Source: Candidatus Woesebacteria bacterium GW2011_GWB1_39_10 (GTDB lineage: Bacteria; Patescibacteriota; Microgenomatia; UBA8517). Taken from it: a stretch of 64,000 bases of DNA. Each line of letters opens with the position of its first letter. Within the stretch, counting starts at the first letter, position 1. The stretch spans positions 27,338 through 91,337 of the forward strand of contig LBVU01000004.1 of the NCBI GenBank assembly GCA_000993205.1, written 5' to 3'. Of this stretch, positions 1 to 64,000 are shown in pieces. The translations under genes and the position numbers were made by a program. The notes below the pieces were generated by a model. The model saw nothing but the letters and a program-made list of their open reading frames with translations. It was not told the origin of the DNA and made no database searches.

Positions 1-796
1 TGTCCTTAATAACATACTCCCCTCCTTTGTAAAAAGAATTGGCAGCTACATCTAGTCCCAAAAAAACATCGCGTCCCAATGAATATTTTGTTTGTTTAAT
101 CGACTCTACAAATACCTCAAAAGCGTCCGCGTTAGTAAAAAGGTTGGGTGCATAACCCCCCTCGTGCCCCACTGAATGAATCGCTCCGCGTCTTGCTAAA
201 TTTTCACCGATGCTTAGATAAACTTCAGCTCCAATCTGAAGTCCCTCAGTAAAGGTTTTATTGCTGGCGGGAATGCACCAAAATTCTTGAAAATCCAGAT
301 TTCCCGCTCCATGAAGACCTCCGTTAATCATATTAAAAAGAGGGATGGGCATCTTTACACTTTTGGTTATTCCACCTTTTGAGGCTAAAGCAAAAATCCA
401 AGCATAAAGTTGTTGACCGAGCGCGGCAGCTCCTGCTTTGGCTACACCCTGCGAGATGGATAGAATTGCATTTGCCCCATATTTACTTTTATTTTCCGTA
501 CCGTCAATTTCAATCAAACGTTTATCTATTCCAAACTGATCTGTGGGGTCCATCCCAAGTATTGCCTGCCCTAAAACAGAATTAACGTTTTCTACAGCTT
601 TTAACACCCCTTGACCCAAATATCTCGGATTGTCCGCATCTCTTAACTCAAGCGCCTCATGCGTGCCTGTTGAGGTTCCGGCAGGAACGGCGGACACGGA
701 AACTATGCCGTTATCAAGCATACATGCGGTTTCAACAGTAGGCACTCCGCGACTGTCCAATATTTCCCTGGCCCAAACTTTAGATATTTTTGCCAT
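1..796 (-). CDS. eno: Enolase (phosphopyruvate hydratase), N-terminal ~265 aa; 3' end runs off the window
   Basis: Reverse-complement translation from the ATG at 794-796 gives MAKISKVWAREILDSRGVPTVE..., the classic enolase N-terminus. No stop before the window edge. Start lies 10 nt downstream of the ppsA stop. Confidence 0.85.
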   Translation of the reverse strand, partial: MAKISKVWAREILDSRGVPTVETACMLDNGIVSVSAVPAGTSTGTHEALELRDADNPRYLGQGVLKAVENVNSVLGQAILGMDPTDQFGIDKRLIEIDGTENKSKYGANAILSISQGVAKAGAAALGQQLYAWIFALASKGGITKSVKMPIPLFNMINGGLHGAGNLDFQEFWCIPASNKTFTEGLQIGAEVYLSIGENLARRGAIHSVGHEGGYAPNLFTNADAFEVFVESIKQTKYSLGRDVFLGLDVAANSFYKGGEYVIKD

Positions 797-805
797 AATT
801 TTTGA

Positions 806-3085
806 TTATATTTCTTTTTCTGCTTCCGCAACTACGCCCCTAACTCTGTTTATTGAATCCGGATTGATTGACAAACTTGTAATTCCCCATCTTACCAATT
901 TTTTAACTAAATCCTCATACGTGCTTGGGGCTTGCCCACAAATTGAACTGGTTACTCCGGCAGCATTGCATTTTGTTATAACCCGTTTAAGAGCCCACAA
1001 AACCGCGGGGGATCTTTCATTAAATTCCTGCGCCACTTCAGAATTATCTCGATCCGTACCCTGCATAAGCATGGTCAAATCATTACTGCCGATAGAGACT
1101 CCGTCGATTCCCACCTTAATAAAATCTTCTATTTGGATAACATTAACAGGAATTTCAACCATCATCCAAAATTTGAAGGATGATTTTTCAAAAAGCCCCT
1201 CAGTTGCTACGAGCCTTCTAACTTTTGCAAGCTCCTCAGGAGATCTTACAAAAGGAATCATCAAATGTAAATTGTCATATTTTTCGCGCACTCTTTTTAT
1301 AGCCGCAAGTTCCAAGTTAAACACCTCCGGGCTAGACACATAACGGAATGCGCCGCGGAACCCTAACATGGGATTGGGTTCTACAGGCTCCCAAGTCGCG
1401 CCCCCTTTTAGACTTCTATATTCGTTTGTTTTGAAATCAGTTGCTCTGTAAGTAACAGGTCTGGGATAGAAAGCCTTACAAAAGGTAGTTAAATCGTCCG
1501 CCAACTTATCGATAAAAATATCCTGCTTCTTGTCGGCAATGGCCTGTTTGGGATGGATACCGATGTTAGCAATCATGAATTCAGCCCTAAGTAGTCCCAC
1601 GCCGTCTACATACTGTTTAGCGATCTCCTGAGCGCGTTCCGGTTCAGCCAAATTCACATAAATTTTGGTGGCTGTTTTTGTCTTGACTATTTTCTCTTTG
1701 AGCTTGATTGCGGCTTCCTGCTTAACAGTTTTTGCGCCGACAAAAACCTGTCCCAGGGCGCCGTCAACCGTGACAATGGATCCTTCTTTTAGTTTTGATG
1801 TTCCGTCATGCGTACCGACGACGCAAGGAATACCGAGTTCTCTTGAAACTATGGCAGCGTGTGAAGTTTGACCACCTTCGTCAGTTACAATCGCAGCGGC
1901 CTTTTTCATAGCCGGAACATAATCAGGAGAAGTCATGGGGGCCACCAACACATCTCCTTTTTGCACTTTACCGATTTCTTTGGGTCTTTTAAGGATTTTT
2001 ACTGGGCCAGTTCCGAGGCCCGGGGAAGCAGCAGCACCTGTGACAATCGGTATTTCTGTTGTTTTAACAAACCCCATACCTTTTTGTGTTTTGACCGCCT
2101 TAGCCTCACTCCTATCTACCGCCGAAATAGTGGTAATCGGCCTTGTTTGAACAATATACAGTTTACCTTTTTCTTTTGCCCACTCGCAATCCTGAGGAAA
2201 ATAATAATGCTTTTGAAGTTTGTCCGCATACTTTGCCAATTCCACTATTTCCCCGTCGGTAATTTTTTGTTTATCCCGAAGTTTCTGAGGGACTTCTCTC
2301 TCGATTGTTTTTCCACCCTCTTTGGTTAATTGGATGCTCTGATCCGAAATTTCCTTGGAGAGGATAGCAAACGTTCCCTTTTGAACAACATAATTATCAG
2401 GTACTACTGAGCCCTGAACTATCATTTCCCCAAGACCCCAAACAGATTCTATTAGAATTCTTTCTTTATCGTTTTTAACAGGATCAATGGAGAACATGAC
2501 ACCGCTTACCTCGCTCTGAACCATTTTCATAACTATCACAGAAATTTTTACACTTTCATGCTTAATCTTATTTTCCACGCGGTAAAAAATTGATCTCGGG
2601 GTAAAAAGTGACGCCCAACATTCGCGTACATTTACAAGAAGGTTGGCATCTCCTTGAACGTTTAAAAAACTGGCCTGTTGCCCCGCAAACGATGTATCTC
2701 CGGAATCTTCTGCGGTAGCAGACGATCTGACAGCTACCAATGCTTTTTTAAATACTCCTGAAAGTTTTTTGTATGAGGCGATGATCGCCTGTGAGACGTC
2801 GTCGGGGAACTTTCCGTTAACTACCATCTTTTGAATTTTGGCAGATACGTCTCCAAGTTGAATCGGATCGTTTACATCTGTTACGCTTAGAATCTCATAA
2901 ATTTTCTTTGCTATTTCGTTTTCCGCCAAAAAGGCGTCATAAGCATTAATTGTAATTGCAAACCCATTGGGAACCGGAAACCCGGCCTTTGCCATTTCGC
3001 CAAGATTGGCACCCTTGCCGCCTACCAAGGGAGTGTCGTGTTTATCGATATCCTTGAAGAATTTAATTACAGGCAGTGTAACCAT
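806..3085 (-). CDS. ppsA: Phosphoenolpyruvate synthase / pyruvate,water dikinase (PEP-utilizing enzyme family)
   Basis: 759 aa. N-terminal VGGKGANLGEM nucleotide-binding motif, central phospho-His swivel domain GGQTSHAAIVSRELGIPCVVG, and a C-terminal PEP-utilizing TIM-barrel region. Size fits PpsA rather than the longer PPDK. Confidence 0.78.
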   Translation of the reverse strand: MVTLPVIKFFKDIDKHDTPLVGGKGANLGEMAKAGFPVPNGFAITINAYDAFLAENEIAKKIYEILSVTDVNDPIQLGDVSAKIQKMVVNGKFPDDVSQAIIASYKKLSGVFKKALVAVRSSATAEDSGDTSFAGQQASFLNVQGDANLLVNVRECWASLFTPRSIFYRVENKIKHESVKISVIVMKMVQSEVSGVMFSIDPVKNDKERILIESVWGLGEMIVQGSVVPDNYVVQKGTFAILSKEISDQSIQLTKEGGKTIEREVPQKLRDKQKITDGEIVELAKYADKLQKHYYFPQDCEWAKEKGKLYIVQTRPITTISAVDRSEAKAVKTQKGMGFVKTTEIPIVTGAAASPGLGTGPVKILKRPKEIGKVQKGDVLVAPMTSPDYVPAMKKAAAIVTDEGGQTSHAAIVSRELGIPCVVGTHDGTSKLKEGSIVTVDGALGQVFVGAKTVKQEAAIKLKEKIVKTKTATKIYVNLAEPERAQEIAKQYVDGVGLLRAEFMIANIGIHPKQAIADKKQDIFIDKLADDLTTFCKAFYPRPVTYRATDFKTNEYRSLKGGATWEPVEPNPMLGFRGAFRYVSSPEVFNLELAAIKRVREKYDNLHLMIPFVRSPEELAKVRRLVATEGLFEKSSFKFWMMVEIPVNVIQIEDFIKVGIDGVSIGSNDLTMLMQGTDRDNSEVAQEFNERSPAVLWALKRVITKCNAAGVTSSICGQAPSTYEDLVKKLVRWGITSLSINPDSINRVRGVVAEAEKEI

Positions 3086-3098
3086 ACAAATATATATT

Positions 3099-3124
3099 AA
3101 AAGGTAAAAGGTAAAAGGTAAAGA
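3099..3124. repeat. (AAAGGTA)x3 tandem heptamer in the divergent pps/trpR-like intergenic region
   Basis: aaaaggtaaaaggtaaaaggtaaag read directly. Inverse-orientation CTTTACC units follow at 3150-3195. Confidence 0.7.
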
Positions 3125-3224
3125 GGCTAATATAGCTATCTATCCAAATCTCACCTTTACAGTTCTTTACCACGCTTTACTATCTTTACCGCTTTGTGTT
3201 TATTCTTAATATCATATCTCGTCT

Positions 3225-3250
3225 ACTACCATAATTCGAATTATGGTAGT
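3225..3250. promoter_or_regulatory. Perfect 26-bp palindrome ACTACCATAATTCGAATTATGGTAGT ending 8 nt before the trpR-like start codon
   Basis: Read directly. An identical copy sits at 3702-3727 just after the same gene. Confidence 0.6.
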
Positions 3251-3257
3251 ATAAATT

Positions 3258-3698
3258 ATGTCGCAAGTTTCCAAACATTTTATGAGTTCCAAAATTTCCG
3301 AAAAAGTATATGGCGTTTTTATTAATTGCATTAAAAGTTCAAAATCTCAAACAGAAACAGTCGAATTTTTGAACGATCTTCTTTCTCCTCCCGAAAAGAC
3401 AATGTTGGCAAAACGCGTCGCTATAGCTTTTATGCTCCTTGAAAACAAATACACATATGAGGAAATTTCCAACACTTTAAAGATAAGTTTTGGCACAATC
3501 GCTAAAGTAAATTCGGCTTTCGCATTAAAAGGAAATGGCTATAAAAAGATTATCGGAAATTTTGTATTGAAAAAATCGATACGAAACTCTTTGTCTGAAT
3601 TTTTAGATTTGATAAAACCATCAACAAGAACATTGATGGGAGAAGTATTTCTTAAGCCTAAAATCAAATCAAAATTAAAACGCGAGGAACCACTATAA
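3258..3698 (+). CDS. TrpR/YerC-YecD-like small HTH DNA-binding protein
   Basis: 146 aa. LLSPPEKTMLAKRVAIAFMLLENKYTYEEISNTLKISFGTIAKVNSAF matches the Trp-repressor-like YerC/YecD pattern (helix-turn-helix). Confidence 0.55.
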   Translation: MSQVSKHFMSSKISEKVYGVFINCIKSSKSQTETVEFLNDLLSPPEKTMLAKRVAIAFMLLENKYTYEEISNTLKISFGTIAKVNSAFALKGNGYKKIIGNFVLKKSIRNSLSEFLDLIKPSTRTLMGEVFLKPKIKSKLKREEPL

Positions 3699-3701
3699 AC
3701 C

Positions 3702-3727
3702 ACTACCATAATTCGAATTATGGTAGT
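3702..3727. promoter_or_regulatory. Second identical copy of the 26-bp palindrome, 4 nt after the trpR-like stop
   Basis: Exact repeat of 3225-3250. Could act as operator and/or RNA hairpin. Confidence 0.6.
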
Positions 3728-3760
3728 AAATAGAACGCAGGGAGTATAATATACATAGTT

Positions 3761-4318
3761 ATGATCACTGAAAATATCATCGAGAGAGTCACAAAATTTC
3801 AGGAAGTATTGAAGGCCTTTCCGGAATTTAAATATTTAGGTGATCCTATTTTGAGAACTCCTACACAGCCCGTAGAATTGGAGGAAGGTTTTATAATTGG
3901 TAAAAAGTTAGGTGAAATTCTTATAAATTATAGAAAATTAACCGGTATTGGCAGAGGCCTCGCGGCCCCTCAAATTGGGATTGCAAGATCTGTTTTCACC
4001 ACCTATTTAGATGATAAAATTCAAATATATATAAATCCAAAAATAGTAAGCTCATCAAACAAATCCAATCTTTACCGGGAGTTATGTTTAAGTTCAGGTA
4101 TTATGTGGGCAGACGTTGAGAGACCTGTTTCTATCAAAATAGAGTGGATAAACGAATTAGGAGTAAAAGAAGATAAAGTTTTTGATAGTTTTATGGCTAG
4201 ACTTTTACAACATGAGGAGGCTCATTTGCGTGGTATTTGTAATTTAGATCAGGCTGTTGCGGGAACTATTGAAATACAACTAAGCGATCCACTTCAAGAA
4301 AAAATAAGAGAGAAATAA
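3761..4318 (+). CDS. def: Peptide deformylase
   Basis: 185 aa. Motifs GIGLAAPQIG, ELCLSS (EGCLS-like) and QHEEAHLRG (HExxH) are present. Confidence 0.8.
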   Translation: MITENIIERVTKFQEVLKAFPEFKYLGDPILRTPTQPVELEEGFIIGKKLGEILINYRKLTGIGRGLAAPQIGIARSVFTTYLDDKIQIYINPKIVSSSNKSNLYRELCLSSGIMWADVERPVSIKIEWINELGVKEDKVFDSFMARLLQHEEAHLRGICNLDQAVAGTIEIQLSDPLQEKIREK

Positions 4319-4319
4319 A

Positions 4320-5393
4320 TCAGTGCACGGGCTGGAAGAGTTTATTTTTAAGTTCAATAATCCAAGGCTCTGGGCCGGGATCAACTCCTTCCAAAATGGA
4401 AAGATAGTACCCAATCCACGCACAAAGATGTGGGATTTCCAAAGCCTGGGATAGCTCACTTTTGCACCTTAACTCATAACTCTTATATGACAGGCCTTGT
4501 TTTTCAAAAAGTTCTTTTGTCACCCCATATCTAAGTTTTACCCTTTCGTGATTAAAAGAACTTTCCAAAAATAAATATTTGATTTTATCTTTTGCAAAAT
4601 CGGGTTTAAGAGTCGCCTCCACCATTACATGGTCAACTTCCGGAAAATCAAAGAAAAGGCCGAAAGTTCGCCCTACTTCACAAATAACATTCCTCCCCGC
4701 GTTAAGTGAACCTATAAAAGGCCTTCCCCCGAAGAGGGCAGGAATTGCGCCATGAAACCATTCAGCTAATTCTTTGGCCAAGTTATCTTTTGTGAGAATT
4801 TCGGGTAGCCAATTTCGTCTGACGTCTTCCAGATCGGCTAGAGCTGCCATTACGTCCTCCTTAAAATACGGAATAACCCCCGCTTTAGCTAAAACACCAA
4901 GAAGAGCCCCAAGGGAGACGCCAAGTCCCGTTTTTGGGTAACCTGTGCGATTTGTATCTCCCGGAGTAACCACCGCCCCTTCTATCTCACCCGATTTAAT
5001 CATTTCGGCGATTTTTCCTCCTGTGGAAACTCCCAGAGTTTTTGATCCTCTTTTTTTTGCCTCCGTTATCGCCGACAAAGTTTCCTCGGTGTTGCCTGAG
5101 TAAGAATTGGCTATAACCAAAGTATCTGAATCTACCCAGCCGGGAAGTCCGTAATCGTTATATAAAACAAAGGGAAATTTCGAATCCTTCTGCATTAAAC
5201 TTTCGATTATTTTGGCCGCATTAGAAGACCCCCCCATGCCGCTAACAAGAACCGATTTAAACTCTATCATAGGAATATCAGCGTTAGTAGCTTGGGTAAA
5301 GCATTCACGGATCTGGTCCGGAAAAAGCGCCAAAGCTTTACCCACCTTCATTGGATCTATTTTTTCAAAATCGCTAAAATTATCTAAATTCAT
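4320..5393 (-). CDS. Bifunctional phosphoglucose/phosphomannose isomerase (archaeal-type SIS-domain PGI/PMI), putative
   Basis: 357 aa. SIS-like region SGMGGSSNAAKII. Sits in the glycolytic gene block. Confidence 0.5.
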   Translation of the reverse strand: MNLDNFSDFEKIDPMKVGKALALFPDQIRECFTQATNADIPMIEFKSVLVSGMGGSSNAAKIIESLMQKDSKFPFVLYNDYGLPGWVDSDTLVIANSYSGNTEETLSAITEAKKRGSKTLGVSTGGKIAEMIKSGEIEGAVVTPGDTNRTGYPKTGLGVSLGALLGVLAKAGVIPYFKEDVMAALADLEDVRRNWLPEILTKDNLAKELAEWFHGAIPALFGGRPFIGSLNAGRNVICEVGRTFGLFFDFPEVDHVMVEATLKPDFAKDKIKYLFLESSFNHERVKLRYGVTKELFEKQGLSYKSYELRCKSELSQALEIPHLCAWIGYYLSILEGVDPGPEPWIIELKNKLFQPVH

Positions 5394-6172
5394 GATGAGT
5401 TAATAATATCAGTAAGTTGCTCATAAATAAACTTATTATTCGCAACAATGAAAGTTCCATCGTCAAATACTTTAATTAACGCTCCAGCCTCATTTGCAAT
5501 TAAAAGTCCCGTAACTAGATCGTGATGGTGGGGCGGGTTGGTTAAATTGATATACGCCTCAACTCCTCCTCGAGCCAAAAAGCATAAAGCGATATTGCTA
5601 CTGTTGTCTTGACGTATTCTGTAACACTTTTCGGAAATATTTTTCATCGCATTCCATCCTTTTTCATAATTAACGAATTTACGATTTTTTGTAGGTATAT
5701 AAAATCCAATATACGAAGATTCCATCTGTTTTTGACTTGAAATATTTATTTTGTTTCCATTTATAAAAGCGCCTCTTCCGGAACTTGCGCTATATAGCTC
5801 GTCCGTAGCGGGAAGGTAAATTACCCCTACAACAGCCTTTCCATTATATTCCAAGCAAATGCTTACATTATAAAGTGGAATCCCTCGAACATAAGATTTT
5901 GTTCCATCCAAAGGGTCTATTACCCATCTATAATCCGATTTGTTGTCGATTTCAGGGCTTTCTTCGGAGAAAATTGAATGGTCCGGATATTTTTTGGTTA
6001 TTTCATCAATAATATATTTTTCTGAAGCCAGATCAGCGGTTGTTGCAATATCTTGAATATCTTTTTGTTTAACTATCCTTGCATCTTTTTGGAGATCAAG
6101 AAGAATTTTACCTGCGTTAACAGCCAGCTTTTCTGCAAAATTTTTGAATTCTATGTAATTATTCGAGGGCAT
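5390..6172 (-). CDS. Inositol monophosphatase / fructose-1,6-bisphosphatase family protein
   Basis: 260 aa. IMPase signature WVIDPLDGT plus a DPxDG context. Overlaps neighbours by 4 and 14 nt. Confidence 0.75.
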   Translation of the reverse strand: MPSNNYIEFKNFAEKLAVNAGKILLDLQKDARIVKQKDIQDIATTADLASEKYIIDEITKKYPDHSIFSEESPEIDNKSDYRWVIDPLDGTKSYVRGIPLYNVSICLEYNGKAVVGVIYLPATDELYSASSGRGAFINGNKINISSQKQMESSYIGFYIPTKNRKFVNYEKGWNAMKNISEKCYRIRQDNSSNIALCFLARGGVEAYINLTNPPHHHDLVTGLLIANEAGALIKVFDDGTFIVANNKFIYEQLTDIINSS

Positions 6173-7598
6173 GAATATTAACCCCAGCCGACCAATCGAT
6201 TTCTGGATATTTCTTTAAAATTTCTCTGATTTTCACCTTTAATGAGTCGTACTGTGCCTGAGTTTTACCTTCAAACTTAACTGTAATATACGGCCCATTT
6301 TGGCTAGCGCGGATTATAACCATTTCATCTTTTGTGTCAGCTCTAAATCCATCAATATCCACATATGATGCGTTTGAAAAAATATTTTTAACGTCTAAAC
6401 TAATATTTTCATTAATAAGTTTAAATTTGAGATCGTCAGCAAGTCCTAATTTTATTTCCGGACTTGAGATATATTTAGGGATTTGCCCAACAGCCTCTTT
6501 TAAGGAAAGCTTTTTACGCTTCAAGTAATCAAGAAGTCTTAAAGTTGCAAAAGAAGTATCGTCATGACCGTAAAAGCTATCCATAAAGAATATGTGTCCG
6601 GAAAGCTCCCCCCCGAACGGAGATCTTGATTCTTTAACTTTCGCTTTAATAAAACTGTGTCCTGTAAGCCACATAACTGGTTTACCCCCCGATGAGGTTA
6701 TGACATCTGAAGTCGCTTTTGAACACAACGTGTTAAATATTATTGGGGCGCCTGGCATATATTCCAAGATATCCTTGGCGTAAATTGCAACCAAGACATC
6801 ATTCCATATTAAATTGCCTTCCCCATCGACTATCCCAATACGGTCGCCGTCCGGATCATACGAAACTCCAAAATCCGCCTTTTCTTTTACAACTCTTTTA
6901 GCCAACCTTTCTTGCGCCTCGCGCTCAGTCGGATCTGGCGTGCCTAGCGGGAAATTTCCGTCCAAATTCGTATTTTGTTCAATTACTGTACAGCCGGCCC
7001 TACGTATGATTTCCGGCAAAAACATGCTTGCGGTAGCATTTAAGCCATCGACCACAACCTTCAGACCGCTGTCGGTAAGCGGAATCTTATTAAACAGATC
7101 CTCTACATAAAACGGGAACGCATCCTCTTGTTTGTAAGTCGCTTTTCTATCGAAAGATCTAAATTCTCCCGATTCTGTAATCTTTCTAATTTGTTGCACC
7201 TCATCTGTTAACAAAGTGTCTGAAAACCCAGCTGCCAATTTTAATCCATTGTAATTTTTAGGATTGTGGGAGGCAGTTACCATTGCCCCGCCTTTTGAAA
7301 GATAGTGGTACTGAGCAAAATACAAAATCTGAGAAAGCGTCAGCCCTATATCTATAACGTCAACTCCCGAATCCAAAAGAGCCTTCACAAAAGATTTTTG
7401 GAATTTCTCAGAAGTTAACCTAACATCGCGTCCGACTACTGCCATGCTAATTCTTCTTTCATATAAAAATGTGGCATAGGCTTTACCTAACGTGTAATAA
7501 ACATCTTCATTCAAGTCTTTGTCTACCACACCGCGAATATCGTAACCTCTGAAGATTTCCGGGTTGATATTTTTTACCAGTTTCATTGATGCTGTCAT
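6159..7598 (-). CDS. Phosphoglucomutase/phosphomannomutase (alpha-D-phosphohexomutase)
   Basis: 479 aa. Active-site TASHNP motif and GVVVGRD-like N-terminal region. Real start may be the internal MKLVKN. Confidence 0.8.
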   Translation of the reverse strand: MTASMKLVKNINPEIFRGYDIRGVVDKDLNEDVYYTLGKAYATFLYERRISMAVVGRDVRLTSEKFQKSFVKALLDSGVDVIDIGLTLSQILYFAQYHYLSKGGAMVTASHNPKNYNGLKLAAGFSDTLLTDEVQQIRKITESGEFRSFDRKATYKQEDAFPFYVEDLFNKIPLTDSGLKVVVDGLNATASMFLPEIIRRAGCTVIEQNTNLDGNFPLGTPDPTEREAQERLAKRVVKEKADFGVSYDPDGDRIGIVDGEGNLIWNDVLVAIYAKDILEYMPGAPIIFNTLCSKATSDVITSSGGKPVMWLTGHSFIKAKVKESRSPFGGELSGHIFFMDSFYGHDDTSFATLRLLDYLKRKKLSLKEAVGQIPKYISSPEIKLGLADDLKFKLINENISLDVKNIFSNASYVDIDGFRADTKDEMVIIRASQNGPYITVKFEGKTQAQYDSLKVKIREILKKYPEIDWSAGVNIHALE

Positions 7599-8269
7599 TT
7601 TAATCGTTTAATCATCAACAGGTCAAGCGCGGTAACTAAATCGCTTTTTCTTGTCTTTACTTCAATGTCAATTTCCGACATTCTTTCAATTAGACCCTTT
7701 AATTGTTCTTCCGAATATTTTGAACTTTGAACTTTTAACTTTGCGCTTCTCCAAGTCGGATACGGCATTGAATTTGAATCGACTTTCGCCCAATATAAAT
7801 CACGGAAAAGTTTGGCAATAAGAGTAAAAATAAATTCCGGAGCGTCTCTCTCTATAATCTTATGAAACTCCAGTATAGCTTGTTTGGAATTTCCCGGGTA
7901 GATATGTTCCAAAAAAGTCCAGATGATAACCGGCAATTTAAACTCTTCAATTTTGACATCTTTTGGAAGAGACGAAAGAAGAGTCTTTGGAATATAACCC
8001 TCATGATAAACAATCAGATTGCCCGGAAGATCGGTATATTTCTTATTTAGCCATTCAATTTCTTTTTTTCCCAGTCTTTTAATATCCCTTAGAACAAAGA
8101 ATCTCTCGTTGGAAAAAAGTGAAGTGGAAGATAATGTTTCTTGTAATTTGATAGAAGGATTATCCAAATAGTCAACTTCCCAACTTCTACCGCGTGCAGT
8201 TTCTACAAATTTTTGCAAACGGGCATATGATTTTCTCTCGTCATCACCATGTAAGATTATTGTCTTCAT
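7595..8269 (-). CDS. holA: DNA polymerase III delta subunit-like (HolA), putative
   Basis: 224 aa. N-terminal MKTIILHGDD and the LFSNERFFVLRD motif fit clamp-loader delta subunits. Short, as in reduced genomes. Confidence 0.5.
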   Translation of the reverse strand: MKTIILHGDDERKSYARLQKFVETARGRSWEVDYLDNPSIKLQETLSSTSLFSNERFFVLRDIKRLGKKEIEWLNKKYTDLPGNLIVYHEGYIPKTLLSSLPKDVKIEEFKLPVIIWTFLEHIYPGNSKQAILEFHKIIERDAPEFIFTLIAKLFRDLYWAKVDSNSMPYPTWRSAKLKVQSSKYSEEQLKGLIERMSEIDIEVKTRKSDLVTALDLLMIKRLK

Positions 8270-8289
8270 ATATAAATCGTTTCAAATGT

Positions 8290-8372
8290 TTTATTGTCAT
8301 TGCGAGGCATCCGAAGCAATCTGTCCATGTCAGAGATTGCCTCGTCGCCTACCGCTCCTCGCAATGACACAA
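8290..8372. repeat. Long nested inverted repeat (13-bp perfect outer stem TGTCATTGCGAGG/CCTCGCAATGACA plus an inner GAAGCAATCTG/CAGAGATTGCCTC stem)
   Basis: Seen directly between the holA-like and metallopeptidase-like genes. REP-like element or structured RNA. Confidence 0.55.
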
Positions 8373-8380
8373 GCCCCATA

Positions 8381-8797
8381 TTAATCAAAATTTTCAAAAT
8401 AACGCAGAACAAGCTCGTCTAACTTTTTACGAAAACTTCCTTTTTTTCTGTGAGTGTGGGGAACCAGGGCCCCTGAAAAATTATGAGGGATGTGTGTCAA
8501 CTCATGAAGAATAACCTTATCCTGATTTCTTTTATCCAATTTATCAAAATGTTCAGCCAGTACCTCAATAATATATCCAGGTTCTATCCCCAAGGACCTC
8601 TGCCAAAGAGCCGGCAAGCCCCACGTTCTTGCATATGCCCTAGCTTTGGAATCTGTAGATCTATAAAAAAAGAGACGCTCATACAAAATCCAATCCATTT
8701 TAAGCTCTGTTATCAGTTTAAGTGACCTTTTTGCAATATCCGGTGCATCCAACCATTCAACTGATTTTGAAGACTTCCGCTTTCTTTTTGACCTCAT
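8381..8797 (-). CDS. Putative HExxH zinc metallohydrolase (YgjP/DUF45-like)
   Basis: 138 aa. HELTHIPHNFSG resembles the HExxHxxxHNHS motif of COG1451-type metal-dependent hydrolases. Shorter than typical. Confidence 0.4.
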   Translation of the reverse strand: MRSKRKRKSSKSVEWLDAPDIAKRSLKLITELKMDWILYERLFFYRSTDSKARAYARTWGLPALWQRSLGIEPGYIIEVLAEHFDKLDKRNQDKVILHELTHIPHNFSGALVPHTHRKKGSFRKKLDELVLRYFENFD

Positions 8798-9120
8798 GAC
8801 AACTCCAAGGATATCACACTTTATATACTTCAGCTCCCTCTTTTACAACCTCTTGAGTTTTGAGACCAACCACTTCGCCTTTATTTGCTGAATCCTTCTT
8901 TTCATGCTCTACCTGGATAGAATCGACATTTTGTTCAAACAAAGTCTCTCCGTCCCTCATAAATTTAACTTCATCGTTAACAGAAAGAGTTCCGTCAAGT
9001 TCGATTATGGCAACCCCTAATTTATCGTAATAGTGAGTAACTTTACCTATTTTAAAAATAATTAATCACCCCAGTTCTAAATTCGAATATCGAAAATCGA
9101 ATGTTTAAAATTTAAAACAT

Positions 9121-9660
9121 CTAAGCCTTCGTATTTGTTTTGGATTTGATATTTCGTGCTTCGGATTTACTTTCCCCCAATTTAAACGCATGTGTTAAAG
9201 CAATTGCAAGAGCGTCGGCAGCATTATCAAAATGAGTTTTTTTATGCGCGCCGCTTTTTACACGACTGCCTAGAATCTTTCTAATATGTGCTTGTACTTC
9301 TTTTTTGTTAGCTCTTCCTGAACCGGTAATCATTTTTTTAATTGTTCCGGGCGCGTATTCTTCGACATGAACATTTGTTTTACTTGCCGCCAGTAACATC
9401 ACACCTTGAGCTTGACCAACCGCTATTACTGTTTTTGCATTCGTTGCAAAAAATATTTTCTCAAAAACAAAAACATCAGGTTTATGTTTTTTAATGAGAG
9501 CAACAATTTCTTCAAAAATGAGGTCCAGTCTGCGTTCCTTAAGAAGAGTTTTACTTGTTTCGATCAACCCCCATGTGACGACTTCGTTTCCCTTTCCGTT
9601 TAAACGAACAAGTCCGAAACCGGTTGTGGCCGTACCGGGATCTATTCCTAAAATAAGCAT
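9121..9660 (-). CDS. ruvC: Holliday junction resolvase RuvC, with a repeat-derived C-terminal extension
   Basis: ILGIDPGTATTGFG RNase-H-fold N-terminus from the internal ATG at 9658-9660. The tail ESKSEARNIKSKTNTKA is encoded by TTCG/ATTTG repeat DNA. Confidence 0.8.
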   Translation of the reverse strand: MLILGIDPGTATTGFGLVRLNGKGNEVVTWGLIETSKTLLKERRLDLIFEEIVALIKKHKPDVFVFEKIFFATNAKTVIAVGQAQGVMLLAASKTNVHVEEYAPGTIKKMITGSGRANKKEVQAHIRKILGSRVKSGAHKKTHFDNAADALAIALTHAFKLGESKSEARNIKSKTNTKA

Positions 9661-9852
9661 AACTAAATTATACCCTAACAAAAAACGAAAAGGGCAGGTA
9701 TCTGTCGATAAATAAAATTTGACAGAACCTGCCCCAATAATTTCTAAGTGCCACAAACACCTTGTCCTGCCGCATAAGCTTTGGCATGGCGGTATTTATG
9801 GCACCTATTCGCCAATTACCTTCCGGATAAAAATTCCGCAGGTATTTGGCAA

Positions 9853-9926
9853 GATGGCCGGGAAGGATTTGAACCTTCGATCTCTCAGATCCTATCTGAG
9901 CGCGTTAAACGACTACGCTACCGGTC
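9853..9926 (-). tRNA. tRNA-like, anticodon AGG (Pro-type?). One A-C mismatch in the acceptor stem; possible pseudo-tRNA
   Basis: Hand-folded cloverleaf. Acceptor TGACCGG/CCGGCCA, D-stem GCGT/ACGC, anticodon stem CTCAG/CTGAG with loop ATAGGAT, T-arm GAAGG-TTCAAAT-CCTTC. Confidence 0.4.
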
Positions 9927-9928
9927 AA

Positions 9929-10027
9929 AAGCGGGTGGAAGGATTCGAACCTTCGACCTTCTAACCATCTATGCCGTTCGGCACAGATTAAACAAGTTAA
10001 CTGCTCCACCAGTTTGAGCTACACCCG
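9929..10027 (-). tRNA. Atypical 99-nt tRNA-like gene. Perfect acceptor, D and T arms, but a ~25-nt insertion forms an 8-bp hairpin in the anticodon/variable region
   Basis: GCGGGTG...CACCCGC acceptor, GCTC/GAGC D-stem, GAAGG-TTCGAAT-CCTTC T-arm. The internal TCTGTGCC-GAAC-GGCATAGA hairpin leaves no canonical anticodon arm. Confidence 0.45.
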
Positions 10028-10144
10028 CACAAAAAAATTAAAGAACTAAAAGGAAACCCTCCGCAGGATATTGTTTCTCAGGGTTTCCTTGACCAGCCGG
10101 TTGTGTCGAATGACAAAACCGTTCCCATAGATATCCCTATGGTA

Positions 10145-10217
10145 AAGACGCCGCAAGGATTTGAACCTTGGATCCAGGTGCTGCGCACCTGAGCCTTGCC
10201 AGACTTGGCTACGGCGC
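10145..10217 (-). tRNA. tRNA-Cys(GCA), putative
   Basis: Acceptor GGCGCCG/CGGCGTC (one G-U), anticodon stem CAGGT/ACCTG with loop GCGCAGC, T-arm CAAGG-TTCAAAT-CCTTG, discriminator U. C33 is unusual. Confidence 0.55.
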
Positions 10218-10274
10218 CGAAAAACACCAGAACACGAGTCTACAAAAATTTAAAAACTTTGTCAATACATTTAG

Positions 10275-10544
10275 TTATTTTCTCTTTGAAGATTTTTTGA
10301 TTTCCTTAACCTCTTTACCGAAAAAATAAATATAAAGAATGTCCAAAATTCCCATTGTGTTTATTAATAATAACGCAATAAACCAGGGCTTGCTGTCCTG
10401 CTTTGCAGCCTTCCAAAGAGCCCAACCTTTCCAGAAAAGACTCCAGATCAAAACGGGTACCAAAAGTAAAGATAGTCCAGACATCATGTTTTCCCAAAGC
10501 GCTCCAGGATACCAATAGTTGCCATAACTATAATTCCACATCAA
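10275..10544 (-). CDS. Small hypothetical membrane protein
   Basis: 89 aa with two hydrophobic helices and a Trp-rich N-terminus. No recognisable domain. Confidence 0.35.
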   Translation of the reverse strand: MMWNYSYGNYWYPGALWENMMSGLSLLLVPVLIWSLFWKGWALWKAAKQDSKPWFIALLLINTMGILDILYIYFFGKEVKEIKKSSKRK

Positions 10545-11161
10545 ATTCTACTCACCTCCCCAAATCTCCTTTCAACTTCTTTCCAATTTACAATGCTCCA
10601 AAATGCCGCTATATACTCTGCTCTCATATTTTTATATTTTAAATAGTAGGCGTGTTCCCAAACATCTAAACAGAGAATGGGTGATAGCGAATAGCTGATA
10701 GTAGAATCTTGGTTTGAAGAATCAGATATTTCAAGTTTCCCATCATTTACAACAACCCATGCCCATCCACTACCAAAGTGTCCGAGAGCTACGGCTGAAA
10801 ACTTTTCTTTAAATGTGTCGAAGTTTCCGAAATCTTTTTGAATTTGGATCATTAGATTTTGTTTCGGATTTCGAATTTCGGAATTCGGATTTGGTTCCAT
10901 AATTTCCCAGAACATATTGTGATTTGCAACACCACCTGCATTATTTTTAACCTTTTGACGAATCTCCTCAGGAACCTTGTCGAGATTTTTGAGGAGTTCG
11001 TTTATATCCATATTTAGTAGGTCATCGTGACCGGCCAAAAGATCGTTCAAATTTTTAACATAGGAGGCATGGTGCTTGTCATGATGAATATGCATAGTTT
11101 CCTCGTCAACAAATGGCTCAAGTGCTTCGTAAGCATAGGGGAGGTCAGGAAGAATGAACAT
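10541..11161 (-). CDS. sodA: Superoxide dismutase (Fe/Mn family)
   Basis: 206 aa. HHDKHH N-terminal metal-ligand region and the C-terminal DVWEHAYYL signature. Contains an in-frame (TTCGRAA)n repeat insert at 10872-10903. Confidence 0.85.
   Translation of the reverse strand: MFILPDLPYAYEALEPFVDEETMHIHHDKHHASYVKNLNDLLAGHDDLLNMDINELLKNLDKVPEEIRQKVKNNAGGVANHNMFWEIMEPNPNSEIRNPKQNLMIQIQKDFGNFDTFKEKFSAVALGHFGSGWAWVVVNDGKLEISDSSNQDSTISYSLSPILCLDVWEHAYYLKYKNMRAEYIAAFWSIVNWKEVERRFGEVSRI
10872..10903. repeat. In-frame (TTCGRAA)-type heptamer tandem inside sodA (encodes SEIRNPK)
   Basis: gtttcggatttcgaatttcggaattcggattt read directly. Confidence 0.7.
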
Positions 11162-11202
11162 AATTAAATGTAACTTCCCTCAAGACTCGTGTCAACCCTC
11201 TA

Positions 11203-11259
11203 CCCAAGGACAGTCCTTGCATACGCACAAAAATCATTACTCAAGGACTGTCCTTGGGT
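11203..11259. promoter_or_regulatory. Two copies of a near-palindromic CAAGGAC-N-GTCCTTG site forming an 18-bp perfect inverted repeat, just upstream of a TTGACA-17-TACATT sodA promoter candidate
   Basis: ACCCAAGGACAGTCCTTG ... CAAGGACTGTCCTTGGGT read directly. Minus-strand TTGACA lies at 11191-11196. Confidence 0.5.
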
Positions 11260-11261
11260 AA

Positions 11262-11615
11262 TTAATCTACTTTGATAATCTTAGATGAAGAAACCAGTCC
11301 ACCTTCTATTTCAATCGCGACAACGTCAATTCTAAGTTTTTTGGGCAAGTCCGGATGGAGTAACGAATAATATTCACCTGTCTTTTTGATTTTGAATAAC
11401 TTGGACCTAGTGACCGCTTCTTCAGGAGCCCCAAACTTGCGTGACCATCTAGCCTTTACTTCTACAAAGACGAGAGTCTCCCCGTCCAATGCTACAATAT
11501 CAATTTCTCCAAAACGGGACCTGAAATTACGGTCTTTTATTTTGTATCCCCCAGATTCAAGAAGTTTTACAGCGTAATCTTCGGCAAGATTCCCAAGTTC
11601 ACTTGTTTTTACCAC
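11262..11615 (-). CDS. yraN: YraN-family (UPF0102) endonuclease
   Basis: 117 aa. GEIDIVA...LVFVEVKAR PD-(D/E)xK-like motif typical of YraN. Confidence 0.7.
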   Translation of the reverse strand: MVKTSELGNLAEDYAVKLLESGGYKIKDRNFRSRFGEIDIVALDGETLVFVEVKARWSRKFGAPEEAVTRSKLFKIKKTGEYYSLLHPDLPKKLRIDVVAIEIEGGLVSSSKIIKVD

Positions 11616-11967
11616 TCTTTATGCTAGCACGCACGGCAGCTCTTTTAAAAATCATTTCCACCTCTGTAGGTGCTTTCTCTCTGGTATAATAAAGTTTAGC
11701 GCGCCTAACTCCTTCTGTACCCTTCTTGATAATGAGAATACGATCGATTGAAGGAAGATTAAGAGGAAATATTTTTTCAACTCCTATTCCCCCTTCGGCA
11801 ATTTTTCTAACAACAAAAGTCTTTCCGGGCTCTCGGCCTCTGATCGCAATAACCATTCCCTCAAAAAAGGCCTCGCGGGTTTTGTCTCCATCTTTAATCT
11901 TTTGAACAACGCGGATTTTATCCCCAATTCCAAACTCGACTTGTTTTAGCGTAATTTTCAATGCCAT
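11599..11967 (-). CDS. rplS: 50S ribosomal protein L19
   Basis: The internal start MALKITLKQ, GDKIRVVQKI...FEGMVIAIRG...TFVVRKIAEGGIGVEKIFPL matches the L19 consensus. Confidence 0.8.
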   Translation of the reverse strand: MALKITLKQVEFGIGDKIRVVQKIKDGDKTREAFFEGMVIAIRGREPGKTFVVRKIAEGGIGVEKIFPLNLPSIDRILIIKKGTEGVRRAKLYYTREKAPTEVEMIFKRAAVRASIKSGKNK

Positions 11968-12011
11968 AGGGGCTATTGTATACGAAACAAAGTCGCGGCT
12001 CAAGTCACATT

Positions 12012-15000
12012 TTACGATTTTGCTGTTTCCAGAATATCTGTTATTCCTTTGGCTAAGGTCTCGTTCCAGAATATTTGAAAGGGTAGCTTGACTTTTTTAC
12101 CTCTTTTTGAGATACCGTTATTGTCAAAAATCAAATAAGCTGTTTGGTCTCCGAGACTGCTAGTTAAAAGGTCTTTTAATCTTCTCAGAGTATTCGCGTC
12201 GGCGCTTGCCGGTATTTTGATATAAACTTCTCGTTGCTTTTTTTCGCTCAGACTGCTTAATGTTTCAATATTTTCTACAAGGATTGAAGGAGTTTCATCC
12301 CGAAAATCTACCTTACCCACTACCAACAATGGCTTTCCTTCAAGCCAAAAATCCCTGGTAGATTTAAATATTTTAGGAAAAACTACCAGATCAATTTGGC
12401 CCGTGCCATCGTCAACTTTAACAAAAGCCATTTCGGCACCGCTTTTTTTAGTGGTAATTACTCTAACTCCACTCACAACCGCAGCAATTCTTACTAAATC
12501 CGAATAATATTCTTCAGGAGTGATTTCATAGATTTTATGAGTCGATTGAAACTCCAAGGGTCCCACGAGCTCACTTATTGGTCTTGCCGTCAAAGAAAAC
12601 CCCAATAGTTGCCGCTCAAGGGACTCTAATTCATCGTCGCCGAATTCCTGAATATTTTCTATCGTTATCACTGAAGCCGCTTCAGTTTTTTTTAAATCTC
12701 CGATGGCAAAAAGTCCCGGTTGATTATCGTCTCCCTTGGGAACGCTTACTTTTTCCCGAACTCTATCAATTGATGCCAGAAGTGCAGAACGCCCGCCAAA
12801 CATATTCATTGCGCCGACTTTTATTAAACTTTCGAGAACCTTTTTATTCACTTTTCTGGCATCTACACGACTCAAAAAATCAGCAAATGATTCGAATTTT
12901 CCTTTTTTTCTGGCAGTTAATATTATATCGATTGCCACTGCTCCGACATTTTTTACTGCCGAAAGTCCGAATCTTATTGCTCCATCTTGTATGGTAAACC
13001 CTATATTGCTCTCGTTTATATCAGGAGACAATACTTTAATTTTCATTCTCCTGCACTCGTTGACTGCCATCGAAATTTTATCTTTATCGGACGCTTCGGC
13101 TGTCAAAAGAGCCGTCATGTATTCAACCGGGTAATTGGCTTTCATATAGGCCGTATAATAGGCCACAATCCCGTAGGAGGCAGCATGGGCTTTATTAAAT
13201 CCGTATGATTGAAATGGTTCAAAAAGTTTCCAAAGTGTCTGAGCAAATTCTTTGGTTTGCCCATTTTTCACGATTCCCGATTCGAATTTCTCTCTTTGAG
13301 CCGCCATTTCTTCGGGAATTTTCTTTCCTACGGCTTTTCTGAACTTGTCAGCTTCCTCCCAACTATAACCGGCGAGGTCAATTGCGCAGAAAAGCAAATC
13401 GTCCTGATAAATTATTAAACCGTAGCTTGCTCCTAAAAATTTTTCCATCCTGGGATCTAGGTATCTCACCATCTTTGGATTTGATTTTCTTTTAATATAT
13501 TCCGGAATAACTGCTAAGGGCCCCGGACGATAGAGAGCAACCATGGCCATTAAATCCTCAACACGGTTGGGCTTGAGTTCCTTTAGGTATTTTGTCATGC
13601 CCCCGCTTGCAAACTGAAAGACCCCCATTGTTTCGCCACGGGCAAGCATTTCGAAAGTCTTTTTATCGGTTAAAGGAATTGTGTGAAGATCGGTTTTTGT
13701 GCCGTAAGTTTTTTCCACAATGTCGATAGCTGAACCTAAAATGGACAGGTTTCGAATTCCAAGAATGTCAAATTTTATTAATCCAACTTCCTCTGCCGCG
13801 TGCATTTCGTATTGTGTTATTATTTTTTCACCCGACGGCTCGCGTTGAATCGGAGAAAAATCAGTTATATTGGTTGGCGCAACTACTACGCCCGCTGCAT
13901 GGACAGAAACATGTCTGGCACTTCCCTCGACTTGCATTGCTAAATCCAGTACCTTTTTTGTTTCAGCGTCGGTTCCGTATAAGTCTCTAAGTTCAGGTGT
14001 TTCTTCAAGGGCCTTAGAAATAGTTATAGGAAAACCCTGTTTTGGAGGTGGAATCAGTTTTGCAATTTTGTCTCCCACATTATATGGATACCCCAAAACA
14101 CGTGCCACATCGCGCACGGCAGCCCGGCTTAGCATTCTTCCGAAAGTGCATATTTGAGCCACATTATCTTTGCCGTAAGTTTTGGTTATATATTCAATAA
14201 TTTCGTCGCGTCTATCGTCCGCAACATCGAAATCAATATCGGGAGGGCTTGGACGATAAGGATTAAGGAATCTTTCAAAGGGCAAATAATAAGTTAGCGG
14301 GTTAACTGTAGTAATTCCCAAAACATACGAAACAAGGCTCCCTGCGGCCGAACCTCTGGTATTGGTAATAATTCCGACTGAGGCGGTCCAATTTGCCAAA
14401 TCTCTAACTATTAAAAAATATGCTGAATATCCTTTTTGACTTATAATATCGAGTTCATGTTCAAGTCGTATGAGTTCTTCAGGGCCTGCGTCAGGGAGCT
14501 TTTCACTCAGTTTTTCGTGTGCAAGTTTACCTAACTGTTCATCAGCCGTTACTCCGTTTGGTAATGGGAACTTGGGAAAAAACCATTTTCCAAGCGTAAT
14601 TTCCACATTACATTTTTCGGATAGTTTGACCGTATTTTCTAACGCGTCGGGATAGTCAGGAAATAGTGCCGCCATTTCCGAAGGAGACCGAACGTAAAAT
14701 GTCTGCGCGTCTATATACCTTAAACGTTTGGTTTCACTCATAGTTTTGCCTGTAGCTACACAAACCAGCGCATCCTGGGCGAAGGCATCTTCTTGTTTTA
14801 TATAGTGGGCATCATTGGTTGCAACCAGCGGGATCCCATATTCCCTACTGAGTTTGATTATTCCGGCATTCCATTTATTTTCGGTTTCCTGAAGTTCGTT
14901 TAATGTACTTTTTATTTCTGCTGTCGGTGCTTTTGTGAGCCACTTTGCATATTCGTGTCTTTGTATTTCAAAATAGAAATCATCCTTGAATGTGTCTACA

Positions 15001-15497
15001 TAAAAATCGACAAGGTTTTTGATATTTTCTTTATCATCCCTGGCAATTGCCTGCCCAATTTCTGCCTGCGGACAACCCGACGTACAAATTAAACCTTTTG
15101 AATACTTTTTTAATGTTGCGTGATCCATTCTCGGGCGATAATAAAAACCGTCAACTTGAGCAATTGAAGCCAGTTTCATTAAATTTTTATAGCCTTCGTT
15201 ATTTTTAGCCAAAAGAAGTATATGAAAGTTTTGCGCCCTGCCTTTTTCTGCTTTTTCATGAAGATCACCCGTAGTTATATACCCCTCCATTCCCAAAATT
15301 GGTTTTATACCCTGTTTGAGTCCCTCTTTATAAAACTCAACCTCTCCGTACATTACTCCGTGATCTGTTATGGCGACAGATTCCATCCCTTGTTCTTTGA
15401 CATGATTAAAGAGTTTCTTGATTTTACTTAACCCATCAAGAAGTGAATACTCTGTGTGAACATGAAGATGGGCAAATTTAGACATTTTCTGATTCAA
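12012..15497 (-). CDS. dnaE: DNA polymerase III alpha subunit
   Basis: 1161 aa. N-terminal PHP domain HLHVHTEYSLLDG, polymerase core and a C-terminal OB region. Confidence 0.9.
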   Translation of the reverse strand: MNQKMSKFAHLHVHTEYSLLDGLSKIKKLFNHVKEQGMESVAITDHGVMYGEVEFYKEGLKQGIKPILGMEGYITTGDLHEKAEKGRAQNFHILLLAKNNEGYKNLMKLASIAQVDGFYYRPRMDHATLKKYSKGLICTSGCPQAEIGQAIARDDKENIKNLVDFYVDTFKDDFYFEIQRHEYAKWLTKAPTAEIKSTLNELQETENKWNAGIIKLSREYGIPLVATNDAHYIKQEDAFAQDALVCVATGKTMSETKRLRYIDAQTFYVRSPSEMAALFPDYPDALENTVKLSEKCNVEITLGKWFFPKFPLPNGVTADEQLGKLAHEKLSEKLPDAGPEELIRLEHELDIISQKGYSAYFLIVRDLANWTASVGIITNTRGSAAGSLVSYVLGITTVNPLTYYLPFERFLNPYRPSPPDIDFDVADDRRDEIIEYITKTYGKDNVAQICTFGRMLSRAAVRDVARVLGYPYNVGDKIAKLIPPPKQGFPITISKALEETPELRDLYGTDAETKKVLDLAMQVEGSARHVSVHAAGVVVAPTNITDFSPIQREPSGEKIITQYEMHAAEEVGLIKFDILGIRNLSILGSAIDIVEKTYGTKTDLHTIPLTDKKTFEMLARGETMGVFQFASGGMTKYLKELKPNRVEDLMAMVALYRPGPLAVIPEYIKRKSNPKMVRYLDPRMEKFLGASYGLIIYQDDLLFCAIDLAGYSWEEADKFRKAVGKKIPEEMAAQREKFESGIVKNGQTKEFAQTLWKLFEPFQSYGFNKAHAASYGIVAYYTAYMKANYPVEYMTALLTAEASDKDKISMAVNECRRMKIKVLSPDINESNIGFTIQDGAIRFGLSAVKNVGAVAIDIILTARKKGKFESFADFLSRVDARKVNKKVLESLIKVGAMNMFGGRSALLASIDRVREKVSVPKGDDNQPGLFAIGDLKKTEAASVITIENIQEFGDDELESLERQLLGFSLTARPISELVGPLEFQSTHKIYEITPEEYYSDLVRIAAVVSGVRVITTKKSGAEMAFVKVDDGTGQIDLVVFPKIFKSTRDFWLEGKPLLVVGKVDFRDETPSILVENIETLSSLSEKKQREVYIKIPASADANTLRRLKDLLTSSLGDQTAYLIFDNNGISKRGKKVKLPFQIFWNETLAKGITDILETAKS

Positions 15498-16134
15498 TTA
15501 TTCTAACTTGATTTCTACCGGCTTTTTTTGCTTCATAAAGCTTACCGTCAACCTTTTGAAAAAAATCCTCAAACTTTCCACTCTTAAAAATGCCTGCTCC
15601 CAAGCTTACTGTTATTCCGGGAATAACTTCGTGGCTGACTGTAAAATGATCGATTCCTGCAATTTTGATTCTAAGACGTTCAGATATCTCTTTTAGTTCT
15701 TTCTCATTTTTAAAAAAACCAAGGATACCTATTTCTTCTCCACCCCACCGGGCGATAAAATCACCCTCTCGCAACGATTCCTTGAGACTGTTTCCGACAA
15801 GAGCCAGGACTATGTCACCGACACCGTGGCCATATTTGTCATTGAAATCTTTGAAATGATCAATATCAGCTATAATGAATCCAAACTCTACTCCTTCATC
15901 AACTAATTTCTGTACCTTTTTGTCAAACTCGCTTCTGTTCGGCATTTTCATTACGTTATCTTGAGAACCTTTTAAATCGGCTATTGTCAGCATTCCTGTC
16001 AACATTTTTCTTACTTGCTCCTCATTAAAAGTCCCATCTTTCAACCCATCGAATATCCTATCAACTCTTGCCCTATGATGATCTTTTCTACTTAATAATT
16101 CAGAACCGGCAGGTAAGTTCGTTTTCTCACTCAT
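15478..16134 (-). CDS. GGDEF-domain protein (diguanylate cyclase-like) with a variant GGEEI active-site motif
   Basis: 218 aa. DHFKDFNDKYGHGVGD and RWGGEEIG read directly; the Phe of the GG(D/E)EF motif is replaced by Ile. Confidence 0.65.
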   Translation of the reverse strand: MSEKTNLPAGSELLSRKDHHRARVDRIFDGLKDGTFNEEQVRKMLTGMLTIADLKGSQDNVMKMPNRSEFDKKVQKLVDEGVEFGFIIADIDHFKDFNDKYGHGVGDIVLALVGNSLKESLREGDFIARWGGEEIGILGFFKNEKELKEISERLRIKIAGIDHFTVSHEVIPGITVSLGAGIFKSGKFEDFFQKVDGKLYEAKKAGRNQVRIIESENV

Positions 16135-17468
16135 TTTTGTATCCCTTCTAAAAGTTTCTCACGTACAATTTGTGGGTTTCCCTTTCCTTGTAGTTTTTTT
16201 TGTGTCATGCCAATCAAAAATCCTATCACGTTGCCATTGCCGGTTTGATAATCGGAAACCGCTTTCTCATTTTCTATTAAAACACTTTTCACAGCGTTTT
16301 CAACTTCTTCGTTTGACGAATATGCGACACTTGTTAATTCGATTATTTTCTTGACTAACCCCGCCGGTTCCGGAAACTCTTGATCCAATTTTCTATTTAT
16401 CATCAAATCCGCTATCGTCCTTGCTGACAGGGTCGCACCCTGTCCAAATTTACTCTGAGCTTGCCGAAGGGCTTCCTCAAAATAATTAGCTCGGTCCAAG
16501 TCTGAAACCAAAATATTCGCAAAGTCTTTCGAAAGTTCGTATTCTTTCTCAAATCTCACCCGTTTCTGTTCCGGCAGTTCAGGAATTGTTAATTGTAAAT
16601 TCTTAATTATTAATTCCGAAAGCTCTATCGGGGGTAAGTCAGCTTCAGGAAAATATCTGTAATCATGGGCGTCAGCTTTTGAACGTTGAGAGAATGTAGA
16701 TTGTTTAACTTCATTGTAACCTCTCGTTTCCTGCACCAACTCCTCCCCTTTTTCTAAAGCTTCGGTCTGTCTTTTAATTTCCACAGAGGCGGCTTTTTCC
16801 AAAAACTTAAACGAGTTGATATTTTTTAGTTCGACTCTATAGTTTGGTAATTTATTCGCAATTACCTGTTCGCTATTCGCTAACGATATATTTGCTTCCA
16901 GTCTCATACTCCCTTTTTCCATGTCTGCGTTACTTATTCCCAAATACCGAACAATCAGTTGAACATCTTTGAGAAAAGAAATTATACTTTCTATGTCATG
17001 AAAATCAGGTTCAGTCACCATCTCCATTAAAGGAACCGAACTCCTGTTAAAATCAATTAAAGAAGATTTGACCCCGTCGATTGTTTCGTGAACAAGCTTC
17101 CCCGTATCCTCCTCAAGATGAACTCGTCGAATTCTTTTACCGGCAAAATTTCCACCAACACAAAACGGCAAATCGTACTGAGAGATTTGATAACTTTTTG
17201 GGAGATCTGGATAAAAATAATGCTTTCTGTCGAATTTGCTAAATAAATTAATCGTAGACCCCATCGCAAGACCAAACTTGATTGTTGAAATGACAGCTTC
17301 ATAGTTTGTATAAGGAAGTGCTCCGGGTAATCCCATACAAATAGGGCAAACTTGTGTATTTGGTTTTTTGCTAAAATGATCGGCTGAACATGTGCAAAAT
17401 AGTTTAGTTTTAGTGGCAAGTTCAATGTGAACTTCCAGACCAATAATTGGAATTAATGTGTTTTTCAT
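16131..17468 (-). CDS. gatB: Asp/Glu-tRNA(Asn/Gln) amidotransferase subunit B
   Basis: 445 aa. IGLEVHIELATKTKLFCTCS N-terminus typical of GatB. Confidence 0.85.
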   Translation of the reverse strand: MKNTLIPIIGLEVHIELATKTKLFCTCSADHFSKKPNTQVCPICMGLPGALPYTNYEAVISTIKFGLAMGSTINLFSKFDRKHYFYPDLPKSYQISQYDLPFCVGGNFAGKRIRRVHLEEDTGKLVHETIDGVKSSLIDFNRSSVPLMEMVTEPDFHDIESIISFLKDVQLIVRYLGISNADMEKGSMRLEANISLANSEQVIANKLPNYRVELKNINSFKFLEKAASVEIKRQTEALEKGEELVQETRGYNEVKQSTFSQRSKADAHDYRYFPEADLPPIELSELIIKNLQLTIPELPEQKRVRFEKEYELSKDFANILVSDLDRANYFEEALRQAQSKFGQGATLSARTIADLMINRKLDQEFPEPAGLVKKIIELTSVAYSSNEEVENAVKSVLIENEKAVSDYQTGNGNVIGFLIGMTQKKLQGKGNPQIVREKLLEGIQK

Positions 17469-17471
17469 TTT

Positions 17472-18869
17472 TTAGAATGCAACTTTTGGAACATAATCAA
17501 TAGCTTTGTGGTAAAGTTTGCCTAATTCAAAAAGTGCCGGCTCCGAAAATCTCGAACCCATCAGCTGAAACCCAAGAGGTAAACCTTGTTTTGAAAACCC
17601 GCTTGGAAGGGCAAGAGAAGGAATTCCGCAAAGATTCGCCGTGGCAGCGTAAACATCGGTTAAATACATTGTAAGAGGATCCGAAACTTTATCTCCCAAC
17701 TTAAACGGCGGGGTTGGGGCAACCGGGGCGATAAGAGCGTCCACTTCATCAAATACTTTGTCTACCTCACTAATTATTTTAGATCTGACCTTCATGGCTT
17801 TAAGATAATAAGCATCGTAATATCCTGCGGATAAAACATAAGTTCCAAGCATTATTCTTCTTTTTGCCTCATCCCCAAAAGAATCGCGCCCATTTCCGTA
17901 GCGTATTCCGTCAAATCTTCCCAAGTTAGATGAAACTTCAGCCGGCTGAATAACATAATAGACGTCAATTGCATATTTAGTGGAAGGAAGAGCCACTTCT
18001 TTAAATTCAATTCCTTCTTTTTTCAAAACTTCTATCCCTAGGGTTATTGTTTTTTCAACCTCCGGATCAATCCCCTCAGTAAAAAACTCTTTCGGAATCC
18101 CCACTCTTAATTTCGAATTTCGAATTTCGAATTTCGAATTTACGACAGTGCCGTCATATCCATCTTCTCCTTTTATAACATTAAAAACAGTCTCTACATC
18201 CTCAACAGTTCTCCCTATGGGCCCAACAGTATCCAGTGAAGACGCCATCGCAATTACCCCATACCGGGACACTGCGCCATAAGTGGGTTTGATCGCAACG
18301 CTAAAACAATAATTCGCAGGCAATCTAATAGAGCCGCAGGTATCGGTTCCTGTTGTAATCAAACTCATATTCGCCGCAAGCGCGGCACCGGAACCACTTG
18401 AAGATCCTCCGGGCACATATTCCTTATTCCAAGGGTTTTTTGTAGGACCAAAATCGCTATTTTCACCTGATGAGCCATGCGCCCAGGCATCGCAGTTCAA
18501 TTTACCTATCGGGATTGCCCCGGCATTTTCTATCCGGGATACGCTGGTTGCAGAGTAAGGCGGAATGTAACTTTCCAAAACTTTTGACCCTGCAGTGGTT
18601 CTAATTCCTTTTGTTAAAAAAATATCTTTATATCCAACCACAACCCCTGCCAATGGATTTTCTTTGAAAAACTCTTCAGTATATTGATCTAGATCATTAA
18701 ACTTTTTAGCCTTGGAATATGCGATTTCATCAGAAGTTGTTAAAAAGATATTATATTCTTCATTATATTTTTTAATTCGTTCGAGATACGCGTCCACAAG
18801 TTGCACAGCAGAAAATTCCTTTTTGATAAGTCCATCTTGCGTTTCTTTAATTGTTAGTGGAATTTTCAT
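17472..18869 (-). CDS. gatA: Glutamyl-tRNA(Gln) amidotransferase subunit A (amidase signature)
   Basis: 465 aa. GGSSSGSGAALAA amidase signature and the GKLNCDAWAHGSSGENSDFGPTKNPWN block. In-frame (AATTTCG)x4 insert at 18109-18141. Confidence 0.88.
   Translation of the reverse strand: MKIPLTIKETQDGLIKKEFSAVQLVDAYLERIKKYNEEYNIFLTTSDEIAYSKAKKFNDLDQYTEEFFKENPLAGVVVGYKDIFLTKGIRTTAGSKVLESYIPPYSATSVSRIENAGAIPIGKLNCDAWAHGSSGENSDFGPTKNPWNKEYVPGGSSSGSGAALAANMSLITTGTDTCGSIRLPANYCFSVAIKPTYGAVSRYGVIAMASSLDTVGPIGRTVEDVETVFNVIKGEDGYDGTVVNSKFEIRNSKLRVGIPKEFFTEGIDPEVEKTITLGIEVLKKEGIEFKEVALPSTKYAIDVYYVIQPAEVSSNLGRFDGIRYGNGRDSFGDEAKRRIMLGTYVLSAGYYDAYYLKAMKVRSKIISEVDKVFDEVDALIAPVAPTPPFKLGDKVSDPLTMYLTDVYAATANLCGIPSLALPSGFSKQGLPLGFQLMGSRFSEPALFELGKLYHKAIDYVPKVAF
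18109..18141. repeat. (AATTTCG)x4.5 tandem inside gatA (encodes NSKFEIRNSKL)
   Basis: taatttcgaatttcgaatttcgaatttcgaattt read directly. Confidence 0.8.
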
Positions 18870-18878
18870 GCCTAAAAA

Positions 18879-19193
18879 CTACTTATCGCTCCTTTCTGTC
18901 AAGATCGCGTCCACTTTAAAATAGCCGTTGTGTGTTTTGTTTGTCCCAGAAAGTGCTCCATTTTGGTCGATACTGCTTGGTTTGACTTCGTCTTCACGAA
19001 GCACGTTTGTCAGTCCCGCAGTCTGACTGGTAGGAGTTAGATCTGTCGTATCAACCTTACCCAGTTCACCAACATGTTCGAGTATCTGAGAAAGCTGGGG
19101 AAGAAATTTGTTGATTTCAGTATCAGTCAAATCCAATTTTGCCAACCTTGCTACATGAGTTACATCCGCCTTCGAAAGCTTTGCCATATCCAT
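18879..19193 (-). CDS. gatC: Asp/Glu-tRNA amidotransferase subunit C
   Basis: 104 aa. LSKADVTHVARLAKLDL...VDTTDLTP matches the GatC pattern. Directly upstream of gatA. Confidence 0.75.
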   Translation of the reverse strand: MDMAKLSKADVTHVARLAKLDLTDTEINKFLPQLSQILEHVGELGKVDTTDLTPTSQTAGLTNVLREDEVKPSSIDQNGALSGTNKTHNGYFKVDAILTERSDK

Positions 19194-19205
19194 ATAATAC
19201 CCGAC

Positions 19206-20144
19206 TCACATCATATTTTGAAGGGCCGTAATGCGTTCCGGCATTGGAGGGTGGGTGTTAAATAAACCAGCCATAAAGTTTACTGCCCGCTGACTTTTGT
19301 CGGGAACGGAATGGAAAGGATTCACGATATACAAATGCGCAGTCGCTTTATTTGCTGCCTCAAGTGGCTCCGTATCGGCAGATATTTTTTTGAGGGCGGA
19401 GATAAGCCCTTGAGGTTGTCTGGTTATCTCAACCGATCCTGCGTCAGCTGTAAACTCCCTGCGCCTACTGATCGCCAGTTGTATTAATTGGGCAATTATT
19501 GGTGAAAGTATGGCAAAAATTATTCCCAGCACCAAAAATATTGCTCCGATATTTCCATTGTCCCGATCTCTTGACCCTCGCCCGAAATAACTCATTCTTA
19601 AAAACCAATCTCCAAGAAGGGCAACAAGACCTACCATTACAGACACAATCGACATTAAACGAATATCGTAATTTCTGATATGAGAAATTTCATGAGCCAA
19701 AACTCCCTCGAGTTCAGTCCTGTTTAGTTTTGAAAGTAAACCGGTGGTTGCACAAATCACAGCGTGATCCGGATCTCTCCCTGTGGCAAAAGCATTGGGA
19801 GCCGTATCTTCTATTACATACAACTTTGGTTTGGGTATTCCCGCTCCGATACATATGTTTTCGGCTACCTGAGTAAACAGTTTGTCTTCGATGGTGTTTG
19901 CGTGGCGGGCACCCGAAATTCCCAAAACTATTTTGTCTGAATAATAATAACTAACGAAAGATGAAATCCCGGATATTATCATTGCCATACCAAAATAACC
20001 CATTCCACCTGGCTGGTAGCCCATATAGTAACCAAAAGCATTGGTAAGGATATAAGCGGCAACAAAAACAAAGAGAACAAAAAGCGCTACAACAAAAGCG
20101 CTTTTTATCTTATTGCTCATCTGAACTTCATATATATTCCGCAT
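19206..20144 (-). CDS. htpX: M48-family zinc metalloprotease HtpX
   Basis: 312 aa. N-terminal TM helices and the HEISHIRNYD HExxH motif. Confidence 0.8.
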   Translation of the reverse strand: MRNIYEVQMSNKIKSAFVVALFVLFVFVAAYILTNAFGYYMGYQPGGMGYFGMAMIISGISSFVSYYYSDKIVLGISGARHANTIEDKLFTQVAENICIGAGIPKPKLYVIEDTAPNAFATGRDPDHAVICATTGLLSKLNRTELEGVLAHEISHIRNYDIRLMSIVSVMVGLVALLGDWFLRMSYFGRGSRDRDNGNIGAIFLVLGIIFAILSPIIAQLIQLAISRRREFTADAGSVEITRQPQGLISALKKISADTEPLEAANKATAHLYIVNPFHSVPDKSQRAVNFMAGLFNTHPPMPERITALQNMM

Positions 20145-20189
20145 ACGTCATCCTGGAGTCCCGCTCTGTGGGACGATAGGATCTTATCA

Positions 20190-20756
20190 CTAAAGTTGAA
20201 CTTTGGGTGTTTTTGTATCAGCGTCGGTTACTTTTGTAAAATCCCCACTCTCCGGAGTCTCTAAACCCTTTAATGTTTCAAAATGAAACATGTCGGCAAC
20301 CAAATTGCTGGGAAAAGTTACACGTTTAACATTGTAATCAGCAGTAAGGTCGATTAAGAGTCTTCTTGCATACATTACTTTATCACTCGTATCCCTTAGA
20401 TCATTCATCAGATTTGTAACAACTTCCGCTCCTTTAAGCTCGGGGTTACTTTCAACAACAACTTGAAGTTTTGGCAAAAGTTCAGAAATTTTTTTGGATG
20501 CGTCTTTACCGCTCGATACCATCTTTCTGGCATCAGACAACATTTCCAGTATTCCTTTTTCGTGCGTTAGATATCCTTTTACGGAAGACTCCAAATTGGG
20601 AATAAGTTCTGCCTGACGCTTCAGTTGGTTTCCAATTTCCTGAATCGAAGCTCCTACTCTCGTTTTTGTAGAAACAAAAAAATTGTAAATCGAAACTACC
20701 CAAAGAATTAAAATCAATACAATTCCTAATAATATATATTGCATAAATATCACCAC
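20190..20756 (-). CDS. lemA: LemA-family protein
   Basis: 188 aa with a single N-terminal TM and a LemA-like helical domain. The lemA-htpX pairing is common. Confidence 0.7.
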   Translation of the reverse strand: MVIFMQYILLGIVLILILWVVSIYNFFVSTKTRVGASIQEIGNQLKRQAELIPNLESSVKGYLTHEKGILEMLSDARKMVSSGKDASKKISELLPKLQVVVESNPELKGAEVVTNLMNDLRDTSDKVMYARRLLIDLTADYNVKRVTFPSNLVADMFHFETLKGLETPESGDFTKVTDADTKTPKVQL

Positions 20757-20760
20757 CCCT

Positions 20761-20853
20761 CAATTCTCAATTTTCAATTCGCAATTTTCAGTAAATTTTC
20801 ATTGCCTCAATGATCATTGAGTAATTCATTGTAAATTGTAAATTATTAATTGT
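20761..20853. repeat. Intergenic heptamer arrays (CAATTYT)x4 and (TTGTAAA)x3, plus the perfect 16-bp palindrome CTCAATGATCATTGAG
   Basis: Read directly between the polX stop and the lemA start. Confidence 0.65.
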
Positions 20854-20856
20854 AAA

Positions 20857-22563
20857 TTAAACCAACAGTTTCTCAAACGATTTCAGATCAAGACAATTGA
20901 CTATGTTGGTTTTCTCACACCATCCTCGTCTTGCTACCGAAACTCCAAACGTCATATTATTCATTCCGTCAATATGGTGTGCATCTGTTCCAAATGTTAA
21001 TTTCACACCAAGTTTCACAGCCTCACGGACTAGTGTATCGGGGAGATCCAAACGCATCGGGTCGCAATTTATTTCTATCCATTTATTATTTTTTAAACAA
21101 AACTCAAAAATTTCCGGCCAGTTTAGTTCCGCACCCTCTCTTTCATTTAATTTGCGCCCGGTGGGATGGGCGAATATTTTTACTCTTGGGTGGGATAGTG
21201 CGGCCATCACTCGTTTTGTTTGTACATCGCGCGGTAGGTCAAAATTTGAATGAATTGAGACCAGAGCAAAATCTAAAGTGTTTAATCCTTCACCGGGAAC
21301 AGGAAGGCTCCCATCGGATTTCATGTCAATTTCGAGGCTGTTAAATACTCTACGAATATATTTTGTGTTCATATTTTTAATTGAGTAGTTTATTTGTTCA
21401 ACCTCTTCCTTCTTCGCTTTTAGCTTTTCGGTAATTTGAAAATCCGTGTGTCCTTTTTGACTGGGATTGTGTTCTGTGAAAGCTATATATTCATATTTGA
21501 GCTCGTCAGCTTTTTTAACAACCTCTTCCATGGAACTGGCTCCCAAATCGTGACTTGTTTCTATGTCAAAACTTGAATGAATTTGAAGATCCGCTTTTAC
21601 ATCGGTTAGTTCGATCAATCTTGGGAGTGAATGATTTTTAGCCGCCTCAATTTCTCCGGTGTCCTCCCTAAGTTCCGGCTCGATATAATCAAGTCCAAGG
21701 AAATTATAAAAATCTTTCTCCGTCTTAAATTTTCGAATTTCGTGCTTCGGATTTCGAATTTCGCGAATTCCTTTTTCGCTAAGACTATATCCGTTTTTTA
21801 AAGAGAATTCGCGTAGAGCAATATTATGATGTTTACTGCCTGTGAAATGTTGTAGAGCTGCTCCGTATTGTTCAGTCGTTGAAACCAAAAGATCAATTTG
21901 GATATCCCCCGGAATTAAAATTGAAGCGGTTGTATCGCCAGCTTCAATTGTTTTTTGGCTATTCGGGTATTTTGTGAAATGTTCTATTACTTTTACCTTT
22001 TCACTTTTACCTTTTACCTTTGCTAAAATATCAATATCTCCAATTGTGGAAACATTTCGCCTAAGACTACCCAATGGGTCGATTTGGATAACGTTTTTAT
22101 CTTTTTTCATCCAATCAATAATAAATCCGGCGGTCGATGCGGCATATGGCAAAAGATGACGTTTTGTTTTTTTCTCCCTTACTTCAACTTCTTTGAGGAG
22201 TTTTTTAACCTCGGACGGTTCACCCTGAGCAATTAGGCGAAGGGCAGTTTTAATGCCAATTCCGGGCAACTCCATTAATTTGAAGGCTTCTTTGGGGATA
22301 TCCTTCATCAACTCATCAAAATGTCTGGAGTGACCAGTTTTGAAGAGCTCTCCTAGGTGTTCTGCGATTGAAGGGCCTATTCCTGGGACTTCTTCCAGCT
22401 TTCCATCATCCCAAAGGTCTTTAAGCTCGCTTGTGGCGTGTTCCACGGCATCTGCCGCGCGTTCATACGCAATTATTTGGAATTTATACTTGTTTTGGTC
22501 TTTTAATTGGTAGGCAGCCGCTACATCGCGAAGCAATTCTGCAATTTCCAAATTAGTCATCAA
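20857..22563 (-). CDS. polX: DNA polymerase X family protein with C-terminal PHP phosphoesterase domain
   Basis: 568 aa. N-terminal HhH/Pol-beta-like region (GIGPSIAEHL, LPGIGIKTA) and C-terminal PHP motifs (HSSFD, FGTDAHH). Carries two in-frame repeat inserts (21729-21770, 21990-22024). Confidence 0.82.
   Translation of the reverse strand: MMTNLEIAELLRDVAAAYQLKDQNKYKFQIIAYERAADAVEHATSELKDLWDDGKLEEVPGIGPSIAEHLGELFKTGHSRHFDELMKDIPKEAFKLMELPGIGIKTALRLIAQGEPSEVKKLLKEVEVREKKTKRHLLPYAASTAGFIIDWMKKDKNVIQIDPLGSLRRNVSTIGDIDILAKVKGKSEKVKVIEHFTKYPNSQKTIEAGDTTASILIPGDIQIDLLVSTTEQYGAALQHFTGSKHHNIALREFSLKNGYSLSEKGIREIRNPKHEIRKFKTEKDFYNFLGLDYIEPELREDTGEIEAAKNHSLPRLIELTDVKADLQIHSSFDIETSHDLGASSMEEVVKKADELKYEYIAFTEHNPSQKGHTDFQITEKLKAKKEEVEQINYSIKNMNTKYIRRVFNSLEIDMKSDGSLPVPGEGLNTLDFALVSIHSNFDLPRDVQTKRVMAALSHPRVKIFAHPTGRKLNEREGAELNWPEIFEFCLKNNKWIEINCDPMRLDLPDTLVREAVKLGVKLTFGTDAHHIDGMNNMTFGVSVARRGWCEKTNIVNCLDLKSFEKLLV
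21729..21770. repeat. TTCGAAT/TTCGTGCTTCGGATT repeat block inside polX (encodes IREIRNPKHEIRKFK). Shares the 18-mer AAATCCGAAGCACGAAAT with the ruvC tail
   Basis: Compared by eye with 9148-9168. Confidence 0.7.
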
Positions 22564-22583
22564 CTGTTATAATACACACTATT

Positions 22584-22657
22584 GGGGTCGTAGCTCAACT
22601 GGCTAGAGCGCTTCCCTGTCACGGAAGAGGTTGCGAGTCCGAATCTCGTCGATCCCG
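22584..22657 (+). tRNA. tRNA-Asp(GTC)
   Basis: Cloverleaf folded by hand. Acceptor GGGGTCG/CGATCCC, anticodon loop CTGTCAC, T-arm GCGAG-TCCGAAT-CTCGT, discriminator G. Confidence 0.85.
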
Positions 22658-22767
22658 CCCCAAATTCCCATTGACTTCGGTTTGATCATAGTCTAAATTC
22701 AGGCTAATTCGATTCCCTGCCCGGGGCTTGCCACTCCGAAGCCGAAGGCGAAGGGTGGTGAATATAT

Positions 22768-23304
22768 TTGAACTTTGATCTAAAAAAATTTCTAAAAAAC
22801 TTAAAACTTAACGAAGAAAATATCAGCATGGTTTTAGGAGCTTTAGTTATAGTGATTGTTGGAATTTTGATCGTAAACTACTTTAAGGATAAGAAAAGCG
22901 ACACTCTCACGGGAATTAATACAGGGAGCGAATCACAAAAAGAACACGTTGTAGTTAAAGGTGAAACTCTTTGGTCCATAGCAGAAGATAAATATGGTTC
23001 CGGTTACAACTGGGTAGACGTTAAAAAAGCCAACGAACTTAAATCGGATACGATTGAGGTTGGTCAAAAATTAACTTTGCCTGAAGTTTCAGCCAAAAAA
23101 CCTACATTGACAAAACCAACCTTGTCTGCAAACACTCAGACTCTATCTGGAGATACATACACTGTTGTTAAAGGAGATACTCTTTGGAGCATATCGTTAC
23201 GCGCATACGGAGACGGATACAAGTGGGTAAGTGTCGCAAAAGCAAACAAACTTGTTAATCCAAATGTAATCCACGTAGGAAATGTGTTAACGTTACCGCG
23301 TTAA
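22768..23304 (+). CDS. Membrane-anchored protein with two LysM peptidoglycan-binding domains
   Basis: 178 aa. N-terminal TM, then two copies of V(V)KGETLWSI...YG.GY.WV.VAKAN LysM repeats. Confidence 0.8.
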   Translation: MNFDLKKFLKNLKLNEENISMVLGALVIVIVGILIVNYFKDKKSDTLTGINTGSESQKEHVVVKGETLWSIAEDKYGSGYNWVDVKKANELKSDTIEVGQKLTLPEVSAKKPTLTKPTLSANTQTLSGDTYTVVKGDTLWSISLRAYGDGYKWVSVAKANKLVNPNVIHVGNVLTLPR

Positions 23305-23401
23305 TGTTATTAATTTACATACGCCAGTAAATTGGAATGTGTTTTGTATCTTACAAATCTGTTTTTTCAATATTTTGTCGATTTTTTGTTGTCTGTGGTT
23401 C

Positions 23402-23427
23402 GATACCATGATTCGAAACATGGTATC
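23402..23427. promoter_or_regulatory. 26-bp near-palindrome GATACCATGATTCGAAACATGGTATC upstream of the truncated trpR-like paralog
   Basis: One mismatch from perfect. Same TTCGAA-core architecture as 3225-3250. Confidence 0.55.
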
Positions 23428-23441
23428 ATTGTGTAATAAAA

Positions 23442-23839
23442 ATGTCACAGGTTTCTAAACACTTCATGAATCCAAAAATCGCAGATCTAAAAATGAGGTA
23501 ATTTCCTTTTTAGATGATTTGCTTTCCCCCGCAGAAAAAACTATGTTAGCTAAAAGAGTAGCTATCGCCTATCTACTACTTGAAAACAAATATACTTATA
23601 GGGAAATCTCCAAAACTTTAAAAATTAGTTTGGGAACCATTGCAAAAGTTCATGCAACATTTGCTTTAAAAGGAGAAGGTTACAGAAACATAATTGGAAA
23701 CTTGGTTACAAACAAAAATATTAAGAATTTATTATCCGAATTTTTAGATTTAGTTACACCGACCAAACGTACCCTGACCGGTGAAAAATACCTAAAACTC
23801 AAATATGAATCCAAAAACAAGCGTGAAGAGCCTCTTTAA
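23442..23839 (+). pseudogene. TrpR/YerC-like paralog with a disrupted N-terminus (19-codon MSQVSKHFM... remnant, then a frameshift). The HTH core 23519-23839 is intact and may be expressed from an internal start
   Basis: MSQVSKHFMNPKIADLKMR-stop at 23442-23501 matches the N-terminus of the 3258 gene. The shifted frame then continues LLSPAEKTMLAKRVAIAYLLLENKYTYREISKTLKISLGTIAKV. Confidence 0.45.
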
Positions 23840-23843
23840 GCTT

Positions 23844-23869
23844 GTTACTATGATTCGAAACATAGTAAC
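23844..23869. promoter_or_regulatory. 26-bp near-palindrome GTTACTATGATTCGAAACATAGTAAC immediately after the trpR-like paralog
   Basis: Read directly, one mismatch. Fourth member of the palindrome family. Confidence 0.55.
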
Positions 23870-23911
23870 AAAATTCCGTATAGCGAGTTTGATATAATCT
23901 GTAGTGCGAAT

Positions 23912-23985
23912 GCGGGTGTAGTTCACCGGTAGAATGCGTCCTTCCCAAGGATGAGAAGGCGGTCCGATTCCGCTCACCCGCTCCA
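23912..23985 (+). tRNA. tRNA-Gly(CCC), CCA encoded
   Basis: Acceptor GCGGGTG/CACCCGC perfect, anticodon loop TTCCCAA, T-loop TCCGATT (C at position 55), discriminator U then CCA. Confidence 0.78.
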
Positions 23986-24006
23986 ATCCCCGTTATAAAT
24001 CTGTGT

Positions 24007-24762
24007 TTGTTGTATAATCCAAAATATATGGAAGCTAAATCCGATCGTATTGTATCCAATAATAAATTACTCCCGCCAATTCCTCATATTGGCGGTCCGG
24101 GGGACCCCAAATTTGACCATATTTCTACCTTAGATATCGATAAAGACTCGAAAGATGCTATGGTACTTTGGGCAAATAGACAAGTGAGGGTAGAAAAAGC
24201 ATACACAGAACTTGACAATTTAACCAGGAATCCAGGTCTTCCCAGAGCCGAAGCAGAAGTTGCAAACGAAGTTGTAAACACCGCACTCGATAAGTTTTCA
24301 AAAATTAATCGCGAAATAGCCAAAGCTTTAGAAGCGGATGGACTTGCAGAGTCTATTTTAAATATATATTTTGATGAAATGTTTAACCAATTTTCTCAAG
24401 ACAGACTCCTGTTCAAACATCGAATCGAGGCGCAGACAACTGCCATTATCGATTCACCCATTGTCGAAAAAAGTGAGCTTACCAGCGCACTTTTATCAGA
24501 AGATTGGACAGCCAAGGAGAGAAGGAAAGCACTCGCCAACTTTGATAAGTTGCATTCCGGAATGAAAAGTCAGGGAATTGACGGGAAATACTTGCGAGAT
24601 CTAAACATGCTTTGGAGATGGGCAGACGGGGAGGTACCGGAAGACGTATCAGTCTTCAAAATCCTTGACGTCGCCGACAACCTTTATGGCGAAGCGGGTG
24701 CGGCTTTCCAGGAGATTTGGGAAGCGGAAGGGGACTGGGAGAAGGAAGGGAATGACAAATGA
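24007..24762 (+). CDS. Hypothetical acidic helical protein
   Basis: 251 aa with no recognisable motif. Lies directly downstream of tRNA-Gly. Real start may be the Met at 24028. Confidence 0.4.
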   Translation: MLYNPKYMEAKSDRIVSNNKLLPPIPHIGGPGDPKFDHISTLDIDKDSKDAMVLWANRQVRVEKAYTELDNLTRNPGLPRAEAEVANEVVNTALDKFSKINREIAKALEADGLAESILNIYFDEMFNQFSQDRLLFKHRIEAQTTAIIDSPIVEKSELTSALLSEDWTAKERRKALANFDKLHSGMKSQGIDGKYLRDLNMLWRWADGEVPEDVSVFKILDVADNLYGEAGAAFQEIWEAEGDWEKEGNDK

Positions 24763-24956
24763 ATTCGGAGAAAGAAGTTACGGGTCAGGTTATGCACTCC
24801 GACCCAGAGCTAGTTGGAAAAAATATCCACCCCACTCATTTTTCCGTTCAAAAAACTTCTTTGCGTAACAGTGATTACGATAGCGGCTATGAATGGATAG
24901 ATATGGGCAGTGGACATTTCAAACGCGTTCCAAAAAAAACCAAAGATGAAAGTTAA
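24759..24956 (+). CDS. Small hypothetical protein, translationally coupled (ATGA overlap) to the preceding ORF
   Basis: 65 aa. Start overlaps the upstream stop. Confidence 0.3.
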   Translation: MNSEKEVTGQVMHSDPELVGKNIHPTHFSVQKTSLRNSDYDSGYEWIDMGSGHFKRVPKKTKDES

Positions 24957-24961
24957 AAATG

Positions 24962-25897
24962 TCACAGAAAGCTCTTAATCTCTTCAAAACTCTTTGCCTC
25001 CATTAATTTTTGCCTAAGAATGCTCGCCCCTTTAAAATTATTGATATACATTTTGAAAAATTTCTTGATTATGGCGAAATTTTTGGTTCCTCCCCAAGTT
25101 TTTTCAAATAGTTCCATATGTCTAAGAAGCAATTTGATATATTCCGCTTTCGTATGTTCCCCTGAATCTTTTGAGAACACCCATGGATTTACAAAAATTC
25201 CCCGCCCTATCATTACCCCATCCACTCCGTATTTTTGGGCTTTTTTGACCACCTCGATGTAACTTTTAACATCTCCGTTTCCAATAATTATAGTATTGGG
25301 AGCGATTTTATCTTTAATTTTTACAATCTCGCCTATTTCTTCCCAATCAGCGGGGAAAGCGGACATTTGTTTTGCGGTTCTTGCGTGAATAGTTAACGCT
25401 GCCAAATCTTGTTTTAGAAGGAACGTGCACCAATCGCGTGCAATATTTTCATTTTTGCCAAGTCTGGTTTTAACACTCACGGGAAGAGCGCCTGCCCCTT
25501 TTTTAACTGATTTGATAATTTCGCCTGATAAATCGTAATTTCCTATGAGTCCAGCTCCTGCCCCACGTTTCATCACCTCCCGAACCGGACAGCCCATATT
25601 TATATCAACTCCGTCAAAGCCAAGGTCTGCTACAATTTTCGCAGCCTTTTTCATATTCCGAGGGACCGTTCCCCAAATTTGAGCAACAATAGGGTGTTGA
25701 TCTGAAGTAAATGTCAGTTTTCTTAGTGGAATCCCGTGGGAGTTGAAGACTAAGCCGTCACTGCTTACAAACTCAGTGAAGAAGACATCAGGCCTTCCCG
25801 CTTCCAATACAACCTGCCTAAAAACATTATCTGTAACATCATCCATCGGAGCAAGAACGGTAAATGGCTTATGTAGCTCTAACCAAAAATTATTCAT
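24962..25897 (-). CDS. dus: tRNA-dihydrouridine synthase
   Basis: LAPMDDVTDNVFR and DINMGCP motifs of the Dus TIM barrel. Start taken at the internal MNNFW so the overlap with the upstream gene is only 8 nt. Confidence 0.8.
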   Translation of the reverse strand: MNNFWLELHKPFTVLAPMDDVTDNVFRQVVLEAGRPDVFFTEFVSSDGLVFNSHGIPLRKLTFTSDQHPIVAQIWGTVPRNMKKAAKIVADLGFDGVDINMGCPVREVMKRGAGAGLIGNYDLSGEIIKSVKKGAGALPVSVKTRLGKNENIARDWCTFLLKQDLAALTIHARTAKQMSAFPADWEEIGEIVKIKDKIAPNTIIIGNGDVKSYIEVVKKAQKYGVDGVMIGRGIFVNPWVFSKDSGEHTKAEYIKLLLRHMELFEKTWGGTKNFAIIKKFFKMYINNFKGASILRQKLMEAKSFEEIKSFL

Positions 25898-26948
25898 GAA
25901 GTTCCAGACTTTTAATTTCCGGTAAACTCTTGCCGATAACTCCCTGCAAGTCGCCATACATTCCGTGTGTGTGATCTATAACCTTTCTAATTTCTTTTTC
26001 CTGTCTGGCCCACTTTACATTAAAATACCTTTTTTCTTTCTCTAATTCTTCCTGCAAATTACTAAATGCGTCCACTATTCCCTCTACCCTGTTTTTAAAT
26101 TCCGTCCCTGTTAAATATTGATAAAGAATTTTCATTTTCTCGTCTTTGCCTTCGCTTGAAGTCCTTTCGTGGAACAAACTCACCAGATTGAAACGTAAGG
26201 ACCAGGAAAGCGGAATAAAATGTTTCCAACTTACTATCCAAACTCCGTCACGATAAGCAAAGCTGTCCACCCCCTCGGGTAAATTAACTGTAACAAGAAC
26301 TGCCAGGTCGGCCTTGGCCTGACGCTGATCTTCTTTTAATTTCGAAATCCAGCCATTACTCCATTCGGCATTCTTGCTTTCCCAAAGAATTTTACCGCAA
26401 GATCTACCCAGTTTATCGACCACCTCTTGCTCCACATCTGCCCCTCTTTGCCCCTTTTTAACTTCCAAAATTTTATCCGTAGGGAACTCTTCTCTAAGTT
26501 TTGTTTCTAGTTCAAGTTCGAGCGTTTCTCCTTGGGTTTGTTGCGAACCTTGTTGGATCTTTGTTTTGAGGGATTCGATTTGATCCAGGGCTTGTTGAAG
26601 TTTATTGTCCTTTTCCAAATCTTTTAGTTTATGTTCTTCGTCCGCTTTTTGTCTGACCTCAACCTTAATTCTTTCTTCTTCATCCATTAGTCTCTTCTTC
26701 ATTTGAATTTCGCGTTCCTCGTCTTTCTCGCGAAGTTTTTTGATTTCATCCAAAAGTTCGGAAATTTGATTTGTAAGTTTTTCTACGCGCTCCTTTGTTT
26801 CTTCTTCGCTTTTCCTTTTTACTTCTTCCAGTTCTTCTTTATGCTTTGACAACAAGGTTTGACTAACCTGTTCTTCAATTTCATGCTTTAGAGCCTCCGT
26901 AGCTTCAAATTCCTTGCCGCAATGAGGGCATTTAATTGTATTTTTCAT
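25890..26948 (-). CDS. Zinc-ribbon plus long coiled-coil protein with a C-terminal globular domain (DUF2130-like)
   Basis: 352 aa. N-terminal CPHCGKEF...C zinc ribbon, ~180 aa of E/K-rich coiled coil, C-terminal KGQRGADV region. Confidence 0.45.
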   Translation of the reverse strand: MKNTIKCPHCGKEFEATEALKHEIEEQVSQTLLSKHKEELEEVKRKSEEETKERVEKLTNQISELLDEIKKLREKDEEREIQMKKRLMDEEERIKVEVRQKADEEHKLKDLEKDNKLQQALDQIESLKTKIQQGSQQTQGETLELELETKLREEFPTDKILEVKKGQRGADVEQEVVDKLGRSCGKILWESKNAEWSNGWISKLKEDQRQAKADLAVLVTVNLPEGVDSFAYRDGVWIVSWKHFIPLSWSLRFNLVSLFHERTSSEGKDEKMKILYQYLTGTEFKNRVEGIVDAFSNLQEELEKEKRYFNVKWARQEKEIRKVIDHTHGMYGDLQGVIGKSLPEIKSLELHE

Positions 26949-26963
26949 TTAATACTGATTCTA

Positions 26964-27027
26964 ACACGAAAGAAAAAGAGGAGGCGAGAGACCTTGATAT
27001 TAGTTTTCACTAATCCTCTTTTTTCGT
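26964..27027 (-). terminator. Rho-independent terminator for the 27031-27477 gene
   Basis: On the minus-strand transcript, the stem GAAAAAGAGGA/TCCTCTTTTTC is followed by UUUCUUUCGUGUU. Confidence 0.55.
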
Positions 27028-27030
27028 TTT

Positions 27031-27477
27031 TTATTGAACTATGGTAGCGTACCAAAATCTTTGCAAATTGCCATCGCTATTATCTACTACCGGGTAAAGG
27101 ATATTGTTCGTTTTATCCCAGGCATAGATGGTTCCAATTTCAGGAGCAGGTGAATTTGGCGACGAACACATTGCTTTAACTCTTGCTCCGTTATCATTTA
27201 CAAAAGTTGCCCAAGAATAGACAAATCCATTCTCTCTGGTTTTTTCACCGTTAAAACCTTCAAATTTCCAACCACTCGCAGGCAACCACTCAGGGGTGGA
27301 GGTTGGGACTACTGTTGCGATAACCTGAAAGGTAGGTGTAGAAAGTGCTGTTTGTCCATTCACATCAAAGACTTCATTGGTTGATGCCCGATTCCTCAAA
27401 TAAACCAAGACAAGAAGGATCACAGCAACAACCAAAACAAGACCAGCTCCGGCAATCCACAATTTTTTGTTATTCAT
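27031..27477 (-). CDS. Hypothetical membrane-anchored or secreted protein
   Basis: Start taken at MNNKKLWIAGAGLVLVVAVILLVLV (N-terminal TM/signal anchor). No known domain. Confidence 0.4.
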   Translation of the reverse strand: MNNKKLWIAGAGLVLVVAVILLVLVYLRNRASTNEVFDVNGQTALSTPTFQVIATVVPTSTPEWLPASGWKFEGFNGEKTRENGFVYSWATFVNDNGARVKAMCSSPNSPAPEIGTIYAWDKTNNILYPVVDNSDGNLQRFWYATIVQ

Positions 27478-27564
27478 TTTGCCTCCTTTCGCAAAATGAG
27501 TCTCTCGCCTCTTTTTAAAGTTCTCTCCAAATCTATTGAAGATGTGCAAATTATACTCCAGAAA

Positions 27565-28470
27565 TCAAATGTTTCGTAAGTTTTTCTTAAGTTCCTCCAG
27601 GCTTTGAAAGTCATGAATTGAAACAGGTATAATCTTTTTACCAATTTTGCCCAATCTTTTTATCAATTTTTGAAAATCTTCTATATTAATCAGGTCAGTT
27701 TTAGTCAAGATTATAACTTCTGGTTTATTGGTTAGATCAAAGCCGAATTTTTCTAACTCACTTCTTACAGTTTTGTAATCTTTCAGATGGTCCTGTGATT
27801 CGCAGGAGATACAGTGAAGAAGCGTCGAAACCTTTTCAATATGTTTCAAAAATGCAATTCCCAACCCCTTCCCCTTGGAAGCTCCTTCAATCAATCCCGG
27901 AATATCTGCAAGACATCTATTCTCAAAAACCCCTAAATTTGGCTCGAGTGTTGTAAACGGGTAGTTGGCAGTTTCCGCTTTTGCGTTCGTCAATTCGTTC
28001 AAGAGACTGCTTTTACCGGCATTGGGGAGCCCTATCAAACCAAAATCTGCAAGTAGTTTGAGAGAAAGGATAATACGTTTTTCTTCTCCGCGTTCCCCCC
28101 GACTTCCTGTAGTACCCCCAAAACCCCCTCTTCCTCCGCGACAAATAAGTTTTTCCTCACCGGGTTTAGTTAATTCCAAAATAGATTCGCCGGATTCTTT
28201 ATCAATTATACTTGTTCCCGCCGGAAGTAAAATTTCAATATCTCTGCCTTGTTTCCCGGTTCTGTTGTTTTTACCTCCCATACTCCCGTTTTCTGCAATG
28301 AAAATATCTTTTTCACTAAATTGGTTTAAAAGATTAATATTTGATGAGGTCTTGATAAAAACACTGCCTCCATTGCCTCCGTTTCCGCCTGCTGGACCTT
28401 TAAACTTATTAGGCATTCCGGCTCCTCCGTGTCCGCCACGAATTGTAATTTCTGCTCTATCGATTAACAT
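27565..28470 (-). CDS. obg: GTPase Obg (lacks C-terminal TGS domain)
   Basis: 301 aa. Gly-rich Obg-fold N-terminus, G-domain motifs GLPNAGKSSL and DIPGLIEGA. Confidence 0.85.
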   Translation of the reverse strand: MLIDRAEITIRGGHGGAGMPNKFKGPAGGNGGNGGSVFIKTSSNINLLNQFSEKDIFIAENGSMGGKNNRTGKQGRDIEILLPAGTSIIDKESGESILELTKPGEEKLICRGGRGGFGGTTGSRGERGEEKRIILSLKLLADFGLIGLPNAGKSSLLNELTNAKAETANYPFTTLEPNLGVFENRCLADIPGLIEGASKGKGLGIAFLKHIEKVSTLLHCISCESQDHLKDYKTVRSELEKFGFDLTNKPEVIILTKTDLINIEDFQKLIKRLGKIGKKIIPVSIHDFQSLEELKKNLRNI

Positions 28471-28484
28471 CTGCTCATTATATA

Positions 28485-29528
28485 ATGTTTTTTATGTTAA
28501 ATTTTCCCAAAGGGAAAAAATTAGCTTTTGTGTATAATGTCAGACATGTTTACCCGGACTCCGATGATCCTTCAACTTTTAACGAAGCAGATTTTGACGA
28601 TCAGGAGACGATTGACTCAATTGTCTCTCATCTCAAAAATTTAGGTTTAGACGTTTTGCCGATAGAAGCAAATACTCAAGCAGAACCCATTTTAATCGAT
28701 AATAAAACGGAAATCGGCTTTGTACTTAATTATTCCGAGGAGGTGTTTAAGTCTGAGCCAAAAACTTATATGGCGGAGGTGCTGGAAAGAGTCGGCCTGC
28801 CTTTTTCCGGATGCTTTTACAAAACCCAAAAAATAATTATCAACAAAGGTGAGATGAAGAGATTGCTCCTAATCGAAGGTGTGTCGACTCTACCCTATCA
28901 GGTTTTTGAAGACGCTAAGGAAAATTTGGACTCCCAGCTCAGGTTTCCTCTTATCGTTAAACCTATCGCCCGCGGTTCTTCTGCCGGAATAACAAACAAG
29001 AGTATTGTAAATAATAACGAAGAGTTGTCCAGACAAGTCAAATTTGTATTGGACACTTTTAATGAACCTGCTCTTGTAGAGCCTTTCATTGAAGGCAGAG
29101 AGTTCTCCGTTGGCATGCTGGGAAACCCTCCGGAAATTTTTCCCATAATCGAGCCTTTGCATGACAAACTTCCAAAAGACTTTTACCATATTGACTCAAT
29201 GGAAGTTAAATGGAAAGTTGAAGACGAGCTGGGTGTGGATTATTTTAAAATACCTGCAGATACGGGCAATGATTTAAAGTCAAATATTGAAAATTTATGC
29301 CGTGCCACATGGAATACCTTGGAAATAAGAGATTTTTGCAGAATTGATTTACGAATAAATCAAAAAAATAATATTATTTATGTTCTTGATGTAAACTCTC
29401 CTCCGGGTTTAATTCCTCCGGAAATTTCCACTACCTCTTATTTTCCAATGGCCGCAAAAGTAAAAGGATATAATTATGAAGACCTTCTGTCCAAGATAAT
29501 CGATGCAGGCCTTAGCAGATATCAATGA
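28485..29528 (+). CDS. ATP-grasp enzyme, D-alanine--D-alanine ligase-like
   Basis: 347 aa. N-terminal KKLAFVYNV...DQETIDSIVSHLKNLGLDV pre-ATP-grasp domain and a central KPIARGSSAGI...EPFIEGREFSVGMLG ATP-grasp core. Confidence 0.55.
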   Translation: MFFMLNFPKGKKLAFVYNVRHVYPDSDDPSTFNEADFDDQETIDSIVSHLKNLGLDVLPIEANTQAEPILIDNKTEIGFVLNYSEEVFKSEPKTYMAEVLERVGLPFSGCFYKTQKIIINKGEMKRLLLIEGVSTLPYQVFEDAKENLDSQLRFPLIVKPIARGSSAGITNKSIVNNNEELSRQVKFVLDTFNEPALVEPFIEGREFSVGMLGNPPEIFPIIEPLHDKLPKDFYHIDSMEVKWKVEDELGVDYFKIPADTGNDLKSNIENLCRATWNTLEIRDFCRIDLRINQKNNIIYVLDVNSPPGLIPPEISTTSYFPMAAKVKGYNYEDLLSKIIDAGLSRYQ

Positions 29529-29666
29529 TCATCAAAAGAAAAGAGGGGTATTATGTTATCGGCAGAACATCAAGAAAGCACCTGGGAGGACCGTACAAAA
29601 AACGGGAAGATGCAGTTAATAGGCTTCGTCAGGTGGAATTTTTTAAGAAATCCCGATAAATGAATA

Positions 29667-30365
29667 TTGGATATGAAACTTAAACTTGTTGAAAAAAGAG
29701 AAGAGGCTAAAGGAACGGTATCTTTTTTTTGGGAGCCCGAAAAACCGGTGGATTTTTTGGCAGGACAATATTATTACTTCTCTATTCCAAAGCTAAAGTA
29801 TCCTGACTCAAAAGGCACAACCAGACATTTTACAATTTCCTCTTCTCCAACCGAAGGGAACCTTCTATGGATTACAACAAGAATAAGAGAAAAGTCAGGG
29901 TACAAAAAAACACTCAACGAACTTCCTATCGATACTGAAATCGAAGGAGAGGGCCCCAATGGAACTTTCATTCTTGACGAGAAAGACATAGGACCACAAG
30001 TATTCATTGCCGGTGGGGTCGGAATTACTCCGTTTAGGAGCATAATTAAATACGCTATAGATAAGAACATACAAACTCCAATGTATTTAATCTACTCAAA
30101 TTCTGATAGCCAATTCGTTTTTAAAGATGAATTTGACAAATGGGCAAGTCAAAATGATTATTTCAAAGTTTCATATTTCGATTCGTCTGTTTCTGGCCAC
30201 TTGGATAGCACAAAATTGCAGCCCCTACTTACTACATACAATATACTTCATACAACCTTTTGGTTGGCCGGTCCTCCCCCAATGGTAGACGCCATGGAGC
30301 AGGTTTTAGGTAAACTTAAGATTACTTCCGACAAAATCCGCTCCGAAAAATTCACAGGATATTAG
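29667..30365 (+). CDS. FAD/NAD(P)-binding oxidoreductase (ferredoxin-NADP reductase fold)
   Basis: 232 aa. RHFTISS (RxYS-type FAD site) and FIAGGVGITPF NAD-binding motif. Confidence 0.65.
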   Translation: MDMKLKLVEKREEAKGTVSFFWEPEKPVDFLAGQYYYFSIPKLKYPDSKGTTRHFTISSSPTEGNLLWITTRIREKSGYKKTLNELPIDTEIEGEGPNGTFILDEKDIGPQVFIAGGVGITPFRSIIKYAIDKNIQTPMYLIYSNSDSQFVFKDEFDKWASQNDYFKVSYFDSSVSGHLDSTKLQPLLTTYNILHTTFWLAGPPPMVDAMEQVLGKLKITSDKIRSEKFTGY

Positions 30366-30405
30366 CTTCACTGATTCCCTCAGTGTTATAATCTTTGCAG
30401 AGTTT

Positions 30406-30478
30406 GCCGAGGTAGCTCAGTTGGTAGAGCGGCGGTATCGTAAACCGCAGGTCGTGGGTTCGATCCCCACTCTCGGCT
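30406..30478 (+). tRNA. tRNA-Thr(CGT)
   Basis: Acceptor GCCGAGG/TCTCGGC, anticodon stem GCGGT/ACCGC with loop ATCGTAA, T-arm GTGGG-TTCGATC-CCCAC. Confidence 0.85.
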
Positions 30479-30491
30479 CCCAAGATAAATT

Positions 30492-31220
30492 ATGGCTATT
30501 ATGGCTAGAAATTATTCCAGGCTGGCATCGGTTGAAGAAAGAAGGAATCTAAGAAGAGCAATCACATACATTGTTCTTGCAATTTCAGGTCTTGTACTTC
30601 TCTTCTTTTTGGGAATACCGGTAATCGGAAGATTCACCGCTTTTGTTTCTGATCTTGGAAAAAGTAATAAGCCGATTACAAACACTGACAAGACTCCACC
30701 CGCACCACCAAGATTCAATACTTTCCCGGATTTTACAAACCAAAACCAAATAAGTCTTGCTGGCACCACCGAGTCGGGGACCACGATTAAATTGACATTT
30801 AACAGAAACGTAATAGATACTCTTGCCGACAAAGACGGTACCTTTACGTTTAGCAACCTGACCTTAAATGATGGCTACAATATTTTTTTTGCCACCTCTA
30901 CCGACGCTGCCGGGAATAATAGCCAACAAACACAAGAATATAAAATAGTTTTTGATAACAAACCCCCCGACCTGACAATAGAAAGCCCCGGTGACGGCTC
31001 AACTTTTTTTGGATCAAAGCAGAGGCAAATTACAATTCAGGGAATATCTGAAAGCGGAGTTCAAATAACAATTAACGATAGAGTCGTTGTTGTCGATGAT
31101 AATGGTAAATTTCAATATACATTAACTCTCAACGAAGGAGAAAATAAATTTACAATTAAAGCGACCGACCAGGCAGGAAACTCCATCGAAAAAGACCTCA
31201 TGTTAAGTTTTTCTCCTTAA
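30492..31220 (+). CDS. Membrane-anchored protein with Ig-like (Big-type) beta domains
   Basis: 242 aa. N-terminal TM, then repeated T/S-rich beta-strand segments (TIKLTFNR..., KFTIKATDQAGN). Confidence 0.45.
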   Translation: MAIMARNYSRLASVEERRNLRRAITYIVLAISGLVLLFFLGIPVIGRFTAFVSDLGKSNKPITNTDKTPPAPPRFNTFPDFTNQNQISLAGTTESGTTIKLTFNRNVIDTLADKDGTFTFSNLTLNDGYNIFFATSTDAAGNNSQQTQEYKIVFDNKPPDLTIESPGDGSTFFGSKQRQITIQGISESGVQITINDRVVVVDDNGKFQYTLTLNEGENKFTIKATDQAGNSIEKDLMLSFSP

Positions 31221-32373
31221 CACAAAGGGCAAGCAAAAATACCATCCACCCCATTATCCAGGGATAAAAAAGTGAATTTGAAAACAGACTATGAACTGCG
31301 AGAGCTAAGAACGAAGAACTAAGAACTAAAAAGTTGGGAGTATGTTTTACAGATAAGCCGATTCCTGATATTGAATAAATAAAAACTATTAAGCCAACAA
31401 CCCCAGTAGTTGTCAAAACAAACAAGAGACTTGAATCAGATCCTGAACAAGAGTGAGAAGTAAACGTCTGAGATCCAATATATTTTTGGTAAGCAACGCA
31501 CATATTGTTGTATCCAATCCCAAATATTGGAGACTTTGAAAATATTGCCAATGTAGATTGATAGTTTTCAACTTTTGCAATAGCTGAAAAACTTCTAAAA
31601 AGTTGAATGCTATGATTCTTTGTTGTGGGTAAAACAAAGACTAATACGACAAACAAAATCGATGGGATAATAATTTTCTTTAATATTTGTTTACCCCAAA
31701 TAAACAGAGTAAGACCCACAAAAAGCGCCAAATAGCTTGCCCTGGAATAAGTAAAGGCCAGAGAGACTAAAAGAAACATTAAAAATAGAATATTTTTGAA
31801 GTTCCAACTACTAATACATCGATGTATTAGTAGTAACAAGCCAAAAACAATAATCAGACCCAAAAATGTTGGATCAAGAAAAGTACCAACTAAACGAAAT
31901 AAATGCATATCCCAACCCCATTCAAAAAAAGGTTTAATGTCGGGGAATCTAAAAAACTGAATCCAACCAAATATTACAGATACGACAGAAACGGTTAGAA
32001 GAGAATCAACCAGCAATTTTTTATTCTTTGATCTACCCGCTGAAAAATTCAAAACATATATGAGAAAGTAAGAATAGGCAACCAAACGGAGAAGATATAA
32101 AAGTCCATAAAGTACCTCTATTTGTTTAAATATAAATAACCCAAAAATCCAGGAGAACGTCGCTACAACCAACAATCCTTGAATATACTTAAAAAAATCC
32201 GGTTTTTTGAACCTTTTAATAATTGCATGGACTGCCCCCAGTCCAACGATCACGTCCATCGGATGCAATATCCCAATTCTAATTATTTGTCCAAAAGGAA
32301 ATATTACAAAGAAAAGAAAGATGAATATATTATTAAAATTTAGGCGTTTTGTATTATCCATTGTTTGCTCCAT
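31198..32373 (-). CDS. O-antigen ligase / Wzy-like polymerase family membrane protein
   Basis: 391 aa, about 10 TM segments, a YSRASYLA motif region resembling the Wzy_C ligase domain. Confidence 0.5.
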   Translation of the reverse strand: MEQTMDNTKRLNFNNIFIFLFFVIFPFGQIIRIGILHPMDVIVGLGAVHAIIKRFKKPDFFKYIQGLLVVATFSWIFGLFIFKQIEVLYGLLYLLRLVAYSYFLIYVLNFSAGRSKNKKLLVDSLLTVSVVSVIFGWIQFFRFPDIKPFFEWGWDMHLFRLVGTFLDPTFLGLIIVFGLLLLIHRCISSWNFKNILFLMFLLVSLAFTYSRASYLALFVGLTLFIWGKQILKKIIIPSILFVVLVFVLPTTKNHSIQLFRSFSAIAKVENYQSTLAIFSKSPIFGIGYNNMCVAYQKYIGSQTFTSHSCSGSDSSLLFVLTTTGVVGLIVFIYSISGIGLSVKHTPNFLVLSSSFLALAVHSLFSNSLFYPWIMGWMVFLLALCVKEKNLT

Positions 32374-32903
32374 GACAGAAAGGAATGCAAAGACTGCATT
32401 ATACTAAAAACTATGTTTCTGGTTTTAAAAAAAGTAATTAAAAATTTCCCAAAGGGAAAAAAAATAATTTTTAAAAGCGTCGGTCTTTTTCCTTCCTCAA
32501 TATTTGCTTTCGCGTGCAGATCTGAATAGAAATTAATTTTCGAGATATATTCATGAAGATTGTCGGCAGTATTGTGAATTATTGGGGTATCGATCATTCC
32601 AACTCTGCCAGTTGACGGTTTCCAAACTTCATGAACACATCTTGCCCATTTCCCGGTTCCTTTTTTTACTAAACGGATAATTTTATCGTTCCCAAAATAC
32701 TGACCCAAAAAATAATTTTTCCTTATAAATTGATAGCATGAAAAATCATCGGATGTTTCAATTTTGAACTCTTTTAAAATTGTCTCATCTTTGTCCAAAA
32801 ATAACACCCAATCAGCTTTAGATTTTTTGAGTAATTTGTTTCGTGATGCCGCAAAATCTGTAATATTTTTTTTATTTAAGATAGCGGTCGTGAAGTTTTT
32901 CAT
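32340..32903 (-). CDS. Truncated GT2-family glycosyltransferase fragment (lacks the N-terminal nucleotide-binding half)
   Basis: 187 aa. Begins at the ASRNKLL...ADWVLFLDKDE (DxD) segment, which normally sits ~90 aa into GT2 enzymes. Confidence 0.4.
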   Translation of the reverse strand: MKNFTTAILNKKNITDFAASRNKLLKKSKADWVLFLDKDETILKEFKIETSDDFSCYQFIRKNYFLGQYFGNDKIIRLVKKGTGKWARCVHEVWKPSTGRVGMIDTPIIHNTADNLHEYISKINFYSDLHAKANIEEGKRPTLLKIIFFPFGKFLITFFKTRNIVFSIMQSLHSFLSWSKQWIIQNA

Positions 32904-35164
32904 TTAATTGATTTAAATACCTGTATACCCCCATCTACCCAAATTTCGCGTCCGGCTGCAATCTGTCCGGAACTACCTTCTTCAACTATTGTATACCGCA
33001 CTCCTGCATCACTCTTAATTTTTGCGCCTCTAATTGTTAATAGATAAATATAGTTATTTGCAAAATTATTTTCGAATTGATCGTTTACCCCAATCCTTGA
33101 GATTGAAAAATCTGACCCTTTTGAATCTTTAATAATTTCATTGACCGTTGAAAGTTGAACCGAGTACGGCGGAGGGCTTTGGGAATAATCGGTAATAAAT
33201 TTATCCCGGTAAAACCAATCGGTGCTGACTAAATTCCATATTCCGAAACTTCCGATTAAAAACGTAAGAATCGCCAAAACAATATTATTTTTAAAAGTTT
33301 TTACCAAAATGTAGCTTGCCATGATTAACGGGACTGGGAAAATCGCCAGATAATAATGTTCTGGAGGGGCTCCGTGCATGAATAACCCAAGATAAGGGAT
33401 GATTAAATTAATCAAAAGTAAAATAAAAGCCGTTTCTTTATTTTTGTCGCGAAGGGGCCTAAAAATCCAAAAGGCGGATCCGAAGGTTACAAAGGCAAAT
33501 AATGCGATCGATAAAGTATTTGAATTCGGAACAAACGAGTCTTTAAAAAACTGGTATACAGAGTAAATGTTTTGCGACAAGACTTTCAAATTAACACTAT
33601 TCTTGGGATACAAACCAAAAAAACCAAGTACCCGGTAGGGGATCCATGTTATAAGTTGAAGTGTTATTGCAAATTTGTTTGATATCTCATAAATGATGAA
33701 GGTAATATTGGGGATCAGGAAAGCTAAAAAGAAATATATTACGTATTTTAATTTTGGGCTGACTTTAAAATAAATAAAACATACGATAGTTGCCGGAATT
33801 AAAAGAAACGGGCTTGGAAAAAAATTCATCGAAAGCCCCAAAATCAGTCCTAAAACACCTAAACTTTTACCTTTATCATTAATCGACTTTAGTAAATACC
33901 AAAGATATGGGAAAAATATTATAGCGGCCGGTGCATTATAACGTGAGTTTCTGGTCAACACGATCCATGCTGGGGAAACCGCCAACAGGAAAGAGGAAAT
34001 CAATGCAATTTTTTCGTTAAATAATTTTTTAACATAGTAGTAGCAAACAAGGATTGAAACCGATTCGACGACCGCCCAAAAAATATTGATTACACTAGGA
34101 TTAAATCTTGCAAAAAAAAGAAGAACGGTATAGATCCAATATGAAATTGGCGGAATAAAAAACCATTCGTGTGAGGTTCTGGGGCCTATCAAAAATGTCC
34201 GTGTTCCATGGATAATATTCCAAACGTTCATATAGTCTGTTCCCATCTCACCATTTAAAACAAGGTTGGGTATTAGTCTATAAAATCTCAAAAATGTTCC
34301 AAGGATCAATATTCCTAAAACCATTAGCGTACTTTTTGAAAATCTGGCAAACATTTCAACTATCAAAGCAGGTAAAAGGCCGTAGTGTTTTTTAAAATAA
34401 TAATATCTGCTATGTGCAAATATTTGCTTTATTTGATCGGAACTCTTCGGCGTCCCTTTAGATTCCATGTGTATTGCTTCGGATTTTGAATCAAAATAAA
34501 TTTCATGTCCGTTCTTTTTTAGACGTTTCGAAACATCGTTTTCTTCAAAATATAAAAATAGATTCTCGTCAAATTTATCAATTTTTTCGTAGACCTCTTT
34601 CTTAATCATGAAGGCGCCAAGTTGCCCCACTTCTACTTTCCGAGAAGTTCGCCTATTCCAACTATCCATCAGGTAATCTTTAACTATTGGATTGACGGGA
34701 AAGATTTTGTTTATGAAAGATAGAAAAAATATTCCTCTAACCGGGGTTAATTCTTTAGTCGCTTCGGGAGTAAATCTCCCCGAAATGTTTTTAATACGTG
34801 GAACCACCATCCCAATTTTGCTGTCTTTTTTCAAGATATTGTAAATATTTTTAAAGGATTGGAGATCGATAAGAATATCCGAGTCAATCGAAAAAATAAA
34901 CTTTCCAACCGCGTGCCTAATCCCGAAATTACGCCCCGCCCCCCATCCTAAATTTTTTGAAGCAGAGATGTATTTAACCCAAGAATATTTTTTCTTAACA
35001 GTATTTTCCTCAAGTTTTTCACCATTATTGTCCACCAAAATAAATTCACCAGATTTAAATTTCGATTTGATTATTTTTAGTTTATCTAGACACTTGTAAA
35101 CTTCACCGCCGTGCCCGAAATGCCCAACAACCACCGATACTTTAATCGTTTTTCGAAGCTTCAT
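32900..35164 (-). CDS. Fusion glycosyltransferase: N-terminal GT2 catalytic domain plus C-terminal multi-TM GT-C/PMT-ArnT-like domain
   Basis: 754 aa. VSVVVGHFG...ILVDNNG...GWGAGRNFG...SIDSDILID GT2 motifs, followed by ~12 TM helices. Confidence 0.55.
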   Translation of the reverse strand: MKLRKTIKVSVVVGHFGHGGEVYKCLDKLKIIKSKFKSGEFILVDNNGEKLEENTVKKKYSWVKYISASKNLGWGAGRNFGIRHAVGKFIFSIDSDILIDLQSFKNIYNILKKDSKIGMVVPRIKNISGRFTPEATKELTPVRGIFFLSFINKIFPVNPIVKDYLMDSWNRRTSRKVEVGQLGAFMIKKEVYEKIDKFDENLFLYFEENDVSKRLKKNGHEIYFDSKSEAIHMESKGTPKSSDQIKQIFAHSRYYYFKKHYGLLPALIVEMFARFSKSTLMVLGILILGTFLRFYRLIPNLVLNGEMGTDYMNVWNIIHGTRTFLIGPRTSHEWFFIPPISYWIYTVLLFFARFNPSVINIFWAVVESVSILVCYYYVKKLFNEKIALISSFLLAVSPAWIVLTRNSRYNAPAAIIFFPYLWYLLKSINDKGKSLGVLGLILGLSMNFFPSPFLLIPATIVCFIYFKVSPKLKYVIYFFLAFLIPNITFIIYEISNKFAITLQLITWIPYRVLGFFGLYPKNSVNLKVLSQNIYSVYQFFKDSFVPNSNTLSIALFAFVTFGSAFWIFRPLRDKNKETAFILLLINLIIPYLGLFMHGAPPEHYYLAIFPVPLIMASYILVKTFKNNIVLAILTFLIGSFGIWNLVSTDWFYRDKFITDYSQSPPPYSVQLSTVNEIIKDSKGSDFSISRIGVNDQFENNFANNYIYLLTIRGAKIKSDAGVRYTIVEEGSSGQIAAGREIWVDGGIQVFKSIK

Positions 35165-35165
35165 A

Positions 35166-36419
35166 TTATGTCATCGAGATTCCGGGAAATGAAACTATAA
35201 ATTTACCTCCATTTTTGACAAAAGCCCGTTCTTTTTTAATTATTTCCTTTTTATAATTCCACGCAAGAAGCAATACATACTTCACACTATCTTTTCTAAA
35301 TATTTCCGGTGAAACAATTGGAATGTGCGTTCCCGGAGTAAACCGACCTTGTCTTTCGAGAGACTCGTCAACTATATAGTCCAAGATGTCATTGCCAATT
35401 CCACAAGTACTCAGAAAGGTATTTGCACGCCCTCCTGCCCCGTAGCCAACGATTCTTGACCCGCTTTTTTTAATACCCAATAACAATCTCTTTATGTTCA
35501 CTCTGTGTTTATCAATTTTTAAATCAAAGTTTTTTAGGATTTTCTCATCAACATGTCCAAGTCCGCATTCGTATTTTTTTAATTTTCCGACGCTGACTTC
35601 TATTTTCAGTTTATTGTTAGTTTTAAATTTAGCATAAACACGAATCGAACCGGAATGTATCGACATTTTTTTAACATCAAATATTTCCAGATTAAACTTA
35701 TTCAAAAACGGGTTTAATGTCGACAAGTTGTAATAACTTAGGTGTTCACCATAGAAAAAGTCATATTGCATCATTTTTAAAAGGTCGGGGAAATAGTGAA
35801 CCTCAAAAATTAATACCCCATCACTCTTAAGGAGCTTACTTATACCACTAAATACATTGTCCATATTGTCAATGTGAGCTAAAACATTATTTGCCAAAAT
35901 TACATCAGCCTTTCCATTTTTCTTCAAAATTCGATCCGCTACTTTAACCCCAAAATAATCGAAAACGACATTAATCCCTTTTTTCTTGGCAATTCTCCCA
36001 ACATTTACGGCCGGGTCTACCCCTAGAACTTTATAACCCATTTTTAAAAGCGGAGAGAGTAAGACTCCATCGTTGCTGCCAATTTCCACTATAAAGGAAT
36101 TCTCATTCAAGAATTTCTTTTTTACTTCCTCGGCATATTCCTGAAAATGCTTCGTTAGACTTACCGACGATAGATAATGATAATTTTTAAATAAAGTCTC
36201 GGAAGAAATAATATCCAAATTTTGAATTAGACCGCAACTCTTGCAAAAGAAAATTCGAAGAGGGTAATAATACTCTTTTCCCACCTCCCATGGTTTAAGA
36301 TAATTGCCAGCATGGGGCATATAGCCAAAATCCAGAAATTTGATCAATTTGCGACTTTTGCAAAACCTGCAGATACTTCTCTTTTTGAATTTACCTAATT
36401 TTGCCTTTCTCTTAGTCAT
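35166..36419 (-). CDS. SAM-dependent C-methyltransferase-like (Zn-ribbon + class I MTase + C-methyltransferase C-domain)
   Basis: CRFCKS...CKSCGL zinc ribbon, VEIGSNDGVLL (SAM motif I), C-terminal domain as in NDP-sugar C-methyltransferases. Start set at internal MTKRK. Confidence 0.55.
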   Translation of the reverse strand: MTKRKAKLGKFKKRSICRFCKSRKLIKFLDFGYMPHAGNYLKPWEVGKEYYYPLRIFFCKSCGLIQNLDIISSETLFKNYHYLSSVSLTKHFQEYAEEVKKKFLNENSFIVEIGSNDGVLLSPLLKMGYKVLGVDPAVNVGRIAKKKGINVVFDYFGVKVADRILKKNGKADVILANNVLAHIDNMDNVFSGISKLLKSDGVLIFEVHYFPDLLKMMQYDFFYGEHLSYYNLSTLNPFLNKFNLEIFDVKKMSIHSGSIRVYAKFKTNNKLKIEVSVGKLKKYECGLGHVDEKILKNFDLKIDKHRVNIKRLLLGIKKSGSRIVGYGAGGRANTFLSTCGIGNDILDYIVDESLERQGRFTPGTHIPIVSPEIFRKDSVKYVLLLAWNYKKEIIKKERAFVKNGGKFIVSFPGISMT

Positions 36420-36466
36420 TTGTGTGTAGTTTAGCAAAAATTGTGCTAACATTCTCTCAAATTGCC

Positions 36467-37225
36467 ATGGCCAAAGATTTTCTGATTCTCGGGGGAGAAT
36501 CCACATTAGCCAAATATTTTATTCAAACTTATGGGGAAAAGTGTGTGGCATTGAACAAAAAGAAGTGCGACATAACAAATATTAAGATTTTGGAGAAAGT
36601 TATAAAGAGAACCAGAGCAGAATATATCCTCAACTGCGCAGCAATTACCGATATTGGATACGCAGAAAAAAATCCTAAAGAATGTTTTAATGTTAACTCC
36701 ATTGCCGTCTGGAATTTAGATATACTTACCCGAAAATATAATAAAAAATTAATCCACCTTTCTTCAGACTATGCAGTTAACCCGACAAATGTTTATGGAT
36801 ATTCTAAGCTAATCAGTGAAAGGCTTATCAACAAGTCTAAAAACCTTATCATACGAACAAGTTTTTATAGCAATAAATATTACATAATAAACTCTCTCGT
36901 TTCGGGTAAAGTCACCAACGCTTACAAAAATGCTTTCTTTAATCCCGTATCCATAAACCGACTAGTCGGGGAAATTTACAAAAACAGAAACAAGCATGGA
37001 ATTCTTAATATTTTTACAGAGAAAAAAATATCCAAATACAGTTTTGCAACAATGGCAGCTAAAACTTTTAATATCGATCGAAAGTTAATTCAGCCGGTTG
37101 ATTTAATTAACGTTGAGGAAAAAGCAAACCTACCATTAAATTCATTCGTTCCATCAGACATCAAAATTCAGCTGGATGAAGATCTTCTTACTTTTAAAAA
37201 ACATTTAAAGCCTATCACGTCTTAA
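36467..37225 (+). CDS. dTDP-4-dehydrorhamnose reductase-like (RmlD/short SDR) protein
   Basis: LILGGESTLA Rossmann-like start and the YGYSK catalytic Y-x-x-x-K. Confidence 0.45.
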   Translation: MAKDFLILGGESTLAKYFIQTYGEKCVALNKKKCDITNIKILEKVIKRTRAEYILNCAAITDIGYAEKNPKECFNVNSIAVWNLDILTRKYNKKLIHLSSDYAVNPTNVYGYSKLISERLINKSKNLIIRTSFYSNKYYIINSLVSGKVTNAYKNAFFNPVSINRLVGEIYKNRNKHGILNIFTEKKISKYSFATMAAKTFNIDRKLIQPVDLINVEEKANLPLNSFVPSDIKIQLDEDLLTFKKHLKPITS

Positions 37226-38435
37226 GGGTCTTAAATATAAAGTACCCCGTAAAGGGCAGGGAAATTAGGGTTCCTATGATAGCCGATGCACCGGCCCCTA
37301 TTATTCCATAAGTTTGTGTGAGAGGAATAATTGTAACCCAAAGACCCAGGGTACTAACAATTGTTACGATTGCAGAATATTTTTGCTTCTCTTTTGCGAC
37401 CAATAAAGAATTTGTCGAACTGGCGATACCCCGAACTACACCAAGTACAGACAGAAGTTTTACAACAGGGATAGCACTCTCCCATCCTTTTCCAAAAAGA
37501 ATATTAACTATCGGTGCGGCAAAAACAAAAACAATTATTCCTGCAGTCGTCATTAATACAAAATTCGCTAAAGTATTTTTAATAAAAGCGGATTTAAGTC
37601 GGGCGGCCTCACCCGAAATCTTGGAAAAGATTGGAAAAGTTACTCTGTAAAAAATATCTCCAACTTCAGTCAGTGGAGCAGTCGAGATTTTATATGCATT
37701 TTGGTAAATTCCCAGTGGAGCGATACCTAAAATTTTACCGACAACGACATTGTCACTTTGTGTATAAAAATAGTCAAAAATCCCAAAAAGTGTTACCCAC
37801 TTACCCCTTTCAACTACTCTTTGTATCTTGACTTTATGAAAAGCAAACTTCGGCCAAGGTCTTGCAACAATAAATGTGTAAAAAACCTCAAAAACTGCAC
37901 TTGCTACAAGCCCCAAAACCATTCCGTATGCGGATTGTAAAATTATTACGCCAAGCACTGAAACCAAGCACTCTATCGAAAAAACCGAAATTCTATATAA
38001 AAATTCTTTGTTAAACTGCAATTCTTTTTGAAATTTAACAATTGAAGGATTAATTAATCCGCGGATTAAAGGTACTAAAGAAGCTATATACAAAAGAGCC
38101 TTTGATCCGGGCGAGTTGAAAAATCCCGAAATAGGAGATGCGGTAATAAAAATAAGGATTGAAATTAATAGACCGCGGATAATAGAAACTACCCATGCAG
38201 TATCTATATAGTTATCAATATCCTCCTTTTCCTGAATAAGAAAAATATTAATTCCGGTTTCTGTGATAATCTCTAAAAATCCCAAAATTATCGTAACTAC
38301 TCCAAAAACTCCCAAACTAAATGGAGTAAGAATGTGAGCGATAATCGCAATCCGGATAACACCAATAAGACGATACAGGACCCTAAAGGCAGTCATCCAA
38401 CTTAAACCTTTTAGTGTGTCTTTAAAATAACCCAT
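37215..38435 (-). CDS. Polysaccharide biosynthesis / Wzx-type flippase (MOP superfamily)
   Basis: 406 aa with ~12 TM helices. Sits inside the glycan cluster. Confidence 0.55.
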   Translation of the reverse strand: MGYFKDTLKGLSWMTAFRVLYRLIGVIRIAIIAHILTPFSLGVFGVVTIILGFLEIITETGINIFLIQEKEDIDNYIDTAWVVSIIRGLLISILIFITASPISGFFNSPGSKALLYIASLVPLIRGLINPSIVKFQKELQFNKEFLYRISVFSIECLVSVLGVIILQSAYGMVLGLVASAVFEVFYTFIVARPWPKFAFHKVKIQRVVERGKWVTLFGIFDYFYTQSDNVVVGKILGIAPLGIYQNAYKISTAPLTEVGDIFYRVTFPIFSKISGEAARLKSAFIKNTLANFVLMTTAGIIVFVFAAPIVNILFGKGWESAIPVVKLLSVLGVVRGIASSTNSLLVAKEKQKYSAIVTIVSTLGLWVTIIPLTQTYGIIGAGASAIIGTLISLPFTGYFIFKTLKT

Positions 38436-39379
38436 TATCTATTAATTATACCTGATACAAACCCTCCCATGACACCTAGGTCAGAAACTATTTGAAGAAT
38501 GGGTCCCCAGACAGCCACTCGGTAGTCTCGAAATTCAAGATATATTTTCCGAAACGCGTAAATTAAATAAAGAAAAAAGAAAAAAAGCAAATAGGCGAGT
38601 AGGTAGGGGAACTCAAAACTAAGAACTAATAACGAAAAACCTGCAAGGTAACGAAAGAGAACAAAAAGAGCTTTAATATTGTGCGACGCAAAGCCTTTTC
38701 CGGGAAATATCCAAATTTTTGATTTTGCGTCCCCTTTTGCATATTCATAAATCTTAGATCTGAAATCCTTGATCGACCCGGGCATCCCCCACTCTACGAT
38801 TGCATTTTTCATGCGTGAAATCTTAGCTCCATTTTTAATTAATTTATAGTTAAAAACTGTATCCTCCGCCGTTCTCTCCGCCCCCTCAGGAAACCCACCA
38901 ACCTTTTCCCAAATTTTCTTTGTGAAAGCAATTGAGCGTGTTGAAGGCAAAAAACTGACATCAAAATCTTTCGGCCTTGTCCCTAAAAATACGGACATTG
39001 CCTTTTTGACAGGGTGCGACCCTGTCATGCGGTAAAACCCCGCAACAACATCGACTCCTGCATTATCAAAAGGGGAAATTATGTTTTTTATCCAATAGGG
39101 AGAAGCTACGCAACCGGCATCGGTCATAAGAATAATTTCACTTTTTGCAATTTCCACACCCAGGTTGCGGCCTCTGGCCCTTGAACATTTTTCGACAAGA
39201 AGTTTAATACGACCTTCTCTTTTTTGATAATGTCTGATTATTTCAACTGTTTTATCTTCAGAGCCGCCATCAACAATGATAATCTGATCAGGTTTTTTTG
39301 GCTGCGCCAACAGAGAATCCAAAAGTCGCCCTATTGAATCTTCTTCATTTAGCGTTGTTATACAAATCGAGATATTCAT
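38435..39379 (-). CDS. GT2-family glycosyltransferase with C-terminal TM anchor
   Basis: SICITTLNEED...IIVDGGSEDKT...MTDAGC motifs (DxD-like). Confidence 0.75.
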   Translation of the reverse strand: MNISICITTLNEEDSIGRLLDSLLAQPKKPDQIIIVDGGSEDKTVEIIRHYQKREGRIKLLVEKCSRARGRNLGVEIAKSEIILMTDAGCVASPYWIKNIISPFDNAGVDVVAGFYRMTGSHPVKKAMSVFLGTRPKDFDVSFLPSTRSIAFTKKIWEKVGGFPEGAERTAEDTVFNYKLIKNGAKISRMKNAIVEWGMPGSIKDFRSKIYEYAKGDAKSKIWIFPGKGFASHNIKALFVLFRYLAGFSLLVLSFEFPYLLAYLLFFFFLYLIYAFRKIYLEFRDYRVAVWGPILQIVSDLGVMGGFVSGIINR

Positions 39380-40280
39380 TTGCCAGTTTGTCCCAAGTTT
39401 GGGATTTTACCCACTGCTTAACATTCTTGTCGCTAAAAGGCGACATTTTCCAATAGTCTTCTTTAACCTTATTATTCCAAAACAATTTTAACTTACATCT
39501 ATATGATATTGCTTCCAGAACCGCCAAATACCCTCCGGGAACACAATATTTTGCTTTTTTAAAAAACGGAGCCGGATCGGTAAACCCATGCACCTTTCCA
39601 TATTTCCCGCATTCTTTTCTAAGTTGACCATCACCGCAAAAGTCAACTTCATATTTAACCGCTTTGTTAGCCGCTGGTTTATTGGCCAACCATTCTAAAA
39701 ACTTACAAAGTCCGGTATTTTCCTCCAGTCTCCCCACATAAACGATACTATTTGCTTCTTTTGCTACACTGCTATGTATCACTGTAGCAGCACCATAAAT
39801 TATTTTATTAAATTTAACTTTTAAGTATTTTTCTAGAAATTTACCGACCCCAATTGTTCCTGCTGAAAGTTTAACGACAAGTCTTTTTTGCCAAATACTA
39901 AATTTTGATAATGGATTATCCCACTCCAGTCCGTGAATAGTCGTAAATACGGCTTTTTTAGGATACAAAAATCTAAACGGCAAATACCAAATAAAAATAT
40001 CGTGTATATGAACGACGTCTGCCTCCTGGATTAATTTTCGGTTTTTAAATATTTCCCGCCAGATAAACAATAGTCCCAAAAATTTTATGTGTGGATAAGA
40101 AAATCTTACAACTTCTATCCCATTTGTTATTTCTTTATCCTTTAATCCAGAGTTGTATTTCTCTGTAAGTATGGTCACGCTATTCCTTTTTCGCTTTAAG
40201 CTCTTAGCTACTTCGTAGACATGTTTTTCTACCCCTCCGATATGGGGATGGTAAAGACGAGTGATAAAAAGGATGTTCAT
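39345..40280 (-). CDS. GT4 (group 1) glycosyltransferase
   Basis: MNILFITRLYHPHIGGVEKHV N-terminus typical of the GT-B GT4 family. Confidence 0.65.
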   Translation of the reverse strand: MNILFITRLYHPHIGGVEKHVYEVAKSLKRKRNSVTILTEKYNSGLKDKEITNGIEVVRFSYPHIKFLGLLFIWREIFKNRKLIQEADVVHIHDIFIWYLPFRFLYPKKAVFTTIHGLEWDNPLSKFSIWQKRLVVKLSAGTIGVGKFLEKYLKVKFNKIIYGAATVIHSSVAKEANSIVYVGRLEENTGLCKFLEWLANKPAANKAVKYEVDFCGDGQLRKECGKYGKVHGFTDPAPFFKKAKYCVPGGYLAVLEAISYRCKLKLFWNNKVKEDYWKMSPFSDKNVKQWVKSQTWDKLANEYLDLYNNAK

Positions 40281-41053
40281 TTTTTCTGAGCCACTAAAAT
40301 CATCAAATTTGGTTTCCTTATTTGGATAGGAAGTAGCTTAAGTATTAATTTCTTTAATAAATAATATTTTCTAAATGCATAAAGAAAGTGTTCTTCAAGA
40401 ACTTTGTACCCGGACATCTCCAGCTCATATTTAAGAATTTCCGAAGTGTACGCCCTAAGGTGACCGTTAGGGTTTGTTCCTTTTTCTAACATAAGTTCCA
40501 ATCCTTCATTTAGTGGAACAGATATAATCAGCTTGCCATTTTTTTTCAAAACCCTAGAAAACTCTGAGTAGGCCCGAAAGGTACTGTTTGTTGGTAGGTG
40601 TTCAAGAACATCTAAGGCAAGTATTACATCCATTGATTCTCGATTAAACGGGATTTTGAGTATATTTCCAATTTTATACGTTCCGATTAATTTCCTGGAA
40701 ATAATTTTAATCGTAGATGAGGCTATATCTATACCGAAAAGGTTATATTTCGAATTTTGTAATGATTTTTCAACTTCACCAGTACCAACACCCACATCAA
40801 GTAGATTACCGTAACCAGCCTTTAACATCTTCAATATTTGTTTAACTTTATCTTTGTAGATAGAGCTCGAAACCAAGTCCTTATGTCCGATAGAATTAAT
40901 TCTGTTCCAAAACTTCGGGGTATTTAAATCTTTCTCAGCAACAAACATTGTTGAGTACGAATCTTTAAATTTCTTATTTCTACGACTTTTTGCCAAATTA
41001 TCTCTAACATTTTCAGCTTCAAAAAGATTTTGGGTATTGACAATGTATTTCAT
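40277..41053 (-). CDS. Class I SAM-dependent methyltransferase
   Basis: LLDVGVGTGE (motif I) and LALDVLEHL. Start set at internal MKYIV to avoid overlapping the lipase signal peptide. Confidence 0.6.
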   Translation of the reverse strand: MKYIVNTQNLFEAENVRDNLAKSRRNKKFKDSYSTMFVAEKDLNTPKFWNRINSIGHKDLVSSSIYKDKVKQILKMLKAGYGNLLDVGVGTGEVEKSLQNSKYNLFGIDIASSTIKIISRKLIGTYKIGNILKIPFNRESMDVILALDVLEHLPTNSTFRAYSEFSRVLKKNGKLIISVPLNEGLELMLEKGTNPNGHLRAYTSEILKYELEMSGYKVLEEHFLYAFRKYYLLKKLILKLLPIQIRKPNLMILVAQKK

Positions 41054-41074
41054 AGTTATGAAACTGTGTTTGTA

Positions 41075-42976
41075 ATGAGAAAAAGCTTGAAAGGTACCTT
41101 TTTTCTCATTGTTGTTTGTTTGTTGTTCTTCTTGGTACCTGCAAACTCCGGCACCCAAGCCCAGTCATCACTTTTCGAGGACAATTTTAACACAAATCCA
41201 AACGGTTCGGTTCCGAACAGTTGGACCATTGATGGTCCATCGGGTTGGAACGTCCAAAATGGAATGTATGGTATAAATACAGCTGGTGTAAGCAATACGG
41301 TTCCTAAAGATGAATATTGGGACTCTACTTGGAAAAATATTTCATTCGATGTTGACGCAATGTGGATGTCAGGGCAAGATAAAAATATTATTTTTCACTA
41401 TATTGGTACATATAGTTTTTATGAAATCCACTACAACGAAGATGATGGCGGAACCTTCCATATAGATCGGCATATTGATCAAACAAACGGAGCATCTGTG
41501 GCAACTCCACTTAAGAATTATCACTTAAACAACGGGGTACTTTACCATTTTAGAGTTGAATTATCAGATAACCACATAAAAATATTTGAGGGTGCGAACA
41601 CACTGTTTGACATCCAAGACAATACCCCAAACCCTATCTTAGGCGGAAAAATAGGGTTAAGAGCTGGGGGCACTGAAGTCTGGTTTGATAATGTCGTTGT
41701 CACTGAAATTTCAGCAGAAACACCCACTCCATCACCAACTCCAACTCCCACACCATCTCCAACACCCTCGCCGACCCCTACACCTGTTACTAAAGTATTT
41801 TTAATTCCTGGAACAGGGGCCAGCTGGAATGTAGATGCACTTATTAATTGCAAAGAGTCCGGTTATTCGGGAGACTGGACCATGGCGCCATATGCAAAAG
41901 AAGTTTATTCCCAATTACTAAGTTCGCTAACCGCCGCGGGTTGGGACACAACTACTTTTAATTATGACTGGCGAAAACAAGTTCCGGAAAATTCCTCGCT
42001 TTTTTCAAACTTTGTAAATTCAAATGTTGGTTTGAACGAAAAAGCAGACATCGTAAGTCATAGTTTGGGGGGCCTAATAGGCAGAAATTATTTGGAAAGT
42101 CAAAGCGGCGGAAAAGCGTCCAAACTACTCACCGTGGGAACTCCACACAAGGGCCTGGCAATTACCTATCCTGCTGTAGTTAACAACGAAATCTGGGCAA
42201 ATGACCTGGTCGAAAAAATAGCCGCAACTTTACTATTTAAGCATTGTGGTGTCCCTGCGTCATTTAAAAACATGCTTCCAATCTATGACTACTTAAGGAA
42301 TAGTAAAACAAATCAATTGAAAGATGTTAACAGTATGGAAACTAAAAACAATTACTTACCGACCAATTTTGTCAGTCCGTTTTGGGGAGTGAAAGTGGGA
42401 ACTCTGGCGGGAACTGGTAAACGGACACTAAAAATAATAGACGTTATTAAAAATTCTTCCTGGCCGGATGGGAAACCTGTAGGCCGGGAAAATGTGAACG
42501 AAGGAGATGGTATGGTTTTGATTGATAGTGCGCAAATTCCCGGAGCAGCTTCAAATGAAGTGATAAATCAATCTCATTCCGGAATTATCGCTTCAACCGA
42601 AGGGGTAAGTAAAATTTTAGAATTTCTTGGAGCGCCCGGAATTGAAGATCCGCCGTATTTTGACCCAACCTCTGCTTTAATTTTAGTTGGCTATCCCGGA
42701 AACTTCTGGATAACCGATCGGAATGGCGTCACTACTCAGAGCGATAAAGGAATGATCGCCATAATGAATCCTGAAGATGGCAACTATAGACTTCAGATGA
42801 TTCCAACTTCGGGAAGTACTTCTTTTATTGTTGCTCAATTCCTTCCTAACGGAAAAACTTTATATAAGGAATATAAATTTAAGGGAATCAGACAAAACCC
42901 TAAAGTTATTGAATTTAGCTCGAAAAACCCAAAAGAGAATATTTTGAATTCCCCCAAGTCATGGTTTGAGTATTGA
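41075..42976 (+). CDS. Secreted protein: signal peptide + concanavalin/LamG-like (DUF1080-like) domain + Pro/Thr linker + alpha/beta-hydrolase lipase domain
   Basis: Signal MRKSLKGTFFLIVVCLLFFLVPANS, (TP/SP)n linker, and a GxSxG nucleophile elbow in IVSHSLGGLIGR. Confidence 0.5.
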   Translation: MRKSLKGTFFLIVVCLLFFLVPANSGTQAQSSLFEDNFNTNPNGSVPNSWTIDGPSGWNVQNGMYGINTAGVSNTVPKDEYWDSTWKNISFDVDAMWMSGQDKNIIFHYIGTYSFYEIHYNEDDGGTFHIDRHIDQTNGASVATPLKNYHLNNGVLYHFRVELSDNHIKIFEGANTLFDIQDNTPNPILGGKIGLRAGGTEVWFDNVVVTEISAETPTPSPTPTPTPSPTPSPTPTPVTKVFLIPGTGASWNVDALINCKESGYSGDWTMAPYAKEVYSQLLSSLTAAGWDTTTFNYDWRKQVPENSSLFSNFVNSNVGLNEKADIVSHSLGGLIGRNYLESQSGGKASKLLTVGTPHKGLAITYPAVVNNEIWANDLVEKIAATLLFKHCGVPASFKNMLPIYDYLRNSKTNQLKDVNSMETKNNYLPTNFVSPFWGVKVGTLAGTGKRTLKIIDVIKNSSWPDGKPVGRENVNEGDGMVLIDSAQIPGAASNEVINQSHSGIIASTEGVSKILEFLGAPGIEDPPYFDPTSALILVGYPGNFWITDRNGVTTQSDKGMIAIMNPEDGNYRLQMIPTSGSTSFIVAQFLPNGKTLYKEYKFKGIRQNPKVIEFSSKNPKENILNSPKSWFEY

Positions 42977-42977
42977 A

Positions 42978-43640
42978 TCAAGATTTGTTTGCAAACCTGG
43001 CTTTTGCAAATACAAAAAGTTTGTAGATGATAATTATTCCAACTGTTATGAGTGCCGGACCGTGGAAAAACGAAAAAGGCGGGGTCCCTACGTCCGTCCC
43101 TACACCAATCGAGTGAATGCCAATTAAAACAAACACCAGATAATTAAGGATGTGGAATTTTCTCCAATTGACCCTCATATAAGGGGTAGCGGCACGAAGT
43201 AACCCTGCCCAGACGGAAATATTTAAAAGCCAAAAAGAGACCCTGCCCAATGTGTAGAAAAAATCGATTCTTGTCGGGCATAACAAACAAAAACCCGTAA
43301 AAATATAAAATGGGTCCAATCCCCGTCCCAAAAAATAATTAAAGAACATAAAACTAATTGGATGTAAGATAATCAAAATATAAGCAATTACTCCCTCAAT
43401 GATATGAAATCTGAATATCCAACCTCCAAGTTTGTTTGTCCATTTTTCCATAAATGCGCCAAGAATTATCTGAAAAAACAATAAGGTAAACGCGGTAAGT
43501 CCTAAAAATCTTTGGACAAAGTTTGCAATTGTGGAAGAATTTCTTAGTACATAAACAGGTGGAGTATTGGCAAGCAACGAAATAGGTACCAGACTTAATA
43601 CTCCTAGCCAAATAATGTAAAAAATGATTTTATTTTTCAT
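42978..43640 (-). CDS. Polytopic membrane protein, ferric-reductase/MsrQ-like (paired His in TM helices), putative
   Basis: FHIIEGVIAYILIILH and FHILNYLVFVLIGIH motifs. Start set at MKNKI because the upstream 84 nt are a tRNA. Confidence 0.35.
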   Translation of the reverse strand: MKNKIIFYIIWLGVLSLVPISLLANTPPVYVLRNSSTIANFVQRFLGLTAFTLLFFQIILGAFMEKWTNKLGGWIFRFHIIEGVIAYILIILHPISFMFFNYFLGRGLDPFYIFTGFCLLCPTRIDFFYTLGRVSFWLLNISVWAGLLRAATPYMRVNWRKFHILNYLVFVLIGIHSIGVGTDVGTPPFSFFHGPALITVGIIIIYKLFVFAKARFANKS

Positions 43641-43645
43641 ATTAG

Positions 43646-43717
43646 TGGACGACGTTGGAATCGGACCAACGACCTTTCGAATGTGAGTCGAATGTTCTAC
43701 CACTGAACTAGTCGTCC
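43646..43717 (-). tRNA. tRNA-Val(CAC)
   Basis: Acceptor GGACGAC/GTCGTCC, anticodon stem TTCGA/TCGAA with loop CTCACAT, T-arm GTTGG-TCCGATT-CCAAC, discriminator A. Confidence 0.78.
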
Positions 43718-43811
43718 TCCTCAATGTATTTTACCATGAAGGTTACCAAACCTGAATGGCAAGCTATGCTTACCATCTTGACAAGACTTAACACACCCCC
43801 TAAAGTAAAAC

Positions 43812-43831
43812 GTAATGATTCATATCATTAC
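43812..43831. promoter_or_regulatory. Perfect 8+4+8 palindrome GTAATGAT-TCAT-ATCATTAC ending 5 nt before the IMPDH-like start
   Basis: Read directly. Candidate operator overlapping the RBS. Confidence 0.4.
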
Positions 43832-43836
43832 ACAAT

Positions 43837-44895
43837 ATGAATCAAAAGTTTTCCCTAGCACTATCCTACGACGATGTTTTGTTGGTTCCCCAATTTTCAA
43901 AGATCGGGAGCAGGGGGGACGTGGATCTTTCAATTCAACTGACTCCAAAAATAGTTCTTAAAATCCCCCTTGTTAGTGCTAACATGTCTGATGTAACGGG
44001 GATAGAAATGGCAATAGAGATGGGTAAACTTGGCGGGCTGGGAATAATTCCCAGATTTATGATTCCGGAAGAGCAAGCTTCAATGATTGACGCAGTAAAA
44101 AAAGAGAAGGTAATGGTTGGCGCCGCAATCGGAATTAGAAATGGTATGTATGATAGGGCGGAAGTTCTTCTTAAAGCCGGTGCCGATATTTTTGTACTTG
44201 ATGTTGCCCATGGATATATGGAAAAAACTATCAATGCAGTCGCTGACTTTAAAAATAAATTTGGAAAAGTTGATCTAATTGCAGGCAACGTCGCAACAGA
44301 GGAAGCCGCCACCGCCTTGTTTAAAGTCGGAGCTGATTGTGTGAAGGTTGGAATAGGCCCGGGTTCAATTTGTACGACAAGGGTTGAAACCGGTTCCGGC
44401 GTTCCACAAATAACAGCAATTATTGACGCGGCAAAGGCGGCCAGAAAGTTCGGAAAAACAATTATGGCGGACGGCGGAGCTAAAAATTCGGGAGACATGG
44501 TGAAGGGGCTTGCCGCGGGAGCATCCGCAATCATGGCCGGAAGTCTTTTTGCTGGTACCGACGAAGCCCCGGGAAAAACTGTAATCATAAACGGTAAAAG
44601 ATTTAAAAATTACAATGCATCCACTTCACGAACAGAAAAGAAAAATCATATCAAAGTTGCGGGGGGCGAATTTGAAAAACATTACGCAAAACAAATCGAA
44701 GGAGTAGAAAGCCTTGTTCCGTCTAAAGGTCCGCTTACACCAATAATAGAAACTTTTTCCGCAAATATTCGTTCAGGTTTAAGTTATTCGGGTGCAATAA
44801 ATATTCCCGAACTTTGGGAAAAAGCTCAATTTATTCAAATAACTGCTATGGGGCGCCGTGAAAGTGAGGCCCACGATGTTATAGTACAATGCTAG
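43837..44895 (+). CDS. IMP dehydrogenase / GMP reductase family protein (no CBS insert)
   Basis: 352 aa. Catalytic loop GIGPGSICTTR. Size fits GuaC or CBS-less GuaB. Confidence 0.78.
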   Translation: MNQKFSLALSYDDVLLVPQFSKIGSRGDVDLSIQLTPKIVLKIPLVSANMSDVTGIEMAIEMGKLGGLGIIPRFMIPEEQASMIDAVKKEKVMVGAAIGIRNGMYDRAEVLLKAGADIFVLDVAHGYMEKTINAVADFKNKFGKVDLIAGNVATEEAATALFKVGADCVKVGIGPGSICTTRVETGSGVPQITAIIDAAKAARKFGKTIMADGGAKNSGDMVKGLAAGASAIMAGSLFAGTDEAPGKTVIINGKRFKNYNASTSRTEKKNHIKVAGGEFEKHYAKQIEGVESLVPSKGPLTPIIETFSANIRSGLSYSGAINIPELWEKAQFIQITAMGRRESEAHDVIVQC

Positions 44896-44939
44896 TACTT
44901 GTGTTTACTCCTTGACCCCAAATATAATGAAACTTACAT

Positions 44940-45491
44940 ATGTTCGGTAAAGTTGGTGCATTTTTTTTGGATATATTGGAAGTAGTTGTATTTGCTGTCG
45001 GCATTTTCTTTTTCGTCTACCTTCTCATTATGCGTCCCCATAAAATTAAAGGACAATCTATGCACCCCAACTTTCCGGATGGTGAATATTTACTAACCGA
45101 AAAAGTAACTTACTATACCAGAAGTCCTAAAAGAGGAGATGTCGTTGTTTTTACTCCTCCGATCTCAGAAACAGACGAATTTATTAAAAGAATTATTGGA
45201 CTTCCGGGAGAACGTATCATGCTCAAAGATAATCGCGTCTATATCAACGATACTCTTCTGACCGAATCATATCTTTCTAATGATATTTATACAGAAAACG
45301 AAGGATTTTTAAAGGATGGAGAAAATTATACGGTTCCGACCGATCAATACTTTGTAATGGGAGACAATAGACCCCACTCCTCCGATTCCAGGTCTTGGGG
45401 TTCTATTACTAAAAAATCAATTAGTGGAAGAGCTTGGATAATTTATTGGCCTCTTAATCTTTCGGAAGTAGTAAAAATACCAACGTATTAA
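44940..45491 (+). CDS. lepB: Signal peptidase I
   Basis: KGQSMHPNF (Ser box) and VMGDNRPHSSDSRSWG (GDNR...SxDSR box). Confidence 0.85.
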   Translation: MFGKVGAFFLDILEVVVFAVGIFFFVYLLIMRPHKIKGQSMHPNFPDGEYLLTEKVTYYTRSPKRGDVVVFTPPISETDEFIKRIIGLPGERIMLKDNRVYINDTLLTESYLSNDIYTENEGFLKDGENYTVPTDQYFVMGDNRPHSSDSRSWGSITKKSISGRAWIIYWPLNLSEVVKIPTY

Positions 45492-46327
45492 GAAGTTATC
45501 GCTTTGTAGACTCTTTGAAGTCTCTCTTCGGTTTCTTCAACTCCGCCTTTAAAGGTAAAGCTTATTTTTGTCTCTCTTTGCGATCTGATTAGCTTAACCG
45601 CAGTTTTTTTGGACAAATCGGGATCCCCGTCAACATAAAATACTTTCTGTAAATCCTCCTGCATCTTATCTATTTCTTCAGAAACAATCCTGATATGCTG
45701 ACTTGTATTTGGTACTTCCTGTTGAGACTTGGCTTTCATACGCCTCGCAAGCTCCTCTGCGCGACGCACACTGCCACTCTCCCTGAGAACAATCTTATAA
45801 GCCTCAATCATTAAGTTGGGATCATCAATGGCTGCAAGAGCCCTTGCGTGACCTTCAGTTATAAGTCCGGACAAAAGTCCGTCTTTAAGGGCATCGGGAA
45901 GAGAAAGAAGTCTTAATGAATTGCTAACGTAAGCGACTGATTTGCCAATTCGAACAGCAATTTCGCTGGTAGTTAAATTAAACTCATTCATAAGGCGCTC
46001 AAAGCCTTTGGCACGGTCTAAGGGGTTAAGGTCAACCCTTTGAACGTTCTCCACAAGTGCCATCTCAAGCATGCCTTTTGGTGAAGTTTCACGAATAATA
46101 ACCGGTACGTGGGTTAATCCGGCAAGTTTTGAGGCACGCCATCTACGCTCCCCCGCGATTATCTGAAACCCTGCCGGAGTTTTGGCAACTACCAGAGGTT
46201 CCAATATTCCGTGTTCACGAATAGAATCAACAAGGTCTACCAAGCTTTCAGGGGTGATTGCGCCACGAGGTTGAAGAGGATTTGGTTGAAGCTGTGTGAC
46301 TTCTATTTGTACTATTTCTTCCGCCAT
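45488..46327 (-). CDS. parB: Chromosome partitioning protein ParB/Spo0J
   Basis: LQPNPLQPR, ILEPLVV, IIAGERRWRAS ParB-box motifs. Confidence 0.85.
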   Translation of the reverse strand: MAEEIVQIEVTQLQPNPLQPRGAITPESLVDLVDSIREHGILEPLVVAKTPAGFQIIAGERRWRASKLAGLTHVPVIIRETSPKGMLEMALVENVQRVDLNPLDRAKGFERLMNEFNLTTSEIAVRIGKSVAYVSNSLRLLSLPDALKDGLLSGLITEGHARALAAIDDPNLMIEAYKIVLRESGSVRRAEELARRMKAKSQQEVPNTSQHIRIVSEEIDKMQEDLQKVFYVDGDPDLSKKTAVKLIRSQRETKISFTFKGGVEETEERLQRVYKAITS

Positions 46328-46342
46328 AATGTTTATAAGATA

Positions 46343-46600
46343 CTAGGCACTAGCAACTACACTAACAACTCTCTTACCCAATTTTTTAGTAAATTTAACG
46401 ACTCCGTCGGCAACAGAATAAAGCGTATGATCACGACCCAATTTGGCACCAATGCCTTTACCAAAAGTTGTACCGCGTTGGCGGACTAAAATTTGACCCC
46501 TGCCAACTTTTTCACCACCGGAAACTTTTACCCCAAGTCTTTTACCTGCCGGGCTAACATGTTGTGAAGCTTTTCCTCCCGCCGCTTTATGTGTTGACAT
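46343..46600 (-). CDS. rpmA: 50S ribosomal protein L27
   Basis: HKAAGGKASQ...KRLGVK..GGE.V..GQILVRQRGT.F..G...GRDHTLY..DG.VKF from the internal Met. Confidence 0.82.
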   Translation of the reverse strand: MSTHKAAGGKASQHVSPAGKRLGVKVSGGEKVGRGQILVRQRGTTFGKGIGAKLGRDHTLYSVADGVVKFTKKLGKRVVSVVASA

Positions 46601-46684
46601 CCTTCGCACAATATAAATGAAGTTTTCACAGTTGTCAAGGGGGTTGGTACGATGCATTAAATCATACTTCGTTCTTGAATGAAG

Positions 46685-46993
46685 TTAGGAAATTTTCTCC
46701 ACCAGAAGTCTTGTATATTGAGGTCTAAATCCTGTATGTTTCCTGTAGCGTGATTTTGCTTTAAATTTATAGACTTCGATCTTTTCTCCTTTTTCAAGTT
46801 CTGTTACAACCTTTAAGGCTACTTTTACATCTTTTAGTACCGGCTTGCCCACTTTTACCTTTTCTCCATCTACAAACAAAAGTACGTCTGTCACAAAACC
46901 TTTGATATCGACAAGTTTATCCACCAAAAGCTCTTTGCCTTCCTCAGCTTTATATTGCTTGCCACCGATCCGAACAATTGCATATTTATTCAT
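46685..46993 (-). CDS. rplU: 50S ribosomal protein L21
   Basis: MNKYAIVRIGGKQYKAEEGKELLVDKL matches the L21 N-terminus. Confidence 0.8.
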   Translation of the reverse strand: MNKYAIVRIGGKQYKAEEGKELLVDKLVDIKGFVTDVLLFVDGEKVKVGKPVLKDVKVALKVVTELEKGEKIEVYKFKAKSRYRKHTGFRPQYTRLLVEKIS

Positions 46994-47005
46994 AATATGG
47001 GTATT

Positions 47006-48067
47006 TTAGCGTTTATAAGACGAGCTGGCAATCCCCAAGCCTATTAACGTAGCCAGAAGTGAAGATCCGCCTGCTGAAACCAATGGGAAGGGTAGCCCAG
47101 TAACCGGCAAAAGCCCAATATTCATGCCTATATGAATAAATATTTGGATCAAATATGTCAGAAAAAACCCCGAAAGATATCCGCGTGCAGCCGGGCTTAC
47201 AGCCTGTTCAATGTAAGCCGTCAAACGGTAAAGAATAATGAAGCTGGCGAGAGTCGCGAGTAGCGCTCCAACAAAACCCAATTCCTCAGAAATGGCCGAA
47301 AATATAAAATCCGCTTGCTTTTCAGGTAAAAATGAAAGCTGAGTCTGGATACCCCGCCCTAATCCCAATCCTGTAATTTTACCGGACCCGGCAGCTATGG
47401 TAGACTGTAAACTATTATAACCTGCCCCCAAAGGGTCCGAGGAAGGACTAACAAAAGTAATAATGCGCTGCTGTTGATAGGGCGCCATTACGAACCAAAA
47501 AAGCGGAGAGACAACTAATAAAGCAACTCCACCGAAAAGAACATATTTTTTGTCAATTTTTGAAGAAATCAGAACACCTAAAAACCCAACCAGTGTTAGG
47601 ACAGACACCCCAAGAGAGGGTTGAATAAAAATAAGGAAAACCGGAAGAAGCGCCAGCGCAAAGGTTTTTACTATTTTTATAAAATCCAGTTTCCCAAAAG
47701 TAAGATAGTTGGCAAAAAAAATCAAAAGAAAAGGACGGACAATTTCTGCCGGTTGTAGACTGATGGGACCAATCGGTATCCAACGAATTGTTCCCCTTGT
47801 TACACTTCCAATTATTAGAGTTGCGAGAAGAAGGATAATTGAAAAAATATACAGATGCTTAGAAAAAAGAGAAATTATATCAAAATCCAACTGGGCAAAA
47901 ACAAAGAAAGCGCAAATTCCAATAAACACACTAAGAAAATATAACAGGAATATTGATGGAGCAACCGATTTTAAAATAATTATGCTTAGAAAAAGTAAAA
48001 ATATAATGGAGAACGAAAAACTAATATCTTTGGTTAAAAATCCAAATATCGGGTTTTGTCTTTTCAC
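47006..48067 (-). CDS. SEDS-family peptidoglycan glycosyltransferase (RodA-like; the second SEDS gene at 62226 is in the dcw cluster)
   Basis: 353 aa, 10 TM. QQQRIITFVSPSSDPLGAGYNSLQS SEDS signature loop. Confidence 0.75.
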   Translation of the reverse strand: MKRQNPIFGFLTKDISFSFSIIFLLFLSIIILKSVAPSIFLLYFLSVFIGICAFFVFAQLDFDIISLFSKHLYIFSIILLLATLIIGSVTRGTIRWIPIGPISLQPAEIVRPFLLIFFANYLTFGKLDFIKIVKTFALALLPVFLIFIQPSLGVSVLTLVGFLGVLISSKIDKKYVLFGGVALLVVSPLFWFVMAPYQQQRIITFVSPSSDPLGAGYNSLQSTIAAGSGKITGLGLGRGIQTQLSFLPEKQADFIFSAISEELGFVGALLATLASFIILYRLTAYIEQAVSPAARGYLSGFFLTYLIQIFIHIGMNIGLLPVTGLPFPLVSAGGSSLLATLIGLGIASSSYKR

Positions 48068-51000
48068 TTTGAAGCTTTAGAAACCTTAAATTTGCCTACA
48101 GTTAATCTTTTTATTTGTGCTTTATTTGTCATCCATTGAACAAGTTTTTTATCCAATGGAATTCTTTCCAACTTTACATCAACTTGTTGAGTAAGATTTA
48201 ACCCCAATCGTTTTCTTTCCTCTTGAATTTTGCGCACCAAATCACGTACCCTGGCCTCTTCTGAAAGTTCCAGTGTAATCTTTAAATCATATTCATCCTT
48301 CGTTGCATTCCAAAATAACTTTTTTACATTAATCTCATCCCTAATCAAATACTCAAGGTTTTTAGGTACTGGTTTTGAGGTCGTTGAATAGGAGTTTAGG
48401 GGTTGCTTAACTCCGATTTCTTTTTCCTTTCTAATGGAATGGGCTCTTTCTACAATCTCGCGGGCTATTTTCATTTCCTCCAATAGTTTGTGATTTGTTT
48501 TTTGAGATTTGAGATTTACATCCGGCCAGTCACTTAAATGCACTGACTCTTCTTTGGATAAATTCGTAAAAAGTGTTTCTGATATAAATGGCATGAAAGG
48601 GGCAAGAAGACGGGATAAAGTATGTAGTATATAGTATGTAGTCCGGTAAAAAGCATTCCTATCATTCTCGGACTCTGCGGCAGGGCCTACTCTACCCCTG
48701 GACCTTCTAATATACCAAAGGCTTAAGTCGTCAACAAACTTTTCAATTTCATTCGCCCCCGCATAAGCATCATATTTTTCAAGGCTATCCGTAACCAACT
48801 GCACAGCTTGGTTAAGTCTTGCTAAAATCCATTTGTCCAAAACGTTAGTACTATGTACTATGTACTTTGTACTCTGTACTGGACGCCATGCGTCCAGGTT
48901 CGCATAAGTTACAAAAAAATTGTAAACATTCCAAATTTTTAGATGAAATCTTCTTCTAATTTCATCGGCAATTCTATATCCAAACAGTAAATTTTCCCCT
49001 GGGTTCTGACGCGCAAACATCCATCTCATTACGTCGACTCCTATCTTGTCAGCGCCTTGAGTAAATTCGATCATGTTCCCTGAACTTTTGTGCATAGCAT
49101 TCCCCTTTTCATCAAATAGTGTGGCATACCCAAGAACTGTCTTAAAAGGTTCCGTGTCTTCCATAACCGTACTCATTGCAATAAGAGAATAAAACCAATT
49201 CTTAAATTGTCCGGGGAAACTTTCGGTAATGAAATCTGCAGGGAACCATTTTTCCCATTTGGTTTTATCTGTAAGATACAAAGGTTTGGTTTTGGTCACC
49301 TCAAAGTTTGCGGCTTTGTTGTTTTCGCTGATTGTTGAATATGGAATTATCCCTGCATCCAACCAAGGGTTACCAACAGGCTCAATTCTGCTCATAACAC
49401 TTCCGCATTTGGTGCACTTGATTTTAACTTCATCTATCTGAGGTTTGTGAGGAGTCCTGCCATCAAATTTTTTCCACCCGACAGTGGCGAGCTTTTTTAG
49501 CTCCTCTTTTGAACCAATCACGTCAAAGCTTCCGCATTTTTTGCATTCCCAAATAGGAAGGGCCAAACCCCAATACCTGTTTTTCTTGCTTATAAGCCAA
49601 TCGTGCATATTGGACAGCCAATCCATCTCACGGTCAAATCCAAATCCCTGAATCCAGTTAATCTTACTCGTGACATCTTTCATCCGTTCTCTAAGTGTCC
49701 TTGTGTCAAGGGCTTTTTGTTCTTCGTCTTCGTCGCCACATTTCTCCGCTTTTAACTTCGATGGAGAATCCATCGAAATGTACCACTCATCAGTTACCTT
49801 CCAAACGAGTTCAGTTTTACATCTCCAACAGGCAGGGTATCTATGAGTATATTTTTCAATTTTGTAGAAAAAATGATTTTCTTCCGCATCCTTTCTTCGT
49901 AAAAAGTCTAAAATTATTTCCGGATGCTTTTTGGCATTCAGTCCGGAAAATTCTCCCAGTCCTGCCACATATGACGCATCATCGTTGATCACAGGAATCA
50001 TCGGAAGACCGAGTTTTTTACCGAGTTTAAAATCCTCACTTCCCGCAGAAACCGCAGTGTGCACAAGACCGGTTCCTTCATCAACCGTGATCGGTAGAAT
50101 TAAACTATCTGTGGCAACAACATTATGGAATTTGGCATCGTTTTTTGACGAAGCCGCAACTACTCCGGGCAAATTGTCAAAAGCGCCTTTGTATCTTAGA
50201 CCTACAAGTTTCCCGCCTTTGATGGTCTTAATAACTTTATGATTCTCGCCAGCAAGTACCCGGGGAACCGCATCCTTTGCCAACCAATATTTTCTTTTCT
50301 TAACCTCAACAAGTGAATACTCCAGTTTTTCATCAACCGCTATGGCGATATTGGCAGGAATCGTCCAAGGAGTTGTTGTCCAAACCATAAAATACTCATC
50401 GATAACCCCAACCACAGGAAACGCCAAATATACAGATTCATGAGTAATTTCTTTGTAATCCTCAGTAAGCATTTCGTGCTGGGAAATTGCTGTTTCACAT
50501 CTCGGACACCAGGGAACAGAATCATTCCCTTTGTAAATCCAGCCGTTGTCATGGCACTTCTTCAAAAAACCCCAAATCATATAATTGTTGTCGTCGCTTA
50601 AAGTGTAATAGGAGTTGTCCCAATCCATAAAATAACCCAGACGTTTGCTTTGCTCTGTTTGAATTGACGAGTATTTTTTTACCCTGTCTCGGCAAAGCTG
50701 GACAAATTTGGCGACGCCAAAAGTTTCTATGTCTTTTTTACTCTTAAACCCAAGTTCCTTTTCAACCTCTACCTCAACCCAAAGACCCTGACAATCAAAG
50801 CCGTTTTGAAAACGTTGATTAAATCCTTGCATATTTTTATATCTACGCCACAGGTCCTTGTAGGTACGGCCCCAAGCGTGATGAACGCCCATAGGATTAT
50901 TGGCCGTAATTGGTCCATCAAGAAAAGAAAAGTATTTTTTAGAGTTTGAGTTTTTTTGAAGATATTTCTTTACTATTCCATTTTTAGTCCAAGTTCCAAG

Positions 51001-51072
51001 AAGCCTCTTTTCCATTTTAGGAAAATCGACCGCGAGATCTACAGGCTCAAAATAGGGTTTTTTGGAAGCCAT
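48064..51072 (-). CDS. ileS: Isoleucyl-tRNA synthetase (type 2)
   Basis: 1002 aa. HIGH-region MGVHHAWGRT, CP1 editing domain, KMSKS-region HKSSGN, C-terminal Zn ribbon CxxC pairs. Contains three in-frame heptamer tandem tracts. Confidence 0.9.
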   Translation of the reverse strand: MASKKPYFEPVDLAVDFPKMEKRLLGTWTKNGIVKKYLQKNSNSKKYFSFLDGPITANNPMGVHHAWGRTYKDLWRRYKNMQGFNQRFQNGFDCQGLWVEVEVEKELGFKSKKDIETFGVAKFVQLCRDRVKKYSSIQTEQSKRLGYFMDWDNSYYTLSDDNNYMIWGFLKKCHDNGWIYKGNDSVPWCPRCETAISQHEMLTEDYKEITHESVYLAFPVVGVIDEYFMVWTTTPWTIPANIAIAVDEKLEYSLVEVKKRKYWLAKDAVPRVLAGENHKVIKTIKGGKLVGLRYKGAFDNLPGVVAASSKNDAKFHNVVATDSLILPITVDEGTGLVHTAVSAGSEDFKLGKKLGLPMIPVINDDASYVAGLGEFSGLNAKKHPEIILDFLRRKDAEENHFFYKIEKYTHRYPACWRCKTELVWKVTDEWYISMDSPSKLKAEKCGDEDEEQKALDTRTLRERMKDVTSKINWIQGFGFDREMDWLSNMHDWLISKKNRYWGLALPIWECKKCGSFDVIGSKEELKKLATVGWKKFDGRTPHKPQIDEVKIKCTKCGSVMSRIEPVGNPWLDAGIIPYSTISENNKAANFEVTKTKPLYLTDKTKWEKWFPADFITESFPGQFKNWFYSLIAMSTVMEDTEPFKTVLGYATLFDEKGNAMHKSSGNMIEFTQGADKIGVDVMRWMFARQNPGENLLFGYRIADEIRRRFHLKIWNVYNFFVTYANLDAWRPVQSTKYIVHSTNVLDKWILARLNQAVQLVTDSLEKYDAYAGANEIEKFVDDLSLWYIRRSRGRVGPAAESENDRNAFYRTTYYILHTLSRLLAPFMPFISETLFTNLSKEESVHLSDWPDVNLKSQKTNHKLLEEMKIAREIVERAHSIRKEKEIGVKQPLNSYSTTSKPVPKNLEYLIRDEINVKKLFWNATKDEYDLKITLELSEEARVRDLVRKIQEERKRLGLNLTQQVDVKLERIPLDKKLVQWMTNKAQIKRLTVGKFKVSKASK
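48847..48880. repeat. (TGTACTN)x5 heptamer tandem inside ileS (encodes QSTKYIVHSTN). Further tracts at 48491-48518 and 48619-48642
   Basis: gtactatgtactatgtactttgtactctgtactg read directly. Confidence 0.75.
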
Positions 51073-51124
51073 ATGAAGCTATTATAAACTAGACCTGTCT
51101 AAAAGGAAATGTCGTATATTTTGG

Positions 51125-51583
51125 CTAATGTGTGGAGGACCTCTGAACTGCTATTTCCAGTCTATCGATACCATACTTTTCAAATTCCTTCTCATATTTT
51201 TCATAAATCTTGTGAACCCTTTCAGGAAGACAGAAATTCTTTTTGAGCCCTTCTTTTTCCTCCTTAGTTATACTTTTAAAAAAGTCTCTTTTTCCCATTC
51301 TTGTTTGCAATTCTTCCCAAAAGACATCTTCATGAAAAATTTCCATAATCTTATCTTCTTCCTTCCCCAAGGAGTTGGAAACTATTAATTCACCTTTAAA
51401 TTTTTCAAAAAGATCCTCATATCCGAGCTTTTCAGAAAGCTCCAGGAAATATTTTAGTAGTTTTTCGTGCCTGCTTGGGCTTTTGTACTCTTCCCCATTA
51501 TATTCGTCGACTGCTTCACGAACCCAACTGCCAACAATCAAAGTTAATATCAGTTCTTTGAGTTCACCTTTCGTAAATTTCAT
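51125..51583 (-). CDS. Hypothetical acidic helical protein, last gene of the R-M-like operon
   Basis: 152 aa with no recognisable motif. Start overlaps the specificity-subunit stop by 1 nt. Confidence 0.4.
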   Translation of the reverse strand: MKFTKGELKELILTLIVGSWVREAVDEYNGEEYKSPSRHEKLLKYFLELSEKLGYEDLFEKFKGELIVSNSLGKEEDKIMEIFHEDVFWEELQTRMGKRDFFKSITKEEKEGLKKNFCLPERVHKIYEKYEKEFEKYGIDRLEIAVQRSSTH

Positions 51584-52977
51584 TAATTTTCGTCTCCTTT
51601 TTCAATCATCTGCTCGACTTTTCTTTTCGCTTCTTCAAGCAATTCTTTGGATTTTTTGCGTGCTTCATGAGATTTTTTAACCAAGTCTGCAATTTTTTGT
51701 TGAGTTTCCTTTGGTAAAATTGGAATTAATATATTCTTTATTTGTTCGGGCTTCCAGTGAACGATAATAGACCCACCAGCATCCCTTTCTGCCTGCATCT
51801 GCCCTACCAGAGAGCTGATACAAAGGGATAAATACTCAGGTTCAATATCACCTTTTAACCTAAGCCTTAAAATCCCCCCAGAAATTATTCCTTCAATCGG
51901 TTCTTTTACAACATAAGAAATTCCCGGGGTAGCATCTTTCGTTAGTAAAATTTCTCCAACTTTTGGTTCATAATCTGATCTTAATTTTTGATAAAGCTCG
52001 TCTGATAAATACTTTTGATCTTTTGCTTCAATTCCAAATTTAGTTAAACTACTGACGCGAATAAATAGTTTTCCTACTTCTTGATATGCTTCGCTACCTG
52101 GCTCAAGACCTTTTTTAAATGTAATTAATTCTCCTAAGAGTTTGGCGTTGTTAGTTTTTATCTTCTCTAAGATTATTTGATATTTTGGCTGGAAGTAATC
52201 AGCATCAACTCTATCAACGTTTCCTGTATCGGAATAATTAACAATGTAACTAAGATCTTCCAGAATTTTATGATCTTTTAATCCCAATTCATCCAAAAGT
52301 AAATTTTCTGCTTGTTGATAAAATTCTTCAGACTGATCGAGTTGAGATTTAGATTTAAGAAAATAATGCTTCACTTTGTCGTTTGTTTCATTGTCTGGTA
52401 TAGGAATAAGTAGGTCTCTCAAACTGTCTTTAATAATGGTTGGTTGGCCAGAACCTTGGAGATGTCTTAAAATTAATTTTCTTCCAACGTTTGAGTTAAT
52501 AAAAGTAACAATAAATTCATTTAAGCTAGAACTTTTAAGTTTGATTAAGAAAATGTTGTCTGCGAGCGTCGCTTTATCTTTAACACTTGGCATAATATAA
52601 GCTTTTCCAAGGTATTCTCCAGTTTTTGAAATCAACACCTCACCTCCTTGAAGTTTGCTCTTTTTTAAAAATTCGTATGTGGCCTTATCTACATACCTAA
52701 TATTTTCGTTAAAATTATTATTATCTAAGTTTTGAATTCTTATCCATTTTGCGAAGTTAATACCGTCAGTCACATTAACATTTTGTTTCAATCTCGCGAA
52801 ACTGCCGTTAGACGTATAATCCGTAAGTATTTCAATTAAATCTCCGAATTCTTCATGTGGTATCGACTTTATTGCCAAATTTAAACTTAAACATTCCGGA
52901 TCGTAGTAATCTGCGTCGATTCGGTTGACACCCTCAAGTTGAGATTTTTGGATTATTGAAAAAGTCATTTTTAGCAA
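51583..52977 (-). CDS. hsdS: Restriction-modification specificity subunit (HsdS-like, two target-recognition domains)
   Basis: 464 aa. Duplicated R(I/V)DADY(Y/F).P-led TRDs separated by a conserved helical spacer, C-terminal coiled coil QQKIADLVKKSHEARKKSKELLEEAKRKVEQMI. Confidence 0.75.
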   Translation of the reverse strand: MLKMTFSIIQKSQLEGVNRIDADYYDPECLSLNLAIKSIPHEEFGDLIEILTDYTSNGSFARLKQNVNVTDGINFAKWIRIQNLDNNNFNENIRYVDKATYEFLKKSKLQGGEVLISKTGEYLGKAYIMPSVKDKATLADNIFLIKLKSSSLNEFIVTFINSNVGRKLILRHLQGSGQPTIIKDSLRDLLIPIPDNETNDKVKHYFLKSKSQLDQSEEFYQQAENLLLDELGLKDHKILEDLSYIVNYSDTGNVDRVDADYFQPKYQIILEKIKTNNAKLLGELITFKKGLEPGSEAYQEVGKLFIRVSSLTKFGIEAKDQKYLSDELYQKLRSDYEPKVGEILLTKDATPGISYVVKEPIEGIISGGILRLRLKGDIEPEYLSLCISSLVGQMQAERDAGGSIIVHWKPEQIKNILIPILPKETQQKIADLVKKSHEARKKSKELLEEAKRKVEQMIEKGDEN

Positions 52978-53687
52978 CTAACAGCTTTGCTTGTTAAAGT
53001 AAAATCCTTAATATCCAATGATTGATTATTTAATGTAAAGTCCTTATAAAATCTCTGGGAAGAAGTCTGAACTTCTACGTTTACTTTGTATTTTCCTCTT
53101 TGTAGGGCAAATTGTGGATGTTTAAAATCGTAGGCATAACTCCAATCATTAAAACCATAACAAGGATTCTCATTATGAAACTTAACTGCTACGGCCATTT
53201 TGCCTTCTTGTAATTCATCCAAACTTTTTGATGGCGATACGGAGGCAATAACCCCTTCAGGGAACTTCGAGATATCAATTTTCCTGTCTGAGGTAATTGG
53301 CTCCCCCTTGCTTGACCACCTGCCAAAAAAACTGCACAAAGTATTCCCATCTGTATTTAAAATCTTTAATTTTACTTTACAATATTCTGCCGATCTCCTA
53401 CGAAAAATAAAAAACCAACTTGGGTTGTCTAAATTTATAATATTTATATGTACGAACTTAAGAGTTCCATTTGGTGATTCGTCTTCTGAACCTAAACATA
53501 TTTTTATATTTGGTTTAGTAAAATAGTCATTAAAATAGATTCCGAGAAAAGAAAGTAAGAACCCGATATATACAGAAAAATAATCTACAGGTTTTGTGGA
53601 AACACTAATAGTCAAAAAGGCAAACACAACAATCAATGTAACCCAAAATAAATATTTTAAATTATCAAAAAAGTTGTTCATTTCCAA
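52971..53687 (-). CDS. Hypothetical two-TM membrane protein with a beta-rich extracytoplasmic domain, embedded between the methylase and specificity genes
   Basis: 238 aa. N-terminal helices LFWVTLIVVFAFLTISV and VYIGFLLSFLGIYF. Overlaps both neighbours (10 and 7 nt). Confidence 0.45.
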   Translation of the reverse strand: MEMNNFFDNLKYLFWVTLIVVFAFLTISVSTKPVDYFSVYIGFLLSFLGIYFNDYFTKPNIKICLGSEDESPNGTLKFVHINIINLDNPSWFFIFRRRSAEYCKVKLKILNTDGNTLCSFFGRWSSKGEPITSDRKIDISKFPEGVIASVSPSKSLDELQEGKMAVAVKFHNENPCYGFNDWSYAYDFKHPQFALQRGKYKVNVEVQTSSQRFYKDFTLNNQSLDIKDFTLTSKAVSC

Positions 53688-55654
53688 AACCCAAATCCTT
53701 CATTTTTGGCAAACTCAATAAACTTATCTGCGATTTCATCAAGATCGTGATCAACCGCTGGATCGCCTTTTGGATTTGTGACAATTTGACCTTCTTCATC
53801 TTTTTTGTAAACATAATCACCACTATTATCCTTACCACTCTTTTTGGAAACTGCCATAAATATTGGATAATCTTTTGGTACTTCTTGTTTTTCCTCCCAT
53901 TTTTGCAAGAATAATACAGAAGTCTTTGTTCCCGTGTGAGGTTTAAAAGTGTTAACATTAAGCCCAACCACCGCCAAAATTCTTGCTTTATCAAAAAGCC
54001 AACTCCTAATATAACTCATATTTGTGTTATTCAAGACCCCCTGGGGAAGAACTATTGCTAAGCGACCTCCGGGTTTAACCAAATTTAAAGCCCTCTCAAT
54101 AAATAGGATGTGGCGTTCGGATCTATCTTTTAATTTACCTTTATCATTTTTTGCAAGCTCGTACTCGTTAAGAAGCTGTCTCTCACGAATTTCACCCGCG
54201 AATGGGGGGTTTGTTAGAACAACATCAAAATCAAAGAACTTAAAATTGTCTTGATTATTTCTGTCTTTGTCATAATCATTAAATTTGTGAAGTCTTTCAA
54301 GTAGCTCCGCCCTCGCTCTCAATTTCTCCGAATCATCACCTTTCCATTCCTGAGGATTGAGCGAATTTAATCTAAAAATATGTGATCTTCCATCGCCGGC
54401 AATTAACATTAAAGCTCTGGAAATTTTTACAGGTTTATCATCAAAATCAATTCCATAAATATGTTTTCTTGCAAAGTCAGATTTTGTCTCGGCTGACTTC
54501 TCCGACATAAAATTATCCCAAATCCATTGCATTGCGTGAATTAAAAACCCACCTGAACCAGATGCGGGATCTATCACATATTCATCTTCTTTTGGGTTTA
54601 ACATTTTGACAGCCATATCAATTACATGGCGTGGGGTAAAATATTGACCTTTCTTACCTTTGGCAACATCGGGGAGTAGATATTCAAAAGCACGGTCAAT
54701 AATTCCTAAATCGGCATCGAGTAGTTTTACTTTTTCTAGTTGCCCTACACAAACTGATAAATGGGATGGAGAAAGTTGAATCTTTTCGCCATCGACAAAC
54801 ATTCCCGGCCATTCTTTTGTGGAACTTTCAAAAAGTCGTTCTATGTTATCGTAGGTAACTTGCGGGTTTGTTGATTGCCTAAATAGGAGTTCGCCTTTCC
54901 TATCTCGTGCGTATTTTTCATCATAAAGTTTCGCATAAATTAACTTAAAAATTTCATTAAACGAGTCAACTCCCGCTCCAGCCAATACGAGTTCTTCCAA
55001 GACTTTAATGATTTTTACTAAATCGTATTGTTTTTCCAGTTGATCCAAAGTCAGTTTTGCATCCTGAACATCTTCTATCGTTTGATCAACTCTAGGGATA
55101 TCACGAAGTGTGTTTTCAAAATTGTGAGGATACGGTCTATAAAGGATGACCCTAACAATACCGTTTGATAAAACTCCAATTGGAGCACCTTCAGCATTAA
55201 GATAACTTTTAATTTGCTCAATTCCGTCTTTTGCTTCGGGACTTTTTACCTCAATTATAATTTGGGGTGTTTCCTTGTCTTCCTTGTAGACGACAATATC
55301 AGCAGCCTTTTCACGAACTTCACGTCCAAAATTAACTTCTTTTTCGACAGCGATCCTGTCTAGTGGATAATTGTAAAATTTGGTAAGTTTAAAAAGCCAA
55401 AGCTGGCGAACAATTTCTTCCGGCTCACCAATTTGTTTTTCTTCATTCCAAATAGATAGATCTATATTTCTTTTGAGACACTTTAAGAAAAACCTACCCT
55501 TTTCTTTCTCAAATATATCGAGAGATTCTGAAGGTTTTATATTTTCAAATTCGGTTAAACCATACTGAACTTCGGGGTTTTTAAAAATTTTATTTATAAT
55601 TTCAGAGTTTAACTTTGTATCCATTTTAGTTTGATTCACTGGCAACCTTACCAA
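53678..55654 (-). CDS. Fusion protein: N-terminal PD-(D/E)xK nuclease domain (HSDR_N-like) + gamma-class N6-adenine DNA methyltransferase (HsdM-like)
   Basis: 658 aa. ADIVVY...IIIEVKSPE (D...EVK nuclease motif) in the first 180 aa; MTase motif I VIDPASGSGGFLIHA and motif IV TNPPFAGE. About 130 aa longer than canonical HsdM. Confidence 0.7.
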   Translation of the reverse strand: MVRLPVNQTKMDTKLNSEIINKIFKNPEVQYGLTEFENIKPSESLDIFEKEKGRFFLKCLKRNIDLSIWNEEKQIGEPEEIVRQLWLFKLTKFYNYPLDRIAVEKEVNFGREVREKAADIVVYKEDKETPQIIIEVKSPEAKDGIEQIKSYLNAEGAPIGVLSNGIVRVILYRPYPHNFENTLRDIPRVDQTIEDVQDAKLTLDQLEKQYDLVKIIKVLEELVLAGAGVDSFNEIFKLIYAKLYDEKYARDRKGELLFRQSTNPQVTYDNIERLFESSTKEWPGMFVDGEKIQLSPSHLSVCVGQLEKVKLLDADLGIIDRAFEYLLPDVAKGKKGQYFTPRHVIDMAVKMLNPKEDEYVIDPASGSGGFLIHAMQWIWDNFMSEKSAETKSDFARKHIYGIDFDDKPVKISRALMLIAGDGRSHIFRLNSLNPQEWKGDDSEKLRARAELLERLHKFNDYDKDRNNQDNFKFFDFDVVLTNPPFAGEIRERQLLNEYELAKNDKGKLKDRSERHILFIERALNLVKPGGRLAIVLPQGVLNNTNMSYIRSWLFDKARILAVVGLNVNTFKPHTGTKTSVLFLQKWEEKQEVPKDYPIFMAVSKKSGKDNSGDYVYKKDEEGQIVTNPKGDPAVDHDLDEIADKFIEFAKNEGFGFWK

Positions 55655-56243
55655 TTACCTTTCCCAAAAGTCTTGTTTCCGGGTATATCGGAATATTCTG
55701 ATATTTTGGATTTTCAGGTTTCAAATATATTCTACCATTTGAATTAATCAAACGCTTAATTGTTGTGCCATCGTTATCACGAGCAAGCACAACATCTCCA
55801 TTTCTAAATTCCTTAGCTTGCTGGATAATAACCTTGTCTCCGTCTTTTATACCCGCATCCGTCATAGAATCCCCTGTAACATCAACAATAAAAACATTTT
55901 GCGCTGTCTTCATGTCTTCAACTTCCTGCCAATCAAGATTTTCAAACGCATCTTTATATGGGCCAGCTGCAGTAAAACCTAAACTTGGGATAAGCGGTCT
56001 TGCCGATAAAATTTCAAATCCTTTATCTAAAATCCTTATGCCACGAGCCGTTCCTTCCTCTCTTTTGATAAAACCTTTTCTTTCCAAAACACTGAGAACA
56101 TCTATTACCGCTTGATTAGAAACCACGTCTAATTCTTCACGCAAATCCGCTAAGGTGGGAGGGTAACCTGAATTTTTAATTGAAGTGTGAATAAATTTTA
56201 AAACCTGTTTTTGCCTTTTTGTTAATTTTTGGACAGAAACCAT
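55626..56243 (-). CDS. lexA: LexA repressor (S24 peptidase)
   Basis: 205 aa. N-terminal winged HTH (LTKRQKQVLKFI...GYPPTLADLREEL), S24 catalytic Ser in VTGDSM and Lys in the GKVIGKV region. Confidence 0.85.
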   Translation of the reverse strand: MVSVQKLTKRQKQVLKFIHTSIKNSGYPPTLADLREELDVVSNQAVIDVLSVLERKGFIKREEGTARGIRILDKGFEILSARPLIPSLGFTAAGPYKDAFENLDWQEVEDMKTAQNVFIVDVTGDSMTDAGIKDGDKVIIQQAKEFRNGDVVLARDNDGTTIKRLINSNGRIYLKPENPKYQNIPIYPETRLLGKVIGKVASESN

Positions 56244-56253
56244 ACTTATTTAT

Positions 56254-56271
56254 ACTGACTATTTAGTCAGT
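56254..56271. promoter_or_regulatory. Palindrome ACTGACTA-TT-TAGTCAGT 10 nt upstream of the lexA start (candidate LexA autoregulatory box)
   Basis: Perfect 8-bp arms read directly. Confidence 0.45.
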
Positions 56272-56285
56272 TGTCAAGCTGTAAT

Positions 56286-57440
56286 TTAGTGGATTTTACG
56301 AAGAAAAGCAGGGATTTCGAATTTCTCACCAAAAACATCATCATCACCCGAATCATCAGAATTTTCCGGCGGTTCGGTATCCCTATTATTTTGATCGTCT
56401 TTTCTGTTTATAACAGGCTCACTTACAACGCCCTGTACGATTGGTTTTTGAACAGGTTTGCTCATTTGGGCTAAACGCGAACGGGTTTCGTCAAAACCTG
56501 TGGCAATTACAGTAATTCTGACTTGATCGTTTAGTCCTTCTTTAATTACTGCTCCAAAAATAACGTTAGCGTCAGGGTCGGCCGAGCTCGATATAATCCT
56601 CGCCGCTTCATCAACCTCAAACATTGTCAAATCATTTCCACCGGCGATATTAAAGAGAACCCCCCGCGCTCCCTCGATAGATAAATCAAGTAATGGCGAA
56701 GAAACAGCCGCACGTGCCGCCATTTGTGCCCTGTTTTCGCCGGCTCCGGTTCCAATACCGAGAAGGGCGCTTCCTGCGTCTTTCATAATTGTCTTGACGT
56801 CCGCAAAGTCTACGTTCACCAGTCCCGCAGTAGTAATAATATCCGCTATACCTCCAACTGCTTGGCCCAAAACCGAATCAACCACTTTAAACGCCTCAAG
56901 GAGGGTCATTTTTCGGTCGATGACATCCATTAAGCGTTGGTTTGGAATAACTATTAGTGTGTCTGTTGACTCCTTAAGTTTTTCAATTCCGTCCTCGGCT
57001 GCAACAGCGCGTCTCGTACCCTCAAACGCAAATGGCTTGGTAACAACTCCTACGGTTAGGGCACCGCTTTCTTTGGCCAGTCTTGCGATAACAGGCGCTG
57101 CCCCAGTACCGGTTCCACCGCCCATTCCCGCCGTTACAAAAACCATATCGCTATCAATTAAAAGTTCTTTTATTTTTTCTACCGACTCTTCCGCTGCTTG
57201 CGCGCCGATTTCCGGATTTCCTCCGACTCCAAGACCTTTTGTAAGTTTTTCTCCAATCTGAAGTTTTGTCGGAGCTTTATTTTGAAGAAGCACTTGCGCA
57301 TCGGTATTTAATGCAATAAATTCAACTCCGCTAATTGTACCCGCATCAATCATTGAAGAAACCGCGTTTCCTCCACCACCACCGACTCCAATTACTTTTA
57401 TTTTAGCGATTCTAGCTGAATCAGGTTTAACAAGTGCCAT
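56286..57440 (-). CDS. ftsZ: Cell division GTPase FtsZ
   Basis: 384 aa. [13 protein letters not shown] tubulin signature. C-terminal EIPAFLRK conserved peptide. Confidence 0.92.
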
Positions 57441-57447
57441 AGTATAC

Positions 57448-57500
57448 GGCCATGATTCTACATGGCCGAATTACAAATTACAAATATCAAATTTCAAAAT
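57448..57500. promoter_or_regulatory. ftsZ upstream region: palindrome GGCCATGATTCTACATGGCC (related to the trpR-flanking palindromes) followed by an (AATTACA/AATATCA/AATTTCA) heptamer array
   Basis: Read directly between the ftsA stop and the ftsZ start. Confidence 0.45.
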
Positions 57501-57548
57501 GAGGCAGTATTACCTAATATCTCAGTATCCAATCACTCAGTATCTATT

Positions 57549-58814
57549 TTATGGCAGGAGATCTTTAATTGAATCAATGACTTTTCCAAACATTCCGGTC
57601 ATCTTAGGTAGTCTTATCTTTTTCCCAAAACTTGTCAAGTTTTCACCCGGAGCTTCTTTTGCGCCATAGTGTAAAAGTCCGACGCATGTTGCAAATGATG
57701 GATTCATTATGTCATCAACCAAACCACCTATACCCCTCGGAACCCCAATGCGAACGGGTAGGGAAAGCATTCTCTTTGCAGAGTCTATCACACCCGCAGT
57801 TTCTGCTCCGCCACCGGTGATAATTGCTCCCGAAGGAATTCGCACGGCAAGACCTTCTCTTTCAAGTTCAATTCTAACCATAGTAAATATTTCGTTCAAC
57901 CTCGGCCTGATTATTCCCTCCAATAAGGTTTTTTTGGAAATCTTTCTAATTTCCGTGACTCCCAGACTTTCTAAATCCATTTCATCATCTTCGGTTTTTT
58001 CTTTTCCCGGTTTTTTGGAAAGCGCCAACTTAATTTTTTCCGCAGTTTCCAATGAAACACGAAGCCCTATCGCTAAATCATTAGTCACATTTTTCGCCCC
58101 GACCGGAATAACTCCGGAATATGTCAGAGCTCCATCAACGTAAACTACAATTGAAGTTGTTCCTCCGCCTACATCAATAAGCACACAGCCCAATTCCTTT
58201 TCAGTTGGGGAGACTGCAGCTTCCGCAGCGGCAAGACCTGAAAAAACAAGGTCCTCAATCCTAATACCCGCTTCTTGTATTGCCTTTTTGGCATTTTTAA
58301 TGGGTCCCACGCCTGCTGAAATAATATGTGTATCTACCTCAAGTCTTACTCCGCTCATCCCTACAGGATCCCGAACACCGGTCTCTCCATCGACAATAAA
58401 CTCTCTGGGTAACACGTGGATGATTTCACGGGAGGCTGGAACAGAAATGGCACTTGCCGCCTCAACTACTCTATCAACGTCATTTTGATTAATTTCACCA
58501 TTGGGATCAGAAACCGCCACAACTCCATGTGAATTTTGCGAATGAATATGGGCTCCCCCAATTGAAGTGTAAGCTGACTCCAAATTGTAACCTGCCATCC
58601 TTTCGGCCGCCTCAACTGATGCAATTGTTGCCTCCGTAGCTTCTTCTATGTCAACTATCTGACCCTTTTTTATTCCCCGCGATTCAGTTGTCGCAGCGCC
58701 CACCACATTAATTGAAGTTTCGGCACTTACCGGATCGATTGCAACTTGGCTAATAAGAGTAGCAATTTTGGTTGAACCCATCTCGATCGCTGCTACTATT
58801 CTTGTTTTTGGCAT
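57549..58814 (-). CDS. ftsA: Cell division protein FtsA
   Basis: 421 aa. Actin/HSP70-fold motifs (AIEMGSTKI, VIDVGGGTTS). Confidence 0.88.
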   Translation of the reverse strand: MPKTRIVAAIEMGSTKIATLISQVAIDPVSAETSINVVGAATTESRGIKKGQIVDIEEATEATIASVEAAERMAGYNLESAYTSIGGAHIHSQNSHGVVAVSDPNGEINQNDVDRVVEAASAISVPASREIIHVLPREFIVDGETGVRDPVGMSGVRLEVDTHIISAGVGPIKNAKKAIQEAGIRIEDLVFSGLAAAEAAVSPTEKELGCVLIDVGGGTTSIVVYVDGALTYSGVIPVGAKNVTNDLAIGLRVSLETAEKIKLALSKKPGKEKTEDDEMDLESLGVTEIRKISKKTLLEGIIRPRLNEIFTMVRIELEREGLAVRIPSGAIITGGGAETAGVIDSAKRMLSLPVRIGVPRGIGGLVDDIMNPSFATCVGLLHYGAKEAPGENLTSFGKKIRLPKMTGMFGKVIDSIKDLLP

Positions 58815-58822
58815 AATTTAGT

Positions 58823-59470
58823 TTATCTTAATACAGCATTTTTAAAACGCAAGTCAATTTCGGAAAATTTTTCTTCCTGATCCGATGTTTCGATTTTTGA
58901 GTATATTAATCTCAAACTTCCAAGTAGAACCTCCGGATCGCCGTACAATGGAAATATTACTCTAAGACCCACTGGCATATCAACAACCAAAGCATCATTT
59001 GCGATCGTTCCATATAGAACTTGATACATTTGATAAACGCCCAGGATCAAATTTAAGGCAATGAGATTGGGTTCCCGTCCTTCTTGAACTATGATTGGTA
59101 ACGAAGTAGTTCCTGCTTCAGTTAAAATATTCCCATCTTTGTCTATCAAAAATATTCTACCGGTTAAAATATCTTTTATAGCAAATAGGGGCTTTTTAAC
59201 TATCAAATTAATCTCGAGGATGTCTGGAAATTTATATTGAGTGGAAAAACTAGAAACCAAAGCGTCGGCTTTAAGGATTTTTGAGGTATTTTTCTTGACA
59301 TAAAACAAAGTTCTGGAATTTAAGGGTTTAAGTTTGAAATTTACTTCATCGGGACATTCTCCGAACTGACTTTTACAATCGATTCTAACTTTGATAAAAA
59401 AGGGGATAAAAAATAGCAAAATGAAACAAAACAATATCAAAAAAAGGGGAAGTTTTTTAATCATATGCAC
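58823..59470 (-). CDS. ftsQ: FtsQ/DivIB-like cell division protein (single TM + POTRA-like domain)
   Basis: 215 aa. N-terminal TM. Position between murG and ftsA fits FtsQ. Confidence 0.5.
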   Translation of the reverse strand: MHMIKKLPLFLILFCFILLFFIPFFIKVRIDCKSQFGECPDEVNFKLKPLNSRTLFYVKKNTSKILKADALVSSFSTQYKFPDILEINLIVKKPLFAIKDILTGRIFLIDKDGNILTEAGTTSLPIIVQEGREPNLIALNLILGVYQMYQVLYGTIANDALVVDMPVGLRVIFPLYGDPEVLLGSLRLIYSKIETSDQEEKFSEIDLRFKNAVLR

Positions 59471-60567
59471 CCTTCAACAAGGTCAACTACTTTTCGCGCA
59501 GCGTTCATGTCCGGATTGATATTTTTCCTTGTTTTGTCAACAATCGACCTCCAATCTGTTAAAATCCTATTTATTTCCTTAATGATTGCTTCAGAGGTGG
59601 CTTCTTTTTCAAAAAAAACGTAAGAAAAGCCGAGACTTTCTGCATATCTGGCGTTTTTTACCTGCTCTCCCAGAAAAGTTCTTGGGAGTGGAATTAATAT
59701 TGCGGGACGTTTGGCATAAAGAATCTCGGATATAGAATTAGCCCCAGATCTACTAATAACCAAGTCTGCCCTAGAATAATAATTTCCGATTTCTAAAGGA
59801 TTGATTGACGGATAAACTTTATAATTAATCCTCAGAATTGGTGACAATTTTTCTTTAAACTTTTCCACTTTTTCAAAATCTCTCTCACCTGTTATATGAA
59901 TTAAAATATTACGAGAGAGTATCGATTTTGCTACATTCATCACCAACTCGTTAATAAAGCTGGAACCACGGGAACCTCCAATAACCAATATTACCGGGGG
60001 TTTCCCCAAAACTGTCTTTGTTTTTATATTTAAAATATTGGTCATCAACGGGTTTCCGGTAACTATCGACTTGTTTTTTGGAAAGTATATTTGACTTTCC
60101 GGTCTGGACAGGGCAATTTTTGTCGCAAAAAAAGCGGAAGAGATAGATGCGCGGCCGGCTACCACTGTCTGCTCGTGTAAAATCACAGGAATTCTAAAAA
60201 TCCATGACCAAAAAATTACAGGGAATGAGGAATAACCGCCGAAAGAAAGAGTTACTTTGGGTTTAATTTTTAACATTAGCCAAAAGGCCTGGATAAAACC
60301 GACTGGAATTTTTAGAAGAGATGGAATTGTGTGTCTGGTAAATTTGGTTTGAATTTTTCCGGCTATAATCGGAATAAAGTTGACGCCAATTCTTGGGAAA
60401 GTCCGTGACTCTATTGTAGAAAATTTGGAACCCTCAATTGCCGTTAACGAGCCAATCCAATAGATTTCCGCTCCTTTCAGCGATTCCCGCCTTCTTATTT
60501 CTTCAACAACAGCGATTCCCGTTGTCGCAGCATGACCACCTGTTAAGAGTATTGTTTTTGAATTCAT
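59461..60567 (-). CDS. murG: UDP-GlcNAc:lipid I GlcNAc transferase MurG
   Basis: 368 aa. TGGHAATTG N-terminal motif, HEQT, GGSRGS C-domain motif. Confidence 0.85.
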   Translation of the reverse strand: MNSKTILLTGGHAATTGIAVVEEIRRRESLKGAEIYWIGSLTAIEGSKFSTIESRTFPRIGVNFIPIIAGKIQTKFTRHTIPSLLKIPVGFIQAFWLMLKIKPKVTLSFGGYSSFPVIFWSWIFRIPVILHEQTVVAGRASISSAFFATKIALSRPESQIYFPKNKSIVTGNPLMTNILNIKTKTVLGKPPVILVIGGSRGSSFINELVMNVAKSILSRNILIHITGERDFEKVEKFKEKLSPILRINYKVYPSINPLEIGNYYSRADLVISRSGANSISEILYAKRPAILIPLPRTFLGEQVKNARYAESLGFSYVFFEKEATSEAIIKEINRILTDWRSIVDKTRKNINPDMNAARKVVDLVEGCI

Positions 60568-60872
60568 ATTACCTAGAAGTATAGCCTATTTGCCAAAACT
60601 CTTCATTTTTTGAAAATATGACCTATAAGCTTGACTTTTTAATGTGGTGGTGGTACCATTAGCCTCAGTAAGTTAGATATACACTGGTTTTATTTACAAC
60701 CTGTAGTTTGATAGCTTGCTTTTTGTTTACTTGCACATTAACTAATTGAGGATCTTCTCTCTACTGAGTGGGTAGCCCCTTGGGTATCAGCTTATCTGGT
60801 GCCTAAAGTGCTACCTATTCTAGGGATGGCAGCTAATGCTGAATCAAAATTCTTTTGCAAAGGAGAAATAAA

Positions 60873-61397
60873 ATGAGAAACGAAAAAAGTTGGGAAGAAA
60901 TTGGCCTCGGTTGCCTTGGCGCTATCGCCCTGGTCGTCATCTTGGTTGTGGTTTCGGCCTTTATCACCACGCTCGTATGGGGATGGGTTGTACCACAGGT
61001 CTTTCCGACCGCAATCGCAAATGGTCTTTTGCCTGCGTCGCTGTCACTTGTCCAAGCATTCAAGCTGAGCATCCTGTTCGGCATTCTTGGATTGACAGGC
61101 GCTTCGGCAAGCTCATCCAGCTCAAAGACCTCATACAGCGGTTGTGGTGAACGCGTTGCAGTTGCAGCGATTGCCTTCCTTATCTGGATTCCACTCGCGG
61201 CGATTGTTATCGCTTTCTCGGCTTGGTTGGTGACGCTCGCCTGGGGTTGGGTCGTGCCTGATGTATTCAGCGGTGCGGTTGCTCAGCAACTTATTCCAGC
61301 CACGCTCGGTTTTTGGCACGCAGTGATGTTGAACATCTTGTTCAGCGTTCTGGGACTCAGCAGTCACCGCGCCTCGTCGTCATCTTCCAAAAAATAA
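60873..61397 (+). CDS. GC-rich (~55% GC) internally duplicated 4-TM membrane protein, likely horizontally acquired
   Basis: Strong SD AGGAG 7 nt upstream. Two ~80-aa repeats, each with ...L(V/A)WGWVVP.VF....A..L.PA.L......L.ILF..LGL....ASSSSSK. Base composition differs sharply from the flanks. Confidence 0.6.
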   Translation: MRNEKSWEEIGLGCLGAIALVVILVVVSAFITTLVWGWVVPQVFPTAIANGLLPASLSLVQAFKLSILFGILGLTGASASSSSSKTSYSGCGERVAVAAIAFLIWIPLAAIVIAFSAWLVTLAWGWVVPDVFSGAVAQQLIPATLGFWHAVMLNILFSVLGLSSHRASSSSSKK

Positions 61398-61425
61398 TTA
61401 AACCATCCGCATTTGAAGTGCAAAC

Positions 61426-61480
61426 AACCTGAAGCAGATTTGACCCTAAAAAGTCATTTCATAAACCTTCAGGTTTTTTC
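61426..61480 (+). terminator. Rho-independent terminator (9-bp stem AACCTGAAG/CTTCAGGTT + T6)
   Basis: Read directly downstream of the GC-rich gene. Confidence 0.5.
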
Positions 61481-61496
61481 TTGTCAAAATCGCTTG

Positions 61497-62238
61497 CAAG
61501 GTGACACCTTGAATGCTATTATAAATTATGCCCAGTCGTAACATTATAAAAGTTTATGTTGAAAACGGTTATTACCATATTTACAACCGTGGCGTTGAGA
61601 AACGAACCATATTCGAAGACGAACAAGACTACAGAACTTTTTTAAAGTATTTGAAAGAAAGCCTCTCTTCACCCTCCAATCTTAAAACAAAAACCAAAAC
61701 TTTCAGCGTTCGGGGTGTCACCTTTGACGCTACACCAAGGCAAGTTAAAAACTTCGACAAAAAAATTGATTTAATGGTTTATTGCCTTATGCCCAACCAT
61801 TTTCATTTACTTATAAAGCAGAAGGGACACAAAGATATCGGTGAATTTATGCAATCTTTGTCCACCAGATACTCCATGTATTTTAACAAGAAATATAAGC
61901 GGATAGGCAAACTCTTCCAAGGATCTTATAAGGCTATACTTATAACAACTGACGATTACCTTTTACACCTTTCTCGTTATGTACATTTAAACCCGACAGA
62001 ATTCACAAAAGATATTGAGAACGCTTATTCTTCATACGCCGAATATGTAGGCAAAAGAAAAACAAGTTGGGTTAAAACCAAAGAAATTTGGTCTTATTTC
62101 AATAAGGCGAGTATTGATTTTAAAAAACGCGGTAACACGTATCGTGACTTCGTTGAAAAATATCAAACAGACATCGAGTCAACCTTGGGCAAATTAACGC
62201 TTGAAGAATAGATGCATTCAAGGTGTCACCTTGAATGC
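61497..62238 (+). mobile_element. REP-associated tyrosine transposase (RAYT/IS200-like) unit: tnpA flanked by REP-type hairpins CAAGGTG-A-CACCTTG (5') and GCATTCAAGGTG-T-CACCTTGAATGC (3')
   Basis: Hairpins read directly at 61497-61516 and 62214-62238, bracketing the transposase ORF. Confidence 0.75.
61528..62211 (+). CDS. tnpA: IS200/IS605-family Y1 transposase (RAYT-type)
   Basis: 227 aa. HUH motif PNHFHLL and catalytic Tyr region LSRYVHLNP. Confidence 0.8.
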   Translation: MPSRNIIKVYVENGYYHIYNRGVEKRTIFEDEQDYRTFLKYLKESLSSPSNLKTKTKTFSVRGVTFDATPRQVKNFDKKIDLMVYCLMPNHFHLLIKQKGHKDIGEFMQSLSTRYSMYFNKKYKRIGKLFQGSYKAILITTDDYLLHLSRYVHLNPTEFTKDIENAYSSYAEYVGKRKTSWVKTKEIWSYFNKASIDFKKRGNTYRDFVEKYQTDIESTLGKLTLEE

Positions 62239-63338
62239 ATTGCATTTTCGTAAGATCCATATTTTGATATATTCAAAAGTATCCCGCACGCAGATAGTAT
62301 CATCACCAAACTTGTTCCTCCATATGACAAAAATGGCAACGGGATGCCGGTTAAAGGGGTTATGGAAACCATCGACGCTATATTCAAAAACGCCTGACCC
62401 GAAATCCAAGCCACGATGCCAATTGCAAGGACTTTTGAAAATTTGTCAGGTGCGCTCCTGGCAATTTTAACTCCTTTGACAAATAAATATATGTATAAGG
62501 AGATAATGGCAACCGATCCTATAAGACCCAGTTCCTCTGCAATAACGGCAAAAATTGAATCAGTTGAGGCTTCTGGTAAAAATAAATATTTTTGTCTTGA
62601 AGCCCCCAGTCCTACCCCAAATATTCCTCCTGACCCTAATGCCAATAGAATTTGTCTTATATGATAACCCTTTCCCAGTGGATCACTTGTTGTTTCAAAA
62701 AATGTAAGAAGTCTGTCTCTTCTGTAGGGGGAAACTAGAATAAGACCAATCGTTCCTAAGGCGCCAGTTATTAGTGCGCCAAGGAAATATAATAGATTCA
62801 CACCGGAAATAAATATCTGCGACAACCCGATTACGGCCACTACCAGTGTGGTTCCCAGATCCGGTTGCAACATTATCAAACCGGTTACTAGAACAAGAGG
62901 AATAAAATATGACGCGGCCCCTTTGTTTTTAGCAGCAATTTTTGCCAAATATATAGCAAGGCTAAGTTTAATTATCTCTGAAGGCTGGAAGTTGAAAGCC
63001 CCGATAGAAATCCATCTTCTAGCACCGAGGGCCGCAAAACTTAAATGAGGTAACAAAACAGCCAAGAGAAAAAGTATCGAAAGGAAAAAAAACGGTGTTG
63101 CGATTTTTTCCCAAAATGAGTAATGAACATTTATAGTAATAAACAGTGTAACGATTCCAACGATTGCCCACACCACCTGTTGACGAAGAAGAAAAAATTT
63201 ATCTCCGTATGCATTTAGCGCCTGAGGGGCCGAGGCATCGGCAACAAATATTAACCCCAATGCGACAAAGAAAAGTATCAACCAGAAAAGTTTTTTATCA
63301 ATATTTTTAACCTGCTTTGAAAGCACCAATTTTTTCAT
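62226..63338 (-). CDS. ftsW: SEDS-family protein FtsW (dcw-cluster copy); stop codon lies inside the 3' REP hairpin
   Basis: Start at internal MKKLVLSK (ATG 63336-63338). TFFETTSDPLGKGYHIRQ SEDS loop. The ~100 codons upstream in the ORF track are a non-coding run-on. Confidence 0.75.
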   Translation of the reverse strand: MKKLVLSKQVKNIDKKLFWLILFFVALGLIFVADASAPQALNAYGDKFFLLRQQVVWAIVGIVTLFITINVHYSFWEKIATPFFFLSILFLLAVLLPHLSFAALGARRWISIGAFNFQPSEIIKLSLAIYLAKIAAKNKGAASYFIPLVLVTGLIMLQPDLGTTLVVAVIGLSQIFISGVNLLYFLGALITGALGTIGLILVSPYRRDRLLTFFETTSDPLGKGYHIRQILLALGSGGIFGVGLGASRQKYLFLPEASTDSIFAVIAEELGLIGSVAIISLYIYLFVKGVKIARSAPDKFSKVLAIGIVAWISGQAFLNIASMVSITPLTGIPLPFLSYGGTSLVMILSACGILLNISKYGSYENAMHSR

Positions 63339-64000
63339 ATTGTGGCCAACCAAAGACCAAATATGGCAAGGAGTATACCTAAAAGCCATGCCCGCATTAC
63401 TATCTTTGGTTCTTCCCAACCGACCGCTAGAAAAGTATGGTGAATTGGAGCAAGCGGGAATATTGGTTTTTTGAGGACTTTCCATCCAACAATTTGGATT
63501 GCGGAAGAAGTCAGTTCGATAACAAAAATTCCGCCCATCACCAGAAGCGCAATAATACTCCCCGAAAGTAACCCAATAACAGCGAGGCTCGCCCCAAAAG
63601 ACAAGGCTCCTGAATCTCCCAGAAAAATTCTCGCAGGCCATATATTAAAATATAAGAATGCAAATAAGGATCCCAACCATAGCGCAACAAAAAGCGAAAG
63701 AGGAGTATCCAAGTGTCCAGCAATTATTACGCCAAACGCCGCCAAGCATATTATCAAAAGACCGGAGGCCAGACCATCCAAACCATCTGTGACGTTGAAC
63801 GCGTTTGAAAAAGCCACAAGCATAAAAGCAGCGAATGGTATATACCAAACACCCAAATCATAAACAACGTGTAAAAGTGGAATATTGACAATATGTATTC
63901 CTAAATCCTGATAAATAAAAAATCCGACAGTAAGTCCCAGAATCCACTGAAGAATAAATTTTTGCCAACGCCTAAGACCAAACCACAAACCCAAAACGCC
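63335..64000 (-). CDS. mraY: Phospho-N-acetylmuramoyl-pentapeptide transferase MraY, C-terminal ~220 aa (5' end beyond window)
   Basis: NAFNVTDGLDGLASG and IHHTF...GW.E.KIV (HHH-type) MraY motifs. Confidence 0.85.
   Translation of the reverse strand, partial: GVLGLWFGLRRWQKFILQWILGLTVGFFIYQDLGIHIVNIPLLHVVYDLGVWYIPFAAFMLVAFSNAFNVTDGLDGLASGLLIICLAAFGVIIAGHLDTPLSLFVALWLGSLFAFLYFNIWPARIFLGDSGALSFGASLAVIGLLSGSIIALLVMGGIFVIELTSSAIQIVGWKVLKKPIFPLAPIHHTFLAVGWEEPKIVMRAWLLGILLAIFGLWLATI

Follow-up and report, generated by a model that had tools for sequence, protein, structure and literature searches.

In the window analysed here, a stretch of 64,000 nucleotides from Candidatus Woesebacteria bacterium GW2011_GWB1_39_10 (Microgenomates; uncultured, of groundwater type), a gene for a 146-aa TrpR-like protein lies between two identical 26-bp perfect palindromes, and related genes in other genomes are bracketed in the same manner. 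We propose, with a probability of about 55%, that the protein would be an autoregulated repressor of the TrpR/HisR family, its own gene framed by a pair of operators and its small regulon made up of genes for tRNA modification and cell-envelope synthesis.

A TrpR-like gene between two identical palindromes

As the first-pass annotation had reported, the window contains exactly two copies of the palindrome ACTACCATAATTCGAATTATGGTAGT, at 3225-3250 and 3702-3727, one on either side of a regulator gene; no third match was found in the 64 kb when up to three mismatches were allowed, and there was none in 100 shuffles. The ATG of the enclosed ORF (3258-3698) comes 7 nt past the upstream palindrome and the downstream palindrome begins 3 nt beyond the stop codon. 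The features of this first unit are as follows.

3225..3250, no strand: upstream 26-bp perfect palindrome of unit 1, a likely operator; exact match, positioned relative to the ATG as in most homologous units
3258..3698, plus strand: 146-aa TrpR-fold gene, type-1 paralogue, from Pfam, AlphaFold2, Foldseek and the family profile
3702..3727, no strand: downstream 26-bp perfect palindrome of unit 1, same sequence as the upstream one
3745..3750, plus strand: TATAAT, probable −10 of the 185-aa gene, from reading of the sequence

Hexamers resembling a −10 subsequence are found in the right arm and flank (GGTAGTATAAAT) of the upstream palindrome. The downstream palindrome ends 17 nt ahead of the TATAAT at 3745-3750, and the next ORF (3761-4318, 185 aa), judged by eye, probably encodes peptide deformylase. 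Our promoter scan did not list this TATAAT because no −35 match was found; the downstream palindrome would itself occupy the −35 place of the predicted promoter of the 185-aa gene.

The assignment of the enclosed gene to a TrpR-like class, made originally from the translation, was borne out by a match to the Pfam family Trp_repressor (PF01371; 53.9 bits against a cutoff of 27, E 1.9e-14), which aligns residues 20-99 of the 146-aa protein with profile positions 5-84 of 88. Beyond the helix-turn-helix, at approximately residues 67-90, come one additional C-terminal helix and a basic, disordered tail. An AlphaFold2 model of the monomer (pLDDT 75) has seven helices over residues 11-119 with a core pLDDT of 87-92. 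Foldseek searches with this model returned E. coli TrpR as the best matches (TM 0.74-0.81 on the target), and the 42 best PDB matches are without exception TrpR or TrpR-like proteins (TM on the target 0.7-0.8). A profile of the protein's family, compared with known structures, matched the HisR/YerC-like entries 3G1C, 3FRW and 3KOR with E of about 1e-9, and the protein itself scored below the cutoffs of the NCBIfam models for HisR/YerC-YecD (TIGR02531; 34.4 bits, cutoff 42.2) and for TrpR.

Grouping at 50% identity (E up to 1e-10) divides this large family into 1,355 clusters, almost all of them of about 147 aa, and its members share an N-terminal M-x-Q-V-S-K, the extra helix and a basic tail ending in P-F/L. 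The family appears to be restricted to Microgenomates/Patescibacteria. To judge by the conserved palindromes and by the way in which their type follows the recognition helix, the 146-aa protein most likely binds double-stranded DNA as a symmetric dimer on the 26-bp palindrome. Two further ideas about the protein were dropped. Several homologues end in E-x-P-F/L, reminiscent of the acidic C-terminal tip of SSB, but the tail is basic across 164 family members. An origin in phage or anti-phage defence was rejected as well, there being no PADLOC hit, no PHROGs hit and no occurrence of the palindrome in 2.9 million viral contigs.

The bracket in relatives and at a second unit

The bracket, with one long palindrome just before the start codon and another just after the stop, was present at about 30 metagenome loci and, among 17 genome loci, at almost every one, and is a conserved family trait rather than a local accident. 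In approximately 20 of 29 distinct units the upstream copy stops 5-13 nt short of the ATG and is followed by A(T/A)AAAT, and the downstream copy lies 2-44 nt past the stop codon in 22 of the 25 distinct units in which both flanks were readable. Site-to-site spacing within units is 476-534 bp and displays no helical phasing.

Among very divergent homologues both flanks change together as the protein subfamily and its recognition helix change. Recognition helices of the form GT[IV]AK[IV] are accompanied by palindromes with TTCGAA, STSTATYF by ATCGAT, SLATVYTV by TTTAAA, SMSTIGWV by TACGTA and SSRTIAKF by TTAATTAA. Paralogues of a single genome also have different palindromes, both in the pair L014 and L015 and in the two units of the window. 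This link between subfamily and palindrome could stem in part from common descent of a linked unit and not from recognition. Of the three explanations put forward in the first-pass annotation (an operator pair, an RNA hairpin pair or a palindrome-flanked cassette duplicated as a unit), the operator pair is the best supported, given the conserved bracket and the way in which palindrome type tracks protein subfamily.

The second, diverged palindrome-gene-palindrome unit noted earlier, with its broken N-terminus, is real (23402-23869). Relative to L092 and L094, its gene has a 43-nt deletion after codon 16 that shifts the frame, and the leftover ORF (23519-23839) is the same as the database protein P0029.

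23402..23427, no strand: upstream palindrome of unit 2, a variant of type 2 (GATACCATGATTCGAAACATGGTATC) whose centre has one A-A mismatch
23442..23839, plus strand: type-2 paralogue, disrupted, from alignment with the full-length orthologues L092 and L094
23844..23869, no strand: downstream palindrome of unit 2, GTTACTATGATTCGAAACATAGTAAC, 23 nt before TGATATAAT (23890-23898), ahead of tRNA-Gly(CCC) at 23912-23985

The variant GATACCATGATTCGAAACATGGTATC also occurs in L092 and L094, and the distance from the palindrome to the −10 of tRNA-Gly is kept at 23-25 nt in four genomes (the window, L092, L094 and L020). The two units of the window are old paralogues with different palindrome variants and not the product of a recent duplication.

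At the tRNA-Gly locus, L020 has the order LysM, single palindrome, tRNA-Gly, in contrast to the order LysM, palindrome, gene, palindrome, tRNA-Gly found in the window, L092 and L094; the type-2 gene is missing there from L020, and the single site carries type-1 sequence. Such a difference would be expected if the palindromes were dif-like recombinase crossover sites (arm, 6-bp centre, arm), the gene plus one palindrome a mobile cassette and the TrpR-like protein its cargo or an accessory factor. Modules of this kind, flanked by dif sites, are documented in Acinetobacter plasmids (PMC6449649, PMC13141974). Gene order around our unit differs among relatives, and the unit is found in at least five unrelated contexts, among them an antisense position between rpsG and fusA; where the context is that of a glycosyltransferase, a hydrolase gene may stand on either side of the unit, and the hydrolase gene of L013 is itself bounded by palindromes. 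The 10/11-6-10/11 geometry is also dif-like, though any 26-bp palindrome would fit it, and the inner CATAA-N6-TTATG of the A variant resembles dif. The commoner G variant (CATGATTCGAATCATG), however, is without the dif-like ATAA/TTAT, Xer sites are built from two unlike arms but the sites here are perfect palindromes, centre included, and the L020 palindrome is not a chimera of two type-2 flanking sites. Recombination among 5-15 orientation-free sites on each chromosome would scramble a genome of about 1 Mb, no recombinase gene was seen to recur among the genes neighbouring the sites, and neither circles nor empty sites were seen within a population. Moreover, sites within conserved housekeeping genes arose without insertion: that in YchF aligns without a gap with GMIRSVGL of the Haemophilus protein, and that in MiaA with a single-residue gap against homologues. 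We regard recombination sites as quite unlikely, and the cassette idea has the weak but real support of the single palindrome in L020 and the variable gene order.

Site symmetry and sites away from the gene

The 26-bp palindrome has the half-site RNTACSATRATTC, and most sites are perfect palindromes, the arms being complementary at 87-100% at every position; TT precedes and AA follows the site on both strands. Positions 12 and 13 carry low information yet are 95-96% complementary, compared with 36-51% in shuffles. When the paired sites of a unit are compared, differences on both arms number 17, where at most 1.9 would be expected for independent arms; outside the hypervariable position we recalculated 9 against about 1.6 expected. 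Symmetry of this order is far beyond what protein contacts alone would need. Hairpin-templated correction of near-palindromes during replication is one possible other source of it, and another, also possible, is a set of discrete site classes (TACCAT and TTCGAT) read by different paralogues. Hybrid sites do exist, in the form TACGAT...ATGGTA in L047, L050 and L076 and as the upstream site of L002, and their existence fits recognition of half-sites.

Symmetry could also have been selected for pairing itself, with the palindromes acting as RNA or single-stranded DNA hairpins or as cruciforms (transcript ends, processing signals, protein-dependent terminators or replication structures). The predicted hairpins are stable (−12 to −14 kcal/mol, z about −5), variable positions remain complementary with both-arm changes in excess, the loop and upper stem are the most conserved parts, as in hairpins recognised by proteins, and many sites lie 0-20 nt past a stop codon. 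Against this, mismatches on the sense strand (8 G-U, 11 A-C and 14 others) display no G-U preference, hybrid sites with two or three mismatched pairs persist (upstream of the gene in L002), a U tract is never seen, the flanks being TT and AA, and the transcript probably begins at the upstream copy or after it. We hold this to be the least probable of all the readings considered. The RNA hairpin pair suggested in the first-pass annotation is not supported, given the lack of any Rfam match, of a G-U bias and of a U tract; Rfam 15, run over the window at gathering score, returned tRNAs only. An intrinsic terminator was rejected separately, given the A+T-rich stem, the missing U tract and the occurrence of sites in mid-gene, and the terminator scan gave a single match, which lies at the downstream copy, on the minus strand, and whose tail (TTTATAG) is weak.

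The palindrome did not turn up at hundreds of unrelated loci, an outcome that would have spoken against any association with this gene family. The dereplicated set of 91 sites comprises 53 that flank the regulator gene, 20 in intergenic DNA and 18 in frame within genes, so that approximately 40% of the sites are away from the regulator gene and about half of those fall within coding sequence. Copy number is about 10 per genome, with one or two exact matches per long contig (40-300 kb). Intergenic sites are enriched approximately five-fold, assuming a coding density of roughly 90%, and most are directly at gene starts. Certain neighbours recur across lineages beside different site variants, namely Tgt (three times), GT4 (at two independent positions), FemAB and a Mur ligase, and further site-associated genes that recur in this way are MiaA and TruB. 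The recurrence of the same gene families at these sites is the signature of a regulon. None of the neighbours, which are Tgt, MiaA, GT4, Mur ligase, FemAB and similar genes, is a his gene.

Intragenic sites are as perfect as intergenic ones among those outside units. They encode peptides such as YHDSNHG or TMIRIIV, the coding sequence having been reshaped to fit the palindrome, and histidine-to-aspartate and glycine-to-arginine changes are coupled through its symmetry. Extra residues accompany other in-frame sites (5-7 aa in TruB, 14 in the glycosyltransferase of L033 and about 20 in MurE). At these sites selection at the DNA level overrides protein sequence, which makes them a rare and clean case of overlap between coding and binding-site functions. 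A mobile insert of fixed size (MITE or RPE type) was rejected: there are no target duplications, the TT...AA flanks merely extend the palindrome, and the extra segments are variable or zero. REP/RAYT elements were also rejected, the protein being TrpR-like and not an HUH (Y1) transposase, the copy number wrong and 18 of 38 non-unit sites intragenic.

The parS/ParB, matS/MatP and Noc-type systems use near-perfect palindromes, few per genome and often inside genes, and our palindromes might likewise be bound by protein for mainly architectural ends, as chromosomal landmarks. The equally perfect intragenic half of the non-unit sites, the reshaped coding sequence around them and their low density along contigs would all suit such a role, as would the conserved termini and extra C-terminal helix of the protein, which could bridge sites. 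The fold, however, is that of TrpR and neither ParB nor MatP, no partner NTPase recurs beside the gene, and the enrichment of intergenic sites, mostly at gene starts, together with the recurring neighbours, points to regulation. We consider this role unlikely, if less so than the other alternatives weighed here. A wider reading, which we think a long shot, a shade less likely than recombination sites, is that the 26-bp palindromes are self-maintaining, protein-bound landmarks written into the chromosomes and reading frames of Microgenomates, kept symmetric by a structure-dependent process (hairpin or cruciform formation, arm-to-arm copying) and doubling as exchange points at which the regulator gene and occasional neighbours are gained, lost or moved; they would then play the part of dif modules on the chromosome, with a TrpR-fold protein dedicated to them.

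Two other palindromes of the window deserve mention.

57448..57467, no strand: hairpin GGCCATGATTCTACATGGCC in the ftsA-ftsZ spacer, 8 nt before the ftsZ start at 57440 (minus strand)
31807..31834, no strand: 28-bp perfect palindrome ACTACTAATACATCGATGTATTAGTAGT with an ATCGAT centre, in frame within a 391-aa membrane-protein ORF, 31198-32373 (minus strand)

The first had been taken for a relative of the unit-1 palindrome. It is a real hairpin but lies outside the family and was missed at up to three mismatches: the part in common is only CCATGATTC, the TTCGAA centre is absent, the arms are 2 bp closer, and against the half-site profile it is without the conserved T and A at half-site positions 11 and 10. 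By calculation, about 0.5 matches to a 9-mer are expected by chance in 64 kb. The second palindrome has the outer ACTAC...GTAGT in common with unit 1, and homologues in L014, L016 and L017 are flanked by ATCGAT-centred palindromes; it may be a site of another paralogue class. GC skew is negative throughout the 64-kb window and gives no pointer to a landmark at an origin or terminus.

The proposed operator pair and known systems

Under the proposed mechanism of autoregulation, a dimer of the 146-aa TrpR-family protein would bind the 26-bp palindrome, presumably under control of an effector. Typical members of the Trp-repressor family bind palindromic operators as intertwined homodimers, with an amino-acid corepressor in control. 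The upstream copy is predicted to lie over the promoter and start of the protein's own gene, which is probably leaderless, and because of that overlap binding would switch the gene off (negative feedback). The copy past the stop codon would serve as a second operator that probably cooperates with the first, looping out the gene of roughly 480 bp, and it would also cover the promoter of the following gene, that is, the 185-aa gene in unit 1 and tRNA-Gly in unit 2. The few further copies per genome would define a small regulon with one part in tRNA modification and translation (Tgt, MiaA, a MiaB-like protein, TruB, PheS, YchF and tRNA-Gly) and another in cell-envelope synthesis (GT4 glycosyltransferases, Mur ligase, FemAB and UppP). 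The palindromes to which TrpR and HisR bind are of 20 bp, and autoregulation applies to about half of the hisR genes (PMC9413887). Several observations speak against operators: about half of the non-unit sites are in mid-gene, which is unusual, at 26 bp the site exceeds the 18-20 bp that a single TrpR or HisR dimer covers, the arms are more symmetric than protein contacts call for, and the spacing of the two sites lacks helical phasing.

Almost nothing is known of gene regulation in the Candidate Phyla Radiation, and nothing on this system came up in our searches of the literature, which covered the palindrome sequence, palindromes in Microgenomates and regulons of Patescibacteria. Since the flanks of each gene directly display a candidate binding site, the family offers a ready-made protein-to-site map across many specificity classes, and with it the regulon and a recognition code can be tested by simple binding assays using proteins from organisms that cannot be cultured.

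Several known systems resemble this one in part. In the dif modules of Acinetobacter, genes are bracketed by 28-bp arm-centre-arm sites and shuffled, with single sites elsewhere (PMC6449649, PMC13141974). Here, by contrast, the sites are chromosomal, perfectly symmetric, few and often in essential genes, and no Xer link was seen. In REP/RAYT systems a gene has repeats of its own palindromic family on both sides, and the palindromic elements of Rickettsia (RPE) are repeats that lie in frame within protein genes; our units are like the former in the flanked gene and like the latter in the in-frame palindromes. They differ from REP/RAYT in having a helix-turn-helix regulator and about 10 copies per genome instead of hundreds, and from RPE in that the sites of YchF and MiaA did not come by insertion and the additional stretches in TruB, the glycosyltransferase and MurE vary from 5 to about 20 aa. 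With parS/ParB and matS/MatP they share few, near-perfect, often intragenic palindromes and a small dedicated protein predicted to bind them; the fold is different, there is no partner ATPase and gene starts are preferred.

HisR (YerC/YecD) and TrpR have the same fold and helix-turn-helix as the 146-aa protein and are small dimeric repressors with palindromic operators, often ahead of their own gene (PMC9413887). They are about 100 aa long, in contrast to 146 aa here with M-x-Q-V-S-K, the extra helix and the basic tail, and the 20-bp HisR operator, cacTTTAnnnnnnTAAAgtg (PMC9413887), which stands ahead of his or histidine-transport genes, differs from the 26-bp, usually perfect and unrelated motif described above. 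In addition, a second site past the stop codon is the rule in our family, and its candidate targets are not amino-acid biosynthesis genes. The lac repressor has an auxiliary operator, O2, inside lacZ, and there, as in the gal and deo loops, operators cooperate by looping. The proposed pair would be analogous in that a few hundred bp separate its operators, of which one lies in or past coding sequence, but would differ in that the loop encloses the regulator's own gene between sites that are near-identical perfect palindromes.

A TrpR-like gene between two palindromes

The first-pass annotation described a TrpR-like gene bracketed by two identical 26-bp perfect palindromes, together with a second, diverged unit carrying a broken gene, and both descriptions are borne out by the features of the window:

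3225–3250: first copy of the palindrome ACTACCATAATTCGAATTATGGTAGT
3258–3698, plus strand: unit-1 ORF, 146 aa, with its ATG 7 nt past the first palindrome copy
3702–3727: second, identical copy, beginning 3 nt past the ORF stop
23402–23869: unit 2, with palindromes GATACCATGATTCGAAACATGGTATC and GTTACTATGATTCGAAACATAGTAAC; a 43-nt loss, judged against full-length orthologues, has shifted the frame of its gene

The unit-1 26-mer has exactly these two copies in the 64-kb window, and no further match with three or fewer mismatches was found there or in 100 shuffles. The hairpin upstream of ftsZ (57448–57467), previously taken for a related palindrome, has only CCATGATTC in common with these sites; we reject it as a family member since the spacing of its arms is 2 bp shorter and conserved outer bases are missing.

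The 146-aa protein matches the Pfam Trp_repressor model at 53.9 bits (cutoff 27) and falls under the cutoffs of both the YerC/YecD and the TrpR models of NCBIfam. A profile of 24 homologues matches the TrpR-like structures 3G1C, 3FRW and 3KOR (E ~1e-9) and also E. coli TrpR (E ~3e-3). YerC is HisR, a histidine repressor in the TrpR family, and 3G1C is likewise regarded as HisR (PMC9413887). In the AlphaFold2 model (mean pLDDT 75; core 87–92) seven helices across residues 11–119 are followed by a disordered tail, and TrpR or TrpR-like structures make up all of its closest structural matches (TM 0.74–0.81 on target). The family comprises 1,355 clusters at 50% identity (E <=1e-10); its named database matches are all Microgenomates or Patescibacteria, and searches of the PADLOC and PHROGs libraries gave no match. 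Among 164 members the N-terminus M-x-Q-V/I-S-K/R is strongly conserved (Q 84%, S 94%) and the protein ends in a basic, disordered tail whose last residues are usually P-F or P-L. Both termini are unusually conserved across the database proteins P0001–P0203, where the N-terminal consensus is M-[SPAT]-Q-[VI]-S-[KR], the last residue is hydrophobic in 85% and proline precedes it in 46%.

We located 17 genome loci via protein homology and read their flanks for palindromes (comparison loci from genomes and metagenomes are numbered L001 onward). Nearly every homologue has one long palindrome just 5' of its start and another just 3' of its stop. The sequence varies by protein subfamily: TTCGAA is the commonest centre (most loci), while ACTTCAATTATTTAAATAATTGAAGT occurs in a Collierbacteria genome (L005), CTGTATTGATGATACGTATCATCAATACAG at L004, the centre TTAATTAA at L012 and L015, and AATACTTCGATGTATCGATACATCGAAGTATT at L014, L016 and L017. 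Two paralogues of a single genome, CandRoiz1, carry different palindromes (L014, L015), and the recognition-helix sequence varies in step with palindrome class. Because both flanks change jointly across deep divergence, both copies have been kept by selection, which rules out that the bracket is a relic of recent duplication.

Census and symmetry of the sites

Scanning metagenome contigs for the exact pattern TACSATRATTCGAAWYATSGTA returned 74 loci, only 29 of which have an adjoining TrpR-like ORF; at two additional loci (L080, L086) the contig ends right after the gene's MPQISK or MAQIS start. None of the viral contigs scanned carries the pattern, and the palindrome sequence was not found in the literature searched. 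After dereplication 91 sites remain, 20 of them intergenic and 18 within ORFs; the association of palindrome and gene holds for the 53 that flank a TrpR-like gene, and the other 38 lie elsewhere. Contigs of 40–300 kb hold one or two exact matches each, from which we estimate around ten sites in a genome.

The half-site is RNTACSATRATTC, and site length is sharply 26 bp: counting outward from the centre, complementarity stays at 87–100% through position 13, drops to 59% at 14 and is at background from 15. Positions 12 and 13, which lie outside the search pattern, are 96% and 95% complementary, versus 36% and 51% in shuffles. Across 26 two-copy units, copy-to-copy differences affect both arms 17 times and one arm 12 times, where independent arms would give at most 1.9 double changes; with hypervariable position 8 allowed for, our own recalculation leaves 9 double changes against ~1.6 expected. 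Selection for RNA pairing is rejected as the cause, since sense-strand mismatches have no G-U bias, RNA folds of the palindromes are only moderately stable, and hybrid sites occur, as do single-arm changes. We conclude that something more than dimer contacts keeps the arms alike. Candidate sources of the symmetry are discrete site classes (TACCAT versus TTCGAT) read by different paralogues, correction of one arm by the other as near-palindromes replicate, and cruciform formation.

Further palindromes and repeats were seen in the window and at the comparison loci:

31807–31834: ACTACTAATACATCGATGTATTAGTAGT, 28-bp perfect palindrome with an ATCGAT centre, in frame (LLLIHRCISS) within the minus-strand ORF of a 391-aa membrane protein; its outer ACTAC/GTAGT is that of the unit-1 palindrome, and it resembles ATCGAT-centred palindromes around other TrpR-like paralogues
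11201–11260: 15-bp palindrome CAAGGAC(A/T)GTCCTTG twice, 26 bp apart, jointly a 19-nt inverted repeat; looks like a double operator of another regulator
18107–18140: about 4.5 copies of the heptamer AATTTCG (TTAATTTCGAATTTCGAATTTCGAATTTCGAATTT); not being a multiple of three, it would shift any containing reading frame on slippage
9930–10028, minus strand: 99-nt Rfam tRNA match adjoining tRNA-Pro, absent from the ARAGORN list; perhaps a tRNA carrying an intron or a long insertion
62212–62240: hairpin with a 14-bp stem, ATGCATTCAAGGTG-T-CACCTTGAATGCAT, immediately 3' of a stop codon and followed by TGCATTTTCG; apparently an ordinary terminator with no relation to the TTCGAA family
L050 6778–6829, intergenic: variants GTATCGATGATTCGAATCATCGATAC and ACTACCATGATTCGAATTATGGTAGT back to back with zero spacer; a third variant lies within miaA on the same contig
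L051 2358–2389, L072 5620–5651, L079 3054–3085: AGTGATATAATGATTTAAATCATTATATCACT, 32-bp perfect palindrome at the end of a truB gene that also carries an in-frame TTCGAA-type site; perhaps a second class of palindrome serving one target gene
L053 2641–2676, L057 1648–1683, L086 2924–2959: AAGGCCTCCCCCTGCAGTACTGCAGGGGGAGGCCTT, G+C-rich 36-bp perfect palindrome recurring within one lineage, ~1.2 kb 5' of its TrpR-like unit

Genes and promoters around the sites

The unit occurs in at least five gene contexts:

Antisense, between rpsG (S7) and fusA (EF-G)
Within a glycosyltransferase cluster
Window unit 1: between a 759-aa ORF on its 5' side (probably a PEP-utilising enzyme) and a 185-aa ORF on its 3' side (probably a peptide deformylase)
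Window unit 2: 3' of a LysM gene and 5' of tRNA-Gly
Within a second glycosyltransferase cluster

The rpsG–fusA placement, inside what is normally a single str operon, was seen in one lineage (L001, L002, L003, L046, L070, L074); L087 has, instead of the unit, a single palindrome 62 nt 3' of rpsG.

The genes that contain the other sites or lie beside them recur in lineages with different site variants:

tRNA and translation: Tgt (three lineages), MiaA, a MiaB-like radical-SAM enzyme, TruB, PheS, YchF
Cell envelope: five GT4/GT1 glycosyltransferases, Mur ligase, FemAB, BacA/UppP, a PMT_2 membrane protein
Other: UvrC

Three Tgt neighbours are unlikely by chance, since our own arithmetic, assuming ~1,000 genes per genome, two neighbours per site and 38 sites, gives ~0.08 expected.

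The upstream palindrome stops 5–13 nt short of the ATG, with A(T/A)AAAT coming next, in about 20 of the 29 distinct units. This gap leaves no space for a leader with a ribosome-binding site; the mRNA may be leaderless and take its −10 element, TAGTAT or TACTAT, from the palindrome's outer right arm, or a very short leader may contain the palindrome. The downstream palindrome lies 2–44 nt past the stop codon. In the glycosyltransferase context the next ATG follows it by 4–23 nt, an arrangement that matches the start of the regulator gene itself; in window unit 1 it ends 17 nt 5' of a TATAAT ahead of the 185-aa gene, and in unit 2 it ends 23 nt 5' of TGATATAAT of tRNA-Gly, a spacing conserved at 23–25 nt in L092, L094 and L020. 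T at half-site position 8 is found in 19 of 50 arms in downstream copies versus 6 of 50 upstream, which suggests that the two palindromes form a graded pair of putative operators.

The intragenic sites are in frame, reading Y-[HD]-[DN]-S-N-[HY]-[GR] in 13 cases and T-[MI]-I-R-I-I-V in 5; the third reading frame holds a stop codon. In YchF the site segment TTMIRIIVV aligns gap-free to GMIRSVGL of the Haemophilus protein, and in MiaA the segment aligns with a one-residue gap. The site falls in a loop 5–7 aa longer than in solved structures in TruB, a segment ~20 aa longer in the Mur ligase, and a 14-aa insertion in one GT4 glycosyltransferase; two GT4 orthologues have it in a variable loop 25 residues further along, and the window orthologue (39348–40280, minus strand) is without it. 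These absent or variable-size gaps indicate that the sites arose in place or with small indels, and contradict copies of a fixed-size element. Histidine/aspartate and glycine/arginine differences among orthologues are coupled via the palindrome symmetry; selection at the DNA level has here taken precedence over protein sequence.

The data leave room for palindromes acting as exchange points for genes, in the manner of dif modules (PMC6449649, PMC13141974). The window, L092 and L094 share the order LysM, palindrome, type-2 gene (the unit-2 paralogue class), palindrome, tRNA-Gly, which L093 follows as far as its contig end, and where these have palindrome-gene-palindrome the relative L020 has a single palindrome between LysM and tRNA-Gly. 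This lone copy carries the type-1 sequence, of the unit-1 class, and is not a chimera of the type-2 pair. In the glycosyltransferase context, moreover, an alpha/beta-hydrolase gene lies either before or after the unit, and in L013 it has palindromes at both its own ends. Against recombination as the main role of the sites speak their perfect symmetry, their location in essential genes and the lack of a recurrent recombinase.

A putative two-operator repressor and its relation to TrpR and HisR

An autoregulatory operator pair with DNA looping, one mechanism the first-pass annotation had offered, is the most likely: a TrpR/HisR-family repressor acting on 26-bp palindromes at both ends of its gene, for which we infer binding, repression, looping and an effector. 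The repressor would bind the palindrome at each end of its own gene, and binding at both ends would give negative feedback, probably via a DNA loop. The repressor's further binding sites would number about ten and lie in or close to genes for tRNA modification, translation and the cell envelope.

Operators in the TrpR family are 20-bp palindromes, and about half of hisR genes have a HisR site in front of them (PMC9413887). The working proposed here is similar to that of TrpR and HisR, but the window protein is not a HisR orthologue and its family is longer (~147 aa). The length and perfection of its sites, the conserved second operator and the many in-frame intragenic sites set this family apart from both.

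Follow-up and report, generated by a model that had tools for sequence, protein, structure and literature searches.

Tandem repeats with a 7-nt unit are known from phase-variable genes such as neuO of E. coli K1 and HMW1A of H. influenzae and from the TTTTGAT repeats of ctxAB, and may lie in the promoter or in the coding region; in neuO, the reading frame is kept only when the copy number is divisible by three. Such contingency loci are surface or virulence genes and carry long, copy-variable arrays. The rickettsial palindromic elements (RPEs) are reportedly about 100-150 bp long and palindromic, with a shared consensus and clear presence/absence insertions. Among the long simple-sequence repeats (LSSRs) of prokaryotes, heptanucleotide repeats are the most abundant in many genomes, and polymerase slippage has been proposed for them (Mrazek 2007, as summarized in PMC4679880 and PMC4692102). 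The heptamers of Xanthomonas and Nostoc prefer four units and vary at the same locus between close relatives (PMC4692102).

The window analyzed here is a 64-kb stretch of DNA from a groundwater Microgenomates/Woesebacteria (CPR) genome. Four of its minus-strand genes, identified by Pfam as RuvC, superoxide dismutase (Sod_Fe_N and Sod_Fe_C), Amidase (GatA) and PolX (HHH_8, Pol-beta thumb and PHP), contain TTCGAA-type heptamer tracts that are translated in frame. The gatA array is a perfect (AAATTCG)4.7 ((AATTTCG)4.7 on the forward strand) at 18109-18141 that encodes codons 243-254, VNSKFEIRNSKL, and its site is a hypervariable linker of fixed length. The sodA array (10862-10892; units AAATCCG, AATTCCG and AAATTCG) encodes codons 90-100, PNPNSEIRNPK, in the linker between Sod_Fe_N and Sod_Fe_C, and the polX array (21731-21763; CGAAATT, CGAAATC and CGAAGCA) encodes codons 266-277, REIRNPKHEIRK, in the thumb loop. 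The degenerate AAATCCG-type array of ruvC (9138-9170) forms codons 164-175 of the C-terminal tail and lies beyond the RuvC Pfam domain, which ends at residue 157. An intergenic array of AAATTCG, AATATCG and AAAATCG units (9076-9111) lies directly downstream of ruvC and is inverted relative to the tail array. An earlier note on this DNA had described all four tracts, at the same positions or within ~10 nt of them (10872-10903 for sodA and 21729-21770 for polX), and further unit copies between 9061 and 9120. Its claim that the tracts encode similar EIRN(S/P)K peptides agrees with the translations of all four hosts: SKSEARNIKSK in ruvC, NSEIRNPK in sodA, SKFEIRNSK in gatA and REIRNPKHEIRK in polX. 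The 18-mer AAATCCGAAGCACGAAAT, which it had assigned to both polX and the ruvC tail, was located at 21737-21754 and 9151-9168, respectively, and is translated in different frames in the two genes. A second exact 18-mer, CGAAATTCGAAATCCGAA, is common to polX and sodA, and the irregular unit AAGCACG occurs in both polX and the ruvC tail. A two-unit tandem search allowing up to 2 mismatches gave 15 matches compared with 2.6 expected, a number reached in none of 100 shuffles.

The tracts are identical in six independent assemblies from different assemblers (ENA, JGI-type and NCBI GCA_000994565.1), which match at 99.6-100% identity and are gap-free at every tract. Mis-assembly is possible for low-complexity repeats. 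However, with at most 33 nt the arrays are shorter than both the sequencing reads and the k-mers used for assembly, every host ORF is intact, and the phenomenon is seen in dozens of other species. To the extent that consensus assemblies can show it, an assembly or sequencing artefact is refuted, and its probability is negligible. Among the six consensus assemblies, no length polymorphism was found and no frame-shifted variant is present. A phase-variable contingency locus was also considered and rejected, given these assemblies and the identity of the hosts (gatA, gatB, polX, sodA, ruvC and ileS).

Searches with TRF and a repeat census of our own showed that the TTCGAA tracts are not the distinct family that had been proposed but belong to a larger set: the window has at least 17 period-7 arrays with differing units, 12 of the 17 within ORFs. 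All the ORF arrays are on the minus strand. A second polX array (AAAGGTA, 21989-22021, AKVKGKSEKVKV) adds 3 residues relative to the PolX of a related species (L007) and to Thermus PolX. The gatB gene has an AATTAAC-type array (16584-16615, ELIIKNLQLTI) at a hot spot common to 8 other species, and a TAGCGAA array (16853-16882, LANSEQVIANK) that is weak in the window and more distinct in the relatives L008 and L033. Three arrays lie in ileS: AGTACAT (48848-48880, PVQSTKYIVHST), ACTACAT (48615-48642, TTYYILHTL) and a short AAATCTC array (48501-48517). Further arrays are AAAGTTC in a DNA polymerase III delta-like gene (7719-7743), TTAGTTC in a Wzy_C membrane protein gene (31301-31329), where L033 carries an array at the equivalent position, and an intergenic AATTACA array (57469-57498). 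At 3098-3122, at the start of a PEP-utilising enzyme gene or upstream of it, lies a perfect (TAAAAGG)3.6 array; its unit is that of the second polX array, but on the other strand. Of the two remaining intergenic arrays, one (20759-20790; coding-strand units GAAAATT, GCGAATT and GAGAATT) has a terminator-like palindrome on one side and the LemA ribosome-binding site on the other, and the second (AATTTAC, 20828-20858) begins at the polX stop codon.

Period 7 is the sole over-represented period. Under strict settings the window has 5 arrays at period 7, 3 at its multiple 14 and none at any other period, with 0-0.1 in shuffles. In 1.46 Mb from 81 genomes, 35 arrays have period 7, whereas any other period has 1-12 and shuffles yield 0-2, and a tail of exact runs is seen at period 7 alone. 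Units within this genome are not more similar than units between genomes (permutation test, 732/2000). Across the loci analyzed, 50 of 56 detected arrays lie within ORFs (of at least 150 aa). The consensus unit is stop-free in 26 of these 50, compared with 44% expected from composition, and stop-containing units deviate precisely where the stop would come in frame.

The resemblance of the peptides in four proteins could mean that an EIRN(S/P)K-like peptide is selected and that the DNA periodicity is secondary. However, the period is 7 nt rather than 21 nt, such arrays are also intergenic, orthologous sites in relatives encode unrelated peptides, and about half of the consensus units encode stops that are patched only at the in-frame position. 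Selection for the peptide is strongly disfavoured and highly improbable. The stop patching, and the 18-mer that polX and ruvC translate in different frames, place the origin of the tracts in the DNA rather than in the protein. As 7 and 3 have no common factor, each of the three frames of an array gives the same cycle of seven residues, KFEIRNS for AAATTCG and KSEIRNP for AAATCCG, which accounts for the shared peptides.

Comparisons with 83 Woesebacteria species (labelled L007, L009 and so on) showed that arrays with differing units recur at the same GatA, GatB and PolX loops. The unit at the GatA site is AAATTCG in the window, AAATTCC in L032, L076 and L009, AAAACTC in L049, AACGAAG/AGTGAAA in L010, AATTATG in L016 and ATTCCGC in L024. 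Lag-7 identity at this site is at least 0.6 in 13 of the 83 species, a value that no species reaches at the other lags between 3 and 12. All nine gatA arrays detected lie inside one 17-codon stretch, the gatB arrays alignable to the window protein all lie in three stretches, and those of PolX are likewise clustered. The array-bearing species are dispersed across the GatA tree, and perfect AAATTCC and AAATTCG arrays with identical boundaries occur in distant GatA clades. The gatA of L040, AAATCCGAAACACGAAA, which includes AAACACG, is nearly identical to the window family sequence. Some close relatives have the same sites without periodicity and with unchanged length.

The earlier note had interpreted the tracts as insertions. 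At gatA this fails, as 120 homologues align without a gap at the tract, and in solved GatA structures this region exceeds that of the window protein by 7 residues. It also fails at polX, where the window protein is 7-9 codons shorter than those of L007 and L009. The sodA tract adds 3 residues relative to most superoxide dismutases, with extra residues also in L062 and L010, and the ruvC tail is ~6 residues longer than that of L009. Codon alignments at array sites indicate replacement, not insertion. The tracts map to the linker between the SodA domains, a low-pLDDT coil of GatA, a loop of the PolX thumb and the C-terminal tail of RuvC. These results support a view of the tracts as repeats at the DNA level that essential proteins tolerate, in frame, at positions which vary between lineages. 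The proposed likeness to RPEs holds for the in-frame placement at surface and linker positions, but not for length (25-36 nt), hairpins, ends or consensus. No terminal inverted repeats or target-site duplications of the kind that mark MITE or REP elements were found. An RPE-like insertion element is not supported, given the lack of net insertion at gatA and polX, the lack of common ends, and the differing units and boundaries.

The array length has a mode of ~32 nt (about 4.5 units; 29-33 nt) that includes non-coding DNA, and the intergenic arrays of the window are 30-36 nt. The usual array thus consists of five cores and four spacers whether coding or not, which would suit a functional cis-element whose cores at 7-nt spacing bind an oligomeric DNA- or RNA-binding protein or act as a structural signal in transcription or translation. 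Some arrays directly adjoin a stop codon, a ribosome-binding site or a terminator hairpin, several metagenomic contigs among the matches listed carry inverted array pairs with a spacing of 45-120 nt, and regulatory roles have been proposed for the TAACTGA and GGGAATC heptamers (PMC4679880, PMC4692102). However, the many unrelated units in one genome make a single sequence-specific binder unlikely, the orientation is inconsistent, and the sites are mid-gene loops of unrelated housekeeping genes that are aperiodic at unchanged length in close relatives. RNA structure is also not consistent: folding compared with shuffles gave z = -3.3 for gatA but +0.6 for sodA, -0.2 for polX and +1.0 for the ruvC region, and Rfam covariance models over 8000-23000 matched only tRNAs and none of the tracts. 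A cis-element is accordingly improbable.

Outside Woesebacteria, a 7-residue-periodic segment with varying units is present in ~110 of 120 homologues of verrucomicrobial BioA. An array-less BioA allele keeps one native unit and is shorter by exactly 21 nt (3 units), indicating that units were gained or lost locally rather than brought in as foreign DNA. Metagenomes were scanned for (AAATYCG)n only, with control heptamers compared in viral contigs. Among the matches listed, the contigs with arrays span 33-70% GC, and the arrays show a sharp length mode at 31-33 nt that includes non-coding copies (7 of 14 probably non-coding arrays). The viral contigs contain 36 (AAATYCG)n stretches, compared with 15 and 10 for two permuted stop-free control heptamers (2.4-3.6 times more), with a much narrower length range and GC-rich host contigs. 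Together with the exact 18-mers that link polX to the ruvC tail and sodA, one of them irregular, with the L040 gatA sequence and with the same-boundary arrays in distant GatA clades, these data would fit a mobile or templated cassette, in which a ~32-nt (AAATYCG)~4.5 block is copied between loci, and perhaps genomes, overwriting permissive sites. Ectopic gene conversion or an unknown enzyme would do the copying in this modified form of the earlier idea. However, no conserved flanks, ends or target duplications were found around 87 copies among the matches listed. The lack of net insertion at gatA and polX, the unrelated units of most window arrays, a unit similarity no higher within this genome than between genomes, the BioA allele, and the dependence of the metagenome pattern on a single repeat type also argue against such copying, which we regard as unlikely. 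What survives of the mobile idea is the irregular 18-mer in two frames and the occurrence of (AAATYCG)n in contigs of very different GC.

A doubtful but broader proposal is that a non-slippage process common to several phyla (CPR/Woesebacteria, Verrucomicrobia and others) writes or rewrites ~32-nt blocks of ~4.5 heptamers into freely varying DNA, including loops of essential genes, and that a preferred (AAATYCG)~4.5 cassette spreads within and between genomes. Templated register-7 repair synthesis and ectopic conversion from a pool of arrays would be candidates for it. Such a process, if true, would explain why lengths are quantised in coding and non-coding DNA alike, why AT-rich arrays lie in genes of 60-70% GC and why irregular units are shared between loci.

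The tracts are probably heptanucleotide simple-sequence repeats, that is, bacterial microsatellites with a 7-nt unit, rather than inserted elements. This reading rests on the specificity for period 7, the variety of units, the repeated use of sites while their units turn over, the lack of net insertion at gatA or polX, and the deviations that avoid stops. Of the earlier description of a mobile or slippage-prone element, the slippage half therefore fits best and the mobile half mostly does not hold. In the mechanism that we infer, the nascent strand would be transiently misaligned by 7 or 14 nt during replication or repair. Each misalignment would either copy a neighbouring unit with the length kept (intra-array conversion) or add or remove whole units, and such events would build and re-homogenise period-7 arrays in freely varying DNA. 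Within genes, selection would let arrays persist only at sequence-tolerant surface loops, interdomain linkers and termini, with lengths that keep the frame and no unit with an in-frame stop. As a change of ±7 nt in an essential gene is a frameshift, intragenic expansion would need a 21-nt jump or length-neutral conversion. The ~32-nt peak is not a frame effect, and simple slippage needs an added length bias to give it; a length-dependent bias between expansion and contraction may be the cause. Some observations sit less easily with simple repeats: (AAATYCG)n differs from the control heptamers in abundance, length range and host GC, the irregular unit AAGCACG, common to polX and the ruvC tail, and AAACACG in the gatA of L040 hint that units are copied from one locus to another, and the length is identical in the six assemblies.

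Comparison with known systems places the arrays closest to simple-sequence repeats. Like RPEs, the tracts are repeated DNA tolerated in frame at surface positions of essential proteins. However, they are 25-36 nt tandem heptamers without conserved ends, mostly without net insertion and with no consistent hairpin. The arrays share the 7-nt tandem unit with contingency loci, but are short, of fixed consensus length and located in essential housekeeping genes. As far as the LSSRs of Mrazek (2007) are described in PMC4679880 and PMC4692102, the arrays resemble them in their tandem 7-nt units and in the selective over-representation of period 7 among periods 5-11; those in coding regions have mainly multiple-of-three units, whereas here most of the heptamer arrays lie in frame at recurrent loops of housekeeping genes. 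The GGGAATC repeats of Xanthomonas and the GGGGA(T/C)T repeats of Nostoc/Calothrix (STRR-type; Rehm et al. 2015, PMC4692102) share with our arrays the preference for about four units, the use of the same loci in relatives with sequence and length variation, and occasional inverted pairs. They are G-rich, intergenic and under-represented in coding regions, and their four-unit preference has been attributed to G-quadruplexes (PMC4692102). In contrast, the arrays here are A/T-rich, unable to form G-quadruplexes and mostly coding, suggesting that G-quadruplexes are not the cause of the preference. The TAACTGA repeats of marine Beggiatoaceae and cyanobacteria (MacGregor 2015, PMC4679880) likewise occur as 2-6 direct heptamer copies scattered across phyla, with placement restricted by the stop codons of the unit, but consist of one dominant unit upstream of start codons, whereas here many units lie inside genes. 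The STRR, GGGAATC and TAACTGA sets are all predominantly intergenic, unlike the arrays of the window. The tracts are probably ordinary heptanucleotide microsatellites in an unusual location, the variable surface loops of essential genes.

All tracts of TTCGAA-type heptamers described in the earlier note are present in the window, and the coding ones are read in frame. They lie in the ruvC tail (9138-9170), sodA (10862-10892), gatA (18109-18141, a perfect (AATTTCG)4.7) and polX (21731-21763), with intergenic copies at 9076-9111. The host identities are backed by Pfam, and every host gene is on the minus strand. The window comes from a groundwater genome of the Microgenomates/Woesebacteria (CPR), and its GatA matches that of 'Microgenomates group bacterium GW2011_GWC1_...' at 100% identity. 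The motif has 15 matches in the window vs. 2.6 expected, well above chance. The 18-mer common to polX and the ruvC tail is exact, and a second one is common to polX and sodA. The 21 kb carrying the tracts was found in six independent assemblies, including GCA_000994565.1, at 99.6-100% identity and with no gaps at the tracts in any of them. The tracts are identical in all six, ruling out an assembly artefact at the level of consensus assemblies. GCA_000994565.1 (2015, NCBI) lacks four pieces of 96-125 nt present in the window and the other assemblies (window 10971-11085, 13729-13854, 24021-24117 and 25361-25457), none of them at a heptamer array; these absences are probably scaffolding errors. 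A restriction-site effect was also ruled out, the hexamer TTCGAA showing no avoidance and nothing unusual outside the arrays (30 copies vs. 22.7 expected, arrays included).

The TTCGAA tracts are a subset of a wider period-7 phenomenon. Tandem Repeats Finder gave ~18 period-7 rows in the window, with units unrelated to TTCGAA such as TAAAAGG, TTTGAAC, AATTGTT, TATTCGC, CTCAATT, ATTGTAA, ACTTTTA, AGAACTA, GTACTAT, ATATAGT and AATTACA, and our own census showed enrichment of period 7 and its multiple 14 only. Twelve of the 17 arrays (tandem runs of 7-nt units) in the window lie in frame inside ORFs, the further hosts being gatB with two arrays, polX with a second one, ileS with three, a DNA polymerase III delta-like gene and a Wzy-type membrane protein. 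The clade was sampled as gatA with up to 10 kb of flank on each side from 80 Woesebacteria species (1.46 Mb in all). Under strict criteria the sample contains 35 arrays of period 7, 1-12 of each other period from 4 to 12, and 0-2 in shuffled sequence; looser criteria gave 56 arrays with a length peak at 29-33 nt. Genome-specific unit families showed no excess, as 18 within-genome pairs at a distance of ≤1 were reached by 732 of 2000 permutations.

Comparisons of the host proteins bear on the claim that the tracts are inserted mobile elements, which is mostly wrong. The 11-codon gatA tract aligns without gaps to an equally long, highly variable segment in 120 homologues (70-100% identity), and solved GatA structures have 7 more residues here. 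Relative to two syntenic relatives, L009 and L007, the polX tract region is shorter by 7-9 codons, and it is 4 residues longer than in Thermus PolX. The sodA tract equals in length those of two other relatives (L010 and L062), which bear the related NPTTEARSPS and NPKSEVRDPK, and is 3 residues longer than most superoxide dismutases, while the ruvC tail extends ~6 residues beyond that of L009. As judged from these alignments, the tracts do not amount to net insertions. Each of the four sites is permissive: in SodA the tract is a linker exactly between two Pfam domains, the PolX tract is in a thumb loop and the RuvC tract is a tail past the domain end. The GatA tract is predicted to be a loop from its coil state, with a helix on one side and a strand on the other, its low pLDDT in a model of moderate quality (mean pLDDT 71.6) and the indel-rich alignment to solved structures. 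The earlier interpretation stands for slippage-type repeats tolerated in loops, linkers and tails, and is mostly wrong for the inserted mobile element.

Codon alignments showed that arrays of the relatives occupy matching places with other units, including (AAAAGTC)n in polX and AACGAAG/AGTGAAA in gatA of L007, and five copies of AAATnnC in gatB of L007 and L008. When arrays were mapped onto the window proteins, all nine gatA arrays fell within 17 codons, the alignable gatB arrays were confined to three stretches, and the polX, RuvC-tail and Wzy sites were also recurrent. Of 83 species, 13 reach a lag-7 identity of ≥0.6 at the GatA site, a value that none attains at the remaining lags between 3 and 12. 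The periodic species are dispersed across the GatA tree, often beside non-periodic sister species, and the PolX site shows a similar trend. The window gatA (17472-18869) is 95% identical to that of L008 (54-1451); the first ~460 nt are identical and are followed by 10-15% divergence, and the gatB genes of the pair are only 76% identical. This mosaic suggests recent recombination between Woesebacteria populations. The array is only one of two local divergence peaks in this gatA pair, so the comparison is not decisive. An MFS transporter gene separates gatA and gatB in L007 (11407-12672) and L009 (9156-10403) and is absent from the window.

The origin of the arrays is at the DNA level. Since 7 and 3 are coprime, (AAATTCG)n and (AAATCCG)n each encode one cyclic peptide whatever the frame, KFEIRNS and KSEIRNP respectively, which explains the peptide resemblance without protein selection. 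The common 18-mer is translated to PKHEI in polX and to SEARN in ruvC, and arrays occur also in non-coding DNA. The polX-LemA spacer (20757-20856) carries two arrays with a terminator-like palindrome CTCAATGATCATTGAG between them, the second array reaching the ribosome-binding site; L007 has a hairpin only, and L009 has 3 nt. As relatives have only 3-48 nt here, these two ~32-nt arrays are a net gain of non-coding sequence in the spacer. Stop-free units are at best weakly enriched in ORFs (52% of in-ORF arrays vs. 44% expected from base composition). Every long perfect array uses a stop-free unit, and arrays of the stop-bearing units AATTAAC, AGTACAT and TAGCGAA deviate in precisely the unit that would bring the stop into frame. 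Misalignment by one 7-nt register, which would build and homogenise arrays wherever DNA is unconstrained, followed by coding constraint that would filter those inside genes, is probably the explanation. A reading-frame rule (1.6 to 4.6 units) was ruled out as the sole cause of the 32-nt length mode, because non-coding arrays peak likewise.

A metagenome scan with (AAATYCG)3 extended this family beyond the clade. Among the matches listed, 80 fetched loci contain at least 87 arrays, in contigs of 33-70% GC, with a sharp length peak at 31-33 nt that is seen also in the copies that are probably non-coding. Other hosts among these matches are GatA at the window's site (in a 47% GC organism), TrmD, ValRS, MiaA, ThiC, TsaD, a TrpE C-terminal tail and verrucomicrobial BioA. 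Viral contigs contain 36 family-pattern stretches, and two permuted heptamers without stops, used as controls, gave 15 and 10. The lengths of the family arrays are narrow and their contigs GC-rich, and the control heptamers range broadly from 22 to 89 nt, mostly in AT-rich contigs. A templated or cassette mechanism is kept alive by the ~32-nt mode independent of coding status, the occurrence of the family in contigs of very different GC, GC-rich hosts included, among the matches listed, and irregular units common to separate loci, yet it is considered unlikely. No conserved flanks or larger element surround the 87 copies among these matches. In BioA, ~110 of 120 homologues have a 7-residue-periodic segment at one site, with differing units (NPKSEIRNPK, NSKSKTQNPK, NPQSAIRNPQ and others), and four lack it. 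The array-less allele retains a single unit (AAGCCAA AATTG) and, at the DNA level, is shorter by exactly 21 nt (three units), which indicates that units were gained or lost locally and not brought in as foreign DNA. Inverted pairs of (AAATCCG)n, 45-120 nt apart, occur in seven metagenome or viral loci (L091, L097, L100, L113, L141, L162 and L235) and could form long hairpins. Two other loci (L111 and L112) have one array in the loop of a GC-rich inverted repeat, in or beside genes, and ~12 arrays run on into degenerate heptamers such as CAAATCC GAATGAC CAAAAT.

Between 8000 and 23000, Rfam families gave no match besides tRNAs. One of these (9930-10028, minus strand, Rfam 49.8 bits, no ARAGORN call), between tRNA-Pro and tRNA-Cys, has a 28-nt insertion in the anticodon-loop region and may be intron-containing. 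Two different perfect long palindromes, TACTACCATAATTCGAATTATGGTAGTA and CATTCAAGGTGTCACCTTGAATG, each occur twice and bracket small ORFs: copies at 3224-3251 and 3702-3729 enclose an ORF at 3255-3698, and copies at ~61497-61520 and 62214-62235 enclose one at 61525-62211. The pairs could be paired operators, terminators or the boundaries of a small cassette. The palindrome GACAGGGTGCGACCCTGTC is found at 16425-16445 and 39008-39028, one copy being inside gatB, and the terminator-like exact repeat TTTCCCAAAGGGAAAAAA at 28503-28520 and 32445-32462.

If register-7 misalignment is the cause, reduced-genome bacteria have microsatellites in their essential genes that undergo continual re-homogenisation of the DNA, with the same few protein loops serving clade-wide as 'dumping grounds'. 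This would be a clean natural system for concerted evolution and for the conflict between mutational process and coding constraint, and the array loops would be hypervariable strain markers. The array loops of GatA, GatB, PolX and SodA are predicted safe insertion points, and perfect arrays could make single-copy essential genes prone to frameshifts at those points. A cassette origin, if true, would imply a mechanism for writing or converting DNA that is not yet described.

A search by repeat sequence returned no relevant paper, and no report was found that describes heptamer arrays from CPR bacteria or in-frame arrays in housekeeping genes; heptamers are not treated in Lin & Kussell 2012. According to Mrazek 2007, as cited in PMC4679880, the long simple-sequence repeats of many prokaryotes are most often heptanucleotide repeats, with polymerase slippage as the proposed cause. 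TAACTGA repeats lie upstream of start codons (PMC4679880). The GGGAATC arrays of Xanthomonas and GGGGAYT arrays of Nostoc are intergenic, form inverted pairs and vary at common loci between close relatives; their preference for four units was ascribed to G-quadruplexes (PMC4692102). If the misalignment account is true, the ~4-unit preference of G-rich heptamers needs no G-quadruplexes. The likeness to Rickettsia palindromic elements drawn in the earlier note mostly fails, as the tracts lack their size, palindromy, consensus ends and net insertion, and RNA folding ruled out a comparable hairpin. In their tandem 7-nt units, the excess of period 7 and the variation at one locus between relatives, the tracts instead agree with heptanucleotide simple-sequence repeats, although those are usually intergenic and the arrays here lie mostly inside ORFs.

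Follow-up and report, generated by a model that had tools for sequence, protein, structure and literature searches.

In the tRNA genes of bacteria, group I introns are the only interruptions known to us, and we know of no protein-spliced tRNA intron in bacteria. The tRNA mimics of bacteria known to us are also few, comprising tmRNA, YrlA and some riboswitch folds. The tRNA-like processing elements, such as mascRNA/MEN-beta, the tRNA-miRNA units of the herpesvirus MHV68 and mitochondrial tRNA punctuation, are eukaryotic or viral. The L-arrays contain 20-43 mostly canonical, aminoacylated tRNAs, and for such arrays, among them the cryptic trn operon of Anabaena, roles outside normal translation have been proposed (PMC8421152). 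Phage tRNAs evade anticodon nucleases by substitutions in the anticodon loop (PMC10264068). The literature searched here, which lay largely outside subscription journals, contained no report of tRNA introns in CPR bacteria or of arrays such as the one described below.

The array was identified in a stretch of 64,000 nucleotides (the window), which is part of the 275-kb JGI contig Ga0209518_1000017. The window is gene-dense, has a G+C content of 34-41% and encodes bacterial RuvC, DnaE, L19, GatA/B, SOD, Obg, Ddl and similar proteins. The host organism belongs to the Microgenomates/Woesebacteria group (CPR), and the nearest RuvC proteins were those of Microgenomates/Woesebacteria metagenome-assembled genomes. 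On the minus strand, the order is SOD, DUF5652, a promoter-like site, a Cys-like tRNA gene (gene 'a'), a spacer, the 99-nt tRNA-like gene tRNA-X, a Pro-AGG-like gene (gene 'c'), a structured RNA, a hairpin with U-tract and ruvC (Table 1). The loop of gene 'a' is GCGCAGC, in which GCA is present but position 33 is C and position 37 is G. Gene 'c' has a Gln-like body (U1-A72) with an A3.C70 mismatch, and its loop AUAGGAU contains the anticodon AGG. The last hairpin of the spacer (GGAAACCCU...AGGGUUUCC) is followed by UUUU and then by AGTTCTTTAATTTTTTTGT, which is conserved ahead of tRNA-X. After gene 'c', the conserved structured RNA extends for about 110 nt, and the GC-rich hairpin with its U-tract occupies 9680-9735, of which the terminator scan picked up only the inner 5 bp. 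The array ends just before the -10 box (9667-9672) and the ATG (9660) of ruvC. The TTG start of ruvC at 9756 in the ORF list is over-extended, because this ORF runs through the terminator. No Rfam family was found for the array spacers or the tail RNA, even at E<=10. No tRNA nuclease, toxin, ligase or tRNA-dependent transferase was found near the array, and its neighbours are housekeeping genes.

Table 1. Features of the tRNA-like array upstream of ruvC, in window coordinates and in minus-strand order (tRNA elements in RNA sense)
Feature	Coordinates	Strand	Basis and remarks
Promoter-like TTGACA-17-TAGACT, upstream of array	10237..10265	-	Match to consensus
Gene 'a', tRNA-like, Cys-like body, U73	10146..10218	-	ARAGORN, Rfam
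Structured 117-nt spacer, three hairpins	10029..10145	-	Sequence; last 30 nt conserved in L011 and L012
tRNA-X, 99-nt tRNA-like gene	9930..10028	-	Rfam tRNA match, fold, parsed arms
D arm of tRNA-X, GCUC-AAACUGGUG-GAGC	10003..10019	-	D-loop common only to long-arm 'b2' homologues
Extended anticodon arm of tRNA-X	9960..10001	-	MFE -14.7 kcal/mol, z=-4.78, 0/200 shuffles as stable
U-rich 5' bulge/internal loop (C)UUGUUUA, with UGU and U-UUA-A motif	9989..9996	-	Sequence, fold
'Inserted' hairpin A-UCUGUGCC-GAAC-GGCAUAGA-U, 9 bp	9967..9988	-	Folding
T arm of tRNA-X, GAAGG-UUCGAAU-CCUUC	9938..9954	-	Rfam alignment, parsed arms
Gene 'c', tRNA-like, 'Pro-AGG'	9854..9927	-	ARAGORN, Rfam; begins 2 nt downstream of tRNA-X
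Tail RNA, structured and conserved, together with the long GC-rich hairpin and its U-tract	9680..9853	-	Alignment with L011 and L012, compensatory changes

In the RNA sense, tRNA-X reads GCGGGUG-UA-GCUC-AAACUGGUG-GAGC-A-GUUAA-CUUGUUUAAUCUGUGCCGAACGGCAUAGAUGG-UUAGA-AGGUC-GAAGG-UUCGAAU-CCUUC-CACCCGC-U. Its score against the Rfam tRNA family (RF00005) was 49.8 bits (E=1.1e-7 when the entire window was scanned), where the gathering threshold is 29, and with its acceptor, D and T arms present it belongs to the cloverleaf family. All 71 positions of the model were matched, and a 28-nt insertion was set in the anticodon loop. The acceptor stem GCGGGUG/CACCCGC is of the Gly/Thr type with U73, and CCA is not encoded. 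The tRNA-Gly(CCC) encoded in the window has exactly this stem, and the same frame belonged to tRNA-Gly in 114 of the 115 phage tRNAs typed by ARAGORN. G1-C72 and C2-G71 are known features of tRNA-Thr, which the acceptor stem of tRNA-X fits as well. With AGGUC (5 nt), the variable region is normal. Folding of the complete RNA gave -40.4 kcal/mol (z=-4.1). ARAGORN with default settings made no call for tRNA-X.

In the anticodon stem GUUAA/UUAGA, G27 and A43 are mismatched and a C-G pair is added; the two strands of the stem are separated by 32 nt. Past the stem follow a 6-nt 5' bulge (UGUUUA) and a 9-bp hairpin with a GAAC loop; this hairpin occurs once in the window. Measured against a decoding class-I tRNA (5-bp stem, 7-nt loop, U33, purine 37), tRNA-X falls outside the class. 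When the bulge was inspected by eye for K-turn and Ro-binding motifs, neither tandem G.A pairs nor a conserved bulged-C helix were seen.

The sequence-only reading of this locus had described a 99-nt tRNA-like gene at 9929-10027 with perfect acceptor, D and T arms. All of these elements were recovered, on the minus strand, and the length holds; the coordinates, however, are shifted by one base from the Rfam span (9930-10028). Its count of 48 nt between the D and T arms agrees exactly with the parsed arms, and its statement that no standard 5+7+5 anticodon arm fits is correct, as none exists in tRNA-X. The 8-bp hairpin that it drew (UCUGUGCC-GAAC-GGCAUAGA) is present at 9968-9987 and is lengthened to 9 bp by A41-U62. 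The tandem of three tRNA-like genes seen there is likewise real, with the Cys-like and the 'Pro-AGG' genes on either side of tRNA-X.

The ruvC neighbourhoods of 22 GTDB species and several metagenome contigs were surveyed for related genes. In about half of these relatives, DUF5652 or another gene adjoins ruvC without any tRNA, while the remaining loci carry one to six tRNA-like genes in the gap upstream of ruvC. A total of 35 tRNA-like genes from 15 related loci were catalogued, among which three body types recur: a Cys-like body GGCGCCG...U73 (a), GCGGGUG...CACCCGC-U73 (b) and a Gln-like body UGGCCGG...CCGGCCA with U1-A72 (c). tRNA-X belongs to type b. A canonical anticodon loop (7 nt, U33, R37) was detected in only 9 of the 35 genes, about a quarter, and these members might decode. 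The other 26 have loops of 5, 6, 8, 9, 10, 11 or 18 nt, lack U33, or have 32-36 nt between the stem strands. A long tRNA array (L-array), which would hold about 20 or more mostly canonical genes, was therefore rejected as a description of these loci. The labels given by ARAGORN to array genes included Pro-AGG, Ala-AGC, His-AUG, Asn-AUU, class-I 'Tyr' and 'Ser', Stop-UUA and undetermined.

The non-canonical loops follow some patterns. Every Cys-type member lacks U33 (e.g., GC-GCA-GC and GA-GCA-AC), and six of the seven keep GCA, with changes at positions 32, 33, 37 and 38 and in the stems. This retention suggests that CysRS or a nuclease still recognizes the triplet. The ochre-suppressor-type loop U-UUA-A was found in seven array members of different body types, including the bulge of tRNA-X. 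Loops of 8 nt (UUUUGUAA, UGUUGUAA and UUUUUAAA) occur among the relatives of tRNA-X, and its short-loop orthologues carry UGU.

The long arm of tRNA-X is found in three genomes, namely the window, L022 (L022_2057) and L039 (613-713), and we refer to this type as b2. The special D-loop AAACUGGU(U)G is common to all three, while the short-loop orthologues have AGUGGGA. The b2 arms fold alike, with a 6-bp stem, a 5' bulge, a hairpin of 8-9 bp with a 4-9 nt loop and 0-1 nt on the 3' strand (z-scores of -4.8, -3.7 and -3.5). The bulges are UGUUUA in the window (6 nt), UUUUA in L022 (5 nt) and ACUUUAA in L039a (7 nt). In the b2 form, the anticodon loop has thus been turned into a U-rich 5' bulge of 5-7 nt in a helix of about 15 bp. 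The hairpin sequences are unrelated (UCUGUGCC, CUUACAC and GCAUCAUC), and the anticodon stem and closing pair covary (C-G, U.G and U-A). When the three long forms were aligned with MAFFT and analysed with RNAalifold, the hairpins were misaligned, and pairings were proposed that are broken by the window sequence; the usable part of this analysis is the covariation of the anticodon stem. In a metagenome scan with the b2 D-arm, every sequence recovered was a copy of the L022 allele, which leaves three independent b2 sequences. Other expanded forms, from L029, L039 (840-940) and L011 (1689-1773), were less regular.

The recurrence of this architecture with unrelated hairpin sequences indicates a maintained structure and no recent accident. 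The suggestion of the sequence-only reading that a mini-insertion had disrupted a tRNA is thus too simple, as bulge plus hairpin recur in other Woesebacteria. A repeated mini-element (MITE) was ruled out by the single occurrence of the hairpin in the window and by the unrelated hairpins of the homologues. The best-supported reading of the 25-nt 'insertion' is a stable, maintained structural extension that is no intron.

The body and the anticodon arm of the array genes differ in conservation. RuvC of the window and of L012 is 93% identical, and the four-fold sites are 53% identical (68 sites). Comparison of gene 'c' with L012_2214 showed 55 of 57 identical positions in the bodies and 6 of 17 in the anticodon arms (Fisher p=2e-7); five other gene pairs gave p=5e-7 to 8e-3 for body versus arm. 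In the alignment of the window with L011 and L012, the flanks of tRNA-X including AGTTCTTTAATTTTTTTGT, the acceptor stem, the D stem, the variable loop and the T arm were conserved, while the D-loop and the anticodon arm were replaced relative to the L011/L012 orthologue, which has the 8-nt loop UUUUGUAA. These sequence comparisons show strong purifying selection on the parts forming the L-shape (acceptor, D and T arms and variable region). The anticodon arm evolves approximately neutrally or is exchanged, yet it stays a hairpin, free in sequence, loop size and length. A conserved body with a free arm argues against a pseudogene and also against a decoder.

Turnover between strains was also evident. 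The RuvC proteins of L004 and L006 are identical and the flanks agree at 97-100%, yet the tRNA-like genes and leaders of the two differ, which shows cassette-like replacement between strains. Within two populations, the arrays were identical across 10 and 5 contigs, respectively. DGR-like hypervariation within a population was ruled out by these invariant arrays, and any arms race would therefore run between strains and not within them.

We conclude that tRNA-X is probably neither a decoding nor an intron-bearing tRNA. The reading that we tentatively prefer is that of a supernumerary, non-decoding tRNA mimic in a short operon of tRNA-shaped RNAs, located between DUF5652 and ruvC in one Woesebacteria subclade. 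The array genes would be supernumerary, because the array is missing in many relatives and because the Cys-type member of L039 is without any GCA; since only one anticodon serves cysteine, a housekeeping tRNA-Cys has to be encoded at another locus. The most likely role, by analogy, would be that of a decoy or alternative substrate for anticodon-arm nucleases and/or synthetases in a tRNA-targeted conflict. This role is favoured because of the turnover between strains and by analogy with phage tRNAs in which the loop is mutated while the anticodon is retained (PMC10264068).

As a non-decoding mimic, tRNA-X would be co-transcribed with its neighbours, cut at the 5' end by RNase P and trimmed at the 3' end by RNase Z or exonucleases. 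CCA would then be added, since none is encoded. The RNA would act via its tRNA body, without reading codons: the arm is about 10 bp too long and has no 7-nt loop, so that no anticodon could be presented in the ribosomal A site. In the decoy role, the anticodon arm would vary as the contested or dispensable part.

An alternative that we consider rather unlikely, again drawn by analogy, is that the elements are mainly RNase P/RNase Z cleavage signals that free the spacer and tail RNAs, so that the anticodon arm would be irrelevant and drift. The arrays are co-oriented and run from a promoter-like site to a strong hairpin/U-tract, and in L039, L011, L012 and L022 spacers of 85-125 nt, closed by long-range stems (e.g., GGUGAACACC...GGUGUUCACC), alternate with the genes. 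The conserved, structured tail RNA with compensatory changes after the last tRNA-like gene, the selection on the body only and the weak matches of two Cys-type members to the mascRNA model are also in accordance with such punctuation. However, there is nothing to free in the 2 nt between tRNA-X and gene 'c', nor between the gene pairs of L016 and L036, which are 3 nt apart, and the spacers between array genes are poorly conserved between genomes. The GCA in six of the seven Cys-type loops and the recurring U-UUA-A loops would be unexpected for pure cleavage signals.

A broader proposal can be made for the locus as a whole, and we regard it as doubtful in this full form. The array could be a strain-variable operon of tRNA mimics, with conserved Cys-, Gly/Thr- and Gln-type bodies and exchangeable arms (bulged long hairpins, 8-nt loops and UUA loops among them), dedicated to tRNA-targeted conflict (decoys, or resistant spares against anticodon-arm nucleases) or to recoding as suppressor tRNAs; or the long arms might be substrates of a non-BHB bacterial splicing. 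No recoding was seen in the genes of the window.

A spliced intron and a dead pseudogene are both less likely explanations for tRNA-X. In the first, about 23-26 nt (the hairpin and its flanks) would be cut out by some bacterial endonuclease and the ends joined by a ligase such as RtcB, yielding a decoding product, e.g., Thr-UGU, Asn-GUU or a UUA ochre suppressor. The insert lies on the 3' side of the anticodon-loop position, near the canonical 37/38 intron site, the loop opens CU-UGU like that of tRNA-Thr(UGU), with UGU also in the short-loop orthologues, and the region can be drawn as a relaxed helix-bulge, with an outer helix, a 3' bulge of 3 nt and the 4-bp helix UUGU/AUAG. This pairing, however, is in competition with the 9-bp hairpin, which is far more stable, and only three of its four base pairs are present in the homologues. 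In the scan for BHB motifs (helix/3-nt bulge/4-bp helix/3-nt bulge/helix), the homologues had no strict motif of the anticodon region in common. A BHB intron was rejected, as strict and relaxed scans gave no consistent motif and the orthologues do not share an isotype or anticodon.

The intron-containing tRNA-Thr(UGU) considered in the sequence-only reading was not supported by the possible products either: any single 25-nt excision would give CUUGUUG, CUUGUGG, CUGAUGG or CUUAUGG, none of which has U33 and purine 37. ARAGORN with intron models (-i), which had been proposed there as a check, did return intron models for tRNA-X, but as Asn-GUU (23 nt) and not Thr. For the other long forms it predicted Lys-UUU (L022, 27 nt), Tyr-GUA (L039a, 26 nt, with a different intron position), Ile-GAU (L039b, 16 nt) and Pro-AGG (L029, 23 nt). 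Because isotypes and intron positions differ among homologues, there is no conserved mature tRNA. Many insert-free array members also have non-functional loops, and neither a splicing endonuclease (EndA/Sen) nor a ligase was present among the annotated ORFs of the window. Taken together, we think splicing of tRNA-X improbable. Group I introns comprise 200 nt or more, with a P1-P9 catalytic core; such an intron was ruled out by the insert of 25 nt and the lack of an Intron_gpI match.

A decaying pseudogene, derived from a duplicated tRNA-Gly/Thr gene that took up a small palindromic insertion and no longer functions, would account for the rejection of tRNA-X by default ARAGORN, for the A3.C70 mismatch of gene 'c' and the shortened T-loop of the 'c' gene in L167, and for an array dispensable enough to be missing in about half of the relatives. 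It is hardly compatible with a body that is far more conserved than the synonymous sites of the adjacent ruvC, with a bulge-hairpin and special D-loop common to three divergent genomes with compensatory change, or with an L022-type gene that is identical in at least eight independent metagenome assemblies. We therefore consider decay of tRNA-X a poor explanation.

A canonical class-II tRNA (Leu, Ser or Tyr) with the hairpin as its long variable arm is suggested superficially by the 99-nt length and the extra hairpin, and can be dismissed with near certainty: the hairpin is part of the anticodon arm and precedes the UUAGA strand on its 5' side, with no 5+7+5 arm before it, and the Rfam covariance model placed the insertion in the anticodon loop next to a 5-nt AGGUC variable region, bearing out the earlier remark that a class-II variable arm does not fit.

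Some further identities were examined. ARAGORN found no tmRNA. YrlA was rejected, with 19 bits (E=0.23) against a threshold of 69 and a match spanning the junction of two genes. A phage origin was also rejected: the frame GCGGGTG...CACCCGCT is common in phage tRNA-Gly, but it occurs there with normal loops. Searches of IMG/VR gave no exact match for the b2 pattern or the Cys-type body. One viral contig carried a c-type body with a 16-nt loop.

The array represents lineage-wide extra tRNA-shaped genes in CPR bacteria, in which conservation is missing from just the part that usually defines a tRNA, the anticodon arm. Should these RNAs be stable, they would point to a tRNA function outside decoding in minimal genomes, be it as decoy, aminoacyl carrier or processing signal. 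Automatic labels such as Pro-AGG, Tyr-GUA, Stop-UUA and 'undetermined' mislead the inference of codon usage and genetic code in CPR genomes.

Compared with known systems, tRNA-X resembles the archaeal and eukaryal pre-tRNAs with BHB introns at 37/38 in having about 25 extra nucleotides in the anticodon-loop region, which extend the anticodon helix of a perfect cloverleaf. It differs from them in being bacterial, in having no two 3-nt bulges 4 bp apart, in its continuous 3' strand and in giving no consistent mature loop. With YrlA, a tRNA-mimicking bacterial Y RNA, it shares a tRNA-like module joined to a long helix, but the termini of YrlA sit in the long helix (permuted topology), unlike those of tRNA-X. 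Frameshift and ochre suppressors have 8-nt loops or UUA, as do the relatives of tRNA-X with 8-nt loops and the seven members with U-UUA-A; tRNA-X itself is without a closed 7- or 8-nt loop.

Like mascRNA, the MHV68 units and mitochondrial punctuation, the array RNAs are tRNA-shaped, have a degenerate anticodon arm, stand beside structured RNAs and are selected for the body, and on our reading they would also be non-decoding parts of longer transcripts. In contrast to mascRNA-type elements, their D and T loops are complete and their acceptors keep synthetase-type features, and several abut without cargo. The array shares with the Anabaena trn operon the presence of extra, dispensable tRNA genes apart from the housekeeping set, some of them non-canonical or pseudogenes, and differs from the L-arrays in its size of one to six genes and in the non-canonical loops of three quarters of its members (PMC8421152). 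Unlike phage tRNAs, the array is located on the chromosome of a CPR bacterium, and many of its loops, with 8 nt or more or with long hairpins, could not decode. As in phage tRNAs, however, the Cys-type members keep the triplet while the neighbouring loop positions change, and turnover between strains is fast (PMC10264068).

The anticodon positions of the array genes varied far more than their bodies. The orthologues of the Pro-AGG-like gene in related ruvC neighbourhoods carried GGG (L012), CGCGAAA (L011), AUU (L022) and UUA (L167), while the body was near-identical in all of them despite these differing anticodon readings. The A34 anticodon of the window gene is itself uncommon among bacteria. 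An 83-nt tRNA-like gene with a body of the same type (UGACCGG...CCGGUCA) was also observed on a GC-rich viral contig (L182, IMG/VR UViG_3300049454_000030, 4233-4315, minus strand), where a 5-bp anticodon stem bears a 16-nt loop and a strong hairpin lies upstream of the gene.

In the Cys-type gene of the window, further pairing within the anticodon loop could lengthen the stem to 7 bp and leave GCA as a triloop. Among the Cys-type array genes of relatives, U33 was absent from all seven and GCA was kept in six of the seven.

Replacement of the tRNA-like genes was visible between two strains, represented by the neighbourhoods L004 (2411-3000) and L006 (543-1174). Their RuvC proteins were identical and the flanks were 97-100% identical, but the tRNA-like genes differed in loop (UUUUUAAA in L004, UGUUGUAA in L006), body and leader, and a 100-nt indel was located downstream.

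Coordinates of the array genes, structured RNAs, ruvC and housekeeping tRNAs
Feature	Sequence	Position	Strand	Remarks
tRNA-Pro(AGG)-like gene	window	9854-9927	-	Gln-like body with U1-A72; A3.C70 mismatch
tRNA-Cys(GCA)-like gene	window	10146-10218	-	anticodon loop GCGCAGC, C33 and G37
Tail RNA with hairpin and U-tract	window	9680-9853	-	~110 nt structured and conserved, followed by long hairpin GGGGCAGGU...ACCUGCCC, then U-tract
ruvC, ORF-caller version	window	9121-9756	-	211 aa, TTG start at 9756
Housekeeping tRNA-Gly(CCC)	window	23912-23985	+	T-loop UCCGAUU
Housekeeping tRNA-Val(CAC)	window	43645-43717	-	T-loop UCCGAUU
Short-arm orthologues of tRNA-X	L011; L012; L006; L004	2058-2130; 2057-2129; 796-868; 2516-2588
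Genes with UUA anticodon loop (U-UUA-A)	L017; L018; L039; L167; L004	2254-2330; 2154-2231; 1051-1119; 1078-1152; 2516-2588
Inter-gene spacers with closing stems	L039; L011/L012; L022; L004	300-1240; spacer 3; 2158-2257; 2590-2740

Successive tRNA-like genes were separated by spacer RNAs of 85-125 nt closed by long-range stems of two recurring types, GGUGAACACC...GGUGUUCACC and GUGCAGA...UCUGCAC; these spacers matched no known family in Rfam. The tail RNA, for which Rfam likewise gave no matching family, was conserved, with compensatory changes, across L011, L012 and L016, and was partly conserved in L022. Its hairpin and U-tract are located directly 5' of the ruvC -10 box. The TTG start assigned to ruvC was rejected as over-long, reading through terminator and promoter; both the homologues and an ATG at 9660, with TATAAT in front of it, point to a RuvC of about 179 aa. 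Downstream of ruvC, most relatives encode a conserved ORF of about 80 aa (e.g., L004 3584-3823, L009 3509-3757) whose product weakly resembles domain 2 of EF-Tu, and only a 48-aa ORF occupies the matching site of the window. Small GIY-YIG nuclease ORFs immediately flank ruvC on both sides in L167-L169, a lineage carrying the L022-type relative of tRNA-X with the same bulge-plus-hairpin arm.

The housekeeping tRNA-Gly(CCC) and tRNA-Val(CAC) of the window both have C in the T-loop where the near-invariant U55 usually stands, and CCA is encoded in the tRNA-Gly(CCC) gene. The array genes have consensus T-loops (UUCGAAU or UUCAAAU) and do not encode CCA.

The short-arm orthologues of tRNA-X, the 99-nt window gene with the long bulged anticodon arm, were typed by ARAGORN as Tyr, Asn or 4-base anticodon. 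Their anticodon loops (UUUUGUAA, UGUUGUAA and UUUUUAAA) comprise 8 nt, the same loop size as in frameshift-suppressor tRNAs. The U-UUA-A loop, found repeatedly on array genes of unlike body, is the loop type of ochre-suppressor tRNAs.
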